Part shown: positions 1 to 64,000 of the stretch, one piece after another
Layout: every line of letters begins with the position of its first letter
Position numbering within the stretch: the first letter of the stretch is position 1
The notes under the pieces: model-generated
What the model was told of the DNA's origin: nothing
Databases searched by the model: none
What the model saw: the letters and a program-made list of their open reading frames with translations, nothing else
Made by a program: the position numbers and the translations under genes
From: an uncultured Gammaproteobacteria bacterium
GTDB lineage: Bacteria; Patescibacteriota; Microgenomatia; CAYXHB01; CAZYTL01
Reading direction: 5' to 3'
NCBI GenBank assembly: GCA_964650355.1
Contig: CAZYTL010000002.1
Span: 6,964-70,963 of the forward strand
Length of the DNA stretch: 64,000 bases

Positions 1-662
1 CAATTTGGGGAAAGATTTTTTGCTGCAAATATGACTCATCTGCCGGACTAGTTTTGCCAGCTAAGATGAGTTTGATTTTAAGCGTTTTAGCTGTTTTGAT
101 GGCCAAGTCTGGACCTTTTTGTGGAGATAGTCGAGCTAAAAACAATAAATATTTTTGTGGTTTTGAATTATACGGGAAACGGCTGAGATCTAATCCGTTG
201 TGAACTATACCTTGGAAATTCAGGAATTTGAACTCTTTGGCTATAGCATGGGAAATAGCGATAAAATTTTGGTGTTTATATCTTTTGAGAAGTTGGAGTT
301 CCTGAGTGAAGAATTCTCCATATTCTATGGTATGAACCACAGGAGTCGACACTAAACTAGAGAACAGAAGTCCCTTGTGTTCTACATGGCAATCCATGAT
401 GTCAAACTGATCTGCCATCTGAAACGCCCGGCTCAGATGATGATATTCGGTGAGTTCTGAATAGGGATGAGCGGATGAGTAGGGTTTAGGAGTAATACTA
501 ATCAGGCGGGCAGAAGTTCGGGAGTTTCCGGTGGCAAATAAAGTGACTTGGTGTCCACGTTTAATCAATCCTTCAGCTAAGTTACCAACCAGTACGCCAG
601 TACCCCCGGTTGAGTAAGGATCGGTCGGTTCCCAAAGTTTGGAAATAAGCGCAATTTTCATA
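1..662 (-). CDS. Glycosyltransferase family 4 (GT-B fold), partial. The N-terminal part lies in the window and the gene continues beyond the window start.
   Basis: The reverse-strand translation starting at the ATG at 662 reads MKIALISKLWEPTDPYSTGGTGVLVGNLAEGLIKRGHQVTLFATG..., a typical GT4 N-terminal domain. The ORF runs off the window edge, so it is absent from the complete-ORF track. Confidence 0.5.
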
Positions 663-837
663 CTCTGAGTTTATCCGCATTTTCATCTGTGATCAGCCTG
701 CTCAGCTGGTGGATTTTTGATTTATCTTAACATATAATAGTGCGGCAGTCTTGGCATACTCCGTTCGCCGTAACTGATTGCATATTTGAGATATTGACTA
801 AAACAGATATAATAGGGGCCAGGAAATCAATTATTTA

Positions 838-1380
838 ATGAAAAGAGGGCGATACAAACGAGCTGAACAAAAAATAAAGCATCGGATTAATCAACAAATA
901 AGAGCTCCTGAGGTGCGACTGATAGGCCAAGATGGTAAACAGATCGGTCTGATGTCTGTGGCTGAGGCTTTGGCTAAGGCTAGAGAGGCCAATCTTGACT
1001 TGGTTGAGATTGCTCCTAAAGCCAAGCCTCCGGTAGTGAAGGTAATTGACTATAAGAAATTTCAATATTTGGAGTCTAAAAAGCTCAGCCAGCAAAAGAA
1101 ATCAGCCAAGAAGGGAGACTTGAAGGAAATCAGGCTCAGACCTTTTATGGCTGACGGAGATTATCAAGTGAAATTAAAACGAATTAAAGAGTTTTTGAAT
1201 GACGGGAATCAGGTGCGAGTTTCTGTGTATTTCAAAGGCAGAGAGCTCGCTCATAAATCCAAAGGGTATGAATTAGTTAGTCGGGCGTTAGCCGACTTAG
1301 GCGAAATTGCCAAGTTAGATCAACCCGCCAAGTTTGCAGGGAGAAATGTGATTGCCAATTTTTCTCCGAGTAAGAAATAG
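838..1380 (+). CDS. infC: Translation initiation factor IF-3
   Basis: 180 aa ORF with the IF-3 N- and C-domain signature (EVRLIGQDGKQIG..., LVEIAPKAKPPVVKVIDY). It lies in the conserved infC-rpmI-rplT arrangement. Confidence 0.9.
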   Translation: MKRGRYKRAEQKIKHRINQQIRAPEVRLIGQDGKQIGLMSVAEALAKAREANLDLVEIAPKAKPPVVKVIDYKKFQYLESKKLSQQKKSAKKGDLKEIRLRPFMADGDYQVKLKRIKEFLNDGNQVRVSVYFKGRELAHKSKGYELVSRALADLGEIAKLDQPAKFAGRNVIANFSPSKK

Positions 1381-1551
1381 ACAGAGGGAAAAACTGCCAG
1401 AGGAGTGCGGGGTTTTTCTTTACACAGACGGAATTTGGATGACTACGAATGTTAAGTCAACTTGCTATGGATTTGTGGGTAGTTTGTATATTATAATTGC
1501 AACCGTGGCTAAATATTAGCCGTTTCTATTTGTTTTATAATCTGTTGTTTT

Positions 1552-1746
1552 ATGAAGAAACTTAAAGTCCGTAAAGCTATTGCTAAAAGGTTTAAAATTA
1601 CTTCCACAGGAAAGGTGATTTCCCGGAGGGCTTTTCATAGCCATTTAAAGTTGAATAAATCCAAAAGCAGATTAAGAAGGATGAAAGTTCCTAATGAAAT
1701 TACCGGTAGGATGGCGACAAAGATCAAGAAAGCATTAGGAGCTTAG
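1552..1746 (+). CDS. rpmI: 50S ribosomal protein L35
   Basis: 64 aa highly basic protein ([22 protein letters not shown]...) located between infC and rplT. Confidence 0.9.
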
Positions 1747-1759
1747 TTAAAGACTAGAT

Positions 1760-2122
1760 ATGAGAGTAAAAAGTCAATCAGCTAAAAAGCACCGTAAGGT
1801 CCTCAAGATGGCCAAGGGCTACCGGATGTCCAGGAGCAAGCACTTCCGTACCGCCCAGGAGGCAGTATTGCACGCCGGTCAGCATGCCTATATTGGAAGA
1901 AAGCTAAGGAAGAGAGACAAGAGAAGAGAATGGATTACCCAAATCAATGCGGCTTTGACCCAGTTGGCCATGGAGAAAGAAGAAGCTAAATTGAAATACA
2001 GTGAATTTATTCATGGGTTGAAAAAGGCCAAGATTGAGGTTGACAGGAAAATTTTGGCCAAGTTGTCGATTGAAGATTTGGAAACGTTTAAGTTTATTGT
2101 GGAACAGGCGAAAGCGGCTTAA
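1760..2122 (+). CDS. rplT: 50S ribosomal protein L20
   Basis: 120 aa protein with a basic N-terminus (AKKHRKVLKMAKGYRMSRSKHFRTAQEAV) typical of L20. It is the third gene of the operon. Confidence 0.9.
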   Translation: MRVKSQSAKKHRKVLKMAKGYRMSRSKHFRTAQEAVLHAGQHAYIGRKLRKRDKRREWITQINAALTQLAMEKEEAKLKYSEFIHGLKKAKIEVDRKILAKLSIEDLETFKFIVEQAKAA

Positions 2123-2153
2123 TTTTAAGCCCCATCCAAACCTGTTCCAACCC

Positions 2154-2178
2154 AACCGCCAAAACAGGCGGTTTTTTG
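2154..2178 (+). terminator. Rho-independent terminator downstream of rplT
   Basis: A 7-bp stem (aaccgcc / ggcggtt) with a 6-nt loop, followed by TTTTTT. It lies between the rplT stop and the pheS start. Confidence 0.5.
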
Positions 2179-2185
2179 ATAGGAT

Positions 2186-3196
2186 ATGGATATGGATCAA
2201 CAATTGAATAATATAAAAAACGAGGCTCTGGCTCTGATATTGGAAGCGGAATCTCAGGAAGAGTTGGAGCAGGTAAGAGTGAGATACTTAAGCAAGAAAG
2301 GTAATTTGAATCAGGTATTTTCTGAATTAATGCGATCAGCAGAGGATAAAAAACAACTGGGACAGGTGTTTAATCAAACTAAACAGACTCTGTTGGAAGC
2401 ATTGGAAGACAAACAGGCTCAACTATCAACGATGCCTGATGATAGGGAATGGTTTGATGTGACCAAGATAACGGATGAGACAGCAATGGGAATGATGCAT
2501 CCGATTAATCTGATGATTAGAGAAATGAACCAGTTTTTCCGTTCCTATGGATTTTCGGTGATGGACGGACCGGAAATCGAAAGTGATGAGTACAATTTTC
2601 AGAGACTAAATCTGCCGCCTGATCACCCGGCCAGGGACTTGCAGGATACGCTTTATATTAAAGAACCGAATATTCTCTTGAGGACTCATACTTCTTCTGT
2701 GGAAACCAGAGTAGTGGCTAAATACAAACCACCTTTCCGGGTGGTGGTGCCCGGGAAGTCATACCGCTATGAAACCATGAACCCCTCAAATACAGTGATG
2801 TTTTTTCAATACCAGGGTTTCAATGTAGAAAGAAACATTTCGATGTCTAACTTGAAGTGGATTTTAGAAAAATTTGTGCATTATTTTTACGGTACTAAAC
2901 AGGAGATGAGGTTTCGTTGTAAGTACTATCCAGAAGTCGAACCCACAGCCGGATTGGATCTGGCTTGTTCGTTCTGTAACAAAAAGGGGTGTGCGGTGTG
3001 TAAATACCGCGGATGGTTGGAAATGATCGGTTGCGGCATGATGCATCCTAATATTATGAAAACTGCCGGCATAGATCCTCAAAAATGGTCGGGATTCGCT
3101 TGGGGTATGGGACTGGATCGCCTGGTGATGACGAAATTTAATATTCCTGACGTGCGAATGTTGACCAACGGATCGATTACCTATCCAAATACATAA
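2186..3196 (+). CDS. pheS: Phenylalanine--tRNA ligase alpha subunit
   Basis: 336 aa with a class II catalytic core (FRSYGFSVMDGPEIESDEYNF, motif 2/3 regions). It is followed directly by pheT. Confidence 0.9.
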   Translation: MDMDQQLNNIKNEALALILEAESQEELEQVRVRYLSKKGNLNQVFSELMRSAEDKKQLGQVFNQTKQTLLEALEDKQAQLSTMPDDREWFDVTKITDETAMGMMHPINLMIREMNQFFRSYGFSVMDGPEIESDEYNFQRLNLPPDHPARDLQDTLYIKEPNILLRTHTSSVETRVVAKYKPPFRVVVPGKSYRYETMNPSNTVMFFQYQGFNVERNISMSNLKWILEKFVHYFYGTKQEMRFRCKYYPEVEPTAGLDLACSFCNKKGCAVCKYRGWLEMIGCGMMHPNIMKTAGIDPQKWSGFAWGMGLDRLVMTKFNIPDVRMLTNGSITYPNT

Positions 3197-3203
3197 ATTT
3201 TAT

Positions 3204-5993
3204 ATGTTAGTCCCGCTTTCCTGGTTAAAACGGTATGTAGAAGTGCCCAAGAGGTTGTCTGAGTTGACGGATAAATTGACTTACGCCGGGCATATGCTGG
3301 ATAAGGTGCTGCAAGTTGATGGTGAGACAGTGATCGACTTGGAACTGAGAGGAAATCGTGAAGATTTATTCGGAATTCTAGGCATTGCCAGGGAAGTAGC
3401 AGCTTTGTTCGATGTGCCGATTAACCTCCCCCAGGAGCCTGACTTGAATAAAATCCCGCAATCGAATTCCGGCAAGAAGGTGAAAGTCGAAGTGCAGGAT
3501 ACTGAATTGATCAATCGGTTCTTTTCTATTGAAATTACTGATCTGAAAGTTGGTCCTTCGCCCAAATGGCTGGAGCAAATTTTAAAACAGATGAGCACTC
3601 CGGCTATCAATAACGTCGTGGATGTCACCAATTACATCATGTTTCTCACTGCCCAACCGTTACACGCTTTTGACAGAAATAAAATTAATCAGGGAAGATT
3701 AATTCTTCGTCAGGGCGACGGAAAGCTAAAGTTCACGACTTTCGAAGGCACCCAAGTGACAGCAACCAAACAAGATTTGATTGCTAGCGATCCGGAAAAA
3801 TGCTTGGGGTTATTAGGGGTAATTGGCGAGAAATACTCCGGAGTAGGCAAAGACACCACTGCGATTTTACTGGAAGGAGGTAATTATAATCAGCCGAGTG
3901 TAAGAAGATCTAGTCGAAGACATAAATTAAGAACAGACGCGGCCTTACGTCTAGAAAAAAATATTGATCCCCTGCTTCCACCATATGCAGTGAAATTGTG
4001 TACCGAGCTGATCTGTAAGCTGGCCCAGGGAAAGGTGGTGGCCGGAAGCGTGGGTGATTACGAGAAAAAAAAGCATCATAATCCGTGGAAAACGATTTTA
4101 TTCACTACTGATGAAGTCAAAAGATTGGGCAATATGCAAGTTTCCCAAGAGGAAGCAAGAAACATTTTCAAACGGTTGGATTTACCGTCCAAATTGATAG
4201 GTGCCAAAGTTGAAGTGCAAATTCCGTGGAGAAGGTCGGATATTGAGGGAGAAGCAGATCTGGTTGAGGAAGTTTTAAGGGTGATTGGCTACGAAAATAT
4301 CCCCAGCGAACCGATCAGCAACCCGGTACCCAAATCTATCGAACCACCGCATTTGCTGTTGGAAGAAAAGGTGAGAGATATCTTGGTCGGACAGGGATTT
4401 AAAGAGAATGTGAGCGATTCGTTCATCAGCCAAGATGACCAGGAATTGTTTTTCGGAAGTCAAAGTCAGGCAATTAAGATTGTTAATCCTACTTCACCGG
4501 AAACTGCTTTGCTGCGCACTTCCCTACTCCCCGCCCAAATAAAATTGGTACAGAAATTATTAAATTTGCACAAGCAAAATATTTCCTGGTTCGAGATCGG
4601 AAAGGTATATTGGGAGACAAAGCAGTCGGATTCTAAAAGTAACTATCAGGAAGAGATTCATTTGTCAGGAGCGATAGTGCTGGGAATAGACACGGAAAAA
4701 TTTTACGGTCGATCTCTGGCAAAAATGAGACGATTGTTAAATTATTTGGGGATTTGGGATTTGAAAGTTCAACCTCAAGCTGATCATTTGCTGATGAGCA
4801 AAGAAGGATCTACAAGTATTTATCAGCAGCAAAGATTGTTAGTCCAGATGGGTTTGTTGCGCACGGACGTAAAACAAGCACTGAATATCCAACCGGATGT
4901 TTTTTTGTTTGATGCTAAGATTGATGATTTATTAAAAGCAAAGACTGAACTGCCTAGAGTGCTAGAATCTGACTATCCTCCCGTCATTGAGGATCTGACG
5001 TTTATGCTGCCTTCGGAAACTTACATTCAACCGGTGATCGATGAGATTTATGGCGTGGATAAATTAATTAATAAAGTCGACTTAGTTGACAGTTATGAAG
5101 ATGCCCGGACCTTTAGGATTTATTACCAAAGCCGGAAAAAGAGTTTAAGCGATAACGAAGTGGAACCAATTCGGATGAGGATTGTGAAGGACTTGGAAGG
5201 GAAATTTAAAGCTAAGTTGAAAGGGGAAATTTTAACAGCTACAAGAAAAACAGAGCAGCAAACTACTCGCCCAAAATCAATAAAAGACAAGAAGGATATA
5301 AAAACGGAAGCAATATATTATTCCAATCCATATCAAAAAGAGCTTGAATGTAGTGTACTCGCTATAGAATCAAAAGGAAATTTGTTAAATGTTATTTTAG
5401 ATAAGACTGTTTTTTACCCACAAGGTGGCGGCCAGCCATCTGATCACGGAATGATTGGCAAAGCCAAAGTCAAACACGTATTAATGTCAAAAGGTCAAAT
5501 AATTCATCAAGTAAAAGGCGATCTAAACGTAGGAGATAAAGTAAAAGCGTTTTTAGACTGGGAACGTCGATATAAGTATATGAAAATTCACACGGCAGGT
5601 CATTTAATTCATGATGCTTTCATGACCATGGTCGAGGATTTAGTACCCATTAAGGCTGACCACGGTGACAATGCTTATCTTGAATATCAGGGCGAGTTAA
5701 AGGTCAATTTAAAATCTCAATTAGAAAGGTTAGTCGATCAATATATTAGTGATGATTTACCTGTAACGACAAAACAGACCACCTATGAAGATTTAGTGAA
5801 AGACTGTCCGTTTGTACCTCAAAACTTGCCTAAAGATAAACCACTTAGGGTGATTAAAATCAACAATTTCCCAACCATGCCAGATGGTGGTGTACATGTC
5901 AAAAGTACTCAAGAGATTGGGTCTGTGGTGATAGAAAGCATCTCCTCTTTTGACAACAAGACGGTGGTCAAATATCGTGTTTTAAATTCTTAG
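3204..5993 (+). CDS. pheT: Phenylalanine--tRNA ligase beta subunit with a C-terminal AlaX-M-like (tRNA_SAD) editing-domain extension
   Basis: 929 aa. The B3/B4 region (NNVVDVTNYIMFLTAQPLHAFD), the B5 region and the FDX-ACB-like region are recognisable. The last ~240 aa carry FYPQGGGQPSDHG, HTAGHLIH and DGGVHV motifs, as in AlaX/AlaRS/ThrRS editing domains. Confidence 0.85.
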   Translation: MLVPLSWLKRYVEVPKRLSELTDKLTYAGHMLDKVLQVDGETVIDLELRGNREDLFGILGIAREVAALFDVPINLPQEPDLNKIPQSNSGKKVKVEVQDTELINRFFSIEITDLKVGPSPKWLEQILKQMSTPAINNVVDVTNYIMFLTAQPLHAFDRNKINQGRLILRQGDGKLKFTTFEGTQVTATKQDLIASDPEKCLGLLGVIGEKYSGVGKDTTAILLEGGNYNQPSVRRSSRRHKLRTDAALRLEKNIDPLLPPYAVKLCTELICKLAQGKVVAGSVGDYEKKKHHNPWKTILFTTDEVKRLGNMQVSQEEARNIFKRLDLPSKLIGAKVEVQIPWRRSDIEGEADLVEEVLRVIGYENIPSEPISNPVPKSIEPPHLLLEEKVRDILVGQGFKENVSDSFISQDDQELFFGSQSQAIKIVNPTSPETALLRTSLLPAQIKLVQKLLNLHKQNISWFEIGKVYWETKQSDSKSNYQEEIHLSGAIVLGIDTEKFYGRSLAKMRRLLNYLGIWDLKVQPQADHLLMSKEGSTSIYQQQRLLVQMGLLRTDVKQALNIQPDVFLFDAKIDDLLKAKTELPRVLESDYPPVIEDLTFMLPSETYIQPVIDEIYGVDKLINKVDLVDSYEDARTFRIYYQSRKKSLSDNEVEPIRMRIVKDLEGKFKAKLKGEILTATRKTEQQTTRPKSIKDKKDIKTEAIYYSNPYQKELECSVLAIESKGNLLNVILDKTVFYPQGGGQPSDHGMIGKAKVKHVLMSKGQIIHQVKGDLNVGDKVKAFLDWERRYKYMKIHTAGHLIHDAFMTMVEDLVPIKADHGDNAYLEYQGELKVNLKSQLERLVDQYISDDLPVTTKQTTYEDLVKDCPFVPQNLPKDKPLRVIKINNFPTMPDGGVHVKSTQEIGSVVIESISSFDNKTVVKYRVLNS

Positions 5994-6016
5994 TTAAAAT
6001 TTATTCCTTTATCCCA

Positions 6017-6190
6017 TCTTTGATTTTGCCATCGTGGATGTGGATTTGGTGCTTGGTGCGTTTGGCAACTAAAGAACTATGAGTGACGACTATGTTAGAG
6101 CTCTGGTAATGGCGGTGCTTTGCTGTCCGTCCCCGGAGATTTTATTGGGATAAAATTTTTTTAGGTGGGCAATGCCAAACCGATCCTTGA
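6017..6190 (-). pseudogene. Degraded partial duplicate of the ABC ATPase gene at 7251..7946 (C-terminal and signature-motif segments with an internal deletion)
   Basis: 6017-6066 is identical to 7283-7332 (50/50 nt). 6100-6190 aligns with about 7470-7565 at roughly 85% identity. About 105 bp are missing between the two blocks. No intact ORF remains. Confidence 0.55.
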
Positions 6191-6211
6191 ACACACACCA
6201 TGCACATTTTT

Positions 6212-7198
6212 CTATGCTCGCGTTTGGACGACCTGGTAAAGAGGTACTTCAAATTCTTGCTCGGTTCTTCTAAGAATCGGGTTATCGATTGGAAATTGTT
6301 CACTTTGCTTTGGAGGAGTACTTAACCCTATCCCCCCTAACGCTAAATACCTATCAACGTATAATCCCAAATTAGGTTCGCCTTTTTTGGGAAAGTAATA
6401 AGGAGCAAGAATGTTGCTAGGCCATACTCCATTAGGCTGATCTCCTAGCTTAGATAAAAAATAATCAGTTGCTTCGCTAGCCATACCTTGCTCTGCTAAA
6501 GGTTGTGCCGGATCCCAGGCCGAAACAATAATTATCTCTACTTTTTGTTGCCAAGCATCCTTTATTGGCTGCCGCAGTAATCCAATTTGTTCTGGTCCGT
6601 TTAGCATATTGACACGGAAACCTCGGGTATAACTTTTTCCTCCCAAACCAATTTGCGGTGGCCAAGGAGCTTTGATCGTGGCTTCTGTATATCCTCCCAT
6701 TAAGCTCGTCCAAGGAATTGTTACTATGCCAAATGCTCCTGTCTCACCACTACCAGTAATTTTTGCGTGCTGAAATAATACTTCACCTTCCAAATCGATG
6801 GTTGGTTTATATATCGATGTCGAATGTTCCAGATCTTGAATACTAACTGGTAAAACTTGATTTTTATCATCATCTTCTCTAACTTTATCCTTTAATGAAC
6901 TTGGTCTCGCCCTGAGAGGTTGGGGTTCACCAATCAACTCTACATCACCTTTCTTAATCCATTCAGCAAATGGCCCAAGGCGAGTATCTAAATAGAGAGT
7001 AGGAGATCTCTCGACATCTCTTTCAGGTGCTACCCGGGAAGAAGCTAACTCTTGTGAGTCAGGTGTGGGTATTAGACGACCTAATGCAGCACCTGCAGCA
7101 AAGATAGTTCCTGTCCTTATTGCTTCAAGTAGTTGTCTCCTAGTAATTCCTAACCTTGTCTTTTCATCATCAGGAAGGGCATTTTCTGCTTCGGTCAT
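6212..7198 (-). CDS. Secreted protein of unknown function with a twin-arginine (Tat) signal peptide
   Basis: 328 aa. The N-terminus TRRQLLEAIRTGTIFAAGAALG matches the Tat consensus (RRxLL plus an h-region). No recognisable catalytic motifs. Confidence 0.6.
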   Translation of the reverse strand: MTEAENALPDDEKTRLGITRRQLLEAIRTGTIFAAGAALGRLIPTPDSQELASSRVAPERDVERSPTLYLDTRLGPFAEWIKKGDVELIGEPQPLRARPSSLKDKVREDDDKNQVLPVSIQDLEHSTSIYKPTIDLEGEVLFQHAKITGSGETGAFGIVTIPWTSLMGGYTEATIKAPWPPQIGLGGKSYTRGFRVNMLNGPEQIGLLRQPIKDAWQQKVEIIIVSAWDPAQPLAEQGMASEATDYFLSKLGDQPNGVWPSNILAPYYFPKKGEPNLGLYVDRYLALGGIGLSTPPKQSEQFPIDNPILRRTEQEFEVPLYQVVQTRA

Positions 7199-7250
7199 AA
7201 TTTACTGAGCTTATTGTAACACAAAAACTTAAATATAATCGTTTGTATAC

Positions 7251-7946
7251 TCAATCTTTCGAAGCAGATAAGTGAAGACCGTCTTTGATTTTGCCATCGT
7301 GGATGTGGATTTGGTGCTTGGTGCGTTTGGCTACTAAAGGGTCATGGGTGACGACGATAATGGTGACTTTTAGTTCTTGATTCAACTCTTCAATTAATTG
7401 AAGTATCTCACTACCTGTCTTGGAGTCTAAATTTCCGGTAGGTTCGTCTGCAAGAACTATTTTGGGATTCATAATTAGAGCTCGAGCAATGGCGGTTCTT
7501 TGTTGTTCGCCTCCGGAGATTTTATTAGGGTAAAAGTTTTTCCGGTGAGCAATACCGAAGCGGTCCATGAGTTCCTGGGCTTTGGTATTGGGATTGTAAG
7601 ATAATTTCACGCGGGCGTAAATGGTTGGAAGTAAAATGTTTTCCATGACGGTGAGTTTGTTGATCAAATTAAATTGCTGAAAAACGAACCCGATCAGTTG
7701 ATTCCGGAGTTTGGAAATTTGTCTGTCCGACAGTTGGGCAACATCTTTACCATCTATGAGTAACTGTCCACTGGTGGGAGTATCCAACAGGCCAATGATG
7801 TGCATGAGAGTGGACTTGCCCGATCCAGATGCACCCAAGATACCCAGAAATTCTCCGTCTTTGATCTTCAATGAGATTCCCCTCAGTACTTCGGTAGATT
7901 CTTTGCCGATTTGGAAGGATTTGGTGATGTTGCGAAGTTCTACCAT
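7251..7946 (-). CDS. ABC transporter ATP-binding protein, MacB/LolD/DevA-like
   Basis: Walker A (GASGSGKST), signature (ISGGEQQR), Walker B ([12 protein letters not shown]) and H-loop (VTHD). 231 aa. Confidence 0.85.
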
Positions 7947-7968
7947 GGAGGTTGGATATTAAAACTCA

Positions 7969-8973
7969 CTAGCTCTTCAGATTGTAAATCACGTCTCCTG
8001 CTTTGATCTGGTCACTGATGATTTCGGCATCCTCGTCCGTCTCAATGCCGGTTTGGATATAGACTTTGTTTTCCGGGTTATTAACTAGTAGATATTCGCC
8101 CTGATCATCTGATTTAATATATTGAAGTGGAGCATAAAGTACGTCTGTCTTTTTATCGGTAACAAAAGTGGCGTCTCCGGTCATGCCTAAGCGGTAAAGG
8201 AGCTGGCGATTGTCCAAGTCCTGAAAGTCGACTGATACTTCATAGACAGTACCGGTTTCACCTGTTTGAGGTGTAAAAGCAATCCGGTCGATAATACCGG
8301 AAAGGTGTTCGTCAGGAAAGGCATCGAGAACGATTTTGACCGCTTGTTGAGAGTAAAGTTTGACTACTTCCGTTTGGTCTGCGCTGACTTTAAAATAAAT
8401 GGTTTCCGGATTGACGACTTCGAACTGAGTGGTGGTGTAAACGATATTGGTACCGGGTTGGGCGTTGCTGACTCTGATAACGACTCCGGAAATCGGTGTG
8501 GTCAAGGTGGCGTATTTAACAGCCAAATCTTGGATTTCCACATCAATGACCGTGTTGTCTAAATCTTTTTGGCCTTTATCTAAAATTCTTCTGAGTTCGT
8601 CGTCTAAAACATTATCGCGGTAGTCATATCTTTCTTGTTCGAAGTCCCATCTTTCTTTGACATAAAGGTTAAGTTTTTTTTGCAGGGTTTTTTGCAGTTC
8701 TCTTTGGTCTAAACCAGCGATAGCCTGGTATTTGTCAACCAAATCGCCTTCTTTGACTCCTACCCAAGCCAGCCTGCCTGAAGATTGAAATTGGAGTACG
8801 GTGTGTTCATGAGCAGCCAGTTCTCCGGACAGAACTAACTCTTGGCTAAGATCTCCCTGCTGAATGGTTTCGGTGTCGTACTGGGGTTGGTTTTTGGATC
8901 GCCAATAGCGATATCCGCCATAGACCAAGACTATAAGAATTAAGATAATCAGCAGGCGTTTGGGCTTGAACAT
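7969..8973 (-). CDS. Periplasmic adaptor / membrane fusion protein (HlyD/MacA family)
   Basis: An N-terminal TM anchor (RLLIILILIVLVYGGY) is followed by a coiled-coil and beta-barrel-like sequence typical of membrane fusion proteins. I chose the internal Met (MFKPKRLL) as the start rather than the ORF-track start at 9015. Confidence 0.7.
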   Translation of the reverse strand: MFKPKRLLIILILIVLVYGGYRYWRSKNQPQYDTETIQQGDLSQELVLSGELAAHEHTVLQFQSSGRLAWVGVKEGDLVDKYQAIAGLDQRELQKTLQKKLNLYVKERWDFEQERYDYRDNVLDDELRRILDKGQKDLDNTVIDVEIQDLAVKYATLTTPISGVVIRVSNAQPGTNIVYTTTQFEVVNPETIYFKVSADQTEVVKLYSQQAVKIVLDAFPDEHLSGIIDRIAFTPQTGETGTVYEVSVDFQDLDNRQLLYRLGMTGDATFVTDKKTDVLYAPLQYIKSDDQGEYLLVNNPENKVYIQTGIETDEDAEIISDQIKAGDVIYNLKS

Positions 8974-9146
8974 GGTTTCTCTGTTTAGGTACCTGGTGGT
9001 ATTAATGAAACACAAATCACTGAATATTATACCGCCTCTGCTTCTAAAGTATCCTCATTGTAGCAGAAATTTCACTTGATGTGTGTTTTTACCAGAATTC
9101 AATTTTCGGGTTTTTAAGTTCGATGAATTTTCTGTACAATAGATCC

Positions 9147-11711
9147 ATGGAGTTGAAAGTAACTTCGGGTGCAAAGAGGTTGATCACCTTGGCTTACCGA
9201 TTGCCTTTGATGTATCTGAATTTAGCTAAGAATTTGCCGTTGGCGATCATGGAGATTTTCGGGCTAAAGGTGCACTTAAGATATTTGTTGGTGCCCATGT
9301 TCCATGATGTGACTTGGGTGGGCAGAGGATTGTCTTTGTTTTTCCGATTGGCGATTTTGTTCAGCGGTTCTCTGCTCTGGTTACTCGTCACGGTGGCGAC
9401 TTGGTTCTTGATACCGGCTTTGATAGTGATGCCGGTGTTGGGAGTGGTACATAATCCTAATTGGTTGGTGATTTGGCTGGTGGTTTTGTTGTTAATAGTT
9501 GCCTGGCGGTTGAGCAGTAAACAACCGAACGGAAAGCTAAAATCCTCTTATAAACCTGACGACGTGCTCCTGGCATTGCCAAGAAATTTAAGTGCTCTGG
9601 TGGCTGGTTATCCCGGAAATCCCGGAAACTGGTGGTCGGACAGACAGGTGCAATTGTGGATGAGCAGAATGGAGATTAACCTGGCTGAATGGGGGAATAA
9701 TGTGGGTTTTTTGAATGAGACGAGTCAGAACGAAAAATTGACCAGAGAAATTTATAATTTAAGCCAGCAATTGGGAACTGATTACCCTGAAATCGGGGAG
9801 GTGATGTGGGCTCTGACTAACGTTGATCAAGCTATTCGAGAGGCATTGGACCAGCGGAACGTAGAGCAAGAAAATGTGGAGGAGTTGGCTAAATGGTTGA
9901 GGAGAGAGATCGGATGGTTTAGGCATTACGCTTTGTGGGACGATCGCTATGAAATCAAGGAACTAGCTGGATTTAATCGGGCAATGACTGGCACGGCAAC
10001 CCCAATTTTAGATGCTTATAGTTTTGATTTAACTATTAATGCCCATAAACTACCCGAGGCAGTTGATAGAGAAGATGCTTATGAATCAGTACTGAAAGTT
10101 TTAAGTAAGAAGGGTAATAACCATGTGATGATCATTGGGGAAACCGGCTGTGGAAAGTCTACGTTTGTGGGAGGTTTGGCTCAATTAATTATGATGGGTA
10201 ATGCTCCTGAACAAATAGCAGATAAAAGGCTGGTCAAATTAGAACCGGGTAGGTTATTAGCAGGAACAAGAACTCAAGGAGAGTTAGCCAACCGGCTATT
10301 GGGGGCAGTCGAAGACATAAAGAAATCAGAAAATATTATTTTATTCATTGACGAGATTCATACTTTGCTAACGGCAGATGAGACTTCAGGAGGATTGAAT
10401 ATGTATTCAGTGTTGGAAGAAGCTTTGTTTAGTAAAGAAATTCAGGTGATCGGAGCGACTTCGATTGAGAATTATAAAAGATATATAGAACCAAACGATG
10501 CGTTCACTAGGTTGTTTGAAGTAGTGAAACTTGATGAACCGGACGATCAGCAAGCATTGATTATCTTAGAAAACGTATCATCAGGACTGGAAGCTCTTCA
10601 CGGTGTGACAATTAGCATGCCGGCTTTGAAAGCAGCCATTGAGCTGTCCAAAAGATACATTCATGACCGGGTGTTGCCAGACAAAGCCAGGTCTCTGTTG
10701 GATGCAGCCTGTATCGACGCTAAAGGGAACGATCTGATTGTCCACTCTGAAGATGTGGCCAAAGTGGTTACCAGGTGGACAGGGGTACCTGTTACCACTC
10801 TGGGTGAGGAGGAGAAAACCAAATTGATCAATTTGGAACAGGAACTGCATCAACGTTATGTAGATCAGGAGGTGGCAGTGAAAGCGGTCGCGGATGCCCT
10901 GCGCAGAGCTCGGCTTGATATTAGAGAACAAAACCGGCCGATAGGGACTTTCATGTTTGTAGGACCTACAGGAGTAGGTAAAACAGAACTGGCCAGACGG
11001 TTATCTGAGATTTATTTCGGCAGCGAATCGGCCATGATTCGGTTGGACATGGGTGAGTTTGGCAGCCTGGAGATGATTCGCAGACTGATTGGCGCTGCTC
11101 CTGGGGAACCGGGATATGGCGAAGGTGGTGAATTAACTGAAAAAGTGAGAAGACAGCCTTCGGCTTTGTTGTTATTAGATGAAATTGAAAAGGCTCATCC
11201 TAAGGTGTGGGATTTGTTGTTACAGGTGATTGACGAAGGTAGATTAGCGGATGCGGCGGGTTTACAAGTAGATTTTACCAACACTATTATTATTACGACC
11301 AGCAATGCGGTGACTGGTTATATTAGCGAACAACTTAAAGCTGGTAAGGAACTGGAGAGTATTAAAGATCGGGTGTTTGATGAGTTGTTAAAAACTTTTA
11401 AGATTGAATTTTTAAACCGCTTTGACGGGATTATTCCTTTTGGGCCTTTGAGTGAGCAAGATATGGAGCAAGTGGTGCGGATTCAATTGGAGCGATTAAC
11501 AGAGAGATTAGAGGAAAAGAAGGTGCAAATTAAATATACGCCAGAGCTAATTCATCAACTGGCAGTTCAAGGAACTGATCCTCGCTTGGGAGCCCGACCG
11601 TTGAGAAGATTAATTCAAGATAAGTTGGAATCGCAATTGGCCAAGATATTGTTGAACCGGGAGAAAGAGAAGGAAATTTCGGTGACCTTGGATGAAAAAA
11701 TTTTGGCTTAA
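9147..11711 (+). CDS. Membrane-anchored Clp/Hsp100-family AAA+ ATPase with two nucleotide-binding domains
   Basis: The N-terminal ~150 aa contain about 3 predicted TM helices. D1 carries GETGCGKST and ILFIDEIH. D2 carries GPTGVGKTELARRL and LLLDEIEKAH, and a C-terminal GARPLRRLIQ sensor. The start is uncertain (9081 or 9147). Confidence 0.8.
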   Translation: MELKVTSGAKRLITLAYRLPLMYLNLAKNLPLAIMEIFGLKVHLRYLLVPMFHDVTWVGRGLSLFFRLAILFSGSLLWLLVTVATWFLIPALIVMPVLGVVHNPNWLVIWLVVLLLIVAWRLSSKQPNGKLKSSYKPDDVLLALPRNLSALVAGYPGNPGNWWSDRQVQLWMSRMEINLAEWGNNVGFLNETSQNEKLTREIYNLSQQLGTDYPEIGEVMWALTNVDQAIREALDQRNVEQENVEELAKWLRREIGWFRHYALWDDRYEIKELAGFNRAMTGTATPILDAYSFDLTINAHKLPEAVDREDAYESVLKVLSKKGNNHVMIIGETGCGKSTFVGGLAQLIMMGNAPEQIADKRLVKLEPGRLLAGTRTQGELANRLLGAVEDIKKSENIILFIDEIHTLLTADETSGGLNMYSVLEEALFSKEIQVIGATSIENYKRYIEPNDAFTRLFEVVKLDEPDDQQALIILENVSSGLEALHGVTISMPALKAAIELSKRYIHDRVLPDKARSLLDAACIDAKGNDLIVHSEDVAKVVTRWTGVPVTTLGEEEKTKLINLEQELHQRYVDQEVAVKAVADALRRARLDIREQNRPIGTFMFVGPTGVGKTELARRLSEIYFGSESAMIRLDMGEFGSLEMIRRLIGAAPGEPGYGEGGELTEKVRRQPSALLLLDEIEKAHPKVWDLLLQVIDEGRLADAAGLQVDFTNTIIITTSNAVTGYISEQLKAGKELESIKDRVFDELLKTFKIEFLNRFDGIIPFGPLSEQDMEQVVRIQLERLTERLEEKKVQIKYTPELIHQLAVQGTDPRLGARPLRRLIQDKLESQLAKILLNREKEKEISVTLDEKILA

Positions 11712-12175
11712 GAGGAGCGCAGTATTTTACCGGCTTTGGTAAAGAAGTGACGGGCTTTGGAAGCCGTATTTTTGAGTTGTTGAGAAACTGATGAGGATTC
11801 CGGTACAGTAGTTGGTGTTTTCCCCTCATTTTGAACATCTGGAGAAGTATTGTCTGGATTCGATTGAAGGACGGATTGAATTTGTTTAACTTCCTCGACG
11901 ACTTCTTCTTTAAGGCTTTGCGGATGATCCTCTATCTGACTGCTTAACTCGTCAAGAATTTCCGGTAGTTGCTCGGCTACTTGTTTGGCCTTTTTTAACA
12001 GATCCTTTTTGATTTTTCCTCCTTGCTTGTGTGCAGAAAGATAGGCAATACCGGCGCCAATCACCGCGCCAGTGAGCACTCCTAAATAAAACTGCTGACG
12101 GTGAGGGGCCGGTTCAGAGGAAGGAGCCGTGGGAGTGGGTTTAGTCATGGGATGATGATTTGGACTTTTTCTCAA
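11708..12175 (-). CDS. YtxH-like membrane-anchored coiled-coil protein
   Basis: An N-terminal glycine-zipper TM (GVLTGAVIGAGIAYL) followed by charged coiled-coil sequence. 155 aa. Confidence 0.4.
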   Translation of the reverse strand: MRKSPNHHPMTKPTPTAPSSEPAPHRQQFYLGVLTGAVIGAGIAYLSAHKQGGKIKKDLLKKAKQVAEQLPEILDELSSQIEDHPQSLKEEVVEEVKQIQSVLQSNPDNTSPDVQNEGKTPTTVPESSSVSQQLKNTASKARHFFTKAGKILRSS

Positions 12176-12422
12176 ATTTTGAAGTAAACAAATTGATGAG
12201 TTTAGCTCCGTCTTTCAGGCCGGTGAGAAAACCGGAAAAAGACACCACGGGCTCGGCCACCGATTGAGAAATCCGGTTGGCATCATCCAAGATTTGGTTG
12301 ATTTTAGTAATAGTTTCCTTTAATTCCTGGAGAATGAGCACAATTTGGTAGCCAATGATGATAAACAGAGCAGTGAGGCTAATGGCGATGATGATACCGA
12401 TGAGTTGGGTGATAGTAAGCAT
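12141..12422 (-). CDS. DUF948-like small membrane protein
   Basis: N-terminal TM (LIGIIIAISLTALFIIIGY) plus a helical tail. 93 aa. It overlaps the downstream gene by about 35 nt. Confidence 0.4.
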   Translation of the reverse strand: MLTITQLIGIIIAISLTALFIIIGYQIVLILQELKETITKINQILDDANRISQSVAEPVVSFSGFLTGLKDGAKLINLFTSKFEKKSKSSSHD

Positions 12423-12620
12423 AAAAGTATATTGGTCTATTGTTTCTCTATTATGTTTATTCTAATTTAACCAATCTATCCAGTAAGAGCAAGGGGTGGT
12501 AGTAAAACCAAGTTCTAATTTGCCAGATGACGAAAGACTGTGTAACTCCTGTTGCTAATGATTTAATTTAATCTGTTTTGCTGTTGACAATTATTGATTG
12601 ATAATTGGAACTTATCAGAG

Positions 12621-13262
12621 TTATTCCTTCAATCTCACCTCAATATGCCTGACCAACGTGGTGGTGTATCCGCGGTTGTTGGTAGCTTCGACAGTAACGG
12701 TGGCAGAGCCGGCAGGTAAGTTTAATTGGCTGGAAAAACTCCCGTCGGCGTTGACAACCACTAACTGACGGTTAACCGATACCACGGCCGAAGGATCAGC
12801 ACTGCCGGTTACTGAAATGTCAGGTCCTAAGACAATTTCCCCTTCCGCCGGAACCAGCACTTCCAATTTAGGCTGAATCAGGCTCTGATATTGAGAGGCG
12901 ATAAAGCCGACAAAAATTAACACTAGGATGGCAATGACTGCTGCCAAAGTAGCTTTAGGGGTCCAGAGAAAGCGACGGTCTGACAAAGGTTTGATCATGC
13001 TTCGAGGAACGATTTGTCCTTGATCATCTTCAGTAAAATCCCGGCGAAATATTGACAAGATGGTTTTAACAGGCAGATTTAAATACTGGGCGTAGTTTTT
13101 GATAAATCCCTTGGCATAGGTACCTGAAGGCAGTAGATGGTATTGATCGTTTTCCAAGGCTTTCAGATATTTAACCCTTATTTTAGTGGCCTTTTCCACA
13201 TCAACCAGGGTGATGGCCTTTTTTTCTCTGGCGGACTTAAGTAATTGACCGGCGGTTTTCAT
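12621..13262 (-). CDS. rodZ: Cytoskeleton protein RodZ-like (XRE-type HTH, TM, C-terminal beta domain)
   Basis: N-terminal HTH (AITLVDVEKATKIRVKYLKALE), a single TM helix and a C-terminal DUF4115-like domain. Confidence 0.7.
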   Translation of the reverse strand: MKTAGQLLKSAREKKAITLVDVEKATKIRVKYLKALENDQYHLLPSGTYAKGFIKNYAQYLNLPVKTILSIFRRDFTEDDQGQIVPRSMIKPLSDRRFLWTPKATLAAVIAILVLIFVGFIASQYQSLIQPKLEVLVPAEGEIVLGPDISVTGSADPSAVVSVNRQLVVVNADGSFSSQLNLPAGSATVTVEATNNRGYTTTLVRHIEVRLKE

Positions 13263-13395
13263 AGCTCAGAGTTGGTAAGATAAAAATTTCTAGAGGCGTC
13301 GTTGATTAATGCGAATGTGTATAGACTGATTTTACCAAAGATGTGGAGGCAGCTTTTGTTTAACCAGGATGAACCGTTTACACTTCAGGAACGGA

Positions 13396-15588
13396 TTAAC
13401 TTGTTGAAGCTTTCCCAGCTATATATTCTGAGATGGCTCCCATGCGCACTTCTCTGGGTTTGGAACCGTCTGCAGGACCGACTAAGCCGGCGGCTTCCAT
13501 CTGATCTAAAATTCTGGCTGCTCGGGCATAGCCGATAGATAATTTACGCTGGAGAAGAGAGGCGGAGGCATTGTCGGAAGTCATTAACCTGACTGCCTGG
13601 TCGAAAAGTTCATCCCTGTCCTCTTCACTCGGGGTACCGGCACCTCTACCCATACCAGAAGTGATTTTGCCCGTAGGAGTAGTGGTGACTTCTTCGGTGT
13701 ATTCCACGGGAACACCCTGGCTCTTGTGGAAATCGATCAAGCGGCGAATTTCATTGTCAGAAATAAAGGTCCCTTGAACCCGGGAAGGCTTGGCTTGATC
13801 CGGGGGAAGAAAGAGCATATCTCCCTGGCCCAGGAGTTTCTCTGCTCCCGGAGTATCCAGAACTACCCGGGAATCAGTCATGGAAGAAACCGCAAAAGCA
13901 ATTCGGGCTGGGATATTGGCCTTGATCAGTCCGGTTAGTACGTCAACCGAAGGTCTTTGGGTGGCAATTACCAGATGAATGCCGGTGGCCCTGGCCATTT
14001 GGGCGATGCGACAGATGAGATCTTCTACTTCGGAAGGGGCAAACATGATAATATCCGCCAATTCGTCGATGACTATCACGATGTAGGGGAGGGCTTGGAA
14101 TCCGGATACTTCATTGTATGCTTCCAAGTTCCTGGCTCCTACTTCGGAGAACAGTTTATAACGTCTTTCCATTTCTTGAGTGGACCACTTGAGAGCAGAG
14201 ATGACTTTTTTAGGATCAACAATCACCGGGGTTAGCAGATGAGCAACACCGTTGTAGCGAGTCAATTCTACCCGCTTAGGGTCGACAAGGATGAATTTAA
14301 CTTCAACGGGAGAGGCCCGGAATAGAATTGTGGCAATAAAGGCATTAATGCACACTGATTTGCCACTGCCGGTTGCGCCGGCGATGAGTAAATGAGGCAT
14401 GCGGGGGAGATTAAAGCTGACCGGATTGCCAGCTACATCTAATCCCAGACCAAAGGTGAGTTTGGATTTAGCCTGTTGCATGGCTTCGGACTGCAGAATC
14501 TGGCGTAATCCTACAAATTCTGGCGATAAATTCGGCAATTCTATCCCCACTAAGGAACGGCCGGGAATAGGCGCTTCGACCCGAATCTGGCCCGTGCGAG
14601 CGGCGAGAGCCAGAGCCAGATCAGAATTTAAGGCGGTGATTTTGGATAATTTGGTACCCAGGGCGACTTCCAAAGCGTATTGGGTGACTGCCGGACCGCG
14701 GTTGACTTCAATAACCTTGGCATTAATGTTAAAAGATTCCAGGGTTCGTTCAATAACCGAGGCGTTCTTTTTGATGTCTCCCCGATCCGCCTTACCAGAG
14801 ATATGCTCATCCAGGAGGGAAAGGGGAGGCAGTTCCCAAATTTGGTTGGTGGGATGAAGATTCATAGTAGGGGAGAGGTCGTCACTGTCTACCGGTGGCT
14901 GATCCGGAACAGGGGTTGGAGCAGTAGAAGAGGCGGATGCGGCACCTGAAGCAGCAGGCTGGTCGGTAGTCCCGGACTCCGGATATTGTCCGCCCTTAAT
15001 AATTAACTCACGCTCTGACGAAGATTTATCAGTAGCTAATTCCTGGTTTTGACCGGTAATGATCATTAAGGTTTTGCGCAGTTGATGAAGAACTTTCATC
15101 AAAGCCAGCACTACTTGATCAAGAGCCAAGTTGAACAAAACCATGGCGCCAATAATTAAAGAACTGAAGAGGAGTAATAAAGTACCGGGAGTAGTGACTA
15201 CTAAAGCCAGGCTTTGCCAGATTTCCGTGCCGACACTGCCTGCTCGGGTTAACCCAGCAAAAGAGATGATTACCAGAATGGTACCTACCAGCACATGAGG
15301 CCGGGTAATCGGCAAGGAGTAGTTGGCCAAGATTAAGCCGATGACAAAGATGAGAAAGGGTAGAAAAATCGCTGTCCACCCTAAATACTGTTGGAGAAGC
15401 TGGTTTAGATGCAAGAGCTGGGAGGTTTGACCGGTGAAGGAGATAGCTATCACCCCGGCAACAACTAGAGTAGCCAAGGCGGCAATGCTCTGGAGGGTGC
15501 CTTTTTTAAGCTTAAGCTTGAAGCTGCGGCGATTTAAGCCAGAGCGCTTGCGCCGTCGACTGACTGAACGTTTTTTCTTTTTAGCCAT
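13396..15588 (-). CDS. ftsK: DNA translocase FtsK/SpoIIIE
   Basis: 730 aa. Basic N-terminus, about 4 TM helices, a low-complexity linker and a motor domain (GATGSGKSVCIN, VIVIDELADI, ATQRPSVDV), plus a C-terminal gamma-like winged helix. Confidence 0.9.
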   Translation of the reverse strand: MAKKKKRSVSRRRKRSGLNRRSFKLKLKKGTLQSIAALATLVVAGVIAISFTGQTSQLLHLNQLLQQYLGWTAIFLPFLIFVIGLILANYSLPITRPHVLVGTILVIISFAGLTRAGSVGTEIWQSLALVVTTPGTLLLLFSSLIIGAMVLFNLALDQVVLALMKVLHQLRKTLMIITGQNQELATDKSSSERELIIKGGQYPESGTTDQPAASGAASASSTAPTPVPDQPPVDSDDLSPTMNLHPTNQIWELPPLSLLDEHISGKADRGDIKKNASVIERTLESFNINAKVIEVNRGPAVTQYALEVALGTKLSKITALNSDLALALAARTGQIRVEAPIPGRSLVGIELPNLSPEFVGLRQILQSEAMQQAKSKLTFGLGLDVAGNPVSFNLPRMPHLLIAGATGSGKSVCINAFIATILFRASPVEVKFILVDPKRVELTRYNGVAHLLTPVIVDPKKVISALKWSTQEMERRYKLFSEVGARNLEAYNEVSGFQALPYIVIVIDELADIIMFAPSEVEDLICRIAQMARATGIHLVIATQRPSVDVLTGLIKANIPARIAFAVSSMTDSRVVLDTPGAEKLLGQGDMLFLPPDQAKPSRVQGTFISDNEIRRLIDFHKSQGVPVEYTEEVTTTPTGKITSGMGRGAGTPSEEDRDELFDQAVRLMTSDNASASLLQRKLSIGYARAARILDQMEAAGLVGPADGSKPREVRMGAISEYIAGKASTS

Positions 15589-15727
15589 AGACTAATGATT
15601 AGAAAGTAGAAACTAAGGTTAGTTCTCGTACCTCAACTATAGCACAGGCAGAGAAGTTACTTAAGGAAGAAATAATAGACGCTCTAAGTTAATGGTTTTT
15701 GACTTAAAGATTTCTCAGACTAGTTAC

Positions 15728-16210
15728 TCATGTCTGAGTGTTGGCCCTGACGGAGACGGTCTGGTATTGAGTAAGATGTTTGAGGACTATTTGATTTTTG
15801 ATGTTAACTCCCTTGGTTTGATCGCCGGCACCCATGCTCCAGGTTTCCAAAGCGAATGCATCTTTATCGATGAGAATCGGTAAGTCCAGTACGAGAGGAT
15901 TAATCCCGCCCGGGTGGTAACCAAACTTGTTTTCTAGAGTTTGTTTGTCTACAACGCTCCATTTACCCACTATTTGTTTAAGTTTTGACTGATCAATTCG
16001 ATCATCGCCTTTGAGGATCACTGCCTTGAATCCGTCTTTTGTAGAAATAACCAAGGTCTTTATAGCAGTGTGTGGATCATAATTATTATCAATTGAAGTG
16101 TCTCTGGTTCGGGCCGAAACTGCTATGTCGGTGAAGGTTATTTCTTCGAAGGGAATCCCTCGTTGTGTGAGATTTTGTTTGATGATATCAAACGTGACTT
16201 CAGCTCTCAT
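15728..16210 (-). CDS. YbaK/ProX-type aminoacyl-tRNA trans-editing deacylase
   Basis: 160 aa with the YbaK-domain signature (GYHPGGINPL) and overall length typical of Cys-tRNA(Pro)/Ala-tRNA(Pro) deacylases. Confidence 0.7.
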   Translation of the reverse strand: MRAEVTFDIIKQNLTQRGIPFEEITFTDIAVSARTRDTSIDNNYDPHTAIKTLVISTKDGFKAVILKGDDRIDQSKLKQIVGKWSVVDKQTLENKFGYHPGGINPLVLDLPILIDKDAFALETWSMGAGDQTKGVNIKNQIVLKHLTQYQTVSVRANTQT

Positions 16211-16329
16211 GATTAAGATGCTTCTTAAACTTTTTAGGTAAAAATTTTTGTTTGCCGACCATCACTAAGATAAATAGATATTACGCTGAACACGCGTCTA
16301 TAACGACATGAGGATACTCACTTTTGAGT

Positions 16330-17403
16330 TCAGTTTAGTGATTGTACATAATCTTTAAGTATCAAGCAATATGTTTCTAGGCTAGAAATATCTACCCATT
16401 CGTTGTCCGAGCCAATATTTCCGCCTTTTGGTCCAAATTCCACCCCTTCACAGTTAACTTTTATAAAATGTCTTACATCAGAAGATCCATGGGTCTTGTA
16501 AATGGTTACCTTATTATTGGTTATCTTTTTGGTTATTAGATGTAACTTCTTTAAATACTGATTATTTTTATCGACTGTGGTGGCAGGTTCGTCCACAACA
16601 ACTTTTACTTTGAAATCTTTGGGAACAAGTTCTTTAATTCTTTCTAAGATGGTATTGGCATCATTAGGAATAAAGCGAATGTCAAGCCACACAGTACAAT
16701 CATCCGGTATTTTATTAAACGAGTTGTTGTTGGTTTCAATTTTGCTTAGATTAACAGTAGTCTTCCATTGCTCTGAAATGGGTAAGGGAAAATTTTTTCT
16801 AAGAATGTTTAGAAATTTGTTCATTTTCCATAAAGCATTTTCTCCTCTCCAGAGGTATGCGCTGTGCGATGTCTTTCCGGAACAACTAACTTTTAAACAT
16901 AAAATTCCTTTAGCTTGATTAACAATGTTGAGATTCGTTGGTTCTCCCGTGATCACGAAATCTGCTCTAACTCCTTTATTTATCTGGTGTTTTGTGCCGT
17001 TAAATCCGCCAATTTGTTCGTCTGTTACCAGCTGTAAACCCAGAGGATAATTAACTTTATTAGCCATTTCCTTAAACACCATTATTAGGCAAGCGACACT
17101 GGCCTTCATATCTAGAGATCCAACACCAGATAATCTGTTCCTTTTTATGGTAGCTAGATATTGATGTTCCTTTCCTGGTATTACGTCAAGATGGCCATTC
17201 AGAATGAGCTTATACTTGTTTGAATTTATTTTTGGGCTATGGACCAAGACGCTTTTTATTCCTTGCTTTTCGAATCTTTCTACTTTAAATTCCCTTAGAT
17301 TTGATAGCGCAAGTTCCAGAATCTCATCCAATGCTGTTAAATTGTTAAAAGTAGATCTGATTGATATAAATTGTTTCGTTAAAGGTAAAATTTTGTCTAA
17401 CAT
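16330..17403 (-). CDS. M20 family metallohydrolase (ArgE/DapE/dipeptidase-like)
   Basis: 357 aa with the M20 metal-binding motifs GHLDVIP, GVGSLDMKAS and GEPT. The local GC content (about 35%) is clearly lower than that of the upstream gene. Confidence 0.8.
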   Translation of the reverse strand: MLDKILPLTKQFISIRSTFNNLTALDEILELALSNLREFKVERFEKQGIKSVLVHSPKINSNKYKLILNGHLDVIPGKEHQYLATIKRNRLSGVGSLDMKASVACLIMVFKEMANKVNYPLGLQLVTDEQIGGFNGTKHQINKGVRADFVITGEPTNLNIVNQAKGILCLKVSCSGKTSHSAYLWRGENALWKMNKFLNILRKNFPLPISEQWKTTVNLSKIETNNNSFNKIPDDCTVWLDIRFIPNDANTILERIKELVPKDFKVKVVVDEPATTVDKNNQYLKKLHLITKKITNNKVTIYKTHGSSDVRHFIKVNCEGVEFGPKGGNIGSDNEWVDISSLETYCLILKDYVQSLN

Positions 17404-17418
17404 AATTCTTGATTAATA

Positions 17419-19212
17419 TTACGATGAAATCGGAGCGGAAATCATTTCTCTTGTTCCATGAAGCCTTCCCATGTGAGCTTCTTCAGAATCCGATGGAACT
17501 AGGATTCTGATTCCACCCATAAATTCTGCACTGCCTCTCACTAAAGAGAAAAATGCTCTGTCCATAACCGCAAAAGTTGCTCCATTAGTACTATCATTTA
17601 CAACGAGAGATTCTATTTCGGGTTGAATTAGGTAAGGTCCCCTTAAGGCCAACATCTCCTTCAGCCATGATATATTACTACGATCGAAAAGATTCATGGT
17701 TTTTTGGCCATAACCGCCAAATACACCTTGCAATGGCTTGACTCGAAAGGCAGATAATTGTGACAACCCACGAGAATTCATAAAATCATTAAAGGTTTTG
17801 GTTACAGAAATTTTCTCGCCTTCAACAGACGCAACAACATCGTTGACGGCATCAACTCGAAAGCCCATAGCCATTAAGGGTAAAGCAACTTTGCTATCTT
17901 TTAAACGTTTTGGGTCGCCAATTGGCCAACCGGGATCATCGATATTTAAGGTGAGGGCATTTTCCCTTATTATTCTCCTCAAATTTGGATCTACCAATAA
18001 TGGATTTTCTACCCCTACTGTTGGATCTTTTAATTTAGATATCGGATCGGACGGACGAACATATAAAAGGCAATTGCATTGCCCACTATCTTGTTCTAAG
18101 TGTTTAAGAAATTCATCCGGCCCCCATAAGTCGTTAAAACCAGATATCTGAAAGACTTCTTCAGAGGTCAGATCCTGAACTCCTACCTTACCGAACTCAG
18201 TCTCCCGCATGTCTTCAAGCTTTTCTCTAGTCGGAGCAAGCAATACGATTGGCTTTTGATGTTGGGCTCTGATGATATCAAGTTGTTCTCTAAATCTAGT
18301 GCCAAGTAGTCCTCCACCGCCTAGTGTTTCTATCAACCCATACATAGCAATTGAAGGTTCGAATTCGAATATCCTGTCGCGTAAAGTGTTTATTACGTCT
18401 TCAGCACCAGGAGCGCCTGCTCCGGTGAGTAACTCTTGTGATAAACCAGCTATATCGACCTGAAAGAAAGGCTCTGTAATGTGACCACCGGTCATCCTTA
18501 CACAATGCTGGTATGCTAGTTTATGTCCTTCGTTATTTCCTGGAACAAATTGGGAAAAAACCCGTGCGTGCTCTTCAACCAACCTACTCAAACCGTCAAT
18601 GACTTTTGGCGGAAATCTAATTTGATAGTCTGGAGCATATTCGAAAGGTCCTAAGGTAGAAGGGATATCCTCTCGAGTGATGACGTTTTCAAGTCTTATT
18701 TTCTCTCCTGGTCGCGGTTGTTCTGAAGCGTAAGAGAACATTCTTGTTTCAACTACCTCCCGTATTGACATGGCACTCAGACCGTCACCGTTTAGTGCGT
18801 TTTGGCCTATTGCATGTAACCCAAGGTGAATAAAATCAGCATCTACTAGATGGCGAACGACCCTACCTCGGACCAGTGAATGATCCCAACCATGTCTTCG
18901 TACATCCTGAAAAAGGCTATCTTGAACATTCTGTGGTGTTATTCCTGCCAAATTTTTAGTCTGCGTGTCTTCAATTCCCTTGTCTGGGGGAAGTGGAATT
19001 AATGAAGGATCTTGCAATGCCTGGTTAACTCGCAAGTCACCTACCCGATTTAAGTCTTCCAGACAAGCCACATGAATTCCATTTTGTGCAGCCCACAACA
19101 CAATACCCTGAAACCTTGCTATCTGAACAAGTTTTTTCGGGGTAAGGCCAATCCCATTATTCTCTGCTATGAATGGGGATATTAAATGGTTGAATTCTAG
19201 TTGTTTTTTCAT
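17419..19212 (-). CDS. Uncharacterised 597-aa protein, possibly a ligase-like enzyme. It is the first gene after a T-box leader.
   Basis: Long intact ORF. It has a glycine-rich segment (ETLGGGGLLG) and a C-terminal FRVKPLQGVFGGYGQ loop that weakly resembles an ATP-grasp nucleotide-binding loop. It has no aaRS (HIGH/KMSKS or class II), Mur-ligase or adenylation-domain motifs. Confidence 0.35.
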   Translation of the reverse strand: MKKQLEFNHLISPFIAENNGIGLTPKKLVQIARFQGIVLWAAQNGIHVACLEDLNRVGDLRVNQALQDPSLIPLPPDKGIEDTQTKNLAGITPQNVQDSLFQDVRRHGWDHSLVRGRVVRHLVDADFIHLGLHAIGQNALNGDGLSAMSIREVVETRMFSYASEQPRPGEKIRLENVITREDIPSTLGPFEYAPDYQIRFPPKVIDGLSRLVEEHARVFSQFVPGNNEGHKLAYQHCVRMTGGHITEPFFQVDIAGLSQELLTGAGAPGAEDVINTLRDRIFEFEPSIAMYGLIETLGGGGLLGTRFREQLDIIRAQHQKPIVLLAPTREKLEDMRETEFGKVGVQDLTSEEVFQISGFNDLWGPDEFLKHLEQDSGQCNCLLYVRPSDPISKLKDPTVGVENPLLVDPNLRRIIRENALTLNIDDPGWPIGDPKRLKDSKVALPLMAMGFRVDAVNDVVASVEGEKISVTKTFNDFMNSRGLSQLSAFRVKPLQGVFGGYGQKTMNLFDRSNISWLKEMLALRGPYLIQPEIESLVVNDSTNGATFAVMDRAFFSLVRGSAEFMGGIRILVPSDSEEAHMGRLHGTREMISAPISS

Positions 19213-19317
19213 CTTTAAATCTGAAAATTAAAAGATTAGTTTGTATATAGAGCTGGACTCTATCTGGACGAAAACGCTACAGACCGGCGCGTTGTCGTTC
19301 TGCCACCTGCGGGCATT

Positions 19318-19363
19318 AAAAAAGCCCTTACGAATTCTCAAGATATTAAGAATTCGCAAGGGC
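19318..19363 (-). terminator. Intrinsic terminator hairpin of the T-box leader
   Basis: On the minus strand: gcccttgcgaattc - ttaatatcttga - gaattcgtaagggc, followed by UUUUUU. This is a 14-bp stem with one G-U wobble pair. Confidence 0.6.
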
Positions 19364-19741
19364 CATCTTTATAAGCTATCAGCGATAAGCTAACAGCTAA
19401 GGTAGGCGGTACCACCTTGCTTTACTAACTCAATAAAAAAACACCATGGTCACTGGTGTTTACCGTCATTGAGGTAGTCTCAATTATTCACGTACTTGAC
19501 GGTGTGATTTGCCGTTGGGCAATTCACTTTGCAGTGATACGTTAGCGCTATGACGGGCGCGCCCGTTCTCGATCTGTGGTCGGGAAGGCTCAACAGGGTA
19601 ATTCATTTTTTCTTGTGCGTCAGGTCTTGCACCAATCGCCTGATCTCTGGTGTCACCAAGAGAAAACTACTTCACTGTTTCACAGCCTTTATTAATTTTT
19701 CAGTATTGAGGATTATATAATAGATACAAAGCAAAAATCAA
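19318..19741 (-). promoter_or_regulatory. T-box riboswitch leader (promoter, stem I region, T-box core, antiterminator/terminator) upstream of the 17419..19212 operon
   Basis: The minus strand has a promoter TTGATT-N18-TATAAT (plus coordinates 19736-19741 and 19712-19717). The T-box core AAGGUGGUACCGCC (plus 19401-19423) matches the AGGGUGGNACCGCG consensus. Its flanks AAGG...GCC can pair with GGC-CCUU, which is the 5' arm of the terminator, giving the classical mutually exclusive antiterminator and terminator. Confidence 0.55.
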
Positions 19742-19780
19742 GTTCTGTTAGCAACGTGAGGAGAGCTTATTTTATACCTC

Positions 19781-21472
19781 TTATACCTCGATGATCACCG
19801 GTAAAATCATGGGATTGCGTTTGAGCTGTCGGGCAAAGAATTTTTGTAGTACTTCAGAGGTCCTTTCTTTGATTAAATGCCAGTCAGTCAGCGGCTGTTC
19901 AGGAGACTTAAGGGACTGGGTGACCAGTTTTTTGGCTTCGGTTAAGAGGCCTTCCTGACCTTTAAGGTACACAAATCCCCTAGTGATGATGTCGGGTTCG
20001 TTAACCAGTTCCTTGGTATTGACATCCAGTTGAAGTAGAACTACTACAACCCCTTCTTCTGCCAGTACTTGGCGATCCCGCAGCACCACATTGCCTACGT
20101 CCCCTACTCCCAGACCGTCGATCATCACGTTGCGCACATCGACTGGTTTGCCTAAATATATGGATTGGGAGTCGAGATGCACTGAACGATTGGTAGTGGG
20201 TAGGAGGACTTGGTCGGTCTTGTAACCCATGTTTTCCGCCAGGATACGGTAGTGGACCATGTGGCGATAGGTACCGCCAATCGGTAATACAGCCCGAGGT
20301 CTGGTCAGCCCGAGAAGAAGTTTGAGGTCGGCTTGTGATCCGTGTCCGGAAACGTGCAGGTCATCCTTGATATCAGCATAGGTGACAGTGGCACCGTCTT
20401 TGTAGAGAGCATCAATAGCCGCATGAATTGAAGTCTCTGAGCCGGGGATGTAGTCGGTGGAGAAAACGACTTTATCGCCCTGTTTAATTTTTACATTGCG
20501 ATGTTCGCCGGCGGCAATGCGCTGCAAGGCTGACCCTGGTTGTCCCTGACTGCCGGCTACTAATAGGGTTAGTTGTTGATCAGGGTATTTATTCATTTTA
20601 TCCATGGGGACCATCAATTCTTGCTTGAGGTGAATATAGCCTAGTTGCATGGCGATTCTTAAGTTGCTTTCCACCGAGCGACCCACGCTGACGATTTTGC
20701 GCCCTCGAGAAATGGACACGTCAATGGCCTGCTGCCAGCGGGAAATGCTGGAAGACATGGCGGTGACAATGAATTTGCCTTTGCAGGTGGCAATTTCCCG
20801 GTTAAACATTTCGTATAGATCTAGTTCTGACCTGGTGGCGCCCTGTCGTTCACTCCCTAAGCAATCGGAGATTAATAAGTCCACTCCTTGATTGCCTGCG
20901 GCAGCGATTTTGCCGACTTCTGGCTGGATACCGTCAACCGGAGTCCAGTCGAATTTGAAATCCGCCCCGTGGTAGATATTGCCAACGGGGGTTTGGATAT
21001 AATAGTGATAAGTATCAGGTACAGAATGTGTCACCCTAATGGGTTGGATTTTATAATTACCCAAGGTAATGGTTTGATTGGGATTAAGTACCTGGACGTT
21101 GCGAGGAATTTGATATTCCTGAAGTTTGCTTTGAGCAAATGCAGCAGTCAGTTTGGAGGTGTAGATGGGAAATTCGGGCAGGTTGGGCAACACATAAGGC
21201 AAAGCACCCACGTGATCTTCATGACCATGAGAGATGACCATGCCTTTAATTCTTTGTTCTTTACCCTTGAGGTAATAGGTATCAGGAATGAGCAGATCAA
21301 CTCCTAACATTTCTTCCGTGGGAAAGCCGATGCCGCAATCAACTATTAAGATGTCCCCGCCATTGGGAAGTTCGTAAGCAAACATGTTGCGGTTAACTTC
21401 ACCAAAACCTCCAAGAGAAGTGATCTTAAGAGAAGATGACGAATTAGCCGAAGAATTGTTTCGTTTGGACAT
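19781..21472 (-). CDS. rnj: Ribonuclease J (metallo-beta-lactamase / beta-CASP RNase)
   Basis: 563 aa with the HGHEDHVGALPYV motif, a beta-CASP region and a C-terminal domain. Confidence 0.9.
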   Translation of the reverse strand: MSKRNNSSANSSSSLKITSLGGFGEVNRNMFAYELPNGGDILIVDCGIGFPTEEMLGVDLLIPDTYYLKGKEQRIKGMVISHGHEDHVGALPYVLPNLPEFPIYTSKLTAAFAQSKLQEYQIPRNVQVLNPNQTITLGNYKIQPIRVTHSVPDTYHYYIQTPVGNIYHGADFKFDWTPVDGIQPEVGKIAAAGNQGVDLLISDCLGSERQGATRSELDLYEMFNREIATCKGKFIVTAMSSSISRWQQAIDVSISRGRKIVSVGRSVESNLRIAMQLGYIHLKQELMVPMDKMNKYPDQQLTLLVAGSQGQPGSALQRIAAGEHRNVKIKQGDKVVFSTDYIPGSETSIHAAIDALYKDGATVTYADIKDDLHVSGHGSQADLKLLLGLTRPRAVLPIGGTYRHMVHYRILAENMGYKTDQVLLPTTNRSVHLDSQSIYLGKPVDVRNVMIDGLGVGDVGNVVLRDRQVLAEEGVVVVLLQLDVNTKELVNEPDIITRGFVYLKGQEGLLTEAKKLVTQSLKSPEQPLTDWHLIKERTSEVLQKFFARQLKRNPMILPVIIEV

Positions 21473-21508
21473 AGTGAAAATGGGGGGCTTAAAATTAGTG
21501 CTTTTTCA

Positions 21509-22600
21509 TTACCAGGTGGGTAGATAGCTTTTGACGTTATCAGTGGTAATATGGAATTTATCTCCTTTACCTTCGACGATTTGACGGGCAACTTTGCGAC
21601 AAACACCGTTAATGGTTCTTTCCAGAGTTCTGATTCCAGCGTCAAAACCCAGAGGGCGAATGATTTTTGGCCAGACCTCCTCATCGATCTCTACTTGTTC
21701 TGGTTTAAGCCCGGAATCTTTTAACATTCTGGGTAAGACGTAGTCCTTGCCAATGTGATATTTTTCGTCATCGGTGTAGGAAGGCATCTGAATAACTTCC
21801 AACCTGTCAAGAACAGCAGTTGAGATTTTGGCGGTATTATTGGCAGTAGCAATGAACAGACATTGGGATAGATCAAAGGGATAATCTATGAAGTGGTCTG
21901 TAAAAGCGTAATTTTGCCCCGGGTCCAGAAGTTCGACCAAAACACCCATGATGTCAGCCCGGGCGTGTTCTGCTACCCGGTCAATTTCATCCAGCAGGAC
22001 GACCGGATTCCTGACTTTGGACTGGCGCATGGCTTTGATAACCCACCCAGGCTCGGCGTCGGGACGGACTCGGGATTGACCACGCAAAGTTAAGGCGTCT
22101 CCCATGCCGCCGAAGGGAATTCTCACAAAAGGTCTGCCCATAGCTTGGGCAATGGAATAGGAAATGGTAGTCTTACCAGTACCTACCAAACCGACGAAAA
22201 ATAAGATGGGAGCCCGCATCATATCGCGGGCAAACTCTTCTTCTGATTTATCTCCGATTTGTTGACGTTTTAAATTCATGACCGCGATGTATTCCAGGAC
22301 CCGATCTTTGATGAATTCTAATCCGTAGTGGTGCTCATCTAAAACTTTTTTCGCATGATTAAGATCTAAAATGTCGTCAGCGCGCTTTGACCAAGGCAGA
22401 TTAGTAATCCAGTCTATGTAGCGGTTAACTTGTTCAAATTCTTGAGAATAAAATCCATATTTAGCCATGCGGCTCAGCCTGCCCAGCATGCCAACGACTC
22501 GCTCTTTCAGGTCTTGAGGGGCTGATGACTTCTCAAGTACGGCTTCTAAATCTTCGACTTCTTTAAAGATATCGGTATCTTTGGAAGAGTTATCAGGCAT
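21509..22600 (-). CDS. Lon-like AAA+ ATPase without an S16 protease domain
   Basis: 363 aa. It has the Lon ATPase core (HYGLEFIKDRVLEYIAV, GLVGTGKTTISYSIAQAMGRPFVRIPFGGMGD, VVLLDEIDRV). It ends 36 nt before the rnj start, with no protease domain and no long Lon N-domain. Confidence 0.75.
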   Translation of the reverse strand: MPDNSSKDTDIFKEVEDLEAVLEKSSAPQDLKERVVGMLGRLSRMAKYGFYSQEFEQVNRYIDWITNLPWSKRADDILDLNHAKKVLDEHHYGLEFIKDRVLEYIAVMNLKRQQIGDKSEEEFARDMMRAPILFFVGLVGTGKTTISYSIAQAMGRPFVRIPFGGMGDALTLRGQSRVRPDAEPGWVIKAMRQSKVRNPVVLLDEIDRVAEHARADIMGVLVELLDPGQNYAFTDHFIDYPFDLSQCLFIATANNTAKISTAVLDRLEVIQMPSYTDDEKYHIGKDYVLPRMLKDSGLKPEQVEIDEEVWPKIIRPLGFDAGIRTLERTINGVCRKVARQIVEGKGDKFHITTDNVKSYLPTW

Positions 22601-22734
22601 GGGTTTAAGGTTTACAGAGTTAGTAAAGCGAATTCGTGATTTATAAACGAAGGTATCTTCAATATAACATAAAGTCCGAGAAGAGTACCTTTTAATTAAA
22701 AAACTTTAAGCGGTTAAGTTTCTGAGCCAAATGA

Positions 22735-22932
22735 CTAGGGACCAAGTCCTTCTACGGCTTGATTGAGTGTGTCAACGTCAAGTTGGACAGTCTTGGCTTG
22801 TAATTGAGCTTTATCTGGTTGGTCCAGTTGTTGATATGTGGTCCACAACCACCATGACACTCCTCCAGAAACTAAAAGCCAGAAAAGGATCAAGCCAATA
22901 ATGATTAATGTGTTTTTTTTATTTGACGACAT
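22735..22932 (-). CDS. Small single-pass membrane protein, last gene of the pilus block
   Basis: 65 aa with one TM helix (LIIIGLILFWLLVSGGVSWWLW). Function unknown. Confidence 0.3.
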   Translation of the reverse strand: MSSNKKNTLIIIGLILFWLLVSGGVSWWLWTTYQQLDQPDKAQLQAKTVQLDVDTLNQAVEGLGP

Positions 22933-22961
22933 GATTTACGATCACAGATAAATAAGTTGGG

Positions 22962-23732
22962 TTAGAGATTGGTCTTTAGTAGCTCCTTGGACACGAACAG
23001 GTTGCCACGGTAATCAATTTTGCCCAGTTGAGAAAGACCGTCTGCAGTATTGACTTCTAAATATACAGGTTGGAAGAGATAATGACTGTCTGCGATGTGA
23101 CTTATCACCTGGGTGAAGGCGCTGGGTGTGGCGGTCACAGTTAAGGAAACTGGGAGTAAAGGAGCAAAAAGTTCTTTGGTTTGGATGGGTTCGTTATTAC
23201 TAATATCTAATTTTTTATCAGCATATGGTTGGATTTGATTATTTAAGTCGCCAACGAACTCTCTGATGCCGTCCAGTTTGGGGAAGGATTGAGATAATAG
23301 GTCTATTTGATCCTGGTGTTCCGTAAGTGCCTGATGCGCGTCCCGTTCGTCTGCTTCTTGTTGTTGGGCAAGGGCCTGTTCGGTTGATTGGCGTTTGACG
23401 TTATTGCCAAAGATAGAGATGAGGAGTAATTGAGCGATTAAGGTAGCGCCTAAAACAATGGCGATTAAAGGAAGATAGTAAGACAGGGGTTTACGATCAG
23501 AAGGCGGTTTTTCTGGTGGCGGTGAAGCAGTTTCTGGAGTTTGTGGTTTTTTGGTCTGAACGTCTGGAGAGGATTTGGATGGCCCGGGAGTGGCTGTCTG
23601 AGGGTTGGCAGATTGACGGTTAGAAACTGCGGGCTTTCCCTGAGTAGACGGGGCAGCAGGGGTTTGACTCTGGGATTGAGAGGAAGATGTAGGGACTGTG
23701 GTTGATGGTGATGGGGTGTGGGAATCTGGCAT
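22962..23732 (-). CDS. pilO: PilO-like type IV pilus assembly protein with an S/T/P-rich N-terminal region
   Basis: A low-complexity S/T/P/Q-rich N-terminus, one TM helix, then coiled-coil plus a globular domain. It is positioned after PilM/N. Confidence 0.5.
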   Translation of the reverse strand: MPDSHTPSPSTTVPTSSSQSQSQTPAAPSTQGKPAVSNRQSANPQTATPGPSKSSPDVQTKKPQTPETASPPPEKPPSDRKPLSYYLPLIAIVLGATLIAQLLLISIFGNNVKRQSTEQALAQQQEADERDAHQALTEHQDQIDLLSQSFPKLDGIREFVGDLNNQIQPYADKKLDISNNEPIQTKELFAPLLPVSLTVTATPSAFTQVISHIADSHYLFQPVYLEVNTADGLSQLGKIDYRGNLFVSKELLKTNL

Positions 23733-23738
23733 AAAAGG

Positions 23739-25130
23739 CTAATCTGTTTTCCATTTAAAGGATAATGAGAAATTTATATCTTGGCTTTTTTCCAACACGG
23801 ATAAAGGAAGAGAGACTTGAATAAAGAGAGGATTTTCCTCCAATAATTGTTTCAATTTAAGAATATCTTCCTGGTGAGGAGCAAAACCTCTCAAAGTCAC
23901 CATTTGAGTGCTTGCTTCGAGTTTGATGTAATTAATGGTTAGTTCGGGAGGCAGAGTGGTGAATAGTTGCTCCACTACCTGGCTGAAAGTCTGTTTTTGG
24001 CGAGAAATTTGCACAGCAGAAACTGCTTGTTGATTGATAATGTTGATTTGGTTTAAGGTGTCAAGACCGCTGGTTTGCTCTTCCTGGAGAGGCTCTGATG
24101 TAGAGGCGGATGATCTGGCGGTAAGAAAAAGAAATCCGCCGCCAATCAGGTTCAAAATGATCAGAAATATCACAGAGATGAATAATAGATGACGTTTTAA
24201 TTGATGGGAGCTAGATTGACTGTAGTCGTATTGGACATGGGGCGGAATCAAGTTGATGGTTCTGTCGTCTTCAGGAGGGTTAGTGGGTATCTGGGTTAAG
24301 GAATAACCCACTACTTGTGCAGGAGGAAGCTTGGCATTGGTTTTGATGGGCTCGGCAGGAATGTCCGGTGGCAAAACTCCTGATAATTGATCCTGGAGGC
24401 TACCAGTATAAAGGATTTGTTTAATTTCCTGACGGTATTTTTTGGCGTAATAACTGATCAGGTCTTTGATTACTTGTGATAGGTCCTGGCTTAATTGCCC
24501 ACCGGTGGGTGACTGACTGACCACGCTAAGATTAATGCTTTGATTGGGGTTGATAACGATTAATGTTGACGTCGTATCGGCATCAATTACTAAGGTAGGT
24601 TGTTTAACAGGGCTGGCGAGACGGCTGAGGGTCAAGCTGGATGTTTCTACGGCTAAGGGAATGACCCCGGCGGAGTTAAGCGCAGCAAAGTATTTGTCCA
24701 ATGCGGTCTTGGGAACAGCGGCCACCTGGATCAGTTCACTGGATTCGGGCACCCAACGCCAATCAAGATAAAGTTGATCTATGGGATAGGGCAATTCATG
24801 TTCGATTTCAATGGCAATGCGATCCTGAGTCTCGGCCGTAGTCTGATGTTTAAGTTTGAAGGAACGAATAAAGGCAATATGTTCTGGAATGCCCAAGGTG
24901 ATGAATTTATCAGATAAGGAAGCTTGCTTTAGGAGTTGTTGCAAGATTTGAGTAAATTTTTCCGGTTGCTCTAGCTCTCCTTTATCAATGATATCCGGCT
25001 CTAGAGGCACTTCTATATGCTTTTTAACTGTTTGCCTACTGGCAATGGTGAGGCTGATTTTATCCGGAGTGATGTGTAAACCCGGATGACTAGTGACTGA
25101 GGGAACGGAACGTTGAGAGGATTTTTTCAT
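23739..25130 (-). CDS. pilM: PilM-PilN fusion (actin-like PilM domain, TM, PilN-like domain)
   Basis: 463 aa. The N-terminal ~300 aa are an actin-like fold typical of PilM. These are followed by a TM helix (LLFISVIFLIILNLIGGGFLFL) and a PilN-like periplasmic part. Confidence 0.7.
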   Translation of the reverse strand: MKKSSQRSVPSVTSHPGLHITPDKISLTIASRQTVKKHIEVPLEPDIIDKGELEQPEKFTQILQQLLKQASLSDKFITLGIPEHIAFIRSFKLKHQTTAETQDRIAIEIEHELPYPIDQLYLDWRWVPESSELIQVAAVPKTALDKYFAALNSAGVIPLAVETSSLTLSRLASPVKQPTLVIDADTTSTLIVINPNQSINLSVVSQSPTGGQLSQDLSQVIKDLISYYAKKYRQEIKQILYTGSLQDQLSGVLPPDIPAEPIKTNAKLPPAQVVGYSLTQIPTNPPEDDRTINLIPPHVQYDYSQSSSHQLKRHLLFISVIFLIILNLIGGGFLFLTARSSASTSEPLQEEQTSGLDTLNQINIINQQAVSAVQISRQKQTFSQVVEQLFTTLPPELTINYIKLEASTQMVTLRGFAPHQEDILKLKQLLEENPLFIQVSLPLSVLEKSQDINFSLSFKWKTD

Positions 25131-25167
25131 AGATCTTATTGGGGAGAAAAAATAGCGATAAGATGAA

Positions 25168-26394
25168 TTATCTGCCCGGGGTGTTGGCTTCGATGCCTCC
25201 CACCAAGCTATAGATGGGAGCGATAACTGCTAAAACCATGGCTCCTACGCCAACGCCTACCAGGAGTAAGAGGATAGGCTCCAGGACAGCGGTAAAGTTG
25301 TTAAGCGTTGAGTCAACTTCCTGCTCGTAATGGTCGGCAAGTTCACTGAGCATGGAATCTACGCTGCCGGTTCTTTCACCGGTGGCCACCATGCGCATCA
25401 CCATATGGGGAAAGATTTTTTTGTGGACGCGCATCACATCCGAGAGGGCTTTACCTTTTTGGACTTCGTCTCTAAAAATAGTAGCTAATGTATTGAACTT
25501 CGGTTGAGACAGAGATGACACCACAATATATAAGGCTTCGTTAATTGATACTCCGCTGGACAACAGAGTGGATAAGGTGCGACAAAATCTGGCCAGGTCT
25601 AATTCGTCAATCAGCTTCTGAATGGCAGGAAGCAGACTTACAATTTTGAGGGCGATTTGTCGTCCCTGACGCTGGGTCATTCCGACGATTAATAAACCTA
25701 AACAGGCGAACAGAGCGGAAAAGACCAAAATCGAATTCTGGCTGATAAATAATCCCCCTTCCAAGACTACGCGGGAAAAGGTAGGCAGGCTGACATCCAT
25801 TTGTAAAAAAATTGGGGCAATCTTGGGCAGCACAAAAAAGACCAAAATTAGACCGACTCCGCCCATCGCAGACACGATGATGATGGGATACATCATGGCG
25901 CTTTTGACTTTTTGTTTTAGCTTGTATTCCGAATATAATTGTCGGGCTAAATAATCCAATGATTTTGTCAGAGTACCTGATAATTCTCCAGCCTGGATGA
26001 TGGAGATCATCGTTTTATCAAACGAATCAGAATACTTGGTCAAGGCAGTAGAAAGAGGTTTACCTTCTTGTAGTTGCTGCTGGGTATCGTGAAGGATAGT
26101 TCTTAGTTTAGGGATTTGGCTATCCTGTCCATAGACTTCAATAGCTTCGGGTAAAGGCAAGCCGGCATTAACCATGGTGGCTAAATAACGGAATAAAGTA
26201 GCTTTTTCCAGCAATGGTACCCCTTTGCGAAAACTAATCCCTAATTTCTTTTTTTCCCGGACTTGGGTAATACTCTCCACATGGTATCCCTGGCCGCCTA
26301 GTAATCTTTTGGCGTCTTCAATGTTGGTGGCCACAATGGTGTCTTCTACGGTCTGTTTATCTCGGTCGGTAGCTTTATAGGAATAGACGGGCAT
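25168..26394 (-). CDS. pilC: Type IV pilus platform protein PilC (GspF family)
   Basis: 408 aa with two GspF repeats and three TM segments. Confidence 0.85.
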   Translation of the reverse strand: MPVYSYKATDRDKQTVEDTIVATNIEDAKRLLGGQGYHVESITQVREKKKLGISFRKGVPLLEKATLFRYLATMVNAGLPLPEAIEVYGQDSQIPKLRTILHDTQQQLQEGKPLSTALTKYSDSFDKTMISIIQAGELSGTLTKSLDYLARQLYSEYKLKQKVKSAMMYPIIIVSAMGGVGLILVFFVLPKIAPIFLQMDVSLPTFSRVVLEGGLFISQNSILVFSALFACLGLLIVGMTQRQGRQIALKIVSLLPAIQKLIDELDLARFCRTLSTLLSSGVSINEALYIVVSSLSQPKFNTLATIFRDEVQKGKALSDVMRVHKKIFPHMVMRMVATGERTGSVDSMLSELADHYEQEVDSTLNNFTAVLEPILLLLVGVGVGAMVLAVIAPIYSLVGGIEANTPGR

Positions 26395-26441
26395 AGTATA
26401 AAAAAATAATTAACTAAGACATCTTTTAATTTTTGACTTTG

Positions 26442-28130
26442 CTACTCGATATCTCTGACTGCTCTGATAACTTCTTCTACAGTGGTTAAACCGGAACTGG
26501 CTTTGTCCAGACCGTCTTCGATCATGTTGGTCATTCCTTCTTCACGGGCTTGAGCAAGGATTTGATCTCCAGAAACTTTTTTGGTAATGAGCTCCCGAAT
26601 TTTAGCGCTCACTTCTAAGACTTCAAAGATGCCGATTCTGCCTTTATATCCTGAGTAGTTGCATTCTTCACACCCCGGGCTTTTAAAGATGGTGACTTTT
26701 TTGACTTGAGGACGATATTTGGAGAACAGATTCAGGGCTACCTGATCAGGTTCCGAACGTTTGATGCAAACTGAGCAGAGGCGGCGAACCAGACGCTGGG
26801 CGACTACCATGTTGACGGTAGAAGCAACTAAGAAGCCTTCTGCTCCCATGTCCAAAAGTCTGGGAATAGCGCCAGCTGCGTCATTAGTATGCAGAGTGGA
26901 GAGTACTAAATGCCCGGTGAGTGAAGCGTGGATAGCCATTTCCGCGGTTTCTTGATCCCGGATTTCACCCACCATGATGATGTTAGGGTCATGGCGGAGC
27001 AAAGCTCTAAGTCCTGCGGCAAAAGTAAGTCCTGTATCCGGGTTGACCTGGATTTGATTTACCCGGTGAATGCCATATTCAATGGGGTCTTCTACCGTAC
27101 AGATATTAACTTCGATGGAGTTAAGGATGTTAAGAACGGAGTAGAGAGTAGTGGTTTTTCCTGAACCGGTGGGGCCAGTGACTAAAATCATTCCGTGAGG
27201 TTTTTTAATATTCTGGCGAAGCAGATTTAACTGGATCCCGGTGAGACCGATTTCCTCTAGACTCAAAGGCCGAGTGGATTCGAATAACAGCCTCATGACT
27301 ACGTTTTCTCCGTAAAACGAGGGGATGATGGATACCCGTAGAGCCAAGGCTTGGTCTTCGTAGGCATATTTGAAACGTCCGTCTTGAGGCACCCGATGTT
27401 CATCAATTTTCAGTTGGGAAAGGATTTTGATCCGGGCAACAATGGCTGGTTGTACTTGTTTGGGTAATTTGATGATGTCACGCAACCGGCCATCAATACG
27501 GAAACGAATCGCCAAGGCGTCATGAAGAGTTTCGATGTGGATATCTGAAGCCAGTTCGGCGATGGCATATTCAAGGATGGTGTCCAGGACTTTGATCACC
27601 GGCAAATCAACTGCAGCTTTGGCAATGTCTTCCTCGTCTTTGACTTTGGCTGTTTGTTCGATGTTGGCAGAGAGAATTTCAGCGAATTCTTTTTTGATGC
27701 TCTTTTTATACTGATTAAGAGCCAGAGTCAGATCCGGAGGAGAAATATAGTGAGGAATAATTTTTTTCTTGGTGCGGCGGCGGATTTTTTCCAGGGCTTC
27801 GAAATCGCTAGGATCTTCCATGGCCACCCGAAGTTCCTGATCGGTTTCCTGAAAAGGAATCATCCGGAAACTGCGGGCTAGTTTTTCTGGTACCAGATCC
27901 AAAATTTCTAAAGGAATACTTTTGGACCTGAGGGAAATAAAGGGCACGTTCAAGTGCTCGGCAATCAGCTGGCCCAAGGCCTGTTCAGAAATTAACCCGT
28001 GAAAGATTAAGATATCTGAGACTCGTTTTTCCAGAGCTTCAGAAGCCTGTAAAGCTTTTTGGAAATCTTCTTCGGTAACAAATCCGGAAGCAACAAGAAT
28101 GGTTTTCAGTTCATCGGGCAGGATGGCCAT
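26442..28130 (-). CDS. pilB: Type IV pilus assembly ATPase PilB (GspE family)
   Basis: 562 aa. N-terminal GSPII_E_N-like region, Walker A (GPTGSGKTTTLYSVLN), Asp box, Walker B and His box. Tetracysteine motif CSVC...CEEC. Confidence 0.9.
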   Translation of the reverse strand: MAILPDELKTILVASGFVTEEDFQKALQASEALEKRVSDILIFHGLISEQALGQLIAEHLNVPFISLRSKSIPLEILDLVPEKLARSFRMIPFQETDQELRVAMEDPSDFEALEKIRRRTKKKIIPHYISPPDLTLALNQYKKSIKKEFAEILSANIEQTAKVKDEEDIAKAAVDLPVIKVLDTILEYAIAELASDIHIETLHDALAIRFRIDGRLRDIIKLPKQVQPAIVARIKILSQLKIDEHRVPQDGRFKYAYEDQALALRVSIIPSFYGENVVMRLLFESTRPLSLEEIGLTGIQLNLLRQNIKKPHGMILVTGPTGSGKTTTLYSVLNILNSIEVNICTVEDPIEYGIHRVNQIQVNPDTGLTFAAGLRALLRHDPNIIMVGEIRDQETAEMAIHASLTGHLVLSTLHTNDAAGAIPRLLDMGAEGFLVASTVNMVVAQRLVRRLCSVCIKRSEPDQVALNLFSKYRPQVKKVTIFKSPGCEECNYSGYKGRIGIFEVLEVSAKIRELITKKVSGDQILAQAREEGMTNMIEDGLDKASSGLTTVEEVIRAVRDIE

Positions 28131-28271
28131 GGATTATGAAATATTTATTCTCTAATTAAAGTGGTTTTGGTTAAAAATTCCGACCAGAGTTTCTACGCCT
28201 TTGGCCGGAAGATATATGGCTGTATAATTCAATCTTTAGGGACTTTCTAGCGTATCGATACGGCGCGGTCA

Positions 28272-28721
28272 TCATTTCTTTTGATGATTATTTTTGCTCT
28301 TCGGCTTGGTATCTTTGCTGTCTTCTTCCTGAGGGATCGACGTCTTGCTGGTAGTCTTGGGAAGATATTTTTGCAGAGCCTGGACTACTTGACTGGGAGT
28401 GTATTGGACTTTGGCTAAAAATTCTGTAGCGCCGCGTTTTTTGGCTTCTTCCTGCTCTTCGGCATGGCTAAGATTGGATAGAATGACTACGGGAATTTTA
28501 CTTAGTTGTCTGTCCTCTTTAATGGCGGAAAGAACGTCTAACCCGCTAAGTTTGGGCAACATGATGTCCAGAATGACCAAGTCTGGTTTGGTTTCTTTAA
28601 TTTTGTCCAAAGCTGATTGTCCGTCAGTAGTAGCCAGCACTTCGTGCCCGTCCCGGCTGAAGCGGGTGGAATAAATTTGAATCAAAAAGGGATCATCGTC
28701 AGCGATTACGATTTTGGCCAT
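28272..28721 (-). CDS. Single-domain response regulator (CheY-like receiver)
   Basis: ADDDPF...DLVILDIMLP...the receiver Asp pocket and the conserved Lys region. 149 aa with a short charged tail. Confidence 0.8.
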   Translation of the reverse strand: MAKIVIADDDPFLIQIYSTRFSRDGHEVLATTDGQSALDKIKETKPDLVILDIMLPKLSGLDVLSAIKEDRQLSKIPVVILSNLSHAEEQEEAKKRGATEFLAKVQYTPSQVVQALQKYLPKTTSKTSIPQEEDSKDTKPKSKNNHQKK

Positions 28722-28768
28722 AATTAGAAATTTAGTTTCAGTTAAAGTAGAGATTATGGATAAGGGAT

Positions 28769-29011
28769 TTACTTATCTTTATCTATTATTTGATAGACTT
28801 GCTCTCTAAGTTCTTGGAGTTCTTTGACAAGGTCAACCGAATGCTCATTCATGGTCCGAATCATATCTGTGACCTGTTGAGGTAGTTGATCCGTATAGTC
28901 TTCAAGAATCACCGAGCAGGCTGACCTAATGGTAGTCACTCTACCCAGGATTTGATGGAATGTTTTGTGGTAATCAAAGGAATCGTCCACTAGAGCCATT
29001 GTAACTAACAA
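28769..29011 (-). CDS. Hypothetical 80-aa protein
   Basis: ORF only. It lies upstream of, and is co-oriented with, the receiver gene. Confidence 0.3.
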   Translation of the reverse strand: MLVTMALVDDSFDYHKTFHQILGRVTTIRSACSVILEDYTDQLPQQVTDMIRTMNEHSVDLVKELQELREQVYQIIDKDK

Positions 29012-29126
29012 TGACTATAGATACAAGCTTGTGTTAGAGTTAAAATGAAGCAAAAATTAGGAATAAGGAGTTATGTAATAATCAATGAGACAAAACTTTT
29101 TTTTCTGATTCTTAATTCAAGTTTTT

Positions 29127-30152
29127 ATGCAACTTCTCAGAGAGCATATCTCAGAGCTAACCGGCCAAAAGGTGTTAGTGCGGTGTAATTTTGACGTGCC
29201 GATTAAGGATAGCCAGGTGCAGGACGTTACCCGAATAGAGGATTGCGGAGAGACGTTAAGGAATTTGTTAGATCATGGCTGCAAGTTGATGTTACTGTCT
29301 CATCAGGATCGGCCGGGAGGTAAGCCCGATCCTGATCATAGTTTGCGACCGGTGATTGATGTTTTGGAACCGATGTTGGGAGAAACAGTGGCCTTTAGTA
29401 ATCAACTAGACCCGCAAGGCATTGATCAACTGCCGGCCAGAATTGTGTTGCTGGAGAATTTACGCTTTTGGCCGGGGGAAGAGGCAAATGATGACGACTT
29501 TGTGGAACTATTGTCTGAATTGGGTGAATTTTATGTGAATGAGGCGTTTGCCAATTGCCATCGCCAGCACGCCTCGATTGTGGGTATACCTAAGAAAGTA
29601 CAAGGCTTTGCGGGTTTTCATTTGGAAAGGGAGATTCGGGTGTTAGCAAAAGTGAAAGATCAACCTGACCGACCACTAGTATTGGTGATTGGCGGGGCTA
29701 AGTTGGAGTCAAAAGAACCCTTGGTAACCAAATTTAAGACCATTGCCGATAAAATCCTGGTGGGGGGCAAAATTGCCCTTGATTTAAAGGATAAGCCTGA
29801 CTTGGGCGACAATGTCATGTTGGCAGAAGTTGATCAGAGCGGCAAAGATATCACTGAAGCCTCTGCTCAAAGGTTTGCTCAGGAGATTATGAAAGCTAAG
29901 ACTCTGGTTTGGAATGGCCCGATGGGGATGTTTGAAGATTCTAAACATGCGTTAGGTACCCAAATTGTGGGAGAAGCGATTGAAAAAACTCCGGCGTTTA
30001 CGGTGATCGGTGGAGGTGACACTGAAGCAGCTATGACTCAATTTGATTTGGAGCACGGGATAGACCATATCAGCACCGGAGGTGGGGCGATGCTGGAGTT
30101 TTTGGTGAAGGGCACCTTGCCGGGGATTGAGGTACTGGGGTATGAGAAGTGA
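29127..30152 (+). CDS. pgk: Phosphoglycerate kinase (compact, 341 aa)
   Basis: N-terminus VLVRCNFDVPIKD...LLSHQDRPGG and C-terminus ISTGGGAMLEFL are both PGK-like. It is about 50 aa shorter than typical bacterial PGK. Confidence 0.85.
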   Translation: MQLLREHISELTGQKVLVRCNFDVPIKDSQVQDVTRIEDCGETLRNLLDHGCKLMLLSHQDRPGGKPDPDHSLRPVIDVLEPMLGETVAFSNQLDPQGIDQLPARIVLLENLRFWPGEEANDDDFVELLSELGEFYVNEAFANCHRQHASIVGIPKKVQGFAGFHLEREIRVLAKVKDQPDRPLVLVIGGAKLESKEPLVTKFKTIADKILVGGKIALDLKDKPDLGDNVMLAEVDQSGKDITEASAQRFAQEIMKAKTLVWNGPMGMFEDSKHALGTQIVGEAIEKTPAFTVIGGGDTEAAMTQFDLEHGIDHISTGGGAMLEFLVKGTLPGIEVLGYEK

Positions 30153-30191
30153 CAATTATTACCTGATATCCGAGTTAATCTTCTGGTTTGT

Positions 30192-30578
30192 TTACTGCTT
30201 TTCGTGAAGTTTGTTTAAGATTTGGCCGAAAATTATTCCCAATATAAAAAGTATCACTGCAGAAATGATTATCGGCGGGAGGAAAAATGTGGTGAAGCCG
30301 AAGTCAGTTAAAAGATTGAGGTTGAGTATCTGGAGGTTCAAGTATTGGTTGAGTATTTTAATGATCACTAATCCTGGAGCTAATGAGTTGACTAAAAGCA
30401 CGAAAGCTATTTCACCAAGAACATTTCTTTTTGATGAATAAAAGGAGGTAGTGCTTAATTCGTAGGAAAATAAGAGGAACAAAAATAATTCGAGTAAAGT
30501 ATATCCGACACTAAGATACAAACCTAATTTATACCAAGGATCTTGGGCTTTTGATTTAAGAGAGAAAAAGGACTTCAT
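30192..30578 (-). CDS. Hypothetical membrane protein
   Basis: 128 aa with about 4 TM helices. Confidence 0.35.
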   Translation of the reverse strand: MKSFFSLKSKAQDPWYKLGLYLSVGYTLLELFLFLLFSYELSTTSFYSSKRNVLGEIAFVLLVNSLAPGLVIIKILNQYLNLQILNLNLLTDFGFTTFFLPPIIISAVILFILGIIFGQILNKLHEKQ

Positions 30579-30655
30579 ACCATAGATGAGGATGAGCGTA
30601 AAGGGTTGGGTGGATCAGAATTCTGCATAACCCCTCTAGGGTGGTGCCGACCGAA

Positions 30656-31162
30656 CTAAAGACTGCCGGTTAAGTTGTAAATAGGAAAAATAGTAGACAA
30701 GATTATTAATGGAGTGGCGCTATAAAATGATAAAAAATTAAGAGTTAAGAAGCCTACACTAATAATAAGTAGTGGTTTGGTTAATGGTGAGGGTGACTTT
30801 AGTCGCCGGAATAAATAGATCCCGAATATAGCTTGACATAAGGCATAAATAATTCCCCCATAACCGAGATACAGGCTTGATTGGGGTTGAGTCACGTGGA
30901 GGTTTTCATAAAGGGCTAATAATTTAGGCATGACTATGAGTGTTTGGACTCCTAATAGGCTAAACATCAGAGCGGCTGTAATGATCAATACGATGGGAAA
31001 CCAGGTATGGTAGCGGTGGTCTTTCCACATAAAATACCAAGCTACCGGAGCAAAGAAGATGAGTAAGATGATGATTATCCAAGCGGGAACTGAAGGATTT
31101 TCAGGAGTTAAAGTTTCAGAAGTTGGCGAATTGTTATCCACGATTAGGACTATTATACACAA
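30656..31162 (-). CDS. Hypothetical membrane protein
   Basis: 168 aa with about 4 TM helices. It lies immediately downstream of the ABC exporter. Confidence 0.35.
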   Translation of the reverse strand: MCIIVLIVDNNSPTSETLTPENPSVPAWIIIILLIFFAPVAWYFMWKDHRYHTWFPIVLIITAALMFSLLGVQTLIVMPKLLALYENLHVTQPQSSLYLGYGGIIYALCQAIFGIYLFRRLKSPSPLTKPLLIISVGFLTLNFLSFYSATPLIILSTIFPIYNLTGSL

Positions 31163-31168
31163 TTCACG

Positions 31169-33019
31169 TTACTGGTAACCTTTGGCCTGAAGGGAAAACA
31201 ACCGCGCGTATTTACTATTTTGTTTCATTAGTTCTTCATGACTCCCCTGCTCGATGATGCGGCCCTGATCTACAACCAGGATTTTGTCTGCCCTGCGCAC
31301 GGTAGAAAATCTTTGGGAGACGAAGATGAGGATTTTGCCTTGGGCTTTTTTAAGTAGCTCGTTAAAGATGTTTTCTTCGGCTTCCGGATCCACGCTGCTA
31401 GTGGGCTCGTCCATGATGAGCACGTCGGCATTTTTTCTGAATAGCATTCTGGCGATACCGATTCTCTGCCATTGGCCGATGGAAAGGTCTACCCCTTGGT
31501 CAAACTCGGGAGTGAGAGGATTTTCCCATTTCAAGGGTAAGGATTCGATATAGTTGTCAATGCCGGTTTTGTGGGCTGCCTGTTTAACTTCTGACAGCTT
31601 TTCCAGTCTGGTGATATCTCCGTAACCAATGGATTCTTTGCCTGTGAAGGGATAGGTTTCAAATCTTTGAAACAGAATGCCCAATTTGTTTCGCCACGAT
31701 TGGAGATCAATTTCTGTCAGTTGGTGGTCACCAATCAGAACTTGGCCTTTTTGAGGATCGTAAAATCTGGCGATGAGTTTGACTAAAGTTGATTTGCCGG
31801 CGCCGTTTTCACCGACGATGGCAATCCGGTCACCAGGATTGATTTGTAAATTAATGTTTTTCAGGATCCAGGGTTGTTCATGGCGATATTTAAACCAGAT
31901 ATCCTCAAATTTAATGGCATATTTTTGCTGATTGTTAAGCTTAATGCTGCCATCTTGATCCCTGATGGCAGGCTGAAGATTTAAGAACCATACCAGATCG
32001 GTGACGAACATATAATTTTCGTAGATCTCTAATAAAGCTGACACCAAACCGCTGAGATTGCTTTGAGCTGATCTCAGAGCTCTCAAGTACATCTCAAAGG
32101 AACCCACGGTGATTTTTTCAGTGATCACTAACATGATCATCCAGACTGAAATTGACAGTTCAAAAATTGATAATGGCAAATAGGTAATGACGTGAGATGA
32201 TTCCCGTTGTTTGTCTAGTTGATATTGTTGGTTAAGAACGTCAGCCTTGACGCTGCGCATTCGGTCGATCAGATAATCTGATAAATTAAGAATTTTGAGT
32301 TCCATGTAGTTTTTGTTGTAGGTTAAGTAGCTGTTCAACCAGCCCCACAAGCGGTTGAGCGGAGCCAACTTAGTTTGCAAATGGTATTCTTTTTTAATAA
32401 ATTGCTGATCGATTAAAAATTGGGGTAGGGCAACGATGATGATGCCCAGAGAAATTAAGGGCTGGAGAAGGATAAGTAAGCCGACCGCAGAGAAAAAGCC
32501 GACTAAATAATTAGGCAGGTTGGACACGGGATACATCAGGCCCCAGGCCCGTTGGCCTGATTCCCGTTCAACTTTGGTAAAGCGGTCTTTAAATTCGGGA
32601 TCTTCCAAGGTGGTGAGATCCAGTTGAGCCATTTTTTCTCCCATTAGGCAGTAAATTTCGGCGCTAAAGGTGCGGGAAAGATTAACCCTGAGAAAGCCAT
32701 TTATATTGCTTAATAAACTCCGAAAAAGTTCTATCAGCAATCTCAAGCCGATTAAAATGCCAATACTATAAATGACTGGTTTAAGGTGAGGATTGCCGAT
32801 ATTTTGGACTAAGCGATCAAGAATCAGTTTCTCAAGATAAAACCCAGGCAGGCTGGAAAATCCCCACAAAGCATTGAAAATGATGACCAAGATTACCAAC
32901 CGGAGGTTGATTTTGGCAGCTAGGCGGAAGACTTGTTGAAACACAAACAGCACCTGCTGCAGACGATCAAGAGCTAATTTAGGTCGGGAAGGGGTAGTTG
33001 AAGTTGAAGACTCAGCCAT
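31169..33019 (-). CDS. ABC exporter, fused permease and ATPase (MsbA-like, type I exporter)
   Basis: 616 aa. Six TM helices, Walker A (GENGAGKSTLVKL), signature (LSIGQWQR) and Walker B (ILIMDEPTSSVD). Confidence 0.85.
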   Translation of the reverse strand: MAESSTSTTPSRPKLALDRLQQVLFVFQQVFRLAAKINLRLVILVIIFNALWGFSSLPGFYLEKLILDRLVQNIGNPHLKPVIYSIGILIGLRLLIELFRSLLSNINGFLRVNLSRTFSAEIYCLMGEKMAQLDLTTLEDPEFKDRFTKVERESGQRAWGLMYPVSNLPNYLVGFFSAVGLLILLQPLISLGIIIVALPQFLIDQQFIKKEYHLQTKLAPLNRLWGWLNSYLTYNKNYMELKILNLSDYLIDRMRSVKADVLNQQYQLDKQRESSHVITYLPLSIFELSISVWMIMLVITEKITVGSFEMYLRALRSAQSNLSGLVSALLEIYENYMFVTDLVWFLNLQPAIRDQDGSIKLNNQQKYAIKFEDIWFKYRHEQPWILKNINLQINPGDRIAIVGENGAGKSTLVKLIARFYDPQKGQVLIGDHQLTEIDLQSWRNKLGILFQRFETYPFTGKESIGYGDITRLEKLSEVKQAAHKTGIDNYIESLPLKWENPLTPEFDQGVDLSIGQWQRIGIARMLFRKNADVLIMDEPTSSVDPEAEENIFNELLKKAQGKILIFVSQRFSTVRRADKILVVDQGRIIEQGSHEELMKQNSKYARLFSLQAKGYQ

Positions 33020-33124
33020 GGATACATTGTATTACAAAATACGGTCCTTATGTTGGACTTTTCTTTATCATCAAGACGTAGTTCTAAAACTGAAAAGTAT
33101 TAATTAGCAGCTGGAAAATATATA

Positions 33125-33733
33125 ATGAAATTAATGAATAATGTAAGTAGCAGTTTTTTGCATGAAATTTTATTTCAGTTTGGGTTAGGTCACTTTCTTA
33201 AATATGGCTTTGAACCACAATTGACTTACTATTTATATGACCAAGGATTTTTCCCATTCTTATCTGGTCCCCCCAGCCCTCAGATTAGTTCTGAATTGTT
33301 GGTAAGTTTACAATGGTTGACTGATTATCAGTGGAGAGTATTTACCGGTTCGATATTATTGGGATTGCTGATCCTGGGATATTTGTTGATTAGAAAAATC
33401 AATCCTATTCCTAATGCCCGTCTATGTTTACTGTTCATCGGGCAATTTATTTTGATCATCTTATTTTATTGGCTATTATTTAAAGGTTTAGGTAATATAC
33501 CTGATCGATTTGTTGCTATGCATTGCCCGGATAATAAATGTCCTCCGGGAGCGTTATGTGATTGTCCCCACTATATTCCAATTTCCCCAAACGACCAGAT
33601 TCAAATCCTATACCAATGGTATCTTCTCCCTTTGTATGGATTGTTTTTTCTGTCATTTGTTGCCCAATATTTTATTCTAGTGGCTTGGCCCAAAATAAAG
33701 GGTAAAAGGGAGAATGTTCGCAAGATGGGTTAA
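33125..33733 (+). CDS. Hypothetical membrane protein with a Cys-rich loop
   Basis: 202 aa with TM helices and an HCPDNKCPPGALCDCPH segment. Confidence 0.35.
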   Translation: MKLMNNVSSSFLHEILFQFGLGHFLKYGFEPQLTYYLYDQGFFPFLSGPPSPQISSELLVSLQWLTDYQWRVFTGSILLGLLILGYLLIRKINPIPNARLCLLFIGQFILIILFYWLLFKGLGNIPDRFVAMHCPDNKCPPGALCDCPHYIPISPNDQIQILYQWYLLPLYGLFFLSFVAQYFILVAWPKIKGKRENVRKMG

Positions 33734-33745
33734 AGTAGCGATAGA

Positions 33746-34225
33746 TCACTCCAATAATGTAAATGTCTGCTTTTGGTCAGGATTGGCGAAAGTCTGTTGG
33801 ACTATGTTACGCATTTCGATATGCATTAGATCTTGATCAGGAATTCGATTAACTTCATCCTGAGTAAGCCATTTAGCTTGGATCAAATCGCGTGAATCAG
33901 GATTTAATTTCCCTCCAACGAGTTGGGCTTTAAACATCACAATTATTACATTGCGATCCGGCATCGTTAGGCTTTGGTAAATTCCTAAAAAACTAGCGAG
34001 TTTAATATGATAACCTGTTTCTTCATAAACCTCTCTAATAGCTGCATCTGCGAGGCTTTCATCAGGTTTCATTTCACCTAAGGGAAAATTCCATTTGCCG
34101 CGAAAAGGGTCATCTGCTTCCTGAACAAGTAGTGCTTTTTCATCCTTAATTACCAGAGCACCTGCGTTGAGATAAACTTTCCTGATGATTGGTCGATTGT
34201 AATTAATATGTTTCTGCCTATCCAT
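33746..34225 (-). CDS. NUDIX hydrolase
   Basis: Nudix box GKWNFPLGEMKPDESLADAAIREVYEETGY. Confidence 0.8.
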   Translation of the reverse strand: MDRQKHINYNRPIIRKVYLNAGALVIKDEKALLVQEADDPFRGKWNFPLGEMKPDESLADAAIREVYEETGYHIKLASFLGIYQSLTMPDRNVIIVMFKAQLVGGKLNPDSRDLIQAKWLTQDEVNRIPDQDLMHIEMRNIVQQTFANPDQKQTFTLLE

Positions 34226-34229
34226 ATAA

Positions 34230-35012
34230 CTAAACTACTTTCCATGCGGGATGAGAATCAACAAAGATCACTTCTACTCCTCGCTTCTGAAGGTTTTTCT
34301 TTAAAATTCTGGCCAAATTTTTAGCTCCGGGCAATTCAGTGCGATACCCTCCTACGTCGATTAATGAGAGATCCAGCTCATTGGCATATCTAGCAGATGA
34401 ATCACGAATATCTCCCGATATGTAAACGTCAGCGCCTTTTTGTTTAGCTAATTCAAAATGGCTGAGGACTTCATTACCTGATCCAGCGACTGTGGCGACT
34501 GTTTGAATTGATTTATTCAGATCTCCGACAACAATGGAGTAGGGTGAGCTGAGTTTGTGTTTGGCAATTTCTGCCAATTTTTTAAGAGATGTTTTTTCGA
34601 TGGTGCCGATTCTGCCAAAGGGAATTTTGGCTGTAATTTTAATCCCTAAAGTCGCGGCTAATACGTCGTTAGTTCCTCCGGGAGCGTCGTCCCAATTAGA
34701 ATGGACCCGATAAACAACTACGCCTGTCTGGTTAAGCAGTTGTTTACGCTGTTTATTGGGAGTTAATATTAGTCGTGATTCGGCTACTAAGAATGGTTTG
34801 ACTTTTTGAATCAGGGGTTCGTGGATGACTAACATGTCAATGTGGTCATCTGTGACTTGTTCTAAAACTTCTACTGTTGGTCGCCAAACCACGCCCAGTT
34901 TGTCGATTTCTTTTTCTGGATCTCCCCAAATAAAACCGTGTTCTTCTCCTTCATAAGCGTATTTTAAGGGGGCAATTTGTTTAAGGATGCGATCAATTTC
35001 TTGTGCTCTCAT
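34230..35012 (-). CDS. Nif3/YqfO-family dinuclear metal-centre protein
   Basis: 260 aa. Nif3-like N-terminus (IAPLKYAYEGEEHGFIWG) and conserved His/Glu positions. Confidence 0.6.
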   Translation of the reverse strand: MRAQEIDRILKQIAPLKYAYEGEEHGFIWGDPEKEIDKLGVVWRPTVEVLEQVTDDHIDMLVIHEPLIQKVKPFLVAESRLILTPNKQRKQLLNQTGVVVYRVHSNWDDAPGGTNDVLAATLGIKITAKIPFGRIGTIEKTSLKKLAEIAKHKLSSPYSIVVGDLNKSIQTVATVAGSGNEVLSHFELAKQKGADVYISGDIRDSSARYANELDLSLIDVGGYRTELPGAKNLARILKKNLQKRGVEVIFVDSHPAWKVV

Positions 35013-35031
35013 TAATTCTTAAATGAAGGTG

Positions 35032-35667
35032 TTATTGGACATTACCATATTTTTGCTCGATTTTCCTAAATCTTCTAATCACTTCGTTGAATATTTGCAA
35101 CAGAACTTTGTCCCAGTCAAAAAATTTTTTCCTTTTTTCAATTACATCGACACTATAATTGAAGTGCTTGAATCTTTGGATGGTTACTTTAGGAAGTGTT
35201 AATTCATGTAATGGTGGGGCGATAGCATCGACTGATTTGGCAAATTTGGCATCAAGGGAATTCCTTTGTTCAAATTCTTGAAAATATGAGAGTAGATTTG
35301 CTGGTAGAAGTTGATTTGCAGCTTGGTTTTCTAGCTTTTTGTTCTGCTCTGACTTGGTAAAATGTAGATCACCAGCTTTGGTTTCTCCTATATCATGCAC
35401 AGCTAGCATAATTAGAGACCTACCTAAGTTGATTTGGGAAGAGTGTTGGATATGAGGATATAAATAGGCTGCAATGATGGGAAGATGACCGACGTGTTCG
35501 ATCAATGGTTCTCTAATTGCCTCTGTGTCGTAAGTGTATGTTGTTAAGATTCCAGATTCCACGAGATTTCGGTATCTTTCTGCTGTTGTCATCGTACGAT
35601 AGGTACTCGCGTATTGGTCTTGAAGCTGTAACAGGTCGCTGACTATTTGAGCGGTATTGGTCATCAA
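35032..35667 (-). CDS. HD-domain phosphohydrolase (YfbR-like)
   Basis: Contains H...HD...D motifs (MLAVHDIGETKAGD). Confidence 0.7.
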   Translation of the reverse strand: MMTNTAQIVSDLLQLQDQYASTYRTMTTAERYRNLVESGILTTYTYDTEAIREPLIEHVGHLPIIAAYLYPHIQHSSQINLGRSLIMLAVHDIGETKAGDLHFTKSEQNKKLENQAANQLLPANLLSYFQEFEQRNSLDAKFAKSVDAIAPPLHELTLPKVTIQRFKHFNYSVDVIEKRKKFFDWDKVLLQIFNEVIRRFRKIEQKYGNVQ

Positions 35668-35703
35668 GTAATGATTATACCATTGTACGCATCATAAGAG
35701 GTC

Positions 35704-36393
35704 CTAAATGTTGTCCAGTTGGATATATTCTTCGAAGTAGGGGGTGTATTTTTCTGTGATCACAATTTTTAACGCGGAGATGAAACCCGGGAAGATCTTT
35801 AATTTGTAGATTTGGTCTTCGGTGAGCCAATAGTTCCTGCCTTCGATGGTGTTCACAAGTTTTCCATGAGGTTGTTTAATTAAATAAACTAAAAAGAAAT
35901 TGTCCAGTTTGATTTGTCGTTCGTTCGGACCGCGTCTTTTATGGTAAACACAAAGGATTTGAGGATCGCCGGTTAATCCTGTTTCTTCCTTTAATTCTCT
36001 TTGGGCGCAGGCTTTAGACGACTCCCCGAAGCGGACTTTTCCGTTGATAAAACCGTAATAGCCGTAAAATGGTTCTTTTAATCTCTGTTGGATAAGAATT
36101 TTAGTCTGCCCTCTGATAACTTTTTTGGCTGTCACAGCCACGCTGACTGTTCCTTGCTTTTCGATTACTAACCGATCAATGTCTAATTTGCTGACAAAGG
36201 TTTTGCCTGTCTGGGTGAGATAATATTTATGGTCTTTTTTGGTAATTATGCCTTGTTTAAGTAATTGTCGAAGATGATAGGAAAAGTGATCATTGGGGAT
36301 ATCGACTTGGTTTAAGGCAGAGAAGCTGGAACCATTTCTGAAAAGGAGCTCACGGCAAATGCTGGCTTGAATTTCATGAAGGTCATCGGTCAT
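35704..36393 (-). CDS. Winged-HTH / NUDIX fusion protein
   Basis: The N-terminal ~70 aa are wHTH-like (SFSALNQVDIPNDHFSYHLRQLLKQGIITKK). The C-terminal part has a Nudix box (GKVRFGESSKACAQRELKEETGL). Confidence 0.6.
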   Translation of the reverse strand: MTDDLHEIQASICRELLFRNGSSFSALNQVDIPNDHFSYHLRQLLKQGIITKKDHKYYLTQTGKTFVSKLDIDRLVIEKQGTVSVAVTAKKVIRGQTKILIQQRLKEPFYGYYGFINGKVRFGESSKACAQRELKEETGLTGDPQILCVYHKRRGPNERQIKLDNFFLVYLIKQPHGKLVNTIEGRNYWLTEDQIYKLKIFPGFISALKIVITEKYTPYFEEYIQLDNI

Positions 36394-36529
36394 TGAGTTG
36401 ATAATAAGAGGCTTTTTTCTCGGTGTCTAGTTAAGAACCCTTCATTTGGCTGAGGTCAAAATTTTAATACCATACCTCAAGATAAGCCCGCGATTCTATC
36501 GTGAATGTAAAAGGAGGAAAAATTTTAAC

Positions 36530-37450
36530 TTATAAAGGCTCTATCTTTAAATTTCGAATAATAGCCCCATGTTTCATATATGCTCTAAATCCAACTAATC
36601 CATACTTTAGCCTAAATGGGATACCTTGAACATGCCCTGCAAAGGACTTACCAGCGACCATGTTTCTATCTGTTTTGCCACTTTTTTCTTCATCCTGATT
36701 AACTCCTGATTCAATATGATTAACGTCGACATGTGTGGGGAGTACCCAATCAAAAACTGGTACTCCTTCATAAAATAAGTGGGCGGTATCTCCTTCTACT
36801 TCCAGTTTAATTTTAACGAAATCGGAAAAATTAAACGGGGCCTTAATTTCTTCAACACTCATCAATTCCCAACCACCACCGTATCTAATATGCGGTTTAA
36901 TACTTAAATCTAGAGAATCTTCAACATCTTTACCGATTTCTATCATAAAATAGTTATTTAAGTCTTCGGCTCTAAAAACTATCCCAATTCGCTTTTGGTA
37001 TCCCAATATCTTTTTATCCTTTTCATTTAAGAATCTCATCTCAAAGCTCATGCTTAAATTTTTCCAATAATAATCTTTTAAGAGATTACCTGCTCTGGAG
37101 GATTTCACAAATAAGTATCCTTCGATAGTCAATTCTGTTTTTCCATTAAAAATCCATTCCTTGGGCCAATTTTTGCTATTGAAAATGTACCTTTTATTCC
37201 TTTGAAAATAGCTCTTTATAGATTTAGGTAATTCCTTAGATAATACAAAGACCACAACTAAACATAAAAAGAATATAGCAACCCTAATAGCTTCTGGTGC
37301 GACTACAAAATAAGGAAACCTTATAGAAAAGTTTCTATTAAACAGCTCTCCTAAATATAGAAGAACTAAACTTCCAAGAAGCCAAATAATAACATCTACA
37401 ATTAACAGAAATTTATTCCTAAAGTTTAAATATCGATCTATTTTATCCAT
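36530..37450 (-). CDS. Hypothetical membrane-anchored protein (2 N-terminal TM helices plus a ~230 aa soluble domain). The gene is AT-rich.
   Basis: 306 aa. No recognisable motif. GC is noticeably lower than in neighbouring genes. Confidence 0.4.
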   Translation of the reverse strand: MDKIDRYLNFRNKFLLIVDVIIWLLGSLVLLYLGELFNRNFSIRFPYFVVAPEAIRVAIFFLCLVVVFVLSKELPKSIKSYFQRNKRYIFNSKNWPKEWIFNGKTELTIEGYLFVKSSRAGNLLKDYYWKNLSMSFEMRFLNEKDKKILGYQKRIGIVFRAEDLNNYFMIEIGKDVEDSLDLSIKPHIRYGGGWELMSVEEIKAPFNFSDFVKIKLEVEGDTAHLFYEGVPVFDWVLPTHVDVNHIESGVNQDEEKSGKTDRNMVAGKSFAGHVQGIPFRLKYGLVGFRAYMKHGAIIRNLKIEPL

Positions 37451-37478
37451 ATTCCTACATGAACAAAAAATGGTTATA

Positions 37479-38198
37479 TTAGACCTTCTTTAGCTTCATA
37501 ATAAGAAAAAGAGGGGTGATGTCCCCTGCTTTGTCTCCCATAATTTTTGCTCCGTTTGGTTCAACTACTTTTTCTAAACACAAGCCTGAGTCAGCAAATG
37601 AATTCAAATAGTCAGATAGCAGATAGTGGTAATGAAGGTGATCGTTTTCGGGATTAATCACTTGTCCGGTAACAAAATAGTTGGTGATGACTTTTCCTTT
37701 ACTTTCTCCTTTATCATTATACAAAGTGTAAACATGAGGAGGATTTTCAAAACAGGGATGAGTGATACTCACTACCAATGAACCTTGACTTTTCAGCACC
37801 CGTGAGAGTTCTTGGATGGCTGGAAATAAATCATCTATGTTTATCAAAGCCATGTTGCACAGAACCAAATCAAAGAATTTATCAGAGAATTCCAATTTTT
37901 TAATATCACCTACTCTAAACTCAAGTTTTTTAGTTTTCCCATATCTTGCTCGTGCTAAAGCTATGAACTTGGAATTAAAGTCAACACCAATAACTTTTTT
38001 GGCATTCAAAGCCATTTTTTGGGAAAGATAACCATTTCCACAGGCGGCATCCAATACCACTTTATTTTTAAGATCACCTAATAAATCACCCACTATTGGG
38101 TTAATAACCAGCCGATGATGTTTATCTCCCTGATCACCAACCAGTGAATCATAGTCTTCCGTAATTTCTTCCCAAAAAGTTTGATTATTCCTCCCCAT
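37479..38198 (-). CDS. Class I SAM-dependent methyltransferase
   Basis: Motif I VLDAACGNGYLS and overall length (239 aa). Confidence 0.75.
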   Translation of the reverse strand: MGRNNQTFWEEITEDYDSLVGDQGDKHHRLVINPIVGDLLGDLKNKVVLDAACGNGYLSQKMALNAKKVIGVDFNSKFIALARARYGKTKKLEFRVGDIKKLEFSDKFFDLVLCNMALINIDDLFPAIQELSRVLKSQGSLVVSITHPCFENPPHVYTLYNDKGESKGKVITNYFVTGQVINPENDHLHYHYLLSDYLNSFADSGLCLEKVVEPNGAKIMGDKAGDITPLFLIMKLKKV

Positions 38199-38302
38199 AC
38201 TGAGAGTATAACAAATATTTTCAGATGGACACTGAGTCTGAACTCATAACAGATCAATAGTGTTATGGGTGATTAATTATCAACAAGTGATAGAATATAG
38301 GC

Positions 38303-38890
38303 ATGGCAGTGCGGGATGTTTTGCAAATTGGTAATCCAAAATTAAAGGCGAAGAACAAGGCTTTCAAGAGTTTTAATAGTCCTAAATTGAAACAGGTAAT
38401 AAAAGACTTGGTAGACACCATGAAGAAAAATGAATTGGTGGGAATTGCAGGACCACAGATTGGAGTTAATTACAAGATACTTGTAACTCAACCGAGAAAA
38501 ACCAAGTATCGGCCAGCTAGCCAAGCAGATGTGCTCCGGGTTTATATTAATCCCAAAATCATTAAGTATTCAAAAAAGAAAAATACCATTTACGAAGGAT
38601 GCGGAAGCGTGGTGGAAGGAAATTTATTTGGTCCGGTAGTCCGACCCCAAGAAATTGTGATTGAGGCTTATGATAAGCATGGGAAGAAATTTCAGCTTGA
38701 TTGCGATGGATTGTTGGCCAGAGTAATTCAGCATGAGTATGATCATTTGTTTGGAATTGAGTTTACGGAAATCATTTCTGACTATTCCAAATTAGTAAAC
38801 CTGGAATTTTACCTTAAAACTATCAAAAAATCTGCTCAACAATTTCAGGCTTCAATGATCACTAAGAAGGAGTATAAGAAGCTTGGATAG
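38303..38890 (+). CDS. def: Peptide deformylase
   Basis: Motifs GIAGPQIG, EGCGS and HEYDHL (HExxH). Confidence 0.85.
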   Translation: MAVRDVLQIGNPKLKAKNKAFKSFNSPKLKQVIKDLVDTMKKNELVGIAGPQIGVNYKILVTQPRKTKYRPASQADVLRVYINPKIIKYSKKKNTIYEGCGSVVEGNLFGPVVRPQEIVIEAYDKHGKKFQLDCDGLLARVIQHEYDHLFGIEFTEIISDYSKLVNLEFYLKTIKKSAQQFQASMITKKEYKKLG

Positions 38891-38913
38891 AGTCGTTAGA
38901 ACACTAGAGTATT

Positions 38914-39696
38914 TTATATCCCCACGCTGTCGTAGACGGTGAGGCCTTTTTTCCACATGCGAGTGCTGATGAAAAACAGGCAACCATTAAGCAACAATCC
39001 GGTCAGGAAATTGTTGAGATTGAAACCGTGACGCAGCACGTCAACCGGGAGGTTGACGATAAAGAAAATGGGGATAATGAACATGAATAAGTTGGCGAGA
39101 AAACCGTCAAAAATGTCTTTGGGATAGCGGGAGATGTTTTGCAGTTCCCAATATAAATTGTTTAAGTAGTTGACATTAGTAGCCCAAAAGGACAGCGACA
39201 TAATGATCAGCAGAATCCATGTAAAAATCCCGACGCCAATGAGCACCATGGCTAGATAACCAATGATTTGCAGTAGGGAGAAGTTGAATTGATAATTCAC
39301 CAGATAATAAACTAGTAAGACTGGAGTGTTCAGTGAAGTCGATAAAAAGCCAATTTCAGAAATTGCTAAATTAAAAAGGGGGCTAAATGGCTTAATTAAA
39401 TAAGTATTCAGGCTACCATCAAGAATTCTGTCTTGTAAGCGGACAATGCCGCCGGAAGTAAATCGCCAGAAAATATCCCAAAATAAGGACAAGGTAAAAA
39501 TAAGCAATACGGCGTCTCTAAATGTCCAGCCGGCGAAACTGCCTACGCTGGAAAAAATGCTTTGAAAAAATAGCAGATCGACAATCACCCAAATAAACAA
39601 GTTGAAGACCTGTAGCCAAGCGGATAACCGATAAACCGTGGATTTGGTCAAGTTAAGCCGATGATAATGGAGATAAATTTTCAGTGCTTTGAGCAT
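38914..39696 (-). CDS. Putative ABC-2-type transporter permease
   Basis: 260 aa polytopic membrane protein, a paralog of the adjacent gene. No ATPase is adjacent. Confidence 0.4.
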   Translation of the reverse strand: MLKALKIYLHYHRLNLTKSTVYRLSAWLQVFNLFIWVIVDLLFFQSIFSSVGSFAGWTFRDAVLLIFTLSLFWDIFWRFTSGGIVRLQDRILDGSLNTYLIKPFSPLFNLAISEIGFLSTSLNTPVLLVYYLVNYQFNFSLLQIIGYLAMVLIGVGIFTWILLIIMSLSFWATNVNYLNNLYWELQNISRYPKDIFDGFLANLFMFIIPIFFIVNLPVDVLRHGFNLNNFLTGLLLNGCLFFISTRMWKKGLTVYDSVGI

Positions 39697-39699
39697 AAA

Positions 39700-40500
39700 T
39701 TAGATGCCGATAGATTCATATCTTTTAATGCCTTTTTGCCAAAGAAAGTAGTTAAATTTAAGCAAAATCAAAACCCAGAGAAATTGAATGGTTAGTTGGC
39801 AAAGTAAATTGTTAAGCGATAATTGGGATGTGGTCAGGATGGTGGTGGGAAAATAAATGGTTGCGGAAAAGGGCAAAAATTTCAAAATTGTTTGGAGCAG
39901 GTCAGGAAACAAAATAATAGGAATATATCCGCCGGCCAGAAATTTAGCCAGTTTTTTAACTGTACTGATGAGAAATTCTGATTCGATGATCCAAAAAGTG
40001 CGGTTGCCGATGATGAGGTAGAGTTGGCAATAAATAATTAACCCTAAAAATACGGCAAGGATGAAGCCGGCAATTCGATAAAAGCTCAGAGTATAAGTTA
40101 GTTGGGGGAGAGTTAACAAAATTAATATAAATAAAATTAAGGCAACGATGGCTTCGAAAAGAAATATACCTACATTCCCGGATAAGAAATAGATAATATA
40201 GTCCAGTGGTTTGATTAAATAAATGCTCACTTGGCCGTCTTTAATTTCTTTATAAATTTTTCTGCCGACATTGGTATCCACTAAGGAAGAGACGATCACT
40301 GCCAATAATGTGTAGCTAATCATTTGCCCAAAAGTCTGGCCTTTGACAGTCTCTCTGGTGGCATAAATTAGACGCCAAAATGCATATAAGGTAACGAAAA
40401 ATAGCAATCTAGTGATGATTGCCATAGAGGTATTGAACCGATATTCAAGCCTGTTCCGAATACTTAATTTGACGGCAAAGAAGTATTTTCTGAGTTTCAT
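39700..40500 (-). CDS. Putative ABC-2-type transporter permease
   Basis: 266 aa polytopic membrane protein. The N-terminal RNRLEYRFN motif resembles ABC-2 family permeases. Confidence 0.4.
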   Translation of the reverse strand: MKLRKYFFAVKLSIRNRLEYRFNTSMAIITRLLFFVTLYAFWRLIYATRETVKGQTFGQMISYTLLAVIVSSLVDTNVGRKIYKEIKDGQVSIYLIKPLDYIIYFLSGNVGIFLFEAIVALILFILILLTLPQLTYTLSFYRIAGFILAVFLGLIIYCQLYLIIGNRTFWIIESEFLISTVKKLAKFLAGGYIPIILFPDLLQTILKFLPFSATIYFPTTILTTSQLSLNNLLCQLTIQFLWVLILLKFNYFLWQKGIKRYESIGI

Positions 40501-40671
40501 ATAGACAAATTAGTACTACAAAATCCAGAAGAAATGAAGGGTCAGTTTCGGGATTTATTGGGGTCATTACAATAGTCCGAAAGGCCAAATAATAAAAAAC
40601 TGAGTTGAATTTCGTCTACCCGGTGTCAGTTAGATGACTGTTGTTTTTATGCTGAAGTTTATAATTAGATT

Positions 40672-41142
40672 ATGCTAAAAGTTGGTGATCAGGCCCCGTT
40701 GGAAATTAAGGTGAAAAGTATGCAGGGACAGGATGTATCCCTGAAAGATTTATTGGGTAAGTACGTGGTGGTGTATTTTTATCCCAGAGACAATACTCCG
40801 GGATGTACCAAAGAGGCTTGTAGTTTCCGAGACGTGAATACGGAGTTAAAGAAATTAGGAGTGAAGGTGATCGGAGTAAGCAAGGACAGCGTCAAATCGC
40901 ACCAGAAGTTTATTGATAAATATGGCTTAAATTTTGAACTCTGGTCTGATGAAGAACACAAATTAATTGAAGCGTTCGGAGCTTGGCAAGAGAAAAAGTT
41001 CATGGGCAGGAGTTTTATGGGCACGGTGAGGTCAACGTTTGTGATTGATCCCCAAGGAAAGATTTTTCAGGTATGGGAGAAGGTGAAGCCTGATGGTCAC
41101 GGAGAGGAAGTGTTGAAGTTGATGAAAGAAACTTTGAGATGA
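40672..41142 (+). CDS. bcp: Peroxiredoxin Bcp (thiol peroxidase)
   Basis: YFYPRDNTPGCTKEACSFRD active-site motif. 156 aa. Confidence 0.85.
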   Translation: MLKVGDQAPLEIKVKSMQGQDVSLKDLLGKYVVVYFYPRDNTPGCTKEACSFRDVNTELKKLGVKVIGVSKDSVKSHQKFIDKYGLNFELWSDEEHKLIEAFGAWQEKKFMGRSFMGTVRSTFVIDPQGKIFQVWEKVKPDGHGEEVLKLMKETLR

Positions 41143-42186
41143 TTATTTAAATTCAGTAATAAATTGTCGGCGTTTTTTGGTGGCTTTGCCTTTGGCACCA
41201 AGGACGGGATGAAGGGAAAGGTCTGCTGAATACTTACTCGCGGGAGGCGTTCTTCCCAATGCTTCAGCCATAGACCGCACGTGATGCGGGCTGCCTCCAC
41301 AGCAGATGCCGATGTAATTAACTCCTAATTCTTTGGCTTGCTTGGCAAAGTCGGCCATTTCAAACCTGGTTAATGTGAAAGGGTCAAGAGCGATGTAGGT
41401 GTGTTGTTCACCTTTCTGTTTCAGATGTTGGAAAATTGGCCGTTTTTGAGTGGTGCGATAAGGTACCGGTTGGGCGGCAATATAGCCACTTACTTTGTTT
41501 CTAAGTTTCTTTAATAACGGCAACATAGTAGCAGGACCTCGGCTGCAATTATAGCCGACGATATCAGCGCCTTGATCGTGGAGTTTCTTGCAGGCAGTTT
41601 CCCAATGATATCCGTCATGGGTTTTTTCTCCGGTAGTAGCAAAAGTGATCATGGCAGGAAATCCAGCTTCTTTAATTACTTGCAGTGCGATGAGTGCTTC
41701 ACCATAATGACTAAATGTTTCGGCGATCACAAAGTCGATGCCTTCTTCTTTGGCCCAAGTAACTTGTTCTTCAAACATGGGACGAACTATTTTTTCGGAG
41801 CGGGAATGATTTTGAGGATCATATTCCCATGTATTACTTAAGTCACCTGCCACCAAGGCATTACCTGCTCGAGCAATTTCCTGGGCTAGTCTGACGGCCT
41901 GGCGATTGAGATCTTCTAATAGATGTTCTTTACCAATGGCGCGCATTTTAGCCCGATGGCCATAATAGGTAAAGGCGACCATCACTTCTGCTCCGGCGCG
42001 GAGAAAGTCGCGATGCAGTTGTTTGACCGCTTCAGGGTGATCTAAAACCACCTCTGGGACATAAGGGCCGGCTTTAAGATAGCCTCGTCGTTCCAATTCA
42101 AATAGGTAACCTTCGGCGCCGAGAACTACTCCCTTTTTCAATCTGTCAAGAAGTCCGGGTTTGGTTTTGCGAAATTTCATAAGCAA
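41143..42186 (-). CDS. Homocysteine S-methyltransferase-domain protein
   Basis: The zinc-binding motifs GYNCSRGP and IGICCGGSP are typical of the Hcy-binding domain (MmuM/BHMT/MetH N-domain). Confidence 0.75.
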   Translation of the reverse strand: MLMKFRKTKPGLLDRLKKGVVLGAEGYLFELERRGYLKAGPYVPEVVLDHPEAVKQLHRDFLRAGAEVMVAFTYYGHRAKMRAIGKEHLLEDLNRQAVRLAQEIARAGNALVAGDLSNTWEYDPQNHSRSEKIVRPMFEEQVTWAKEEGIDFVIAETFSHYGEALIALQVIKEAGFPAMITFATTGEKTHDGYHWETACKKLHDQGADIVGYNCSRGPATMLPLLKKLRNKVSGYIAAQPVPYRTTQKRPIFQHLKQKGEQHTYIALDPFTLTRFEMADFAKQAKELGVNYIGICCGGSPHHVRSMAEALGRTPPASKYSADLSLHPVLGAKGKATKKRRQFITEFK

Positions 42187-42278
42187 TACGGCGATAATAG
42201 CAGCCTAATCCGAATCGGTCAAGATTGATAATCGGCAGTTCTATTGCAATTGATTTCCAGATTCGATAACTTATTAAT

Positions 42279-42974
42279 ATGAAGAGAAATAAATTTTGGC
42301 TGGGGTTTTTGGTGTTGGTATTGGGAGTTGAGGCAGTACTGTTCAAACCGCAACTGGATTGGGCGAGAAAGAATTTATCTCATCAGCATCGGGTGACAGG
42401 TGAGGATTTAAGCGGGGTTTACGATCCCGGAGAGGTAACTGGTTCCTGGTGGGGACAAGTTGTCCGATCTACTCAATTTTCAGAGCCGGAAAAGCTGGCT
42501 GATAAAAGGGTATTAGGTCAAACCACAGACAATAAACGCATTGAAATTGATTTGACAAACCAGAAGTTATATGCGTTCGAAGGTGAACGGAAGGTTTATG
42601 ACTTTCCTATTTCTTCCGGGTTGTATGACTGGACACCAAGAGGGGTGTTTAACATCTGGATCAAATTAAAGTACACCAGGATGGAAGGTGGAAATCCGGC
42701 ATTGGGAACTTATTATAATTTGCCCAATGTACCTTATACCATGTATTTTGCCAATGCTGACATTCCGCCCTGGAGAGGGTTTGGCATCCACGGGGCTTAT
42801 TGGCACAATGATTTCGGCCGGCCGAAAAGCCATGGGTGTGTTAATTTGCGACCGGAAGATGCGGCACTGCTTTACTATTGGGCAACGCCTGATTTACACG
42901 GCAAGAATTCTATTCGGGCCACAGCCGACAATCCGGGAACACAGATTATTATTTATGGAAAGTATCAAGGGTAG
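42279..42974 (+). CDS. L,D-transpeptidase (YkuD domain) with signal peptide
   Basis: Catalytic motif GFGIHGAYWHNDFGRPKSHGCVNL. N-terminal hydrophobic signal. Confidence 0.8.
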   Translation: MKRNKFWLGFLVLVLGVEAVLFKPQLDWARKNLSHQHRVTGEDLSGVYDPGEVTGSWWGQVVRSTQFSEPEKLADKRVLGQTTDNKRIEIDLTNQKLYAFEGERKVYDFPISSGLYDWTPRGVFNIWIKLKYTRMEGGNPALGTYYNLPNVPYTMYFANADIPPWRGFGIHGAYWHNDFGRPKSHGCVNLRPEDAALLYYWATPDLHGKNSIRATADNPGTQIIIYGKYQG

Positions 42975-43042
42975 GTGAAAAACGATCTTAACCCGCCGGC
43001 TGGCGGAACGAATCCTATCTGAATGGTACGAATAATTGTTGT

Positions 43043-44887
43043 TTACTCTTTATAGCTTTCGGACTGGATACGGAAGAGTTTGGCATAGAGGCCATTATGT
43101 TTCATTAGTTCCTGATGGCTGCCCTGCTCCACTAGTTTGCCTGATTCGATGACCACGATTCGGTCAGCTCTTTTCACAGTAGAAAATCGGTGGGAAATTA
43201 ATATCATGATGCGTTTTTTCACTGTACGAATGAGTTTATTAAATATTTCTTCTTCACTCTCCGGGTCTAAGTTGCTGGTCGGTTCATCAAGGATAATGAT
43301 TTTTGATTTTCTAAACAGGGATCGGGCAATGGCCACTTTTTGCCATTGGCCGGTTGAAAGTCCTACACCACCTTCGAGCTCTCTGATTAAAGGAGTTTGA
43401 TAGCCTTGGGACAAGGAAGCTAAATGATCGTTAATACCGGTGAGTTTGGCTACTTTTTTAATTCGATCTAAGTTGGAAATCTGGCTGATTTGACCGTAAC
43501 CGATACTTTCCTGGGCGCTCATGCCATAAGTCTCAAAATCTTGGAATAAAGCGCTGATGAGATGCCAATAATCATGGATGTCAAAATTTTGAATATTAAT
43601 GCCATTGACTAAAATCTGCCCGGATGTAGGTTGGTAGAAACGGCAAAGCAACTTAACCAAGGTGGTTTTACCGGCACCGTTGTGTCCTACGATGGCAATA
43701 TTTTCCTGAGGGTTGATAGTAAAGGAAATGTCTTTTAACGCGTAACGATTGGCGTTAGGGTATTTGAAAGAAACGTTATGAAAGTCAATTTGTTTGATCT
43801 GTTCAAAGGATATTTTGGGGCCCTGGTCAGCGGTTTCAGGAAGATTAAGGATAGTTTGTAATTTTTCAATAAAGACCGAAGTTTCTCTCAGACTGGCATA
43901 ATTATCAATAATTCCCTTGCCCTGATCAGAAAACCGGTAAGTGGTATTGATCAGTAGTTGCCAATTACCAATGGTTCCAGATCCGGCGATCAGTTGTCGC
44001 AGATAAAGGTAGCTGGTGGCAAAGATACCGGCATTAGGTAAGATAGCGCCAATAATTCGGCCTCTAAGTAGTTGGTTCTCTACCTGTTCATAAAATCCTA
44101 ACGATTTGTTTTGCAGTTGAATTAACTTGTTTTTAATGTAGCTCCCGATGTTTAAGATTCTGGCTTCATAACTGCCCTTGATGCTCTCCAAAAATTCCAT
44201 ATAAATATCCATGTAACGACTGACTTTCGAAGTTAAAGCTACCCGCTGGGTGATTTTTTTAACGGCGGGATTTACAGTTAAAGCCCTAGGAATTTGGACA
44301 ACCACCATGATCAGTAAATATAACCAACTGAATCCCAGAATCACTCCACCGGTGACGATTAGGGTAATGGTGGAAGCAACTAAGCTGACTGCTTGGTCTA
44401 CCAGAGGAAAAATCCGCATAGCGCTTTCACGCTTAACTAATACATATTTATCCCGGAAATCGCTGCTTTCAATGGTAGTAACAGGCAAAGCAGCATGTTT
44501 ACTGGCCAAGTCAATTTCAAGTTGAGAGACTAGCCTTCTCTGCAGGATCCGGCCGATGACTATCCGATGACGAAAGCTATATTGATCCCAAGCATCTACA
44601 ATAAAGTGTCCGGCAATAATTAAGGTAATTCTGAAGAGAATAACAGAAGGATCAATCTGGCCGATGAGGGTTAAAGTGTCGATAGTGAGCTTGATAAAAT
44701 AGGCATTGACGACCGGATGAATGCTTTTGTATGTTTGCAAAAATAGCAATAGCCAGATCTTTCTGCCCGCTACCTTGTGACTGTAGGAAAAGCTGAATTT
44801 GACTGCCTGAAGTATGGATTGAATATAATCGGTATGTTTCTTCATGAAGGATAAATAATTGTTAGCTTTGCCCCTAGCTGGACCCAT
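43043..44887 (-). CDS. ABC exporter, fused permease and ATPase (second MsbA-like paralog)
   Basis: 614 aa. Walker A (GHNGAGKTTLVKL), signature (LSTGQWQK) and Walker B (IIILDEPTSNLD). Confidence 0.85.
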   Translation of the reverse strand: MGPARGKANNYLSFMKKHTDYIQSILQAVKFSFSYSHKVAGRKIWLLLFLQTYKSIHPVVNAYFIKLTIDTLTLIGQIDPSVILFRITLIIAGHFIVDAWDQYSFRHRIVIGRILQRRLVSQLEIDLASKHAALPVTTIESSDFRDKYVLVKRESAMRIFPLVDQAVSLVASTITLIVTGGVILGFSWLYLLIMVVVQIPRALTVNPAVKKITQRVALTSKVSRYMDIYMEFLESIKGSYEARILNIGSYIKNKLIQLQNKSLGFYEQVENQLLRGRIIGAILPNAGIFATSYLYLRQLIAGSGTIGNWQLLINTTYRFSDQGKGIIDNYASLRETSVFIEKLQTILNLPETADQGPKISFEQIKQIDFHNVSFKYPNANRYALKDISFTINPQENIAIVGHNGAGKTTLVKLLCRFYQPTSGQILVNGINIQNFDIHDYWHLISALFQDFETYGMSAQESIGYGQISQISNLDRIKKVAKLTGINDHLASLSQGYQTPLIRELEGGVGLSTGQWQKVAIARSLFRKSKIIILDEPTSNLDPESEEEIFNKLIRTVKKRIMILISHRFSTVKRADRIVVIESGKLVEQGSHQELMKHNGLYAKLFRIQSESYKE

Positions 44888-45014
44888 TGTACAATAGTAA
44901 TTGTATGAGTGAGAATATGAAGGGACAGAAGTTGTACGATAGAAAGGATGATGTCAACTTTCCTGCTATCAATATCTAATCTGATATCATTAAGTTAAAA
45001 TCGTGCTCTAGGCT

Positions 45015-45914
45015 ATGAAGCAGACGATATTTGCCACCAATACTAACCGAGATTTAGCTAAATCATTGACTAAGATCTCAGGCTGGAAAATGGGTAAATG
45101 TTTGGTGGGGAGGTATGCGGATGGGGAGGTACGAGTGGAGTTAGAGGAAGCGGTTGACGGGCAACGCGTTTATGTATTGGGTTCCACTTTTCCGCCCGCG
45201 GAAAATTTTATCGAGTTGTTGTTATTAATTCACACTTTAAAGGTTAACAAGGCTAAAAAGGTAACAGTGGTGATCCCCTATTTGGGTTATGCCAAATCGG
45301 ATCAAATTACAGAACAAAGTAATTCTTTAAGCGCAAAACTCGCAGTTCAATTAATTGAAGAGGTGGGGGTAGATGAATTAATAGCCGTTGATTTACATAG
45401 TAAAGCGGTAGAAAAGTTTTTTACCATCCCCTTGAAATCTCTGAGTGCAGTCCCTTTACTGGCTGATCGGCTTAAAAATCTGAAGATTGATAACTTGGCT
45501 ATTGTCTCTCCTGACTTGGGCGGAGTGGTCAAGGCCAGACGGTTCGCTAAATTGGCAGGAACTAATTTGATGGTAGTGATTGAAAAACACCGACCGCAAG
45601 TAGATCAGGCAGAGGTGGTAAGGATTACCGGAAACGTGAAAGGTAAAAATGCGGTGATTGTAGATGACCTGATTCAGACCGGAAATACTCTGATAAAAGC
45701 GGCTGAATGTTTAAAGAATCATGGGGCAGATGAGATTTATGTATGTGTCACTCATTTAGTACCCACAGCAGGAGCGGTGGAAAAATTAACTAAAAATTCT
45801 GATATTAAAATGGTGATGGTAACAGACACCATTCCCCTACCGAAAGATAGCTTGTCTGAAAAGTTTGAGATTGTTTCGGTAGTTGATTTAATTGCTAAGG
45901 CTATTAATGGATAA
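45015..45914 (+). CDS. prs: Ribose-phosphate pyrophosphokinase
   Basis: 299 aa with a PRPP-binding loop (VIVDDLIQTGNTL) and an N-terminal domain typical of Prs. Confidence 0.85.
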   Translation: MKQTIFATNTNRDLAKSLTKISGWKMGKCLVGRYADGEVRVELEEAVDGQRVYVLGSTFPPAENFIELLLLIHTLKVNKAKKVTVVIPYLGYAKSDQITEQSNSLSAKLAVQLIEEVGVDELIAVDLHSKAVEKFFTIPLKSLSAVPLLADRLKNLKIDNLAIVSPDLGGVVKARRFAKLAGTNLMVVIEKHRPQVDQAEVVRITGNVKGKNAVIVDDLIQTGNTLIKAAECLKNHGADEIYVCVTHLVPTAGAVEKLTKNSDIKMVMVTDTIPLPKDSLSEKFEIVSVVDLIAKAING

Positions 45915-46536
45915 ACTGGTACAAATTCCTATCAATTCAATTAAGCTTGAGGGCAAGTTGGTGGTTCCGGAATCCACAAAAGAGATGGTAATTTTTTCCT
46001 ACGGCAGTGGTAGCAGCCGGCATAGCCCGAGAGATAACTTTGTGGCAGAAGTGCTACAGAAAGCCGGGATGGGAACTTTACTGTTTGACTTATTAACTGA
46101 GGAGGAAGATGAGACTTATGCCAACCGATTCGATATTGATCTGTTAACTGAAAGGCTAATGATCGCGACTAAATGGGTTCAAAAGCAGATTGAGATAGAA
46201 GGGCTGAATATAGGCTATTTTGGTGCCAGCACCGGAGCTGCTTCGGCCCTCCGAGCCGCAGCCGGTCTCGGAGACGAGATTAAAGCGGTGGTATCCCGCG
46301 GAGGAAGACCGGATTTGGCAAGAGAGGTATTTGGCAAAGTAAAATCTCCTACGCTACTAATTGTGGGAGGCCGTGATTATCAGGTAATTGAGTTGAACCA
46401 ATGGGCATATGAGCAAATTAAGACGGAAAAGGAGTTGAAGATTGTGCCTGGTGCGACTCACTTATTTGAAGAACCGGGAACGCTGGAAGAAGTAGCTGAG
46501 TTAGCAAAAGATTGGTTTAGGAAGTATTTGGTTTGA
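45907..46536 (+). CDS. Dienelactone hydrolase-family alpha/beta hydrolase
   Basis: The nucleophile elbow GASTGAA and overall similarity to DLH. Its ATG overlaps the prs stop (aATGgaTAA). The ORF-track start at 45892 is less likely. Confidence 0.6.
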   Translation: MDKLVQIPINSIKLEGKLVVPESTKEMVIFSYGSGSSRHSPRDNFVAEVLQKAGMGTLLFDLLTEEEDETYANRFDIDLLTERLMIATKWVQKQIEIEGLNIGYFGASTGAASALRAAAGLGDEIKAVVSRGGRPDLAREVFGKVKSPTLLIVGGRDYQVIELNQWAYEQIKTEKELKIVPGATHLFEEPGTLEEVAELAKDWFRKYLV

Positions 46537-47194
46537 TGGATTGGAGAAGTTGAATTACCTGTTCGTCAGAAACCTGGTCGAATTTTTGGTAATAAGCGCC
46601 GACTGCTCCTACGTAGTTTTCAGGAGCCTCAAGAATAATTAGTTCGTCTACTTCTGACTTTATTTGTTCGGCAGTATCTTTAGGAGCCACAGGAATGGCG
46701 GCGATTAGTTTTTTGGGTTGTCGATGTTTAAGTTCCTGGATGGCTAAGCGGAAGGATAACCCAGTAGCTACGCCGTCATCCACTAAGATGGCAATTTTGT
46801 TTTTGGCTTTAAGGCTTGGTTTATCTTTAAGATATGTCTGACGTCTTCTTTGGGCTTCTTGGATTTCTTCTTGAGTTACTTTTTCCAGCCATTGAGGATC
46901 TAAGGAGGTCTTTTCTTGCTCGTTAAATAAGCTATGGCCGTCTTCGGAAACGATACCCACGGCATATTCCGGACTCCAGGGATGGCCGATTTTTCTGGTG
47001 ATGATCAGGTCGAGAGGAGCTTTAAGATGACGGGCAATTTCGACACCTAAAACAACTCCTCCGCGGGGAATGGCGTAGATGATAACCTGCCCTTTGTTTT
47101 GGTATTTTTCCAATTTTTTAGCTAACTGTTGACCAGCGTCAGTTCGATCTTGGAAGGTAATAGACGGTTGGCCTAAAAGTTGGGCCAGACTCAT
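46517..47194 (-). CDS. Phosphoribosyltransferase-domain protein
   Basis: PRTase motif ILVDDGVATGLS. 225 aa. Confidence 0.7.
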   Translation of the reverse strand: MSLAQLLGQPSITFQDRTDAGQQLAKKLEKYQNKGQVIIYAIPRGGVVLGVEIARHLKAPLDLIITRKIGHPWSPEYAVGIVSEDGHSLFNEQEKTSLDPQWLEKVTQEEIQEAQRRRQTYLKDKPSLKAKNKIAILVDDGVATGLSFRLAIQELKHRQPKKLIAAIPVAPKDTAEQIKSEVDELIILEAPENYVGAVGAYYQKFDQVSDEQVIQLLQSIKPNTS

Positions 47195-47426
47195 AATGAT
47201 TATCTAAGAATTAACAGCTATCTGTAGATTTCCGCTGATCCAGTCACGGCGCGTATTTACTGACCTTAAAGTCTCAGGATAAAATAGTAAGCGTGTACCA
47301 CTCTAGATTATACCGGTTAATAACGAATAACAAAATATTTCCTCGTTGTTTAATCAATTAAAGTTCGTTTTTGAGTGACTAAAAGACTCGCGGAGGAGCA
47401 AGATGTAAACTAATACTTAACAAGTT

Positions 47427-49913
47427 ATGAAGATCTTTCCTTGGTTGTTCTTTGGCCTACTAACTTTGATCTTTTTAAATCCGGTGATATTTGGTGGCCG
47501 GGTGCCGTTTCCGGGAGATAATTTGGTGGGTCATTATTATCCCTGGAAAGATTACGTATGGGAAGGAAGAGAGGCTGGTTATCCAATTAAAAATTTTGAA
47601 CTTAATGATGCTTTGGTACAGATGTATCCCTGGCGTGAGTTAGCAGTGACGGAAATTAAGAAAGGTCGATGGCCGTTATGGAACCCTTATAACTTCACCG
47701 GGACTCCCCTATTGGCAAATTTCCCGACGGCAATCTTCTACCCGCTGAATGCCCTGGAGTTGATTTTCCCGTTTGCTCTGGGGTGGACGATTTACATTGG
47801 TTTACAAACCTGGCTGGGAGGAGTGTTTATGTATTGGTATTTAAATAATCAGGGATTGTCAAAGTTAAGTTCGTTGTTTGGCGGACTGGTGTTTGCCTGG
47901 TCCTCTTCTATGACCACGTGGTATGAATACGGAATCACAGGCCATACTTGGTTATGGGTACCGTTAGTTCTATCAGCGATAGATAAAGTACAATCAAATG
48001 TTATACGGCAAAAATCAAAATTGACAAGTTCTAAGACTTGGTTTGAGATAACCTTAAGTCTTTTGAATAAGTGGTGGTTAGTGGGAGTAGGAGCGCTAAC
48101 GATGATGATCTTGGGTGGATTTATCCAAGGGGTTATTTATGGTTACACGATTGTTGCAGCTTACCTGGGATTTAGATTGTACGAAGGATTTAAAATCCTA
48201 TCCTCTGACCATGTTCAAAGTAAGAGGAAAATAATAGAGATCAAGCCTAATCATCACCATAAGAAAAGATCAGGAGTATATATCTTGGTTGGGCTGGGTT
48301 TGTTGGCAGTACCGGTTTTGCTCTCTGCAATTCAATGGTTACCATTTGGGGAAATGGTGGTAAGCAGTAGTCGGGTTGTAAGCAATGGAGGTCAAGGCGC
48401 CGGAGTTGATGACTATTTTCTTCCTTGGAGAAGACTGATCACGGCCATGGTTCCAGATTTTTTTGGCAATCCAGCGACAGGCAATTTTTGGGGGCAGACA
48501 TCTTACCTTGAGTTTGCCTTTTATATTGGTCTGATTCCATTAGTCTTAGTGCTTGTTGGCTTCTTGAATAAGAAACCATCTGCAGTTGAGAAATATTGGA
48601 GAGTTGCTTTAGTTTTAGGACTATTGTTTCTCTTGGATTCGCCCTTGGCCCGTTTACCATATTATATGAATATTCCTGGATATGCCGTATTATTACCCTC
48701 CAGGTTAACGGCGGTGGTCACTTTGACATTGGCGATTCTGGCTGCTTACGGTCTAAATAGCTATCAAAATGCAAAAGTTAAAGATAATCGACACCTGAAA
48801 AGTTTAGTTATTTGGTTGACTTTATTACTAGTTTTGTTGTGGGAAGTAGTGTGGTTGTCGGGAAGAATATTTATTGATAAAGAGTTAGTGGCTAATTTGA
48901 CAACTGTTGCTAAGCGAAACTTAATCTTGCCGTCAGGATACTTGTTATTAGTTTCCGGTTTTTTAACAGTTGATCACAAGATTAGGACCAAGAAACTTTT
49001 GCAGATTGGTTTAGTGACGTTAATCGCGGTGACAATCTTTGATTTACTGCATCAGGGATGGAAATATAATGGATTTGTGCCCAAATCAATAATTTACCCG
49101 CAGACTAAATCAACTGAATTTTTGCAAAATCAGAAATTGCCCCCGCGGGTGATGATCACCCATCCCGAACTGTTTCCACCGAATGTTAATTTAGTTTATA
49201 GAATCCCCATGTTGGATAGTTTTGATCCTGTCCATGACAGAAGAGTTGAGCGGTTGTTATCGACTTTAAACGGACAAGGGTTGTCCGGGGCTGTTGATTT
49301 TAGAAGAGTGACTTTTTCAGGAAATTATCAATCGCGGGCGCTTAATTTGTTCAGCCCTGAATATGTGTTTAGTTTAGGAAAAGATTTAGAAGCACCTGGG
49401 TTTCAATTAGTGATGCAGGAAGGACGGTCGAGATTATACAAAAACTTGCTAGCTTATCCGAGAGTTTATCTAACGAAAGATGTAGATTACTCAACTGATG
49501 ATAAGGAAATCTTACAAAGGGTTTTAGATTTTAGCCAAAAGGGAGAACGTAAGGCCATATTGGAAAGCAGCCTCAAACTGACAAACGAAGATTTAAAAGA
49601 TTATCGGGCAGAAATTATTAGTTACCAACCCAATGAAGTAGATATTAAAGTTTCAACTAATACTGACGCATTGTTAGTATTTAATGATGCCTATAATGAG
49701 GGTTGGGAGGCAATGGTTGATAGCTCGCAAGAGCCTATTTTTAGAGCTAATTATGCTTTCAGAGGAGTTAGAGTACCAGAGGGCAACCATTGGGTAAGGT
49801 TTATTTATGATCCCCAATCGTTTAGAATAGGAATGTTGATATCTGCGGGAACGGTGATGGGATTGGGAGTAATTTTGTTGATGAAAAAATCGAGATTCAT
49901 TCTTGGAGGTTAA
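47427..49913 (+). CDS. YfhO-family large polytopic membrane protein (GT-C-like)
   Basis: 828 aa. The N-terminus FGGRVPFPGDNLVGHYYPWKDY is typical of the YfhO family. Many TM helices and a C-terminal TM. Confidence 0.6.
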   Translation: MKIFPWLFFGLLTLIFLNPVIFGGRVPFPGDNLVGHYYPWKDYVWEGREAGYPIKNFELNDALVQMYPWRELAVTEIKKGRWPLWNPYNFTGTPLLANFPTAIFYPLNALELIFPFALGWTIYIGLQTWLGGVFMYWYLNNQGLSKLSSLFGGLVFAWSSSMTTWYEYGITGHTWLWVPLVLSAIDKVQSNVIRQKSKLTSSKTWFEITLSLLNKWWLVGVGALTMMILGGFIQGVIYGYTIVAAYLGFRLYEGFKILSSDHVQSKRKIIEIKPNHHHKKRSGVYILVGLGLLAVPVLLSAIQWLPFGEMVVSSSRVVSNGGQGAGVDDYFLPWRRLITAMVPDFFGNPATGNFWGQTSYLEFAFYIGLIPLVLVLVGFLNKKPSAVEKYWRVALVLGLLFLLDSPLARLPYYMNIPGYAVLLPSRLTAVVTLTLAILAAYGLNSYQNAKVKDNRHLKSLVIWLTLLLVLLWEVVWLSGRIFIDKELVANLTTVAKRNLILPSGYLLLVSGFLTVDHKIRTKKLLQIGLVTLIAVTIFDLLHQGWKYNGFVPKSIIYPQTKSTEFLQNQKLPPRVMITHPELFPPNVNLVYRIPMLDSFDPVHDRRVERLLSTLNGQGLSGAVDFRRVTFSGNYQSRALNLFSPEYVFSLGKDLEAPGFQLVMQEGRSRLYKNLLAYPRVYLTKDVDYSTDDKEILQRVLDFSQKGERKAILESSLKLTNEDLKDYRAEIISYQPNEVDIKVSTNTDALLVFNDAYNEGWEAMVDSSQEPIFRANYAFRGVRVPEGNHWVRFIYDPQSFRIGMLISAGTVMGLGVILLMKKSRFILGG

Positions 49914-50054
49914 TGTATCTTGAAAAAGCCTCGAGGTAATATTAAAAACACCATTAAAAGTGCTGCAAAACACAGGATGATTAAAATCTGAGATGGTATT
50001 GAATAGTTTGTTTATTCGGGTGTAAATTCATGATTAACGATACTTAAGATTTGT

Positions 50055-51908
50055 ATGGCGAAAAGAAAAAGAAAAAAGGTAGGGAAAATATCAGTGACCA
50101 GACAATCAGATCAGATCCAGCCAACTGCCCAACTGGTTGAAGAGACTTCAAGACCGGGAGTAAAAGAAATCATTAGAAATAATTGGAAGTATATCTTGCT
50201 GCTGATGTGGGTGACCTTGGGTGTTTATGCGAATTCCCTGCCAGGCGATTTTTCTATCGTAGACGATATTCCAGGAATTATAACCAGTGGCAGGTATGAT
50301 AATTTGGCTGAAAATATTAAAACCTTCCATTTGCAAAGTATTATTTACTCTATCTTAATTAATGTCTTTGGCAAGAATCCTTTAGTTTTTCATATTTTTT
50401 CATTGCTGCTCACCTTGATGATTGTGGGATTAGCCTTTGTTTTAGTTAGAATGATTTGGAGCAAAAGAGTAGCTCTAATCGCTTCTCTAATTTTTGCGGT
50501 GCATCCGGTGACCACTGAATCAGTGACTTGGATCAGCGGCAGTCCTTATCTGATCAATGCTATGTTTTTATTGCCAGGGATGATCAGTTATATAAAGTTT
50601 AAACGGACAAAGAAAGAGGGTTACTTGCTTCTGTCTCTAGTTATTTATTCCTTGGCATTGTTACTAACGAGAACTCCCTGGGTGCTGACTTTACCCATTG
50701 CATTATTGATTATAGATCAGTTTATTGTTGAACAGAGGTTTGATTGGAGATCTTTAGTGAACTTTGTCTATTATTTGGTACCGACAGTTATATACGTGGG
50801 GTTGTTTTTACGTAAAGCAGGTGCAGCTAGATTGGCCAGTAGGCAAAGCGGTAGTTACTTGAATCAACAAACTTTACCGCTGACAAAAAGTTACATTTTT
50901 ACAATTTATTCAATGATTCGGTTGTATGTTTTTCCCAAAGATTTGAAAATCTACTATGACGGAAATGTGATCACTAATCAGCAGTTAATCATCATGGTGA
51001 TTCTGTCATCAATATTTGTAGCAATGGTTTTATTCTTTTGGTTGGGGAAGAGGAATCTGAAAGTCACTGGTTTGTTACTATTGCTGCCAGCGATGTTGGC
51101 TCCCAGTTTCAGTCCGATAAAAGTTACCTGGAACATGGCAGAGAGATACTTATATTTAGGTACCTTATTTTTCGGGGTGTTAGTCGCTTTGATAATATTA
51201 AAAATCAGTAGTTATTTTAAATGGAAATATGTATGGATTCTACTAACAGTACCATTGCTCTTGGTTTTGTCGGTAAGAACGGTGATCAGAAACAATGACT
51301 ATCTTGATAATAAGGAATTTGCTAGAAAAACAATTATCGCCGCTTCCCAAAGTGTGCGGCCATATAATGATTTGGGTACGTTGTACTATATGGATGGAGA
51401 CACAGAGACAGCTCTTGATTATTACAGCCGAGCATTACAGATTAACCGGCTATCTGCAACTGCGATCAACAATATTGGGCTGATTTTTTTGAAGAATGGA
51501 GTTCCTGATTCAATTTTTTCGGCACCGGATTACTTTCCTCAGATGGAGCCAAATGATTATCAAGCTTGGCTAGCAAGGGCAATTAGTTCTTATAAAAACG
51601 AAAACCCCACCAACGCTGCCTATTACTTAATTGGAGCAGTAATAAGGAATCCTCAAGGCATAGAGGCATTAAATTTAATGGGAGATATGTATTACGCCCA
51701 GCAAGAATGGGAGAGGGCAAAGGATTTTTATTTAAGGTCGGTAAAGGTTAATGACCAGCAAGCCAATATCTACTATAAGTTAAGCACCATCGAAGCCACA
51801 AAGTTGGGTGATTATCAAAAAGCTAAAGAATATACTCTCAAGACCTTAGAAATCGATCCAAATCTCGAAGGTGCTAAGAAAAATTTGGAAATGTTGGATA
51901 GAAAATAA
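50055..51908 (+). CDS. Polytopic membrane protein with an N-terminal PMT/DUF2723-like glycosyltransferase region and C-terminal TPR repeats
   Basis: 617 aa. About 11 TM helices followed by TPR-like repeats (ALDYYSRALQINRL..., AKDFYLRSVKVNDQ...). Confidence 0.5.
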   Translation: MAKRKRKKVGKISVTRQSDQIQPTAQLVEETSRPGVKEIIRNNWKYILLLMWVTLGVYANSLPGDFSIVDDIPGIITSGRYDNLAENIKTFHLQSIIYSILINVFGKNPLVFHIFSLLLTLMIVGLAFVLVRMIWSKRVALIASLIFAVHPVTTESVTWISGSPYLINAMFLLPGMISYIKFKRTKKEGYLLLSLVIYSLALLLTRTPWVLTLPIALLIIDQFIVEQRFDWRSLVNFVYYLVPTVIYVGLFLRKAGAARLASRQSGSYLNQQTLPLTKSYIFTIYSMIRLYVFPKDLKIYYDGNVITNQQLIIMVILSSIFVAMVLFFWLGKRNLKVTGLLLLLPAMLAPSFSPIKVTWNMAERYLYLGTLFFGVLVALIILKISSYFKWKYVWILLTVPLLLVLSVRTVIRNNDYLDNKEFARKTIIAASQSVRPYNDLGTLYYMDGDTETALDYYSRALQINRLSATAINNIGLIFLKNGVPDSIFSAPDYFPQMEPNDYQAWLARAISSYKNENPTNAAYYLIGAVIRNPQGIEALNLMGDMYYAQQEWERAKDFYLRSVKVNDQQANIYYKLSTIEATKLGDYQKAKEYTLKTLEIDPNLEGAKKNLEMLDRK

Positions 51909-52078
51909 AATCTGCAACAGTGAGTTCCGAAAGAGGAATGAGCGATTGGAGATGGAGATTTTACTAATTGACGAAGTTTGAACTCAGATGGTATTATTAA
52001 GCTAGATAGTTTGTCAAAGAGCAGTAGACATCATATGTGCGAAATAATGTGCTCTCGATGACAGAGAATATTATTTGA

Positions 52079-52675
52079 GTGCATATGATGCGGGATGTGA
52101 TCTACGATAGCGGGTTGGGAATCGCAGCACCGCCATCGGCGGTGTCAAGGAGGGGGTTTTTTGTCCAAAGACCTAGTTTTCCGGTTTCTTCTCTGATTGA
52201 TGGGCGATATGATTGGGATAGAGAGAATTTGGGAGAAGAACTAATTAAAGTAACTGATTTTTACCAACGAAGACCAATCCCGATTGGGGAAGATAGCCAG
52301 GTAGAAGATGCTGAATTAGTGGTGGCATCAAAAAAATCAATGAAAACGAAATTAAGAATAAAAACAGTGTTTCCTTTTATTTTTTTCCCGGACGATTTAA
52401 TTATCGACGAAGCGAAAGTAACTATTATTAAACGTTACTTCTTTGCCTGCCAGGAAATTCATACTATTCCTATTAAGGATATTGTTGATGTCATTGTAGC
52501 CTCTAGTTTATTCTTTGCTACTTTATATATAAAAAGGGCTTTTCAAAATGATCTTTATCAATTTAATTATTTAAACAAGCAAGATGCGATGCGAGCCAGA
52601 CAATTGATTCAAGAGTTGGGGGGGAAAATTGGTAGAGAAAAAGTAAGCTCTAGGAAAGACGCACCAGATATGTAA
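52079..52675 (+). CDS. Hypothetical protein
   Basis: ORF only. The start is uncertain. Confidence 0.3.
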   Translation: MHMMRDVIYDSGLGIAAPPSAVSRRGFFVQRPSFPVSSLIDGRYDWDRENLGEELIKVTDFYQRRPIPIGEDSQVEDAELVVASKKSMKTKLRIKTVFPFIFFPDDLIIDEAKVTIIKRYFFACQEIHTIPIKDIVDVIVASSLFFATLYIKRAFQNDLYQFNYLNKQDAMRARQLIQELGGKIGREKVSSRKDAPDM

Positions 52676-52793
52676 GGTTGTTGTGAGATTTGTGAGACAA
52701 ATAGTTTCGGCAACCAAAGGAGGCCTTTATATAATATAACGATTAGGGTATAGTGATGGTGATAAATGATTTCACGAAGGGAGGTGAAGATAG

Positions 52794-53177
52794 ATGAAAG
52801 TGTACGTGGATAATATTGAAGATTTGACTTTAAAAAATAATTTTTTCCGTCAAGTGTTATTCACCGCGCCTCATTCACAGTTGGTGGTAATGTGTTTGCA
52901 ACCAGACGAAGATATCGGCATGGAAGTCCATGACGATGTTGACCAATTCTTAAGAGTTGAAAAAGGACAGGGAAAAGCTATCTTAAACGGTGAAGAGTAT
53001 CCGCTTAAAGACGGTGACGCAGTGGTGGTGCCTGCAGGTACAGAGCATAATGTAGTGAATACCTCTGACAGCGAGCAATTAAAGCTATACACGATTTATA
53101 GCCCGGCGGAGCATAGAGACGGGGTAATCCACCAAACCAAAGCAGTGGCTATGGCTGATGAAACAGATCATGTATAG
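52794..53177 (+). CDS. Cupin-domain protein
   Basis: Cupin motifs (G...H.H around MEVHDDVDQF and PAGTEHNVVN). Confidence 0.6.
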   Translation: MKVYVDNIEDLTLKNNFFRQVLFTAPHSQLVVMCLQPDEDIGMEVHDDVDQFLRVEKGQGKAILNGEEYPLKDGDAVVVPAGTEHNVVNTSDSEQLKLYTIYSPAEHRDGVIHQTKAVAMADETDHV

Positions 53178-53206
53178 CAAAATTAGAGTATGATAAGCTA
53201 ATCCCA

Positions 53207-54358
53207 ATGATCTGGGTGCAAAATAAATTTTGGAGAATAGTCATTTGGTTGTTCATCTTTGGCACGGTATGCTTGGCTGTTTTTACTGTTGGAAGGATCC
53301 TGATCACTTTTCGATTGCACGACTTTGATATTTACTACCGGGGAGTCGGAGACTTGCTGGCCCATACAAATCCGTACGCTAATAGACCAGGAGAAGTAAT
53401 TTATCCACCCGTGGCTTTGCTGTTATTAATGCCTTTAGGTTTTTTCTCACAAACACTGGCAGAAGATGTCTGGACCGTCATTTCAGTGATAAGCATATTG
53501 GGTTCATTGGCCATGTTATTAATCCTATGGAAAGGAAAGATTAAAGCTAAACACATTGGACTGTCTTTTGGTTTGGCGATGTTGTCATTTCCGGTGAAGT
53601 GGAACCTGGGAATGGGGCAAATTAATTTGTTACTGTTGTTACTAGTTATCGGTAGTTTTTACGCTTATAGAAAAAGCAGATCAATAACTAGTGGGGTATT
53701 GTTAGGTATAGCATCGGCTATTAAATTCATTCCCCTACCCTTGTTTTTGTTTTTCTTGCACAAAAGACAGCGGAGATCTGTTGTGGCCGGAGGTTTAATG
53801 TTCTTGTTTATGCAATTGGCCGGTGGGTTGGTAGTAGGTAAGGAGATAAATTTTTATTATTGGAGCCAGGTGTTTCCTCATTTGCCAACTGTGGGCAACA
53901 TTGCTTACTATAACCAAGCGTTAACTGGGTTTTTGGCCAGAGCTCATGTTTCAGTGGAAATTTCCAAACTGATTAACTATAGTGTCTTTGTGGGTTTGTT
54001 GATTGGAGTATGGAAAGTAACAGACTCTAATCGGGAAAAGTTAGAGAAGGAATTGTTAGAGTACGGGCTGCTTGTTCTGGCCGTTTTAATAGGCGCTGGT
54101 CTGGCTTGGCAATATTATTTTGTATTAACAGTGATTCCGTTTGCGGGAGTTTTCCTTTTGATTATTAACTCCTTTAATAAATTAAAGTGGTACTGCGTGT
54201 TTACTTTAATAGCATATTTGTTGATTTCCGGAAACATTAAACATCCCGAGAACTTTGGAGGAGTGAAAGTTGTCTTCTTATCTCATGTCTTATACGGTAC
54301 GATGCTCCTGTACGGCATCGCTTTTTCGCTGCTGAGACGAAGATCCACCTGGACCTAA
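53207..54358 (+). CDS. DUF2029-like (GT87-like) polytopic membrane protein
   Basis: 383 aa. The N-terminus with DFDIYYRGVGDLLAHTNPY resembles the GT87/DUF2029 mannosyltransferase-like family. Confidence 0.45.
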   Translation: MIWVQNKFWRIVIWLFIFGTVCLAVFTVGRILITFRLHDFDIYYRGVGDLLAHTNPYANRPGEVIYPPVALLLLMPLGFFSQTLAEDVWTVISVISILGSLAMLLILWKGKIKAKHIGLSFGLAMLSFPVKWNLGMGQINLLLLLLVIGSFYAYRKSRSITSGVLLGIASAIKFIPLPLFLFFLHKRQRRSVVAGGLMFLFMQLAGGLVVGKEINFYYWSQVFPHLPTVGNIAYYNQALTGFLARAHVSVEISKLINYSVFVGLLIGVWKVTDSNREKLEKELLEYGLLVLAVLIGAGLAWQYYFVLTVIPFAGVFLLIINSFNKLKWYCVFTLIAYLLISGNIKHPENFGGVKVVFLSHVLYGTMLLYGIAFSLLRRRSTWT

Positions 54359-54432
54359 TAATTGTCCACCCAAAAACCCTGGACGATTATTTGCATAAAA
54401 ATCCAGGGCTTTTTAAACTCTCTCTTGAGTTT

Positions 54433-54717
54433 TTAATATTGAGGTTTGCGATCGTACGTACCCCGTGGTTTGGGTGGTCTGGCTTCATTGACTACCAGGG
54501 CGCGACCTTGGAAGTCTTTGCCATTAAACATCTCGATAGCTTTTTGAGCTTCTTCCTCGGTACTCATTTCCACGAACCCGAATCCCCGAGAGCGTCCGGT
54601 ATCTCTGTCTGTAACTACACTAGCACTGACAACTTGACCTGCCTGGGCAAAAAGTTCTTCTAATTGATCACTAGTAATACCGTAATCAAGATTACCTATA
54701 TACAGTTTATTTTTCAC
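54433..54717 (-). CDS. RRM-type RNA-binding protein
   Basis: RNP-2 (LYIGNL) and RNP-1 (RGFGFVEM). 94 aa. Confidence 0.85.
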   Translation of the reverse strand: MKNKLYIGNLDYGITSDQLEELFAQAGQVVSASVVTDRDTGRSRGFGFVEMSTEEEAQKAIEMFNGKDFQGRALVVNEARPPKPRGTYDRKPQY

Positions 54718-54976
54718 GAAATTTCACCTCCGATCATGATAGGAGAAGACTTCTTTGGAGTTAACCGGAGTATCTGAAGTCCTTTTAAAATAAAGGATAT
54801 TACACGGTCTCTACTGGATGATTTAGATTTACGCTTCAGTAGTGTAAACCAAATGAAGTTGATCCTGAATTCTTTTGATTGTTAAGAACCTATTTAGAGT
54901 TAGGCTAAGTTTAACATATTCAGATTATATTTCCACTGGTGAATTATAAGAAGCTATTAAAGAGTTTGCTAAAAGG

Positions 54977-55471
54977 TTAATGGGTTAAGACTTTGGTTTT
55001 ACCAACAAGGTACCGAAGGTAATTACGATAGAGGTTGTTGGTAGTAACGATACCGACCAGATGCTCGTGATCTACCACTGGTAACCGGCGGATTTTGTGA
55101 ATAATCAGAACCGCACAGGCTTTAAGCACATGATCCTGAGGCTCGACGGTAATTAGTTCAGTGGTCATGAGGTCTTGAGCGGTCAGATCGTTAATTTTGT
55201 TGGCTTCGTGCTCAATATGTTCGTGGCTTAAGTAATAAGGATAATCTTGGTAGAATTGCGCTTGGGAAGGAAACAAGTTGAGAAGGAGATCTTTTTCGGA
55301 GATGATTCCCACAAATTTCTCGTGGTGGTCGATAACCGGCACACCAGAGATGCGATGGTGAATCAATATTTGGAGCACTTCAGCAAAGCTGGCAGAAGTC
55401 TTTACACAATGTAGCTGTGTGCTCATGACGTCACGGACCAGCATGTTTGTCACCCTGCCATTATTATACAT
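54977..55471 (-). CDS. CBS-domain pair protein
   Basis: Two CBS motifs (VPVIDHHEKFVGIISEKDL and LPVVDHEHLVGIVT). Confidence 0.75.
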   Translation of the reverse strand: MYNNGRVTNMLVRDVMSTQLHCVKTSASFAEVLQILIHHRISGVPVIDHHEKFVGIISEKDLLLNLFPSQAQFYQDYPYYLSHEHIEHEANKINDLTAQDLMTTELITVEPQDHVLKACAVLIIHKIRRLPVVDHEHLVGIVTTNNLYRNYLRYLVGKTKVLTH

Positions 55472-55531
55472 GAGATGGCAAACTAAAGGTAGAACTCGAA
55501 TGGAAAATATCCGGGGAGTTTTTCCTACCGT

Positions 55532-55804
55532 CTATTTCTTCTTTTTGGAATTCGTTCTTTCAACTGTAAGGGTGCATTCGGTAACTAAAGCAGCGATGGC
55601 GCCGACTGCTGCTAATACGGGAGCCAGAGCCGCGCCAATCACGCCAATGGTTAAAGGTAAAACCATGATGGTTTTTCCTTGTTTATCTTTTATGGTTACC
55701 TGACGGACGTTGCCTTCTGCGATAAGTTCTTTAGTCCTTTTTAGTAGCTGGTCACCTTTGACTTTGATGGTTTCTGTGGCTGTTGAGGATGGCAAATGAA
55801 TCAC
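55532..55804 (-). CDS. Small conserved protein, DUF4342-like
   Basis: 90 aa. The Gly/Ala-rich hydrophobic segment IGVIGAALAPVLAAVGAIAALV resembles the DUF4342 family. Confidence 0.4.
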   Translation of the reverse strand: MIHLPSSTATETIKVKGDQLLKRTKELIAEGNVRQVTIKDKQGKTIMVLPLTIGVIGAALAPVLAAVGAIAALVTECTLTVERTNSKKKK

Positions 55805-55841
55805 CTCCTTTCATACATTTCCTACAATGTGTTAGTTAGAG

Positions 55842-56720
55842 CTAAATGTCAATTTGTAAATATTGCCGGATAAGCAGGCCGATTAAAAATGTAAAGGCAG
55901 AAATTCCCATACTGATAAGAGCCATTTCTATAAACCTATGTTTGAAGGATAAATTCTGCGCCACAGAGATATAAAAAGTAAAAGCCAAAATTACGATGAC
56001 GGCATTGAATAGAGTAATGACTAAACAGAGATATATATTGTGGAAGATTAAATAAGGAAAGATCAGGAATAAAACTGTGAAAACGTATGCTATACCTGTA
56101 TAGATAGATGCTCTTAAAGGGCTTAAACCATTGGAGTCTGTTTTAGTAGATAAATACTCTGAAGCAGCCATAGAAAAAGAGGCGGCAATCCCAGTAATCA
56201 AGCCAGCCACTGCAATAATACGGTTGTTCTGGAAGGCAAGAGTAAATCCGGCCAAAGCCCCTGTAAGTTCAACCAAGGCGTCATTTAGCCCTAAAACGAT
56301 GGAGCCGACATATAACATCCTGTCTTCTTTAAGAAGAGCTAATATTTTTTGTTCATGACGATCTTCATCTTGGATGATGGTTTTGACCTCAGGAATTTCG
56401 TGAGCAACTGATTGATAAATCTGTTGAGCTCTTTGCTCTCCCCTCTCCATTAATCTTAAGGCAAAGGTTAACCCTAAGATTCGTGCAATTATAAAATAGA
56501 CCGATACTTTCACCCGGTGGGGTTGGATTTCTTGGCCGGTGTATTTTTCCCAATAGAGGTAATGTTGATGCTCATCGTCAGCCATTTCATCAAGGAAGTG
56601 CTTATTTCTATGATTGTGTTCGATGGTGGCCAGCGCATGGTAAACCGTATGTTCGGTAATTTCTGTTTCTTGAGCAGCTAGAATGATTTGTCTTGTGTTT
56701 CGGCTGATTTTTTTTGTCAT
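55842..56720 (-). CDS. Ferritin-like domain fused to a VIT1/CCC1-family iron/manganese transporter
   Basis: The N-terminal ~120 aa have rubrerythrin/ferritin-like helices (HALATIEHNH...DDEHQHYLYWE). The C-terminus has the VIT1 membrane domain (NDALVELTGALAGFT...SMAASEYLS). Confidence 0.75.
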   Translation of the reverse strand: MTKKISRNTRQIILAAQETEITEHTVYHALATIEHNHRNKHFLDEMADDEHQHYLYWEKYTGQEIQPHRVKVSVYFIIARILGLTFALRLMERGEQRAQQIYQSVAHEIPEVKTIIQDEDRHEQKILALLKEDRMLYVGSIVLGLNDALVELTGALAGFTLAFQNNRIIAVAGLITGIAASFSMAASEYLSTKTDSNGLSPLRASIYTGIAYVFTVLFLIFPYLIFHNIYLCLVITLFNAVIVILAFTFYISVAQNLSFKHRFIEMALISMGISAFTFLIGLLIRQYLQIDI

Positions 56721-56816
56721 GATTGTAGAGTATTTTTAGTTTAGATTAAGAACCAGATGTAACGATTATATACCACTATTTATAAAATTATATCTGAAAG
56801 GTATATAATTAGCTTA

Positions 56817-57830
56817 ATGGTTGATAAGATTGTCAGATCATTATGTTGTTTTTCTGACAATCCTGGGCCGTGGTGCGTAGAGAGAGCTGAGCAGAGAATA
56901 AAAAGATTGGAGAATCACGGATTCACGGTGCAAACTCAACGGTTGTGTACAGAGCTATTTGCACCCAAATGGCTGGAAAATAGGATTTGGGATCGAACCG
57001 TGCTATTAAGTGTGGGAACTGTAAGTTATAAAAGGGCGATGAAGATGCTGCCCAGCTATTGTAAATGTCCCCGGATCAGTTTTAATGTGGATTTAACTAA
57101 AGAAAAGATCAAGAATCTTCATGCTCGGTTGTTATTTAAATTAATAAAGCACGCTCCAGAAAATACTTTTAATTTCGCGTATGTATTCAACAACCCATTT
57201 TCTTCACCCTTCTTTCCTGCGGCGAATTATCAAAAAGAAGGTTTTGCCATTGGATTGCAGCCGACTGATTTGGCTGAAGGGTGCAAAACTTTAAAACAAT
57301 GGTTAACAAGAGTCCGGGAAGTATGGGAAGAGATTGAGGTACTCTTCAAACATGACGATCAATTTTTAGGGATTGATTCTTCTGTCGCTCCCTTATTTAC
57401 CGGTAAGAGCAGCTTAGTAAATTTTATTAAAAGGATAGATAGCTTTTCTCATTCGTCAACCACGAATGTTTACTTGAAAATAAGTAAATTTTTGAAAGAG
57501 CACAACCCCAAACCGGTGGGTTTGTGTGGATTAATGTTTCCTTGTCTTGAGGATTTCGAATTGGCTGAAGAGTATGAGAAGGGTAATTTTTCGATTGAAA
57601 AAAATTTGTTTTTGTCACTCCATTCTGGTTTAGGCATTGATACTTATCCTATCGGAGTGGACGAGTCTCCTGATCGGGTGGTTGAGATACTAAGATTGGT
57701 CCAAGATCTATCAAATAAATATGAAAAACCTCTATCAGCGCGATTTGTATCTGATGGTAAAGCTAAAATCGGAGATAGAACTAATTTTCAGAATCAGTAT
57801 TTGAAAGATGTAGTGGTTAGGGAGCTATAA
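56817..57830 (+). CDS. Hypothetical protein
   Basis: 337 aa. No confident family assignment. Confidence 0.4.
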   Translation: MVDKIVRSLCCFSDNPGPWCVERAEQRIKRLENHGFTVQTQRLCTELFAPKWLENRIWDRTVLLSVGTVSYKRAMKMLPSYCKCPRISFNVDLTKEKIKNLHARLLFKLIKHAPENTFNFAYVFNNPFSSPFFPAANYQKEGFAIGLQPTDLAEGCKTLKQWLTRVREVWEEIEVLFKHDDQFLGIDSSVAPLFTGKSSLVNFIKRIDSFSHSSTTNVYLKISKFLKEHNPKPVGLCGLMFPCLEDFELAEEYEKGNFSIEKNLFLSLHSGLGIDTYPIGVDESPDRVVEILRLVQDLSNKYEKPLSARFVSDGKAKIGDRTNFQNQYLKDVVVREL

Positions 57831-58142
57831 ATTTTTTGGTTGCCAGTTGAATCGGGTGAGATCTACAGTTGAGCCTTGGAAAACGATGCCTTCGGACTGG
57901 AGACGACGAATTTTTCCGGGAATACCACCTTGGCCAGCATAACCATGCATGTGACCGTCAGACCCGATGACTCGATGACAAGGAATGTTTTTCAGGTCAG
58001 GATTGTGTTTCATGAGTAACCCGACTGACCGGGCAGCCTTGGGGCTACCTGCCAGTTGGGCAATCTGTTGATAAGTGGCCACTTTGCCGGCCGGAATCTG
58101 ACTAACAACATGGTAAACCCGACGGGAGAAGTCTGAGGACAT
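57825..58142 (-). CDS. ogt: Methylated-DNA--protein-cysteine methyltransferase, C-terminal DNA-binding/active-site domain only
   Basis: Active site IPCHRVIGSDG and HTH. 105 aa. Confidence 0.8.
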   Translation of the reverse strand: MSSDFSRRVYHVVSQIPAGKVATYQQIAQLAGSPKAARSVGLLMKHNPDLKNIPCHRVIGSDGHMHGYAGQGGIPGKIRRLQSEGIVFQGSTVDLTRFNWQPKNL

Positions 58143-58648
58143 AGATGAATGTTACCGGGAAACTGTGAGTGAGTCAACGAAAGGAAAAGACGACGGCGCG
58201 TGCTTAACGGACCGACAACGTGTTTTAATTTCCCTGAATTTTGTTAGTTAAAAACACCGAATTTGTAACCAAATAGATCATGGCAGCCGGTCGAAATATT
58301 CATTAATAAAAGAGATAATGACTATCTCCCAGACAATCCCTCCCAGAGGGTGATGTCTAATGCGGGTTTGAGTGAAGGTACGAGTTAGAGTTGGTAGAAG
58401 TTTTTTCAGACGAACTATCAATCATATTTTTATTACCGGTAGGGATCGTTTTTTGAAGATTCGACCATAAACGGCTATTTGGTTTCTACTAACTGAATAG
58501 TAGGTTAGATAGAGACCTTGTCGAGCAGACTAATCTTTTATCGAGTTTGATTTTGAAAATAGCTCTGGTTTATGAACTGAGCATTTAAAACTGATTATTG
58601 TCTTCGTCGATCTGACTAGATTAAAATGGTATTATAAATAATTAAGTT

Positions 58649-58789
58649 ATGGAAGAAACTCCAACGGATCAAACATCAACCGCCCCTGTGAAACAAACTA
58701 GCGACAGCCCTACTCCGGTCAATTCGTATAGTCCAGCACCTGAAACTCCGCAAAGTACAGAAAAGATAGAATCTAAAAGTAGTAGTTGA
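58649..58789 (+). CDS. Possible small S/T/P-rich upstream ORF (46 codons). It is in frame with the downstream gene and separated from it by a single TGA.
   Basis: The ATG at 58649 gives MEETPTDQTSTAPVKQTSDSPTPVNSYSPAPETPQSTEKIESKSSS, then TGA at 58787-58789, immediately followed by the ATG at 58790. Confidence 0.25.
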   Translation: MEETPTDQTSTAPVKQTSDSPTPVNSYSPAPETPQSTEKIESKSSS

Positions 58790-59590
58790 ATGGTTTGGTT
58801 AATATTGGGAGGATTAATTTTAATCGTTTTAGTAGCCGGAGGCATATATTATTGGCTGCAAAAAACACCAAATTCTAACACGGCACTAACTCAAAATATC
58901 CAACCAACTCCATCAGTCCCATCCATTAAAGAGCAATTAGTAATTGGAACTGACGCTACTTTCCCTCCGATGGAGATGTTCGACGGCTCAAACAACTTGG
59001 TTGGTTACGATATCGATTTAGGCAATAAAATTGGTGAAAAGTTAAACACCAAAGTTGAGTTTAAAAATATCCCCTGGGATCAGCTATTTACATCTCTGGA
59101 GTCGGGAGATGTGGACATGGTGATTTCCGGAGTAACCATAAATGATGAACGGAAACAAACTTATGATTTTTCCGAGCCTTACCTAAATAACGGCCAAGTA
59201 GTGATTGTCCAACGGATTAATCAGGATATTAATTCGGTTAACGACTTGCAAGGGAAAAAGATTGCAGTTCAGAAAGGCACCACGAATGAAGAACAAGCAT
59301 ATAATTATACCGATAAACAATTAGTTTTAGCTGTAGATAATTTTATTCAAGCTACAGAATTATTAGTAGATGGCACCGCTAATGCTGTTTTTTCCGATTT
59401 AGCTGGCGCTAAAGGAATTATAAATGACCACCCAGAATTGAAAATTGTAGGAGAGCCGTTTACTTCAGAATATTACGGTATCATGTTTGCCAAAGGCAAC
59501 CAGGATTTAGTAAGTAAGGTTAATGATACCCTTGATAACCTTAGACAAGAAGGGGTGCTGGTGTTTTTGAAACAAAAATGGTTAGAATAA
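58790..59590 (+). CDS. Periplasmic substrate-binding protein (SBP family 3, amino-acid type) with an N-terminal membrane anchor
   Basis: Motifs GTDATFPPMEM and DMVISGVTINDERKQ. 266 aa. Confidence 0.8.
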   Translation: MVWLILGGLILIVLVAGGIYYWLQKTPNSNTALTQNIQPTPSVPSIKEQLVIGTDATFPPMEMFDGSNNLVGYDIDLGNKIGEKLNTKVEFKNIPWDQLFTSLESGDVDMVISGVTINDERKQTYDFSEPYLNNGQVVIVQRINQDINSVNDLQGKKIAVQKGTTNEEQAYNYTDKQLVLAVDNFIQATELLVDGTANAVFSDLAGAKGIINDHPELKIVGEPFTSEYYGIMFAKGNQDLVSKVNDTLDNLRQEGVLVFLKQKWLE

Positions 59591-59594
59591 TTTA

Positions 59595-61802
59595 ATGAGG
59601 TTCAGTATCCGGACGAAATTATTATTGGGTTTTGCCTTATTAGGGTTATTATCTTCTCTGGTACAGGTTTTTGGGGTTGTAATTATAGAAGATTATTTTC
59701 ATGCTCAGGTTGAGCAATCATTAAAAGACAAAGCTGACCTAGCAGCTACCCAAATATTAAACCTCAGATCCAGAATCGAACTGGACCATTTAGGAATTGC
59801 AAGAGAGTATGGCTTATTAGAGTCTGGTGATGTTAGGCAATTGGCGGGAATAATTGATTTCGTTTTAAGCCAAAATCCCTTTTATCAAAAAATTACTATC
59901 CTCTCCCCTACCGGAAAAGAAATTCTGAAGATAGACCAGTTTTCACAAATCCCCGACGAAAGTTTAGATTTTGAAATTCCTACCCAATCATTTACTCAGG
60001 CTTTGGACGGCAATACTGGTGTTTCTAAAGTTTATTTTTTAGAACCAAGCTCTTCTCCCCAAGTCGACATATTTACACCGATTTTATCGTTTGATAAACA
60101 AGTTATCGGGGTGATAAAAAGCCAAATCAGACTGGATAGCTTGTGGGATGTCTTAGCACAAATTCAGATAGGTAAGCAGGGATTGGTGTACGTAGTTGAT
60201 GACGAAGGCCGGCTAATTGCCCACCCGGATAGAGCGTTGGTATTACAGGCGCCAAATTATGCTGAGCGGCCTTTAATTAAAGCGATGATTAACCATCAAA
60301 CGAATCAACTAACTGACGAGGATTTTAATTACCTCAATGATAAGCAAGAACCGGTAATCGCTATGGCTAAGTTAATTCCCGATCTGAACTGGGTGGTGAT
60401 AGTAGAGGAACCCCAGAGTGAAGCTTTCAGTCAAATCAATATATTAAGGAGTGTATTTCGTGGGGCCACGGTAGCGTCTATTGGGTTACTGATTCTGATT
60501 TCTTTTTTCTTAAGTCATAGATTATCCCAACCAATTAAGAAATTACAAAGTTTTTCAGAATCATTAAGTAAAGGAAACCTACGCATCAGATCCGATATTT
60601 CAACCGGTGATGAAATTGAAGATTTATCAACGTCGTTTAATTCGATGGCCAGCCAATTAAACTCTTTGGTAGATCAACTGGCGGAAAATAACCAAAATCT
60701 GGAACAGGAAAAAACTCACGTGGAGGCCGAACGCAATAAATTGTCGATTATCATGCACGAAATTACCGACAGTGTGATTGCCGTTGATAAACAAAGAAAA
60801 ATTGTAATTTTTAATAAAGCTGCGGAAAAAATAACTGGATACCAAATAAGTGAGGCAAAAGATAAACCGATCAGTGATTTGCTTAGACTTTATGGCCAAA
60901 ATGGTGAAATTTCCGTAGATATCTATTGTCCGATAAAACCAGGCGATTATGAGGGTCTAGTATACCATCAAGATAAGGTTAAATTAGTGGGTAAGGAAGA
61001 TAAAACGACTTATGTAAATATAGTTTCAGGAAAAATCAAAGAAGGCGAATCAGTAAATTTGGGTACTATATTAACGATCCACAATGTTACGCCAGAAAGA
61101 GAACTGGAAAAGATGAAGCTGGATTTCGTGGCCATGGCTGCTCATGAGCTGCGAACTCCTTTAACTACGGTTCTGGGCTATCTGTCTTTTATTCAGAAGC
61201 CTAAGACAGCCGATAAACTCGCAGAAAATGAACGAGAATATTTATCAAAGGCGATGGTTAGCGCCACCCGTCTGAACCGATTAATTGATAATTTACTAGT
61301 AGTATCCAAGATTGACCAAGGTAGAATGGTGGTGAATGTGAAACCGACCAATTTGGGGAAGTTAATTGAAAAGATGGCTAAGGAATTTACCAACCTGGCT
61401 CAGGTTAAGGGTTTGCAAATGAATATTGAAACTGAAGATAATCTGCCCGAAGTAATGGCTGATCCGGTAGCATTAGAAGAAGTGATTATCAACTTAGTGG
61501 GTAACGCGATTAACTACACTCTATCAGGCAGCATCACCGTCAAAGTGCGCAGAAATGAAGACCAGGTAATGGTTTCCATAGCTGATACAGGGAAAGGCAT
61601 TCCTAAGGAAGCTATTCCGCATTTATTTACCAAATTTTTCCGAGTAATCGGAGAATTACAATCAGGAGCGAAAGGTACCGGATTAGGGCTTTATATTTCT
61701 AAGAAAATTGTTGATTCTTTGGGAGGAAAAATATGGGTGGAAAGTAACTTAAACCAGGGATCAACTTTTTATTTCAGTCTACCGATTGCCAAAATGGATT
61801 GA
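59595..61802 (+). CDS. Sensor histidine kinase (two TM helices flanking a periplasmic Cache-like domain, then HAMP, PAS, HisKA and HATPase)
   Basis: H-box MAAHELRTPL, G-boxes GKGIP and GTGLGLYISKKIV, and a HAMP region. 735 aa. Confidence 0.85.
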   Translation: MRFSIRTKLLLGFALLGLLSSLVQVFGVVIIEDYFHAQVEQSLKDKADLAATQILNLRSRIELDHLGIAREYGLLESGDVRQLAGIIDFVLSQNPFYQKITILSPTGKEILKIDQFSQIPDESLDFEIPTQSFTQALDGNTGVSKVYFLEPSSSPQVDIFTPILSFDKQVIGVIKSQIRLDSLWDVLAQIQIGKQGLVYVVDDEGRLIAHPDRALVLQAPNYAERPLIKAMINHQTNQLTDEDFNYLNDKQEPVIAMAKLIPDLNWVVIVEEPQSEAFSQINILRSVFRGATVASIGLLILISFFLSHRLSQPIKKLQSFSESLSKGNLRIRSDISTGDEIEDLSTSFNSMASQLNSLVDQLAENNQNLEQEKTHVEAERNKLSIIMHEITDSVIAVDKQRKIVIFNKAAEKITGYQISEAKDKPISDLLRLYGQNGEISVDIYCPIKPGDYEGLVYHQDKVKLVGKEDKTTYVNIVSGKIKEGESVNLGTILTIHNVTPERELEKMKLDFVAMAAHELRTPLTTVLGYLSFIQKPKTADKLAENEREYLSKAMVSATRLNRLIDNLLVVSKIDQGRMVVNVKPTNLGKLIEKMAKEFTNLAQVKGLQMNIETEDNLPEVMADPVALEEVIINLVGNAINYTLSGSITVKVRRNEDQVMVSIADTGKGIPKEAIPHLFTKFFRVIGELQSGAKGTGLGLYISKKIVDSLGGKIWVESNLNQGSTFYFSLPIAKMD

Positions 61803-61867
61803 TGTGGTTAATAATATAAATTAGTTTGGGATTTAATTAAATGATCAAATAAAGTAACTCTTATCCG

Positions 61868-62263
61868 ATGAAATTAAACATGTCTAAAAGAATTTTATTA
61901 ATTGAAGACGAACAAATGATTCGAGAGATGTACGAGATCGCTTTGAAAGAAGCTGGTTACAAGGTGAATTGTGTTAAAGATGGAAAGGAAGCTTTGGAAA
62001 TATTAAAACAACCGAACGTTAACTACGATCTAGTACTATTAGATATCCTGCTCCCGGAATTGAATGGAATGAGTGTGTTGAATGAAATGAAGAAAAATGA
62101 CTCGCCTTCGAAAAATATTCCAGTAATTCTATTAACTAATCTGGGAATGGAAGGACTGGTCAATGAGGCTATGAATTTGGGAGCGGAACAATATTTAATT
62201 AAATCAAATATTTTGCCCCAAAATCTGGTAGAAGAACTAAAAAATTTCTTCACAGCACGGTGA
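61868..62263 (+). CDS. Single-domain response regulator (receiver only)
   Basis: Receiver domain only, with a phospho-acceptor pocket (LLIEDEQ...DLVLLDILLP...). 131 aa. Confidence 0.85.
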   Translation: MKLNMSKRILLIEDEQMIREMYEIALKEAGYKVNCVKDGKEALEILKQPNVNYDLVLLDILLPELNGMSVLNEMKKNDSPSKNIPVILLTNLGMEGLVNEAMNLGAEQYLIKSNILPQNLVEELKNFFTAR

Positions 62264-62337
62264 TATGCTTAGTGATGATTTAATCTGACATCCACCGATA
62301 TACGTCAAGATTAACGTGATTTTTAATATTAAACTGC

Positions 62338-62625
62338 ACACCTTCCCTTTAACCGGGCAACTTTTTCAATAATTCCTCCCTGACCAGCGTAGCCATGCAT
62401 GTGTCCGTCAGAGCCGATGACTCGATGACAAGGAATGTTTTTCAGATCAGGATTGTGTTTCATGAGTAACCCGACTGCCCGGGCAGCCTTGGGGCTACCC
62501 GCCAGTTGAGCAACCTGTTGATAAGTGGCTATTTTGCCGGCCGGAATCTGACTAACAACATGGTAAACTCGCCGGGAGAAGTCTGAGAATGTTATCTGGA
62601 AACTAAGAGTGAGTCAACTAATTAG
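62338..62625 (-). pseudogene. Truncated duplicate of ogt. The start codon is lost, the C-terminus is divergent, and the copy extends about 45 bp into the former 5' UTR.
   Basis: About 90% nt identity to 57880-58185 over roughly 260 bp. The ATG is replaced (ata aca ttc), with an in-frame TGA upstream. Only a ~44-codon internal ORF remains (MKHNPDLKNIPCHRVIGSDGHMHGYAGQGG...). Confidence 0.6.
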
Positions 62626-62656
62626 ATGGTTGTAATTATGTTTCATGTTTTATGGT

Positions 62657-63046
62657 TTACTTCCTAATTCTCGGAATCAATTTCCCGGGAACTTTTCTAA
62701 CCTTAATGGTTCTATAACCTAAGATTTTGGCCTTAACCAGTCTATGCAGTCCATCTAGCAGTAGCCATTTACCTCTCCAGTACATGATATCCAAGGGGTA
62801 TCTTAAATCACAGTTCAGTGTTCTGGTATACTCTTCAAGGTATTTTTCTGGATTCTCAACTACCTCATTGGGCTTTAAATCGTAATATCCTTGCTCCGTG
62901 TTCCAAAAAGGAATTTCAAAGTGCCACACTAGTTTAGAAAGAGCCATTTTTTCAACTGGAAGTATTAGAGCCCAAACCTTACGTTCATCCCACTTAAAGT
63001 CAAATCCCACCTCCCGGATAATTTTGGGAACCTTTCTGATACTCAT
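62657..63046 (-). CDS. Hypothetical protein with a ParB/sulfiredoxin-like DGxHR motif
   Basis: 129 aa. LLLDGLHRLVKA resembles the ParB/Srx-fold signature. Confidence 0.35.
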   Translation of the reverse strand: MSIRKVPKIIREVGFDFKWDERKVWALILPVEKMALSKLVWHFEIPFWNTEQGYYDLKPNEVVENPEKYLEEYTRTLNCDLRYPLDIMYWRGKWLLLDGLHRLVKAKILGYRTIKVRKVPGKLIPRIRK

Positions 63047-63048
63047 AG

Positions 63049-63465
63049 CTATTCCTCAAAAGGTTCGGAGATTTCCCAAATGTGATGATCCGGGTCCTGG
63101 AAATAGGTAACTGTTTGGCCCCAGGGGGTAGTTTTGGGTCCTTCTAAAATCTCTACACCTTTAGATTTTAATTGCTCACAGGATTTTTTGAGATCGTCAA
63201 CTTGAAAACCCAGAACTGCTCCTCCTCCGGATCTCATAAATTTAGAGGGAAACATGGTCGTGGCTTCGTCTTTTTGAAAAATTGATAATGAGGTCTCTCC
63301 ACCCACAAAGTTGGCAAATTTACCATCTCGGGATTGGAGTTTTAACCCAAGTTTGTGCTGATAAAAGTCTAGTGACTTATCAAAATCTTCAACTAGTAAA
63401 CAAATAGCAAATAAGTTTTTGAACATGCTGATCACCTCCAATCGATGACGAAGAAATTTTATCAA
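63049..63465 (-). CDS. VOC-family (glyoxalase/bleomycin-resistance) protein
   Basis: 138 aa with a paired beta-alpha-beta-beta-beta module pattern and conserved H/E positions. Confidence 0.65.
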   Translation of the reverse strand: MIKFLRHRLEVISMFKNLFAICLLVEDFDKSLDFYQHKLGLKLQSRDGKFANFVGGETSLSIFQKDEATTMFPSKFMRSGGGAVLGFQVDDLKKSCEQLKSKGVEILEGPKTTPWGQTVTYFQDPDHHIWEISEPFEE

Positions 63466-63533
63466 AGCACTAAAGATCAGATCCAGAGTAGTGGACTACA
63501 CTAAAGTTTCTCTGGCCTATATAATTGTGATTA

Positions 63534-64000
63534 ATGCACAAGATTCAGAAGATTTTATTGAAAAGACTATTGGTGCAAAATAATCAGCGTTACTCTACTT
63601 TGACTCGGGGATACGATTTTGAGGATAATGTGGTGTGGCATTTGAAACAACTAATACAAAAGGGGTTAATTAAGAAGTTGGAAAATCAATATCAAATTAC
63701 TGTTGAAGGAGTGAAACTGGTGACGGATTTTGATTTACCTGATTTGGAAGATACCGGTTATAAAACTTTTTTTCTGGGTTTCCTTTGCCAATATCAAGAT
63801 AAATATTTAATAAAGGAACACCCGGGGGGTGGGATTAATTTTTACAATTTACCCAGTGGAAAACCTAGATTTGGAGAGCCTTTAGAGGAAGCTCTGATAA
63901 GGACTTTTCAGGGTAATACCGGAGTCATTCTTAAGCCAGATAACTTTGGTTATTTAAGTTTGCACTTAAAGACGGTAAAGACTACCAAAGGGGAGGTGTT
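63534..64000 (+). CDS. wHTH / NUDIX fusion protein, partial (continues past the window end). It is a paralog of 35704..36393.
   Basis: Translation from the ATG at 63534 gives ...WHLKQLIQKGLIKKL... (wHTH) and ...GKPRFGEPLEEALIRTFQGNTG (Nudix box), open to the window end. Confidence 0.45.
   Translation, partial: MHKIQKILLKRLLVQNNQRYSTLTRGYDFEDNVVWHLKQLIQKGLIKKLENQYQITVEGVKLVTDFDLPDLEDTGYKTFFLGFLCQYQDKYLIKEHPGGGINFYNLPSGKPRFGEPLEEALIRTFQGNTGVILKPDNFGYLSLHLKTVKTTKGEV

Follow-up and report, generated by a model that had tools for sequence, protein, structure and literature searches.

A Cys-less AlaX-M-type domain fused to the PheRS beta subunit of an uncultivated Patescibacteria-type bacterium

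Introduction

What is a second editing module doing at the C-terminus of a PheRS beta subunit (PheT), and is it truly part of the same protein? The question is raised by a pheT gene in a 64,000-nt stretch of DNA (the window), the source of which is an uncultivated Patescibacteria-type bacterium. The canonical PheRS proofreader is the B3/B4 domain, specific for Tyr- and m-Tyr-tRNA(Phe). The original prediction for this gene held that an AlaX-M-like domain follows the normal end of a PheT that retains its own B3/B4. The editing fold of AlaRS and ThrRS has been thought confined to AlaRS, ThrRS or free AlaX, its HxxxH/CxGxH site being called invariant, and surveys give AlaRS and ThrRS as the only hosts of the Edit-AT/tRNA_SAD domain (PMC11580382). 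Here we describe the attachment of a Cys-less variant of this fold to PheRS by Patescibacteria.

Results

The PheT part of the fused gene

The gene lies in the operon order infC-rpmI-rplT-pheS-pheT, read from the window ORFs and from an identical Logan contig, on which pheS matches PF02912 and PF01409. In the ORF listing of the window, pheT is one uninterrupted frame. The features of its PheT part, and of pheS, are as follows.

2186..3196, + strand: pheS, 336 aa, the unfused PheRS alpha subunit with an N-terminal coiled coil and without AlaX (ORF list)
3204..5993, + strand: pheT-alaX fusion ORF, 929 aa (ORF list, Pfam, NCBIfam; the NCBI gene call, P0385, is also 929 aa)
3513..4025, + strand: B3/4 editing domain, residues 104-274 (Pfam E 2.1e-44)
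4098..4913, + strand: B5 and CLM domains of PheT, residues 299-570 (PF03484 E 8.8e-15, PF17759 E 3.8e-26)
4968..5222, + strand: FDX-ACB (B8) anticodon-binding domain, residues 589-673 (PF03147 E 1.6e-11)

The Pfam limits are residues 299-363 for B5 and 366-570 for PheT CLM, and the B3_4 match upholds the claim that the protein has kept B3/B4. Against NCBIfam pheT_bact (TIGR00472) the window PheT scored 429.5 bits, above the cut-off of 402.65, and the gene follows pheS. FDX-ACB is the usual terminus of PheT, and relatives finish just past it. The unfused ones stop at a position matching window residue ~676, and the residues that were predicted to extend past this normal end are indeed there.

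The B2 OB-fold domain (tRNA_bind) is absent from the window PheT: the TIGR00472 match begins at profile position 148, and in the alignment T. thermophilus residue 153 falls opposite window residue 41. Related Microgenomates PheTs likewise have no B2. Four related PheTs (P0243, P0249, P0259 and P0255) have a tRNA_bind OB fold at the equivalent C-terminal position, and the closest unfused ones (P0122 and P0123) have neither B2 nor AlaX. The full-length AF2 model (pTM 0.53, residues 474-637 at pLDDT <50) was uninformative on the docking of the domains.

An AlaX-M-type domain with Asp in place of Cys

The extension beyond PheT contains the following elements.

5298..5558, + strand: AlaX-M N-terminal beta-barrel subdomain (PF01411 positions 448-552; AF2 strands)
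5412-5450, + strand: Gly-rich motif FYPQGGGQPSDHG, residues 737-749, read from the sequence
5559..5990, + strand: AlaX editing core, tRNA_SAD superfamily (Pfam, NCBIfam, PDB matches, AF2, Foldseek)
5589-5603, + strand: HTAGH (HxxxH), H796-T-A-G-H800
5883-5897, + strand: DGGVH, D894-G-G-V-H898, with Asp894 standing where CxGxH has its Cys (catalytic or Zn ligand)

Residues 687-788 match the C-terminal portion of PF01411, the AlaRS model (E 2.6e-12), and tRNA_SAD (PF07973) matches residues 881-915 with 25.5 bits (cut-off 24); a lack of such similarity would have refuted the domain assignment. The NCBIfam AlaXM model (NF040865) gave E 7.5e-44 and 150 bits, half of its equivalog cut-off of 300, and the domain is thus a homologue, not an equivalog. 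Sequence matches in the PDB were to AlaX-M, 9iuw (E 5.8e-22) and 2e1b (E 1.2e-21). AF2 modelled residues 699-929 with a pLDDT of 94.3 and a pTM of 0.91, and Foldseek superposition of this model on AlaX-M and AlaRS editing domains gave TM 0.79-0.89. Profiles, PDB matches and predicted structure together confirm an AlaX-M-like domain C-terminal to PheT.

The two-subdomain AlaX-M fold, beta-barrel plus tRNA_SAD core, is met. A Gly-rich beta-barrel motif separates AlaX-M and AlaX-L from AlaX-S; this motif, FYPQGGGQPSDHG, is invariant across the family alignment and present in the window. It was foreseen together with HTAGH and a DGGVH bearing Asp for Cys, and all three were read in the sequence. 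Besides the equivalog score, two marks of membership are absent. The domain is not a free-standing, trans-acting protein, being in frame with PheT and without a start codon of its own, and it has no Cys at CxGxH, where the Cys is said to be invariant and catalytically important (PMC12003907).

With the AlaX-M proteins of P. horikoshii (PH0108, PDB 2E1B) and P. furiosus (9IUW) the window domain shares the two-subdomain fold (TM 0.78-0.79), the Gly-rich motif, HxxxH, conserved His/Arg/Tyr positions and a length of ~230 aa; it differs in the Asp for the CxGxH Cys, in the fusion to PheT and in a Val for Arg at Cys+27. The cis-editing domains of AlaRS and ThrRS (Edit-AT/tRNA_SAD) belong to the same superfamily and likewise form one chain with a class II synthetase, and TM reaches 0.89 against the editing domain of P. 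horikoshii AlaRS; the host here is PheRS, and the CxGxH Cys is replaced. All 28 invariant family positions (28/28) are preserved in the window copy. The core residues are common to 145 Asp-type and 50 Cys-type sequences, and His768, Arg789, HxxxH, His820, Arg882, Asp-Gly-Gly and the Gly-rich motif are invariant in the 145, which come from distant phyla and include free-standing proteins. Judged by these residues the domain looks intact; neither Zn binding nor deacylation of Ser- or Gly-tRNA(Ala) has been shown for it.

The junction and the reality of the fusion

Three features mark the junction between the two parts.

5223..5226, + strand: GGGG run at the junction; loss of one G in silico gives AAA GGG AAA TTT TAA
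5229..5297, + strand: linker ILTATRKTEQQTTRPKSIKDKKD, ~22-23 aa, hydrophilic, GC 0.35 (from alignment to unfused PheT and free AlaX)
5298..5300, + strand: ATA (Ile699), exactly where free-standing homologues have their ATG start

Since unfused PheTs end at ~676 and the Met of free AlaX falls at Ile699 (homologue MKTKQIYY, window IKTEAIYY), the extension consists of a ~22-aa linker and a complete 231-aa domain. The 929-aa product therefore reads PheT (B3/4, B5, CLM, FDX-ACB), a linker of ~22-23 aa and a 231-aa AlaX-M-type domain. The linker is predicted to be disordered (residues 680-691 at pLDDT <50 in the full-length model) and is probably a former intergenic spacer. With one G removed in silico, PheT would end at its normal length in KLKGKF-stop, and related PheTs terminate in KLKGQA-stop or KLK-stop. 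A plausible history can be inferred from these features: an alaX gene would have come to sit ~60 nt downstream of pheT, an extra G in the G-run would have abolished the pheT stop codon and brought both genes in frame, and the alaX ATG, now superfluous, would have decayed to ATA.

An internal start from which the AlaX part could be translated on its own is ruled out, because the frame offers none that is usable: ATG, GTG and TTG are all absent in frame from 5229-5381, and the next canonical starts (TTG at 5382, ATG at 5451) are both within the domain. An AAGGA upstream of the ATA has a spacing of only 1 nt. Within the linker, no terminator-like site was detected on the + strand. We also considered read-through between conserved neighbours, which is ruled out since the closest PheT relatives (51-52% identity) precede ftsZ or a NUDIX gene, not alaX.

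The true sequence at 5223-5225 could be GGG, with pheT stopping at the TAA and alaX a separate gene, or the frameshift could be real but recent and without functional consequence. Such a reading can appeal to the junction lying within a four-G homopolymer where loss of one G restores the normal PheT end, to the exact fusion having been seen in one population only, and to the GC3 of the AlaX part, which at 0.32 lies below the 0.45 of the PheT part and suggests recent arrival. Against an artefact, 5240 nt across the junction recur with 100% identity in the Logan assembly of SRR14802573, so that two separately built assemblies match base for base, with the reservation that the run may derive from the same sample as the MAG. 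A separate alaX would moreover have to start at ATA, and other lineages have the PheT-AlaX architecture as a fixed trait, on contigs of up to 335 kb and from several sources. A neutral read-through is opposed by the integrity of all invariant residues. The artefact foreseen as a possible refutation is thus largely excluded by the identical second assembly, the lost start codon and the recurrence elsewhere, the G4 homopolymer leaving a small doubt, and we consider either form of this explanation very improbable. We take pheT-alaX to be a genuine gene fusion of a housekeeping PheRS beta subunit with a complete AlaX-M-type domain, whose deacylase activity is inferred; the fuller explanation, in which the domain also proofreads for PheRS, stands at about even odds.

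Coupling of Asp-type AlaX to PheRS in Patescibacteria

The survey of PheT architectures in relatives, proposed with the original prediction, yielded further PheT-AlaX proteins (P0241, P0246, P0324/P0386 and P0255). P0324/P0386, from Candidatus Shapirobacteria, is on a 335-kb contig and present in four sources. The fusions occupy at least three separate places in the AlaX-domain tree, amid free-standing relatives, and by this phylogenetic placement are of independent origin in at least three lineages.

Among 80 species-level loci we counted 14 AlaX-PheS fusions plus one partial copy, three loci with alaX directly upstream of pheS-pheT, and one PheT-AlaX fusion. The fused copies are all Asp-type, and none of the 18 Cys-type AlaX of this set (0/18) is fused. 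In the 80 loci the domain was joined to nothing but PheS or PheT, save in ~400-aa AlaX-L-like frames (the flanks were unscreened for alaS and thrS). Of the 120 best clusters from an independent search, at least 118 were AlaX-PheS proteins of ~600 aa, named only 'PheS' in the sources. There are three interchangeable PheRS couplings in Patescibacteria: the N-terminal AlaX-PheS fusion (common), alaX upstream of pheS-pheT, and PheT-AlaX (rare), the fusion in the window being an uncommon form of a common AlaX-PheRS association. The lineages are related, and the counts exceed the number of independent events. We found no published description of AlaX fused to PheRS, and the association of Asp-type AlaX with PheRS in Patescibacteria is apparently widespread and undescribed.

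The AlaX-PheS fusions (Gottesmanbacteria, Amesbacteria, Dojkabacteria and other Patescibacteria) use the same Asp-type module in the same holoenzyme. They differ from the window protein in placing AlaX at the N-terminus of the alpha subunit instead of the C-terminus of the beta subunit, and in a motif that is mostly DGGTQ, with the fourth ligand lost, where the window has DGGVH. The AlaX domains of the two arrangements are only ~40% identical.

The Asp for Cys is fixed in the 145 related sequences and is not private to the window; on this alignment it marks out a large AlaX-M subfamily, many members of which have Gln, Ile or Leu as the fourth Zn ligand. The conserved residues of Asp-type and Cys-type domains differ only in the exchange of Cys for Asp and of Phe for Gly821 and in a relaxed His898. 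The shared residues hint that the pocket takes small residues, Ser or Gly; to our knowledge, PheRS does not misactivate either. Asp in place of an oxidation-sensitive Cys, together with the frequent loss of the fourth ligand, suggests an active site that would be Cys-independent and possibly Zn-independent. There are no biochemical data for any Asp-type AlaX.

At Cys+27, 46 of the 50 Cys-type AlaX-M have Arg or Lys, and the window has Val921. The spacing equals that of Cys666 to Arg693 in E. coli AlaRS (an equivalence by spacing and alignment, without a tRNA-bound structure), and Arg693 is a G3:U70 determinant (PMC11260482). Val921 would be consistent with loss of tRNA(Ala) specificity; the Arg is kept in 9 of 14 AlaX-PheS fusions. 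The window contains no tRNA gene, and no tRNA-Phe was found in the 44 related loci scanned, so that no acceptor-stem data on a possible G3:U70 in tRNA(Phe) were obtained. No alaS lies within the 64,000 nt of the window, the rest of the genome being outside the data.

The native B3/B4 site

Key B3/B4 residues in E. coli numbering (R244, H265, G318, E334, T354 and A356; list from PMC3553970) were mapped via T. thermophilus 1b70_B and a PheT alignment. Five of the six are kept in the window, as H154 (in QPLHAFD), G208 (in GVIGEKYS), E224, T244 and A246; the Arg244 equivalent is Pro133, and that of G319 is Glu. By these residues the native site looks largely intact, its activity not having been shown, and, with five of six present including Glu334, there is no obvious gap for AlaX to fill. 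Replacement of a degenerate B3/B4 by AlaX is hence unsupported for the window protein.

Glu334 is part of the Tyr-editing site of B3/B4 (PMC3553970). It is retained in 240 of 264 background PheTs, and its equivalent is gone in every PheT (18/18) encoded in a genome with AlaX fused to an upstream PheS or with alaX adjacent. All five PheT-AlaX fusions, the window protein included, retain it, and the covariation therefore concerns the PheS-linked clade, not the PheT-AlaX topology. In the AlaX-PheS clade, replacement of a degenerate B3/B4 by AlaX is plausible. Loss of Glu334 does not always imply an AlaX-linked PheS, as P0279, P0299 and P0266 lack it alongside an unfused PheS.

Discussion

The repeated coupling to PheRS by three routes argues for a job of the module that involves PheRS rather than AlaRS alone. 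We propose, as a reading that could with equal ease prove right or wrong, that the AlaX module is a tethered aminoacyl-tRNA deacylase for PheRS quality control; which amino acid it removes is not known. On its flexible tether of ~22 residues the module would give PheRS a second site of post-transfer proofreading, for aminoacyl-tRNA that is made there or passes by, and the (alpha-beta)2 enzyme would keep the deacylase beside tRNA that is being bound and released, all of which is inferred and not shown. The native B3/B4 site would stay alongside it. B3/B4 is, like the AlaX part, a post-transfer editing site on the same polypeptide, but its fold is unrelated and its specificity is for Tyr- and m-Tyr-tRNA(Phe).

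A more specific proposal is tentative and, as it stands, somewhat unlikely. The Asp-variant AlaX-M may be a dedicated PheRS proofreader, possibly one for aromatic-amino-acid synthetases generally, that is Cys-independent, possibly Zn-independent, and clears mischarged tRNA(Phe) (e.g. Tyr-, m-Tyr-, beta-hydroxy- or D-aminoacyl-), the role of B3/B4 having been taken over or extended in many Patescibacteria. The AlaX scaffold has been retargeted to other mischarged tRNAs in BesG and AlfB (PMC13149037), which, in contrast to the window domain, are free-standing proteins of biosynthetic gene clusters in secondary metabolism with no link to PheRS.

The module might instead be a generic AlaX that hydrolyses Ser- or Gly-tRNA(Ala), perhaps also Ser-tRNA(Thr), in trans, PheRS being not its client but a scaffold for co-expression, stability or proximity to tRNA in a streamlined genome. 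We think this unlikely. In its favour, the conserved residues of the Asp-type are nearly identical to those of the canonical Cys-type, every characterised AlaX enzyme acts on Ser- or Gly-charged tRNAs (PMC11295145, PMC11260482), and the B3/B4 site of the window is largely intact. Related Patescibacteria, moreover, attach unrelated editing domains (a B3/4 and two YbaK-like) to a Trp-type synthetase, with alaX adjoining, which resembles a pooling of editing modules on synthetase scaffolds. It would not be expected on these grounds that PheRS is chosen repeatedly as the partner, through either subunit or gene adjacency, that this coupling and the loss of the B3/B4 residue Glu334 covary, or that in the window Val takes the place of the Arg that putatively reads G3:U70.

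Nor need the domain be catalytic: the AlaX fold could help PheRS to hold tRNA(Phe), offsetting the missing B2 domain. The lack of B2 itself, the tRNA_bind OB fold that the four related PheTs named above have at the C-terminal position, the absence of the catalytically important Cys and the Gln, Ile or Leu at the fourth ligand in many members all fit such an appendage. There is also a precedent in the AlaX-like domain (AXD) of apicomplexan TrpRS, which, as in the window, sits on an aromatic-amino-acid synthetase that is neither AlaRS nor ThrRS, and which has been proposed to bind tRNA only (PMC3680381). That domain, however, is AlaX-S-like and N-terminal, and in Plasmodium it has lost all four Zn/catalytic ligands, whereas the window keeps HxxxH, the invariant core and nearly the full set; furthermore, P0122 and P0123 do without both B2 and AlaX. 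A non-catalytic role is thus improbable, and a deacylase serving PheRS remains our preferred reading.

Were the module such a dedicated PheRS proofreader, PheRS would join AlaRS and ThrRS as a host of their editing fold, in a catalytically new form. Editing of PheRS products by the module would lengthen the list of cis-editing architectures and offer a natural example of an editing domain that complements or supplants another inside one synthetase. The Zn in this fold reportedly shields the catalytic Cys from oxidation, according to a recent proposal, and an Asp-type module that edits PheRS products would be a natural test of it, Asp needing no shield. Should the module have stayed an editor of tRNA(Ala), it would illustrate, for bacteria, how editing factors are brought together physically on another synthetase. 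The nearest free-standing relatives of the window AlaX domain (60% identity) are found in trpS/tRNA-Trp operons, not in pheST operons, which speaks against the preferred reading.

PheT in the window carries an AlaX-M-type editing domain

The fusion ORF (3204..5993, plus strand) is a single unbroken frame of 929 aa directly 3' of pheS (2186..3196), in an operon of order infC-rpmI-rplT-pheS-pheT. Pfam assigned it the following domains.

Pfam domains of the fusion protein
residues 104-274, plus strand, B3_4
residues 299-363, plus strand, B5
residues 366-570, plus strand, CLM
residues 589-673, plus strand, FDX-ACB
residues 687-788, plus strand, PF01411 (AlaRS model), C-terminal part
residues 881-915, plus strand, tRNA_SAD

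The full bacterial PheT Pfam set is present in the N-terminal portion, and the whole protein exceeds the NCBIfam pheT_bact cut-off. It also matches NCBIfam AlaXM (E 7.5e-44), at 150 bits, half of the equivalog cut-off. The nearest solved sequences to the tail are AlaX-M 9iuw and 2e1b and the AlaX-like 3kew. The AF2 model of residues 699-929 was confident (pLDDT 94.3, pTM 0.91) and superposed on AlaX-M and archaeal AlaRS editing domains with TM of 0.79-0.89. Pfam, NCBIfam, the solved AlaX-M sequences and the superposition all confirm the original prediction of an AlaX-M-like C-terminal extension; its three motifs (Gly-rich, HTAGHLIH and DGGVHV) were found where it had placed them, as was Asp894 in place of the Cys of CxGxH.

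Unfused PheT relatives terminate in ...KLKGQA or ...KLK, aligned with ...KLKGE-I676 of the window, and free-standing AlaX homologues start MKTKQIYY, aligned with I699-KTEAIYY; some 22 hydrophilic residues separate the two parts. The codon at the former alaX start position is ATA (5298-5300), and no in-frame ATG, GTG or TTG precedes 5382, already within the AlaX domain. A GGGG run (5223-5226) lies at the junction, and removal of one G in silico yields AAA GGG AAA TTT TAA (...KGKF-stop). Since this deletion restores the PheT stop, a single-base insertion at the run would explain the fusion, together with a second change, the loss of the alaX ATG.

The homopolymer also leaves room for a sequencing error, and the original prediction had itself raised a misjoining of pheT and a separate alaX. 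Yet a pure error would leave an alaX without a start codon, in which 28 of 28 invariant family residues are nonetheless intact. Run SRR14802573, assembled separately in Logan, shows no difference from the window across 5240 nt (807..6046), and the NCBI record, a 174-kb contig, gives the same 929-aa product. For these reasons a sequencing error in the G run is unlikely, and artefact or neutral read-through taken together is very improbable; the objection largely falls, with some doubt remaining over the homopolymer. We conclude that the fusion is real. The AlaX part (5298-5990) has a GC of 0.365 and a GC3 of 0.32; GC3 is 0.45 in the PheT part and 0.43 +/- 0.06 on average in 21 other window ORFs. 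The low value is a weak hint that alaX came to the locus relatively recently. A further ORF of the window (17419-19212, minus strand, 597 aa) matched no Pfam family at E <= 1e-4.

Other PheT-AlaX fusions

A word-indexed search of 5.8 billion proteins returned both halves together only in the identical Logan copy. The next-nearest PheTs (51-52% identity) are unfused, with an ftsZ or NUDIX gene downstream. With the tail alone, the best 120 matches were all free-standing (149-287 aa, mostly ~230-240 aa), none above 62% identity; named sources among them were Roizman-, Gottesman- and Dojkabacteria, Microgenomates and one Micrarchaeota archaeon. Additional fusions came from scanning 1.84 billion cluster representatives exhaustively with HMMER.

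PheT-AlaX proteins from the HMMER scan
P0241, 851 aa
P0246, 854 aa, 51-kb NCBI contig (locus L025 of the species scan)
P0324, with cluster mate P0386 (838 aa, Candidatus Shapirobacteria, 335-kb contig in NCBI, JGI, Logan and ENA)
P0255, 1089 aa, order PheT, tRNA_bind, AlaX

A neighbour-joining tree built on the AlaX domains puts the fusions in at least three places: the window domain groups with free-standing DGGVH proteins, P0241, P0324 and P0246 form a group of their own, and P0255 falls among DGGTQ proteins. Their PheT portions also vary, with FDX-ACB and tRNA_bind present or absent. The scattered positions and differing PheT parts thus show that the PheT-AlaX architecture arose several times. 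As a site for added modules, the PheT C-terminus looks like a hot spot. In Patescibacterial PheTs P0243, P0249, P0259 and P0255 the tRNA_bind OB fold is C-terminal rather than in the usual N-terminal B2 position, and in P0249 (1033 aa) a HAD-family hydrolase follows it.

Coupling of AlaX to PheS

A domain-alignment scan of one genome per species (GTDB) gave 80 loci, at which a script checked AlaX frame partners and PheS/PheT positions. AlaX forms the N-terminus of PheS in 14 of them (ORF ~600-625 aa, pheT next): L017 (Amesbacteria), L018 and L026 (Gottesmanbacteria), L027 (Paceibacterota), L032 (Dojkabacteria), and L014, L016, L019, L020, L022-L024, L050 and L051. A further, partial copy is at L021. 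At L015 (Roizmanbacteria), L066 and L013 alaX is a gene of its own immediately 5' of pheS-pheT, and at L089 (Woesearchaeota) a pheS-like gene is followed by alaX. When the L018 fusion was used as query, at least 118 of the best 120 90%-identity clusters (the lowest at 50% identity) were proteins of ~570-670 aa with PF01411 and PF01409, most also with PF02912; the remaining two were shorter, without a PF01411 match. The databases name the AlaX-PheS proteins merely 'phenylalanine--tRNA ligase subunit alpha'.

All PheRS-fused AlaX copies are Asp-type, with DGGxQ (12), DGGxH (1) or DGGxL (1) in the AlaX-PheS fusions and DGGxH or DGGxQ in the PheT-AlaX fusions. The 18 canonical CGGxH proteins include no fusion; one (L066) is adjacent to pheS-pheT. 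These data demonstrate that coupling of the window's AlaX subfamily to PheRS is recurrent and specific, C-terminal attachment to PheT being the rare form of the association. Many TPA MAGs with AlaX-PheS/PheT loci of a typical Patescibacterial kind (e.g. L016, L019, L024, L025 and L050) bear the title 'uncultured Gammaproteobacteria/Pseudomonadales bacterium', and the taxonomic labels of those records (L010-L089) look unreliable.

The Asp active-site variant

We compared conservation in 145 Asp-type and 50 Cys-type sequences. Almost every conserved position is common to both, including the Gly-rich motif, His768, Arg789, HxxxH, His820, Arg882 and Tyr924, and the module in the window is evidently complete, conserved and AlaX-M-like. 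The consistent differences are Cys to Asp at 894 and Phe to Gly at 821. The fourth ligand is relaxed in the Asp-type, His898 being kept in 54% and otherwise replaced by Gln, Ile or Leu. HXXXH/CXGXH has been called invariant across the fold, with a catalytically important Cys and a Zn that is dispensable for activity but shields that Cys from H2O2 (PMC12003907); human AlaX is killed by C209A (PMC11260482). Asp at 894 is not oxidisable the way Cys is, and we infer that the Asp-type site may no longer need Zn, which the frequent loss of the fourth ligand would fit. Arg or Lys occupies Cys+27 in 46 of 50 Cys-type sequences, the same spacing as from Cys666 to Arg693 of E. coli AlaRS, the latter a G3:U70 determinant (PMC11260482). 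This position is Val921 in the window and variable in Asp-type sequences overall; Arg is kept there in 9 of 14 AlaX-PheS fusions.

The resident B3/B4 editing site

The window PheT was mapped onto T. thermophilus PheRS, with editing residues (E. coli numbering) taken from Yadavalli and Ibba (PMC3553970). QPLHAFD (His265 equivalent), Gly318, Glu334 (Glu224 in the window), Thr354 and Ala356 are kept; Arg244 is replaced by Pro133, likewise in other Microgenomates PheTs, and Gly319 by Glu. Judged by these residues, the site looks largely intact, in line with the expectation that this PheT keeps its own B3/B4 domain. The B2 OB-fold is missing.

Glu334 is retained in all five PheT-AlaX fusions. In genomes where AlaX is fused to PheS or alaX is the adjacent upstream gene, PheT has lost it in 18 of 18 cases (to Phe, Leu, Trp, Gln or Asp, other motifs retained), a striking contrast to the 240 of 264 related PheTs that have it; neither count is phylogenetically independent. 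Its loss does not imply an AlaX-linked PheS: P0279, P0299 and P0266 lack it and have an unfused PheS. Among the 264, Glu334 is His in eight and Phe in seven. In E. coli PheT, Arg244 contacts C75 in the editing site; the equivalent (Pro in the window, 3513-4025) is Arg in only 110 of the 264. PheRS editing competence may differ widely across the group.

Possible role of the fused domain

We give an even chance to the AlaX domain being an active deacylase, its activity inferred, that would give the PheRS holoenzyme an additional proofreading site on a tether. In the main rival reading it simply rides on PheRS and still acts on Ser- or Gly-tRNA(Ala), as classical AlaX does. Conservation of the pocket lining, almost unchanged relative to the Cys-type, favours this, as does the gathering of further editing domains on a synthetase of Trp type in related bacteria; we regard it as possible, if rather unlikely. 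A purely tRNA-binding role has a precedent in Plasmodium TrpRS (PMC3680381), and is less likely still, given how well the residues of the catalytic site are preserved.

Neither the AlaX fold nor the notion of fusing editing domains to synthetases is new. Literature searches turned up no account of AlaX fused to PheRS, and AARS Online gives this editing fold for AlaRS and ThrRS only. As far as we found, three things are new: PheRS as host synthetase for the fold, the Asp active-site variant, and how widely Patescibacteria show the association.

Relatives linked to trpS

The free-standing AlaX P0005 is 60% identical to the window domain and sits in a trpS context; the closest free relatives are therefore in trpS, not pheST, operons. 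At L001/L002 (2162-6693; ENA ERZ24794672 and ERZ24794676) two tRNA-Trp genes come first, followed by a 379-aa ORF without a Pfam match, an archaeal-like TrpRS of 389 aa, a 495-aa fusion of a YbaK-like domain with TrpRS and, just 3 nt downstream, alaX P0005. Locus L011 (2182-5989; Candidatus Dojkabacteria STE_192, JAQVGX010000019.1) has a 924-aa ORF that joins a PheT-type B3/4 and two YbaK-like tRNA_edit domains to a class Ib (Trp/Tyr-type) synthetase core, with an Asp-type alaX 30 nt downstream and tRNA-Trp(cca) genes flanking the pair. Three different editing domains are thereby loaded on one synthetase.

Follow-up and report, generated by a model that had tools for sequence, protein, structure and literature searches.

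The Clp/Hsp100 ATPases are the textbook case of ring machines in which the tyrosines of pore loops pull a polypeptide through the ring. In those members that have one, the coiled-coil M-domain is the element that couples the ring to DnaK/Hsp70, and ClpC and ClpE carry a short M-domain that provides the contact for MecA/McsB. An Hsp100 function that does not involve threading has so far been discussed mainly for the eukaryotic Torsins, and the mechanism in that case is still debated.

The functional sites of ClpB are well mapped. Two tyrosines, Y251 and Y653, touch the substrate, and disaggregation cannot proceed without Y653; AAA2 is the principal motor, and the arginine fingers are supplied by R331, R332, and R756 (PMC6593972). 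The roles of R331 and R332 are also treated in PMC4239642. Among the relatives of Clp/Hsp100, the Torsins associate with the membrane through their N-terminus and have none of the aromatic pore loops on which processive unfolding depends (PMC5425593). Membrane tethers occur in other ring ATPases as well: the membrane anchor of YME1L drives hexamerisation (PMC5095350), and anchoring is described as typical of extraction machines (e.g., FtsH, Msp1).

Here, we analyse a gene from a 64-kb stretch of DNA (referred to as the window) of an uncultured CPR (Patescibacteria) bacterium. The gene product is a membrane-tethered, two-ring relative of ClpB and ClpC with an intact ATPase engine, an architecture that is well supported by the data below. 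Judging from its sequence, it probably works differently from the characterised bacterial Hsp100s.

The reading frame and the membrane-anchored N-terminus

The gene lies on the + strand, as do all features given below. The ORF list contains an uninterrupted frame at 9081..11711, encoding 876 aa from a GTG codon, which the preliminary description had taken as the gene. This frame is real, but the likely CDS is 9147..11711 (854 aa plus stop), starting at ATG 9147, which corresponds to Met23 of the long ORF. In the homologue alignment, most homologues begin with a methionine aligned to Met23, and residues 1-22 are unconserved, which favours this start over the other upstream options in the ORF list, ATG 9123 (the start chosen by public gene call P0001, 862 aa and 100% identical) and GTG 9081 (the longest ORF). 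The N-terminal segment was considered as a possible separate small ORF. This was rejected: in at least 49 full-length homologues the segment reads straight through into the AAA+ part in the same frame, and it belongs to the same protein.

The N-terminus is strongly hydrophobic (Kyte-Doolittle values up to 2.4 over residues 83-148). This much of the earlier description stands, although the several transmembrane (TM) helices that it proposed are reduced to two, assigned on the basis of hydropathy, charge distribution, conserved hydrophobicity, and AF2 models. Ahead of them is a long amphipathic helix (residues 7-38 in Met23 numbering, which is used from here on unless the ORF product is named; 9165..9260), modelled by AF2 as a helix at 7-37/38 with a pLDDT of about 72-88. 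The N-terminal flank contains 8 K/R versus 3 D/E, and the helix itself is net basic and predicted to be cytoplasmic or interfacial. It is followed by a signature motif, VPMFHDVTWVGRGLSLFFR (residues 49-67, 9291..9347), which was recognised from family alignments and a column profile and is placed at the membrane interface, immediately before the first TM helix. Pro50, Gly59, and Arg67 of this motif are invariant, and Asp54 is conserved at 96%, among 23 diverse members. When 10 members were scanned against Pfam at E<=1, no family matched the motif.

Membrane helix 1 (residues 68-101, 9348..9449) is supported by hydropathy, by the family column profile, and by an AF2 helix at 57-101. Residues 71-101 form an uncharged hydrophobic run, with no K/R/D/E in the family column profile and a nearly invariant Pro96. 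Membrane helix 2 (residues 106-122, 9462..9512), preceded by a short variable loop (102-107), was assigned from the hydrophobicity and charge profile together with an AF2 helix at 104-123. Its uncharged run spans residues 108-122, after which there is a basic stretch and a conserved Pro127. Both uncharged runs have basic residues on either side, and the two helices are predicted to form a hairpin that begins and ends on the cytoplasmic side (N-in, C-in), following the positive-inside pattern on both flanks.

Beyond the hairpin, AF2 models an eight-helix bundle at residues 137-258 (9555..9920; pLDDT about 80-95). The preliminary description had stated that a canonical Clp N-domain is lacking. 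This is true for sequence detection by Pfam, given that Clp_N (PF02861) was matched neither in the window protein nor in the 10 members scanned, but it is probably wrong at the level of the fold. The best 48 Foldseek matches of the bundle in the PDB are nearly all N-domains of Clp/Hsp100 proteins (ClpC, ClpC1, ClpB, Hsp104, and HSP101), with TM scores of 0.45-0.60 and weak E-values (0.06-1). Comparison with a Clp_N alignment using hhalign identified repeat 2 (E = 1.5e-5, probability 79%, over only 44 columns), and a MAFFT alignment sets the region beneath the Clp_N repeats. Model and alignments point to a strongly diverged Clp_N-like helical bundle that was retained after the hairpin. The passage from this N-domain to D1 is marked by a Trp-rich junction, seen in family alignments as W..R....W...Y.LWD.RY....L[AG]G.NRA.TG..TP.LD (9894..10013). 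Trp250 and Trp264 of the junction are invariant in the close family, and the motif also occurs in two more distant, Saccharibacteria-type relatives (L047 and L075).

The AAA+ rings and the ClpP-docking position

Pfam matches on the ORF product (in its own numbering) are AAA at 349-461, AAA_lid_9 at 489-548, AAA_2 at 619-782, and ClpB_D2-small at 790-866. The D1 AAA+ module (residues 286-526, 10002..10724) is defined by the first two of these, by the motif table, and by Foldseek matches to ClpC and ClpB protomers, and the D2 AAA+ module with its D2-small domain (residues 532-854, 10740..11708) by the last two. The preliminary description regarded D1 and D2 as complete. There are indeed two AAA+ modules, but both pore-loop tyrosines and one D1 arginine finger have been lost.

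The D1 Walker A (GETGCGKS, 10137-10160) and Walker B (ILFIDEIH, 10338-10361) listed in the motif table are kept in the window protein, and D1 is further eroded in distant relatives. When aligned to E. coli ClpA and ClpB and to ClpC, the D1 pore loop (AGTRTQGEL, 10260..10286) has Thr376 in place of the canonical K-Y-R-G tyrosine (ClpB Y251). None of 49 family members is aromatic in this column (0/49), where Thr occurs in 17 and Ser in 14. The Lys/Arg that precedes the lost tyrosine is conserved, and within the window's subfamily the loop has the canonical length and a well conserved K/R-T/S-Q-G-E-L sequence. At the D1 arginine-finger site, ClpA, ClpB, and ClpC carry (E/A)RRFQ and the window protein TRLFE (10506..10520), so that the arginine equivalent to R331 is present and that equivalent to R332 has been replaced by Leu. 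Family-wide, the former position is Arg in 28/49 and the latter in 0/49.

The two rings are joined by a very short linker (IDAKGNDLIV, 10713..10742) at the position where, in alignments, ClpB and ClpC carry the coiled-coil M-domain. D1 meets D2 within about 8 residues; T. thermophilus ClpB has about 130 here and ClpC about 70. The spacing from LPDKA to the D2 Walker A is 96 residues, compared with 101 in ClpA, 158 in ClpC, and about 220 in ClpB, and the AF2 model has no coiled-coil insertion between D1 and D2. Alignments and model are in agreement with the original observation that a long M-domain is absent.

The D2 catalytic motifs are all canonical: Walker A (GPTGVGKT, 10962-10985), Walker B (LLLLDEIEKAH, 11166-11198), sensor-1 (TTSN, 11295-11306), the arginine finger (NRFD, 11415-11426), and sensor-2 (GARPL, 11589-11603). 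Each of the D2 catalytic residues (the equivalents of K611, E678, N719, R756, and R815) is conserved in 49/49 members. The alignment shows a different situation for the D2 pore loop, GAAPGEPGYGEGG (11091..11129), in which the canonical G-Y-V-G is G-E-P-G. The ClpB Y653 position is thus Glu, and a tyrosine survives three residues further on, in the place of ClpB Y656 (GEPGYGEGG). This loop is variable or deleted across the family: the Y653 column contains Tyr in 2/49 and is deleted in 10/49, and the Y656 column contains Tyr or Phe in 15/49. The overall pattern of pore loops, arginine fingers, and D2 catalytic residues holds across the 49 full-length relatives.

The segment equivalent to the ClpP-docking loop (LKAGKEL, 11334..11354), located by alignment and by DSSP of the AF2 model, reads KAGKE where ClpA has SIGLI and ClpC has LGF, and forms, in that model, a turn of 4 residues connecting helix 723-731 to helix 736-747. 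The hydrophobic-Gly-hydrophobic tripeptide is absent in 49/49 members checked. The IGF/IGL/LGF tripeptide is missing, as originally noted, and alignment to ClpA and ClpC shows no conserved loop. The broader statement that this is a membrane-tethered Hsp100 unable to engage ClpP is borne out with respect to the known docking loop, and is true of all family members.

Relationship to described ATPase families

Searches with the N-terminal profile matched 360 representative clusters at E<=1e-3 and 82 at <=1e-10, and the homologues include 12 close clusters. Named members are from candidate division WWE3 and the Patescibacteria group and, as far as the source names show, the clade is confined to Patescibacteria/CPR. 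(The RNase J encoded in the window is closest to that of Candidatus Amesbacteria, at 52-55% identity.) In a distance tree, the family and the Saccharibacteria-type proteins split from ClpA, ClpB, and ClpC with 100/100 bootstrap support, a value that long-branch attraction could inflate, given that outgroups are few. Database labels are generic (“ClpA,” “ClpC,” or “ATP-dependent Clp protease ATP-binding subunit”), and a literature search found no published description of these proteins. We define a CPR membrane-anchored Hsp100 lineage by the features that the window protein and its relatives share: the P-[ML]-[FWY]-x-D...G-[RH]...R motif, the hairpin of two TM helices, the Trp-rich junction, a D1-D2 core without an M-domain or ClpP loop, and non-aromatic pore loops. 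The window protein has all of these.

The Saccharibacteria-type proteins L047 and L075 resemble the window protein in having two N-terminal TM helices, Clp_N-like repeats, an NRAWTARPTPxLD junction, no M-domain, and degenerate pore loops, and they are nested in the same clade. They differ in having neither the N-terminal helix nor the PMFHD motif, and their Clp_N repeats are easier to recognise. In addition, L047 has a degenerate D1 Walker A (GKE).

With regard to class I of the Clp/Hsp100 proteins, the window protein has the tandem AAA+ modules with Walker A/B motifs and the D2-small domain (based on Pfam, motifs, and Foldseek), and it departs from the class in the aromatic pore loops (K-Y-R-G and G-Y-V-G), having Thr and Glu instead. 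The highest sequence scores are to ClpB (576 bits to the NCBIfam model and 475 bits to PDB 1qvr). It shares with ClpB/Hsp104 the two AAA+ rings, the D2-small domain, identical D2 catalytic motifs, and the lack of a ClpP loop, the D2 segment aligning ungapped to T. thermophilus ClpB, and its core fold matches E. coli ClpB protomers with a TM score of about 0.76. Unlike ClpB/Hsp104, it has no M-domain, is missing both pore-loop tyrosines and one D1 arginine finger, and carries a novel motif and a membrane hairpin ahead of a highly diverged N-domain. The 576 bits are also under half of the TIGR03346 cutoff of 1232, and the ClpB equivalog was rejected.

The direct D1-D2 junction is ClpA-like in its spacing, and the best structural matches of the core fold include ClpC and ClpC1 protomers as well as ClpB (Foldseek TM 0.73-0.80; 42-43% identity for ClpC and ClpC1). 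However, the window protein differs from ClpA and ClpC in lacking the IGL or (V/L)GF loop and the pore-loop tyrosines, in being membrane-anchored, and in having no detectable sequence signature of a ClpS- or MecA-type N-domain. Equivalog assignment to ClpA was rejected (TIGR02639, 489 bits versus a cutoff of 993, no IGL tripeptide), as was ClpC/ClpE (the spacing given above, and a gap at the ClpC “aGFGGssdGQD” or “LGF” loop). The same applies to ClpV/TssH (TIGR03345, 503 bits versus a cutoff of 885); no T6SS genes occur among the annotated neighbours in the window, where annotation is partial. A PADLOC search for anti-phage defence ATPases gave only partial matches, of about 150-240 residues in the D2 core, to PDC-M37B and DolB (E = 1e-31 to 1e-26), and none of the partner genes of such a system was found.

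FtsH, YME1L, and Msp1 are, like the window protein, ring ATPases tethered by N-terminal TM helices, and FtsH also has two such helices per subunit. They consist of one ring of the classical AAA clade with aromatic pore loops, and FtsH and YME1L have a fused M41 peptidase, in contrast to the Hsp100 double ring with neither a peptidase domain nor aromatic pore loops found here. An FtsH-type membrane protease was rejected on these grounds (no peptidase domain; two rings, not one). Torsins are similar in their Hsp100 kinship, N-terminal hydrophobic membrane segment, and absence of aromatic pore loops, a resemblance that is functional only. Torsins, which belong to the ER and nuclear envelope, are single-ring and lumenal and have no arginine finger of their own (LAP1 or LULL1 supplies it), whereas the window protein is bacterial, two-ring, and predicted to be cytoplasmic. 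The two rings and the intact D2 arginine finger (present in 49/49 members) rule out membership of the Torsins.

Proposed mode of action and alternatives

Our preferred reading, to which we assign a probability of roughly 50%, is that the protein acts as a ClpP-independent, D2-driven remodelling ATPase at the cytoplasmic face of the membrane, without canonical tyrosine-paddle threading, and is functionally Torsin-like. The rings would assemble on the cytoplasmic membrane face, and the membrane tether may aid oligomerisation. D2 would be the only or principal motor for ATP hydrolysis, and D1 would serve mainly as a nucleotide-binding assembly ring. Action would be independent of ClpP and, because the M-domain is absent, presumably of DnaK coupling. 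Processive threading of polypeptides is probably absent, since the family has lost the tyrosine paddles and, in evolution, can do without the D2 loop. ATP-driven ring movements would remodel, assemble, or disassemble a membrane-proximal partner, for which the Clp_N-like domain and the conserved interfacial motif may be the binding sites. Such a protein would be a bacterial functional analogue of the Torsin-type, pore-loop-less Hsp100 relatives. It should be noted that some AAA+ rings translocate with non-aromatic loops. A modified, weaker grip on substrate in the channel is possible in the window's own subfamily, because there the pore loops keep their length, the D1 loop is conserved, and a D2 tyrosine lies downstream.

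The preliminary description proposed a dedicated membrane-protein unfoldase or disaggregase, a role that presumes canonical threading and is at odds with Thr and Glu at the Y251 and Y653 positions. The novel partner that it named as an alternative is a possibility. A tethered but otherwise conventional Hsp100 could still thread membrane or membrane-proximal proteins along its channel with substitute pore-loop residues and thereby extract or unfold them, and we consider this somewhat unlikely. The double-ring Hsp100 fold is intact, and membrane anchors are typical of extraction machines (FtsH and Msp1). The retained pore-loop lengths of the subfamily, the conserved Lys/Arg ahead of the lost D1 tyrosine, and the tyrosine of GEPGYGEGG are in favour of this reading, but a downstream Tyr/Phe is found in only 15/49 members, the Y251 position is never aromatic, and the Y653 position, Glu here, is Tyr in just 2/49 and deleted in 10/49. 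Because the D2 loop can be deleted in many members, it is unlikely to have been the working substrate grip of the ancestral function.

It is also conceivable, and in our judgement quite improbable, that the twelve membrane helices of a hexamer and the interfacial motif form a pore that is gated or fed by the AAA+ rings, making a self-contained ATP-driven translocase that carries proteins, or perhaps a different polymer, through the CPR cell membrane (analogues would be HSP101 in PTEX and Bcs1). The hydrophobicity of the two TM helices per subunit is strictly conserved and the interface has invariant Pro, Asp, Gly, and Arg, but the external loop is only about 5 residues long and variable. Small polar residues in place of bulky tyrosines would widen the axial channel, although the Clp_N-like domain between the membrane and D1 might occlude the axis. 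Judged by source names, the lineage is limited to episymbiotic, transporter-poor CPR bacteria, but no conserved secretion-related neighbours, nor any other gene neighbour conserved across distant members, were found.

Delivery of substrates to ClpP or another peptidase through a non-canonical docking surface is very improbable. In the alignment, the docking-position segment is as long as that of ClpA and includes a conserved Gly, but no member has the tripeptide, the segment is modelled as an inter-helix turn and not a protruding loop, and it aligns ungapped to ClpB. In addition, the pore loops needed for feeding a protease are degenerate, and neither clpP nor a second Hsp100 gene occurs within the 64-kb window. 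Finally, a decaying, non-functional Hsp100 remnant might explain the loss of the pore loops, D1 arginine finger, M-domain, and ClpP loop, but this is effectively refuted by the conservation pattern: dozens of divergent lineages keep an uninterrupted ORF of about 850 aa, the residues of D2 catalysis are conserved in 49/49, new family-specific invariant motifs exist (PMFHD..GR..R and the Trp-rich junction), and the AF2 models are confident.

The most far-reaching reading is a lineage-wide, membrane-integral CPR Hsp100 fully without threading, in which the D2 motor drives a new membrane activity, such as a twelve-helix channel translocase or Torsin-like remodelling of membrane or envelope assemblies. 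We regard this as speculative and rather unlikely. If true, it would be the first bacterial pore-loop-less Hsp100 machine, and the channel version would be relevant to the episymbiotic lifestyle. More generally, if the protein is active, either threading occurs without aromatic paddles or an Hsp100 scaffold has been turned to a non-threading membrane function. A Torsin analogue that is bacterial, two-ring, and probably self-sufficient would be an easier experimental system. For annotation, the labels “ClpA,” “ClpC,” and Clp protease subunit are contradicted by the features found here. Reduced CPR genomes keep few proteostasis genes, which gives the result a bearing on CPR biology, and an Hsp100 with an invariant D2 site and a new membrane module is conserved across the superphylum.

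The gene and its two-ring core

The gene is a single unbroken ORF on the forward strand (9081..11711), which encodes 876 aa when counted from the GTG at 9081. In an alignment of 12 homologs, most of the proteins start at the Met that corresponds to residue 23 (ATG at 9147), and residues 1–22 show no conservation; P0001, the public gene call for this protein, uses the ATG at 9123. A scan around the gene found no ribosome binding site or promoter signal favoring one of these three candidate starts, and its promoter and terminator counts were not above those of shuffled sequence. From here on residues are numbered from Met23, except for Pfam, Kyte-Doolittle, and phmmer positions, which are counted from the GTG. 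Contrary to a possibility raised earlier, the hydrophobic N-terminal segment is not a separate ORF: every full-length relative carries it in one piece with the AAA+ part.

The preliminary description proposed two AAA+ modules, a hydrophobic N terminus, a short linker between the first and second modules (D1 and D2), and no ClpP-docking loop. This core holds, based on the ORF itself and on the Pfam, NCBIfam, Kyte-Doolittle, and phmmer results. Pfam places AAA at residues 349–461, AAA_lid_9 at 489–548, AAA_2 at 619–782, and ClpB_D2-small at 790–866. The nearest NCBIfam models are ClpB (576 bits), ClpV (503), and ClpA (489), and the corresponding equivalog cutoffs (1232, 885, and 993) are far above these scores. 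In phmmer alignments against PDB sequences, the D1 match ends at residue 544 and the D2 match begins at 552, points that are separated by ∼130 residues in Thermus thermophilus ClpB and by ∼70 in ClpC, and the protein is gapped where ClpC has its ClpP loop (“aGFGGssdGQD”). The full-length AF2 model (pLDDT 85.2, pTM 0.71) has two complete AAA+ modules and no coiled-coil insertion, and the position of the ClpP loop is taken by a four-residue turn linking helices 723–731 and 736–747. The model superposes on the ClpC, ClpC1, and ClpB protomers of hexameric cryo-EM structures with TM scores of 0.73–0.80 (42%–43% identity).

The N-terminal region

Kyte-Doolittle analysis reveals a hydrophobic block at residues 83–148, and a column profile of 23 diverse family members shows how this region is organized. 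Pro50, Gly59, and Arg67 of an interfacial segment are invariant and Asp54 is nearly so. The segment is followed by an uncharged hydrophobic run (residues 71–101, in which Pro96 is nearly invariant), a short variable loop (102–107), a second run without charge (108–122), and then a basic stretch in which Pro127 is conserved. Because basic residues occur on both flanks and the loop comprises only about five residues, the profile indicates a predicted two-helix membrane hairpin with both termini in the cytoplasm. Such a topology fits the need for the ATP-dependent domain to be cytoplasmic.

A confident AF2 model of the N-terminal region, built from a 12-sequence N-terminal alignment (pLDDT 85.4, pTM 0.76), comprises a long helix (7–37), a helical hairpin (57–101 and 104–123), and an eight-helix bundle (137–258). 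It had been claimed that the Clp N-domain is missing. By sequence detection this is correct: Pfam reports no family in residues 1–300 and no match to the N-terminal module even at E ≤ 1. By predicted fold, however, it probably is not. Nearly all of the top 48 Foldseek matches in the PDB are Clp/Hsp100 N-domains (ClpC, ClpC1, ClpB, Hsp104, and PfHSP101), with TM scores of 0.45–0.60 on the target, each with a weak E-value of 0.06–1. An independent profile–profile comparison with a Clp_N alignment matched repeat 2 (E = 1.5e-5, probability 79%, 44 columns), and MAFFT aligns region 137–258 with the Clp_N repeats found in ClpA, ClpB, and ClpC. Based on these three comparisons, the protein appears to have kept a very diverged Clp_N-like domain.

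Relatives and genomic neighborhood

Only 12 clusters in a homology search cover the N terminus (P0001–P0012, 38%–100% identity), and PF02861 (Clp_N) is found in none of them; the next matches are ordinary ClpC and ClpB proteins that span 35%–65% of the query. When 1.84 billion representative proteins were searched exhaustively with the N-terminal profile HMM, 360 clusters matched at E ≤ 1e-3, of which 82 reached ≤1e-10 and nine reached ≤1e-30; many are proteins of 830–880 aa with the same architecture. We considered whether matches of ∼100–130 aa form a small-protein family of their own. These are probably for the most part fragments from contig ends: the 90% cluster of the full-length member P0128 also contains fragments of 109 and 247 aa, and several matches stop within the hydrophobic region. 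Named members are deposited as “AAA domain-containing protein” (candidate division WWE3 bacterium) or as “AAA family ATPase” or “ATP-dependent Clp protease ATP-binding subunit” (Patescibacteria group bacterium), and some carry the JGI labels ClpA or ClpC. Judged by source names, the lineage is restricted to CPR, and its public annotation is generic and, where it reads ClpA or ClpC, arguably wrong.

The nearest named sequence to the RNase J encoded in the window is from Candidatus Amesbacteria (52%–55% identity). There is also a type IV pilus cluster on the reverse strand (23739..28130), with a PilM-like gene (23739..25130) and a PilB-type assembly ATPase (26442..28130). Such clusters are typical of CPR genomes, and both observations fit a CPR organism that is Microgenomates-like.

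A scan of GTDB genomes with generic back-translated patterns (FVGPTGVGK and LF[IV]DE[IV]HT[LM]) yielded ordinary ClpC, ClpB, and ClpA loci, and two relevant ones that encode a second membrane-anchored type: L047 (1091..3637, from a Saccharibacteria MAG) and L075 (1693..4218, from an unclassified MAG). Like the window protein, the proteins at these loci have two N-terminal TM helices, the same motif at the N-domain/D1 junction, and degenerate pore loops. Unlike it, they lack the PMFHD motif that precedes membrane helix 1 and have clearer, recognizable Clp_N repeats. Their D1 motifs are degenerate, with a GKE Walker A in L047 and a YIPSIHD Walker B in L075. A neighbor-joining tree of 568 core columns grouped both types in a single clade, to the exclusion of the ClpA, ClpB, and ClpC references, in 100/100 bootstrap replicates, and the Saccharibacteria type branches from within this clade. 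The tree is distance-based, includes few outgroups, and may be affected by long branches. We found no published description of such proteins in the literature searched, coverage of which was incomplete, and this absence is not proof of novelty. A paper on the TM7x transcriptome mentions Clp genes, mainly those of the host.

Searches with tblastn found neither clpP nor a second Hsp100 gene within the 64-kb window. Divergently transcribed from the gene are an HlyD-family adaptor and an ABC ATPase. Immediately downstream, the gene faces a convergent block (11708..15588, reverse strand; YtxH-like, a small hydrophobic ORF, RodZ-like HTH_25, and FtsK). The block also adjoins the genes of P0006 and P0004, the two nearest relatives on long contigs (loci L087 and L088), and is absent beside those of the distant members P0007, P0008, P0010, and P0011. 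We interpret the block as residual synteny and consider that the gene stands alone; no conserved operon partner was identified. A role in a defense system was rejected, given that PADLOC returned only generic similarities to the D2 core. No Rfam family reached the gathering threshold on either strand of the 64 kb, which left the window without matches to a tRNA, rRNA, or riboswitch.

Other genes in the window deserve mention. Adjoining the ABC ATPase/HlyD-like pair is a 328-aa ORF (6212..7198, reverse strand) without Pfam or PADLOC matches, the N terminus of which is twin-arginine-like (GITRRQLLEAI, then a hydrophobic stretch). A 929-aa fusion (3204..5993, forward strand) combines the phenylalanine-tRNA ligase beta subunit (PheT, 30–672) with an AlaX-type alanyl-tRNA editing domain (701–915). 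A 362-aa ORF (21509..22600, reverse strand) is a Lon-type AAA+ module alone (NCBIfam lon positions 252–571 of 795; Pfam AAA and Lon_lid), without the Lon N-domain or the Lon_C protease; the missing protease half was not seen in adjacent ORFs. This is another truncated proteostasis ATPase of the same genome.

Motif conservation and proposed mode of action

Escherichia coli ClpA and ClpB and the ClpC/ClpB matches were aligned with family members, and the alignment was then extended to 49 family sequences (motif residues are numbered as in E. coli ClpB). The family has lost the M-domain and the ClpP loop, the pore-loop tyrosines of both rings, and at least one of the two arginine fingers of D1. 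New motifs are conserved where the protein meets the membrane and where the N-domain joins D1. The D2 active site is perfectly conserved: K611, E678, N719, R756, and R815 are present in the references, in the window protein, and in 49/49 members each. The D1 Walker A Lys is equally invariant. The Walker A Thr/Ser and the Walker B Glu, conserved in the references and present here as Ser and Glu, are retained in 43/49 and 37/49 members, respectively. In one sub-branch of distant members (P0136, P0141, and P0151), D1 Walker A is GKD instead of GK[ST] and Walker B is YLND or FAPE instead of hhhDE; D2 is canonical, and from these motifs D1 is probably catalytically dead.

The arginine fingers of E. 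coli ClpB are R331, R332, and R756 (PMC6593972), and two adjacent AAA-1 arginines are reported to be essential for oligomerization and activity (PMC4239642). R331, Arg in the references, is retained in the window protein and in 28/49 members; R332, also Arg in the references, is Leu in the window protein and Arg in no member. The distance from LPDKA to D2 Walker A is 101 residues in ClpA, 158 in ClpC, ∼220 in ClpB, 96 in the window protein, and 94–110 in most members, so the absence of the M-domain stands. The IGL or LGF tripeptide of the references is replaced by KAGKE in the window protein and occurs in 0/49 members. Spacings of 124–136 occur in P0010, P0011, and P0179 because of low-complexity inserts. 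In P0010 (L089, 8001..10640) and P0011 (L082, 10001..12658), these are Ser/Pro/Asn-rich insertions of 35–40 residues exactly at the D1–D2 junction, the M-domain site of ClpB and ClpC.

In E. coli ClpB, threading is driven mainly by AAA2, and the conserved tyrosines that contact substrate are Y251 and Y653; Y653 is essential for disaggregation, and Y251A keeps partial activity (PMC6593972). The position of Y251 (Tyr in the references, Phe in the ClpB reference P0065) is Thr in the window protein and aromatic in 0/49 members (Thr in 17, Ser in 14). At Y653 (Tyr in the references), the window protein has Glu, with GEPG in place of GYVG, and the family has Tyr in two of the 49 members and a deletion in 10. 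The main alternative to the reading we favor is a threading unfoldase, in line with the unfoldase role put forward in the preliminary description. It draws support from the window protein's own subfamily, in which pore-loop lengths are retained and the position of ClpB Y656 (Tyr in the references, Phe in ClpA) is Tyr; Tyr or Phe occurs there in 15/49 members. More speculative is a self-contained translocase, in which the predicted TM hairpins would form the pore. Overall, the earlier observation was largely right and its interpretation is partly supported.

We favor non-canonical, probably non-processive remodeling of a membrane-proximal partner. The ring would sit at the membrane on its cytoplasmic side, powered by D2, with D1 serving mainly as a nucleotide-binding assembly ring; it would act independently of ClpP and Hsp70 and may recognize its partner via the Clp_N-like domain and the interfacial motif. 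Membrane tethering could make up for weakened D1 oligomerization, by analogy with YME1L, in which hexamerization is driven by the TM anchor (PMC5095350). The nearest functional precedent, again by analogy, would be the Torsins, membrane-associated Clp/Hsp100 relatives without aromatic pore loops (PMC5425593); the window protein likewise appears membrane-associated and lacks these aromatics, but is outside the Torsin family. The lineage is one of Hsp100 proteins that have a new membrane module and have consistently lost canonical substrate-handling elements, and its most interesting feature, missing from the preliminary description, is that of an Hsp100 that is pore-loop-less yet catalytically intact.

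Follow-up and report, generated by a model that had tools for sequence, protein, structure and literature searches.

A T-box operon suggests a possible new module for tyrosine supply and proofreading in candidate-phyla bacteria

Which amino acid, and what kind of chemistry, could connect an unclassified ligase-like protein, a metallohydrolase and an aminoacyl-tRNA deacylase that are encoded behind a single T-box leader? This question is raised by a locus in a 64,000-nucleotide stretch of DNA (the window), which probably comes from one of the Patescibacteria (CPR). On the minus strand, the leader (19692-19317) is followed by three co-directional genes, which encode a ligase-like protein of 597 amino acids (gene 1, 19212-17419), an M20 hydrolase of 357 amino acids (gene 2, 17403-16330), and a YbaK/ProX-fold deacylase of 160 amino acids (gene 3, 16210-15728). 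The intergenic gaps are 15 nt (genes 1-2) and 119 nt (genes 2-3), and a terminator scan found no terminator-like sites among the three genes. The arrangement given in a preliminary description of this DNA therefore holds, and the T-box is predicted to control all three genes directly. Upstream of the leader, the top match in a promoter consensus scan (TTGATT, 18 nt, TATAAT; 19712..19741, minus strand) agrees with the consensus at 10 of 12 positions; the site is promoter-like by consensus only, and shuffled sequence is expected to yield just as many sites.

A T-box leader with a tyrosine codon

The leader (19317..19692, minus strand; Rfam RF00230) comprises Stem I with the specifier loop, a Stem II region, Stem III, the T-box sequence with the antiterminator, and an intrinsic terminator. 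A local scan with RF00230 gave 69.8 bits (E = 5.7e-15), with model positions 1-219 at 19692-19396. Though the full model is covered, this score is below the Rfam gathering score of 93, and a window-wide scan at the gathering threshold does not report the window's T-box. The Stem I specifier loop reads UGAAGUA ... GAAUUACC, with AGUA on the 5' side and GAA plus the codon on the 3' side. Identical or aligned loops in related leaders place the specifier codon, UAC for tyrosine, at 19598..19600 (minus strand). The T-box core (GCAAGG-UGGUACC, 19408..19420, minus strand; GCAAGGUGGUACCGCC in the window) was read from the sequence and is a conserved block of the leader alignment, in which the specifier loop and the core are both kept across five related leaders. 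The UGGU bulge is predicted to base-pair with the 3'-terminal ACCA of the tRNA. Its U that faces the discriminator base is compatible with A73, and in a related Dojkabacteria locus (L003) the tRNA-Tyr ends in ...UGGA. The terminator hairpin and its U-tract lie at 19323..19364 (minus strand; 19 pairs, 7 of them G-C, in the terminator scan). According to ViennaRNA folds, its 5' arm CCUUGC (19361-19356) doubles as the 3' arm of the antiterminator GCAAGG...CCUUGC (-23.9 kcal/mol), and the two structures are mutually exclusive. Given the match to RF00230 and these elements, we consider the T-box to be genuine.

Homologous leaders lie 5' of orthologous operons (99.4 bits for L003, 46 bits for L054, and 37 bits for L056). 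The Dojkabacteria leader L003 has a specifier loop identical to that of the window, and tRNA-Tyr(GUA) and TyrRS follow it. In Shapirobacteria, the leader L112 carries UAC at the corresponding position of the alignment and lies 5' of a YbaK::TyrRS fusion. UAC is found at the same position in three intact related leaders, all of which accompany tRNA-Tyr or TyrRS. The amino acid that the preliminary description had left unnamed is thus tyrosine.

The window leader resembles the tyrS-type leaders of Bacillus subtilis (also RF00230) in its Stem I with the AGUA...GAA specifier loop, UAC codon, UGGN bulge, and competition between antiterminator and terminator. Unlike them, it contains large insertions that bring its score under the gathering threshold, has a C instead of a purine after the codon, probably comes from a candidate-phyla host, and governs genes for an editing factor, a ligase and a hydrolase, either in place of tyrS or ahead of it.

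The three proteins

The preliminary description found no assignable motif in the 597-residue protein, and sequence searches did not classify it either: Pfam and NCBIfam gave no family match, and phmmer and profile searches against the PDB gave no relative by sequence. It falls in no characterised family. The N-terminal extension (residues 1 to about 165; 18718..19212, minus strand) is modelled with pLDDT mostly below 55 and is lineage-specific. It aligns only with the family members P0002 and P0004; in the remaining members the extension is absent, or is unrelated and up to about 530 amino acids long. The core (residues about 166-597, ~430 amino acids; 17419..18717, minus strand) is modelled with pLDDT mostly 85-98, and Foldseek places it with ATP-grasp ligases. 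The best matches in the PDB are GspS-like, eukaryotic glutathione-synthetase-like and YjfC ligases (3n6x, 5.5e-7; human glutathione synthetase, 1.5e-5; YjfC, 2.9e-4), with TM-scores of only 0.3-0.44 and large rmsd. Cp1B, PurK, Ddl, DcsG and RimK come next. Cp1B is the epoxysuccinate:L-amino-acid ligase of the E-64 pathway (PDB 9cjn; PMC12568646). The Foldseek probability is 0.99-1.0 for 3n6x, 8fbz and 7uk6, and about 20 further ATP-grasp enzymes are among the top 50 matches. We conclude that gene 1 probably encodes a carboxylate-amine ligase with an ATP-grasp fold, from a small family that is not yet classified; the assignment is by fold only. This agrees with the earlier suggestion that the protein is ligase-like.

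The ATP-grasp-like loop KPLQGVFGGYG that had been pointed out is present in the core at K492-G502 (17739-17707, minus strand). The overall fold is that of the GspS, YjfC, eukaryotic glutathione-synthetase and CP_ATPgrasp_2 group (3n6x, 8fbz, 7uk6), and a lysine followed by a glycine-rich loop (RAKPxxGVYGGYG) may correspond to the phosphate-binding lysine and flexible loop of ATP-grasp enzymes. The invariant or near-invariant residues, which are candidates for these and for the Mg-binding acidic/Asn residues, are K492, G499/Y501/G502, Q530-x-E532, D551-R552, R569 and R583-x-H585. The expected chemistry is also that of known ATP-grasp amide ligases, with ATP, a carboxylate and an amine yielding an amide. 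Unlike those enzymes, this family shows no similarity to known ligases by sequence in the Pfam, NCBIfam and PDB profile searches or in hhalign against YjfC, has variable N-terminal extensions and an almost constant M20 partner, and occurs almost only in metagenome-assembled genomes labelled Patescibacteria, which account for nearly all of the loci. It is a closed family of 187 clusters in 1.84 billion protein representatives (177 with E <= 1e-10), and its core could be added to Pfam and NCBIfam as a new family.

The preliminary description proposed that the ligase-like protein might form amide bonds, or proofread, with aminoacyl-tRNA as its substrate. The ligase and M20 genes share loci with a T-box, tRNA-Tyr, TyrRS and aminoacyl-tRNA deacylases of two types, which would suit this idea; otherwise we found nothing in its favour. 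ATP-grasp enzymes activate carboxylates with ATP, as acyl-phosphates, and do not need tRNA. The N-terminal extension in the window has a pI of 6.4 and is not basic, the core is acidic, most loci of the family have no tRNA-related neighbour, and the Foldseek matches include no Fem/GNAT, cyclodipeptide synthase or aminoacyl-tRNA synthetase folds. We consider tRNA-dependent chemistry to be very unlikely.

Gene 2 encodes, as described earlier, an M20 metallohydrolase, which is an ArgE/DapE-like amidohydrolase (16330..17403, minus strand). Both the catalytic and the dimerisation domains are present (Peptidase_M20, PF01546, 80.5 bits, E = 2e-22; M20_dimer, PF07687, 58.3 bits, E = 8e-16). The M20 clan (ArgE/DapE/ACY1/CPG2) has His, Asp, Glu, Glu and His as metal ligands, plus a catalytic Glu; among the candidates for these, all 42 orthologues keep H71, D98, E129, E154 and H312. 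Position 130, the second glutamate of the DEE motif, is glutamine in the window and in two other orthologues and glutamate in 39 of the 42. Scores against the NCBIfam equivalogs for DapE and ArgE are all far below their cut-offs, and the best NCBIfam match is TIGR01910 (159.8, versus a cut-off of 217.6).

A drop in GC content between the first two genes, from about 45% to about 35%, had been taken to suggest that the M20 gene was of separate origin or recently acquired. The step is real, at 42.4% for the ligase gene and 34.8% for the M20 gene, but the explanation fails. GC3 in the window is alike (0.334 for the ligase gene and 0.321 for the M20 gene), and other genes in the window go down to 32.5% GC. 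Furthermore, an orthologous M20 gene lies directly downstream of the ligase gene in 41 of 45 informative loci, and in 39 of these 41, from many lineages, it is the AT-richer of the two. Because of this pattern and the equal GC3, the step is a family trait, and a recent, separate arrival of the M20 gene beside the ligase gene is hardly credible.

Gene 3 (15728..16210, minus strand) matches the Pfam family tRNA_edit (PF04073, 60.2 bits, E = 3e-16). Its AlphaFold2 model (pLDDT 93) has TM-scores of 0.76-0.81 to the YbaK/ProX structures 1dbx, 2z0k, 2dxa and 1wdv, which supports its description as a free-standing YbaK/ProX-fold aminoacyl-tRNA deacylase. Like YbaK and ProXp, it is free-standing and has the conserved lysine and GxxxP loop, and its subfamily shows no variation at K51 or in the G101..P105 loop. 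Unlike them, it is at most 23% identical to the solved members, and its score against the YbaK equivalog TIGR00011 is 47.5, well under the cut-off of 153.25. Its context is TyrRS and tRNA-Tyr rather than ProRS, unlike that of YbaK, the Cys-tRNA-Pro deacylase. The protein belongs to a TyrRS-associated subfamily, which sister lineages carry as an N-terminal fusion to TyrRS: in Dojkabacteria, the N-terminal domain of TyrRS matches it with E = 1e-46, and tRNA_edit::TyrRS fusions form about 20 clusters. TyrRS is usually considered to have no editing domain and is the textbook example of such a synthetase. As a separate observation, a B3/4::TyrRS fusion also exists.

Conserved neighbours and the link to tyrosine

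The pairing of ligase and M20 genes recurs in a second sample of 50 metagenome loci, and these two are the only conserved neighbours of each other at the loci of the family. The deacylase gene had been described as part of a set of three, yet it does not belong to the conserved module: only within the T-box subclade is it found beside the pair. The order of genes in the related operons is T-box, tRNA-Tyr, ligase, M20 and the D-Tyr-tRNA deacylase DTD (L054); T-box, ligase, M20 and a YbaK remnant (L055); T-box, ligase, M20 and the N-terminus of TyrRS (L056); and T-box, tRNA-Tyr, YbaK::TyrRS, ligase and M20 (L003). These orthologous operons hold tRNA-Tyr, TyrRS or DTD, which bears out the idea that the genes are linked to one amino acid and its tRNA. 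Across them, the slot for the deacylase is occupied by two unrelated folds, and gene 3 holds the slot that DTD fills in L054.

About 35 of 41 loci have neither a T-box nor an aminoacyl-tRNA synthetase gene adjoining the pair. Direct regulation by tyrosine is seen in one subclade only (the window, L003 and L054-L056), which may represent a single ancestral arrangement. We also considered that the ligase and the hydrolase might have a role unrelated to tyrosine, such as the tagging and untagging of peptides or work on cell-wall peptides, with one subclade riding a tyrS T-box operon. The N-terminal extensions are long and variable, which hints at macromolecular partners; the relatives by fold include peptide-modifying RimK and CP-ATP-grasp enzymes; and acylphosphatase and GATase1/C26 genes adjoin the pair in some lineages. 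However, the T-box lies directly before the ligase gene in the window, L055 and L056, with TyrRS behind the pair in L056, and a different, unrelated M20 gene likewise sits in a tyrosine T-box operon, between the T-box and YbaK::TyrRS in L112. There are also independent links to aromatic amino acids in unrelated lineages. The Pfam family that occurs most often in the flanks is prephenate dehydratase (5 of 136 ORFs), which is within the operon in L015 and L025. In 7 loci TrpR-like YerC/YecD genes adjoin the pair, in L002 pheST comes after it, and TrpRS, a T-box and an LMW-PTP-like gene precede the ligase in L096. This makes a role unrelated to tyrosine doubtful.

Another view of the same operons is that they serve detoxification or quality control. 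The ligase would conjugate D-tyrosine or a toxic tyrosine analogue and so keep it from TyrRS, an L-specific M20 would rescue L-tyrosine conjugated in error, and the DTD or YbaK-like protein would clear whatever was nonetheless loaded onto tRNA-Tyr. TyrRS is weakly enantioselective, and yeast combines DTD with a D-amino-acid N-acetyltransferase. The DTD gene inside the L054 operon, the two unrelated folds in the deacylase slot, and a YbaK homologue that is operonic with an Asp/Glu-racemase-family gene (L049) would all fit. But the evidence gives no support for D-stereospecificity, and the proposed cycle wastes ATP. The prephenate dehydratase, pheST and TrpR-like neighbours suit supply or homeostasis better, and another homologue of gene 3 closes a cluster for aromatic biosynthesis (DAHP synthase, chorismate mutase, aminotransferase and PDH-PDT). 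We regard detoxification as rather unlikely.

A proposed response to tyrosine starvation

We propose that this is a tyrosine-starvation operon, which combines amide ligase and hydrolase chemistry on a conjugate of tyrosine or another aromatic compound with the editing of tRNA-Tyr; the substrates are putative, and we put the probability of this reading at roughly 0.5. Uncharged tRNA-Tyr would bind the UAC specifier and the UGGU bulge and stabilise the antiterminator, so that transcription reads through. The ligase would use ATP, via an acyl-phosphate intermediate, to join a carboxylate to the amino group of tyrosine, of a precursor, or of a form that cannot be used. The M20 hydrolase would cleave the N-acyl or peptidyl bond to release free L-tyrosine. 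Together, the two enzymes would follow a logic of protection, conversion and deprotection, or of conjugate salvage, and raise the pool of L-tyrosine. The YbaK-like protein would hydrolyse tRNA-Tyr that TyrRS had mis-acylated while L-tyrosine is scarce, for instance with D-tyrosine, phenylalanine or a tyrosine analogue.

This logic has precedents. LysX and LysK (and ArgX) of the LysW pathway are likewise an ATP-grasp ligase and an M20 deacylase that are encoded together in amino-acid metabolism, and they follow the protect, convert and deprotect scheme that we propose for the window pair. Unlike LysX, which is a RimK-type ATP-grasp enzyme recognised by Pfam, the window ligase has no RimK match in Pfam, and the amino acid concerned would be tyrosine or another aromatic one instead of lysine or arginine. 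The 25 Pfam families that recur most among 229 flanking ORFs include neither the LysW carrier nor LysZ/Y/J. The N-succinyl-amino-acid racemase (NSAR) pathway consists of a succinyltransferase, NSAR and an M20 L-desuccinylase. This pathway and salvage of the YxeL/K/P type also have an ArgE/DapE-like M20 deacylase as the last step, which frees the L-amino acid from an N-acyl intermediate. Unlike in those routes, acylation by the window pair would depend on an ATP-grasp enzyme and not on CoA, and no racemase, oxygenase or modifying enzyme is conserved beside the pair across the loci surveyed.

Several points weigh against our reading: most loci lack a T-box or synthetase neighbour, the window M20 has Q130, the ligase is assigned by fold only, and the flanking ORFs include non-aromatic synthetase genes too (tRNA-synt_2, twice). 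Also, a ligase and a hydrolase that are induced together look futile if no conversion step separates them and their specificities are alike. A bolder version is possible, and we offer it tentatively: in candidate-phyla bacteria, a new family of ATP-grasp ligases and a dedicated M20 deacylase would form a hitherto unknown ATP-dependent route for the salvage or conversion of tyrosine or aromatic amino acids, switched on by uncharged tRNA-Tyr. A YbaK-like domain, separate from TyrRS and working in trans in the window but joined to it in Dojkabacteria and Shapirobacteria so as to work in cis, would give this synthetase its first editing system.

The metabolism of Patescibacteria is minimal, and little is known of how they obtain their amino acids. 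A conserved ligase and hydrolase pair that is tied to a tyrosine T-box, tRNA-Tyr, TyrRS and aromatic-pathway genes offers a testable entry point to their amino-acid supply. If our proposal is true, then a YbaK-like domain that is recurrently fused to TyrRS, also occurs free in an operon behind a tyrosine T-box, and can trade places with DTD would widen the known range of aminoacyl-tRNA proofreading.

A ligase, hydrolase and deacylase operon behind a tyrosine T-box

Three open reading frames on the reverse strand of the window form an operon for an ATP-grasp-fold ligase (gene 1, 597 aa, 19212-17419), an M20 hydrolase (gene 2, 357 aa, 17403-16330, with Pfam's Peptidase_M20 and M20_dimer) and a YbaK-fold deacylase (gene 3, 160 aa, 16210-15728, with Pfam's tRNA_edit). 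The intergenic gaps are 15 nt (genes 1 and 2) and 119 nt (genes 2 and 3). A terminator scan identified no terminator-like site between the three genes; the sole strong terminator, at 19364-19323, lies upstream of gene 1. The best match of a consensus scan for promoters (TTGATT-18-TATAAT) is at 19741-19712. According to NCBIfam, gene 2 is among the ArgE/DapE deacylases, yet under every equivalog cut-off, and gene 3 scores far under the YbaK cut-off. About 10 kb from the operon, at 838-5993 on the forward strand, is an infC-rplT-pheS-pheT cluster; in a Levybacteria genome (L002), a gene 1-family ligase and its M20 orthologue separate rplT from pheS in this type of cluster.

The preliminary description placed a T-box upstream of the three genes, and we found one. 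A whole-window Rfam scan with gathering thresholds found nothing; the T-box was detected only under an E-value threshold. In a local Rfam scan, a full-length T-box at 19692-19396 scored 69.8 bits (versus the gathering score of 93; E = 5.7e-15). The leader contains the T-box core (GCAAGG-UGGUACC-GCC), an antiterminator (GCAAGG...CCUUGC, folding at -23.9 kcal/mol), and a terminator of 19 pairs whose 5' arm reuses the antiterminator's CCUUGC. The cognate amino acid was left to be named from the specifier codon. The specifier loop is UGAAGUA ... GAAUUACC, and GAAUUACC taken alone is ambiguous, as AUU, UUA or UAC can be read. A Dojkabacteria leader (L003), which at 99.4 bits exceeds the gathering threshold, has a loop identical to the window's, and it is followed by tRNA-Tyr(GUA) and then by a tyrosine--tRNA ligase (NCBIfam, 401.8 bits). 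In a Shapirobacteria leader (L112), which lies 5' of another TyrRS, UAC is at the aligned position. Because of the identical loop before tRNA-Tyr and TyrRS and the aligned UAC, we read the window's specifier as UAC (Tyr). The bulge base, U, is compatible with the discriminator A of tRNA-Tyr. The leader is a tyrosine T-box riboswitch with a terminator switch.

Directly 5' of the T-box sequence, at the Stem III position, is a hairpin with a run of 7 U (19439-19461, reverse strand), where transcription may pause or be attenuated a second time. A corresponding hairpin with a U-run is present in the leaders of four other loci (L054, L055, L056, and L112). We also noticed T-box-like leaders with a strongly reduced Stem I at L096:5051-5935 and L007:3890-4140. 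One hairpin loop of the L096 leader is G-UAU-A-GU. The L007 leader lies after a TrpR-like gene and before a 106-aa ORF; its UGGC bulge would pair with a discriminator G.

A small ligase family and its obligate M20 partner

We searched for relatives of the ligase in several ways. Pfam, NCBIfam and PADLOC gave no match for the ligase or nine relatives, nor did sequence searches of the PDB that used the single protein or the family profile, nor a metagenome scan with the single protein as the query; hhalign detected no match between the family profile and E. coli YjfC. Only 18 relatives came from a word-indexed homology search, and 187 (177 with E <= 1e-10) from a profile search of 1.84 billion representatives. 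By these searches, the family is small and closed. Its conserved region is the C-terminal ~430 residues. The N-terminal extensions range from none to ~530 residues and are unrelated between lineages. We considered that the extension of gene 1 might bind RNA, and dropped this idea because it is not basic.

In the AlphaFold model, the core has pLDDT mostly of 85-98, and the extension is poorly modelled. With this model and Foldseek, as the preliminary description had suggested, the comparison to PDB led to ATP-grasp-fold ligases, for a protein that sequence models do not match. The top hit was 3n6x, a putative glutathionylspermidine synthase (E = 5.5e-7); other hits were human glutathione synthetase (E = 1.5e-5) and E. 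coli YjfC, which is annotated as a peptide--spermidine ligase (E = 2.9e-4), followed by Cp1B and then PurK, Ddl, DcsG, RimK and GshB. Cp1B is an ATP-grasp enzyme that couples epoxysuccinate with an L-amino acid during E-64 biosynthesis (PMC12568646). The family's RAKPxxGVYGGYG motif resembles the lysine and flexible glycine loop of ATP-grasp enzymes. Gene 1 represents a new family inside the known ATP-grasp fold, an assignment at the fold level only.

The pairing of the ligase with the M20 hydrolase is obligate. We gathered 44 genome loci and 50 metagenome loci, plus the contigs of the closest proteins. Co-occurrence in relatives, another of the suggested checks, links these two genes: in 41 of the 45 informative non-redundant loci, an M20 orthologue lies within 400 nt downstream of the ligase, on the same strand. 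The M20 orthologues match the window's M20 with E of 1e-100 to 1e-150 (median identity 55%), and the ligases are only ~35-40% identical to the window's. Across the loci surveyed, there were no conserved neighbours besides the ligase and M20. The source MAGs are nearly all labelled Patescibacteria, with a few Gammaproteobacteria or Methanocellales (labels as deposited). As a candidate conserved neighbour we rejected a class-II amidotransferase, found in one lineage only and on the opposite strand.

The preliminary description took a GC break between the ligase and M20 genes as a sign of separate origin or recent acquisition of M20. Their GC contents are 42.4% and 34.8% (the lowest among the window's other genes is 32.5%), but their GC3 is equal (0.334 and 0.321). 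Also, the M20 gene is AT-richer than its ligase gene in 39 of 41 loci, with a mean difference of 7.8 points. The step belongs to the gene pair wherever it occurs and does not indicate recent acquisition in the window. In higher-GC genomes (L022, L039, L033, and others), the GC3 of the ligase gene is very high (maximum 0.905, in L022) and that of the neighbouring M20 gene remains at 0.26-0.46, which is a sharp contrast in codon usage for operon neighbours.

We noticed other features of these loci. Residue 130 of the window's M20 (17014-17016, reverse strand), the second glutamate of the DEE motif, is glutamine; it is also glutamine in L054 and L027, and glutamate in 39 of 42 M20 orthologues. 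By analogy to DapE and CPG2, this glutamate would be a metal ligand. ATP-grasp enzymes act via acyl-phosphate intermediates, so it is noteworthy that at least two lineages have acylphosphatase genes beside the pair (L019:7194-7553, L077:5197-5553, L105:2418-2774, L010:11940-12209, and L102:9943-10209). GATase class-I or peptidase-C26-like genes lie 3' of M20 on the same strand at L022:12528-16882 (three paralogues) and L039:13224-13931. Second M20 paralogues are present in L011, L015, L025, L039, L043, and L046.

Gene 3 and the putative editing domains of TyrRS

The model of gene 3 (pLDDT 93) resembles the structures of YbaK, ProX and the INS domain of ProRS (TM 0.76-0.81, identity at most 23%). 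Within its subfamily, neither K51 nor the G101..P105 loop varies. Gene 3 is similar to the N-terminal domain of the Dojkabacteria TyrRS (E = 1e-46), and fusions of tRNA_edit to TyrRS account for ~20 of the best 120 TyrRS clusters (from Dojkabacteria and Shapirobacteria). TyrRS is usually considered to have no editing domains. One free-standing homologue of gene 3 is the final gene of a cluster for aromatic biosynthesis; another adjoins an Asp/Glu-racemase-family gene. We infer that gene 3 is a putative editing factor directed at tRNA-Tyr.

The fusion TyrRS are of the archaeal type (L003:1447-3057; clusters P0183-P0186, P0203, P0216, P0250, and others). One TyrRS, P0198 (594 aa), has a PheRS-type B3_4 editing domain in place of tRNA_edit, and several TyrRS clusters have a C-terminal tRNA_bind domain. 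At L052:885-3443, a homologue from the YbaK subfamily follows 428-aa and 260-aa proteins, both without a Pfam match; we considered the 428-aa protein as a relative of the ligase, and it is not a family member.

Aromatic context and proposed role

The pair has a tyrosine and aromatic gene context. The closest relatives of the window's ligase are all behind T-boxes in tyrosine-related operons: T-box, tRNA-Tyr, ligase, M20 and D-Tyr-tRNA deacylase (Tyr_Deacylase, E = 6e-16) in L054 (61% identity); T-box, ligase, M20 and a 57-aa YbaK-like remnant (E = 8e-10) in L055 (70%); T-box, ligase, M20 and, at the contig end, an ORF starting ...LYQGFDPSMPSLHLGNYV, the N-terminus of TyrRS (weak Pfam match), in L056-59 (52%); and T-box, tRNA-Tyr, YbaK::TyrRS (the tRNA_edit fusion), ligase and M20 in L003 (51%). 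The 57-aa ORF (L055:3169-3342) is 53% identical to the window's YbaK-like protein over residues 6-41 of the latter, after which it breaks off; decay of the gene or misassembly could account for this.

Aromatic links extend outside this subclade. Of the Pfam families found in 136 flanking ORFs, prephenate dehydratase is the most frequent; it is part of the operon in L015 and L025, with a second M20 after it. In 7 loci the pair has TrpR-related YerC/YecD genes as neighbours, pheS and pheT are downstream of it in a Levybacteria genome, and the order in L096 is TrpRS, T-box, LMW-PTP-like gene, ligase. In L112 (3700-6572), a tyrosine T-box with reduced Stem I precedes an M20 gene (24% identity to the window's M20) and, 16 nt on, YbaK::TyrRS; this operon has no ATP-grasp gene. 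Most family members lack the T-box core motif in their upstream region, so the pair is not generally under T-box control. At most loci the pair is flanked by no T-box and no aminoacyl-tRNA synthetase, which counts against a general tyrosine rule. The flanking genes also include two class-II D/K/N synthetases.

We found nothing relevant in the literature on a TyrRS editing domain, on T-boxes in CPR, or on the combination of ATP-grasp, M20 and T-box, and no description of a ligase/M20/deacylase system under a tyrosine T-box. The earlier suggestion that the ligase-like protein performs tRNA-dependent ligation found no support. Instead, we propose that the operon would be induced by uncharged tRNA-Tyr. 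The ligase and hydrolase would act on amide-linked tyrosine or an aromatic conjugate; their chemistry could be N-acyl protection with conversion, D-to-L or analogue handling, or conjugate salvage. The L-Tyr pool would thereby be sustained, and the deacylase would remove mis-acylated tRNA-Tyr.
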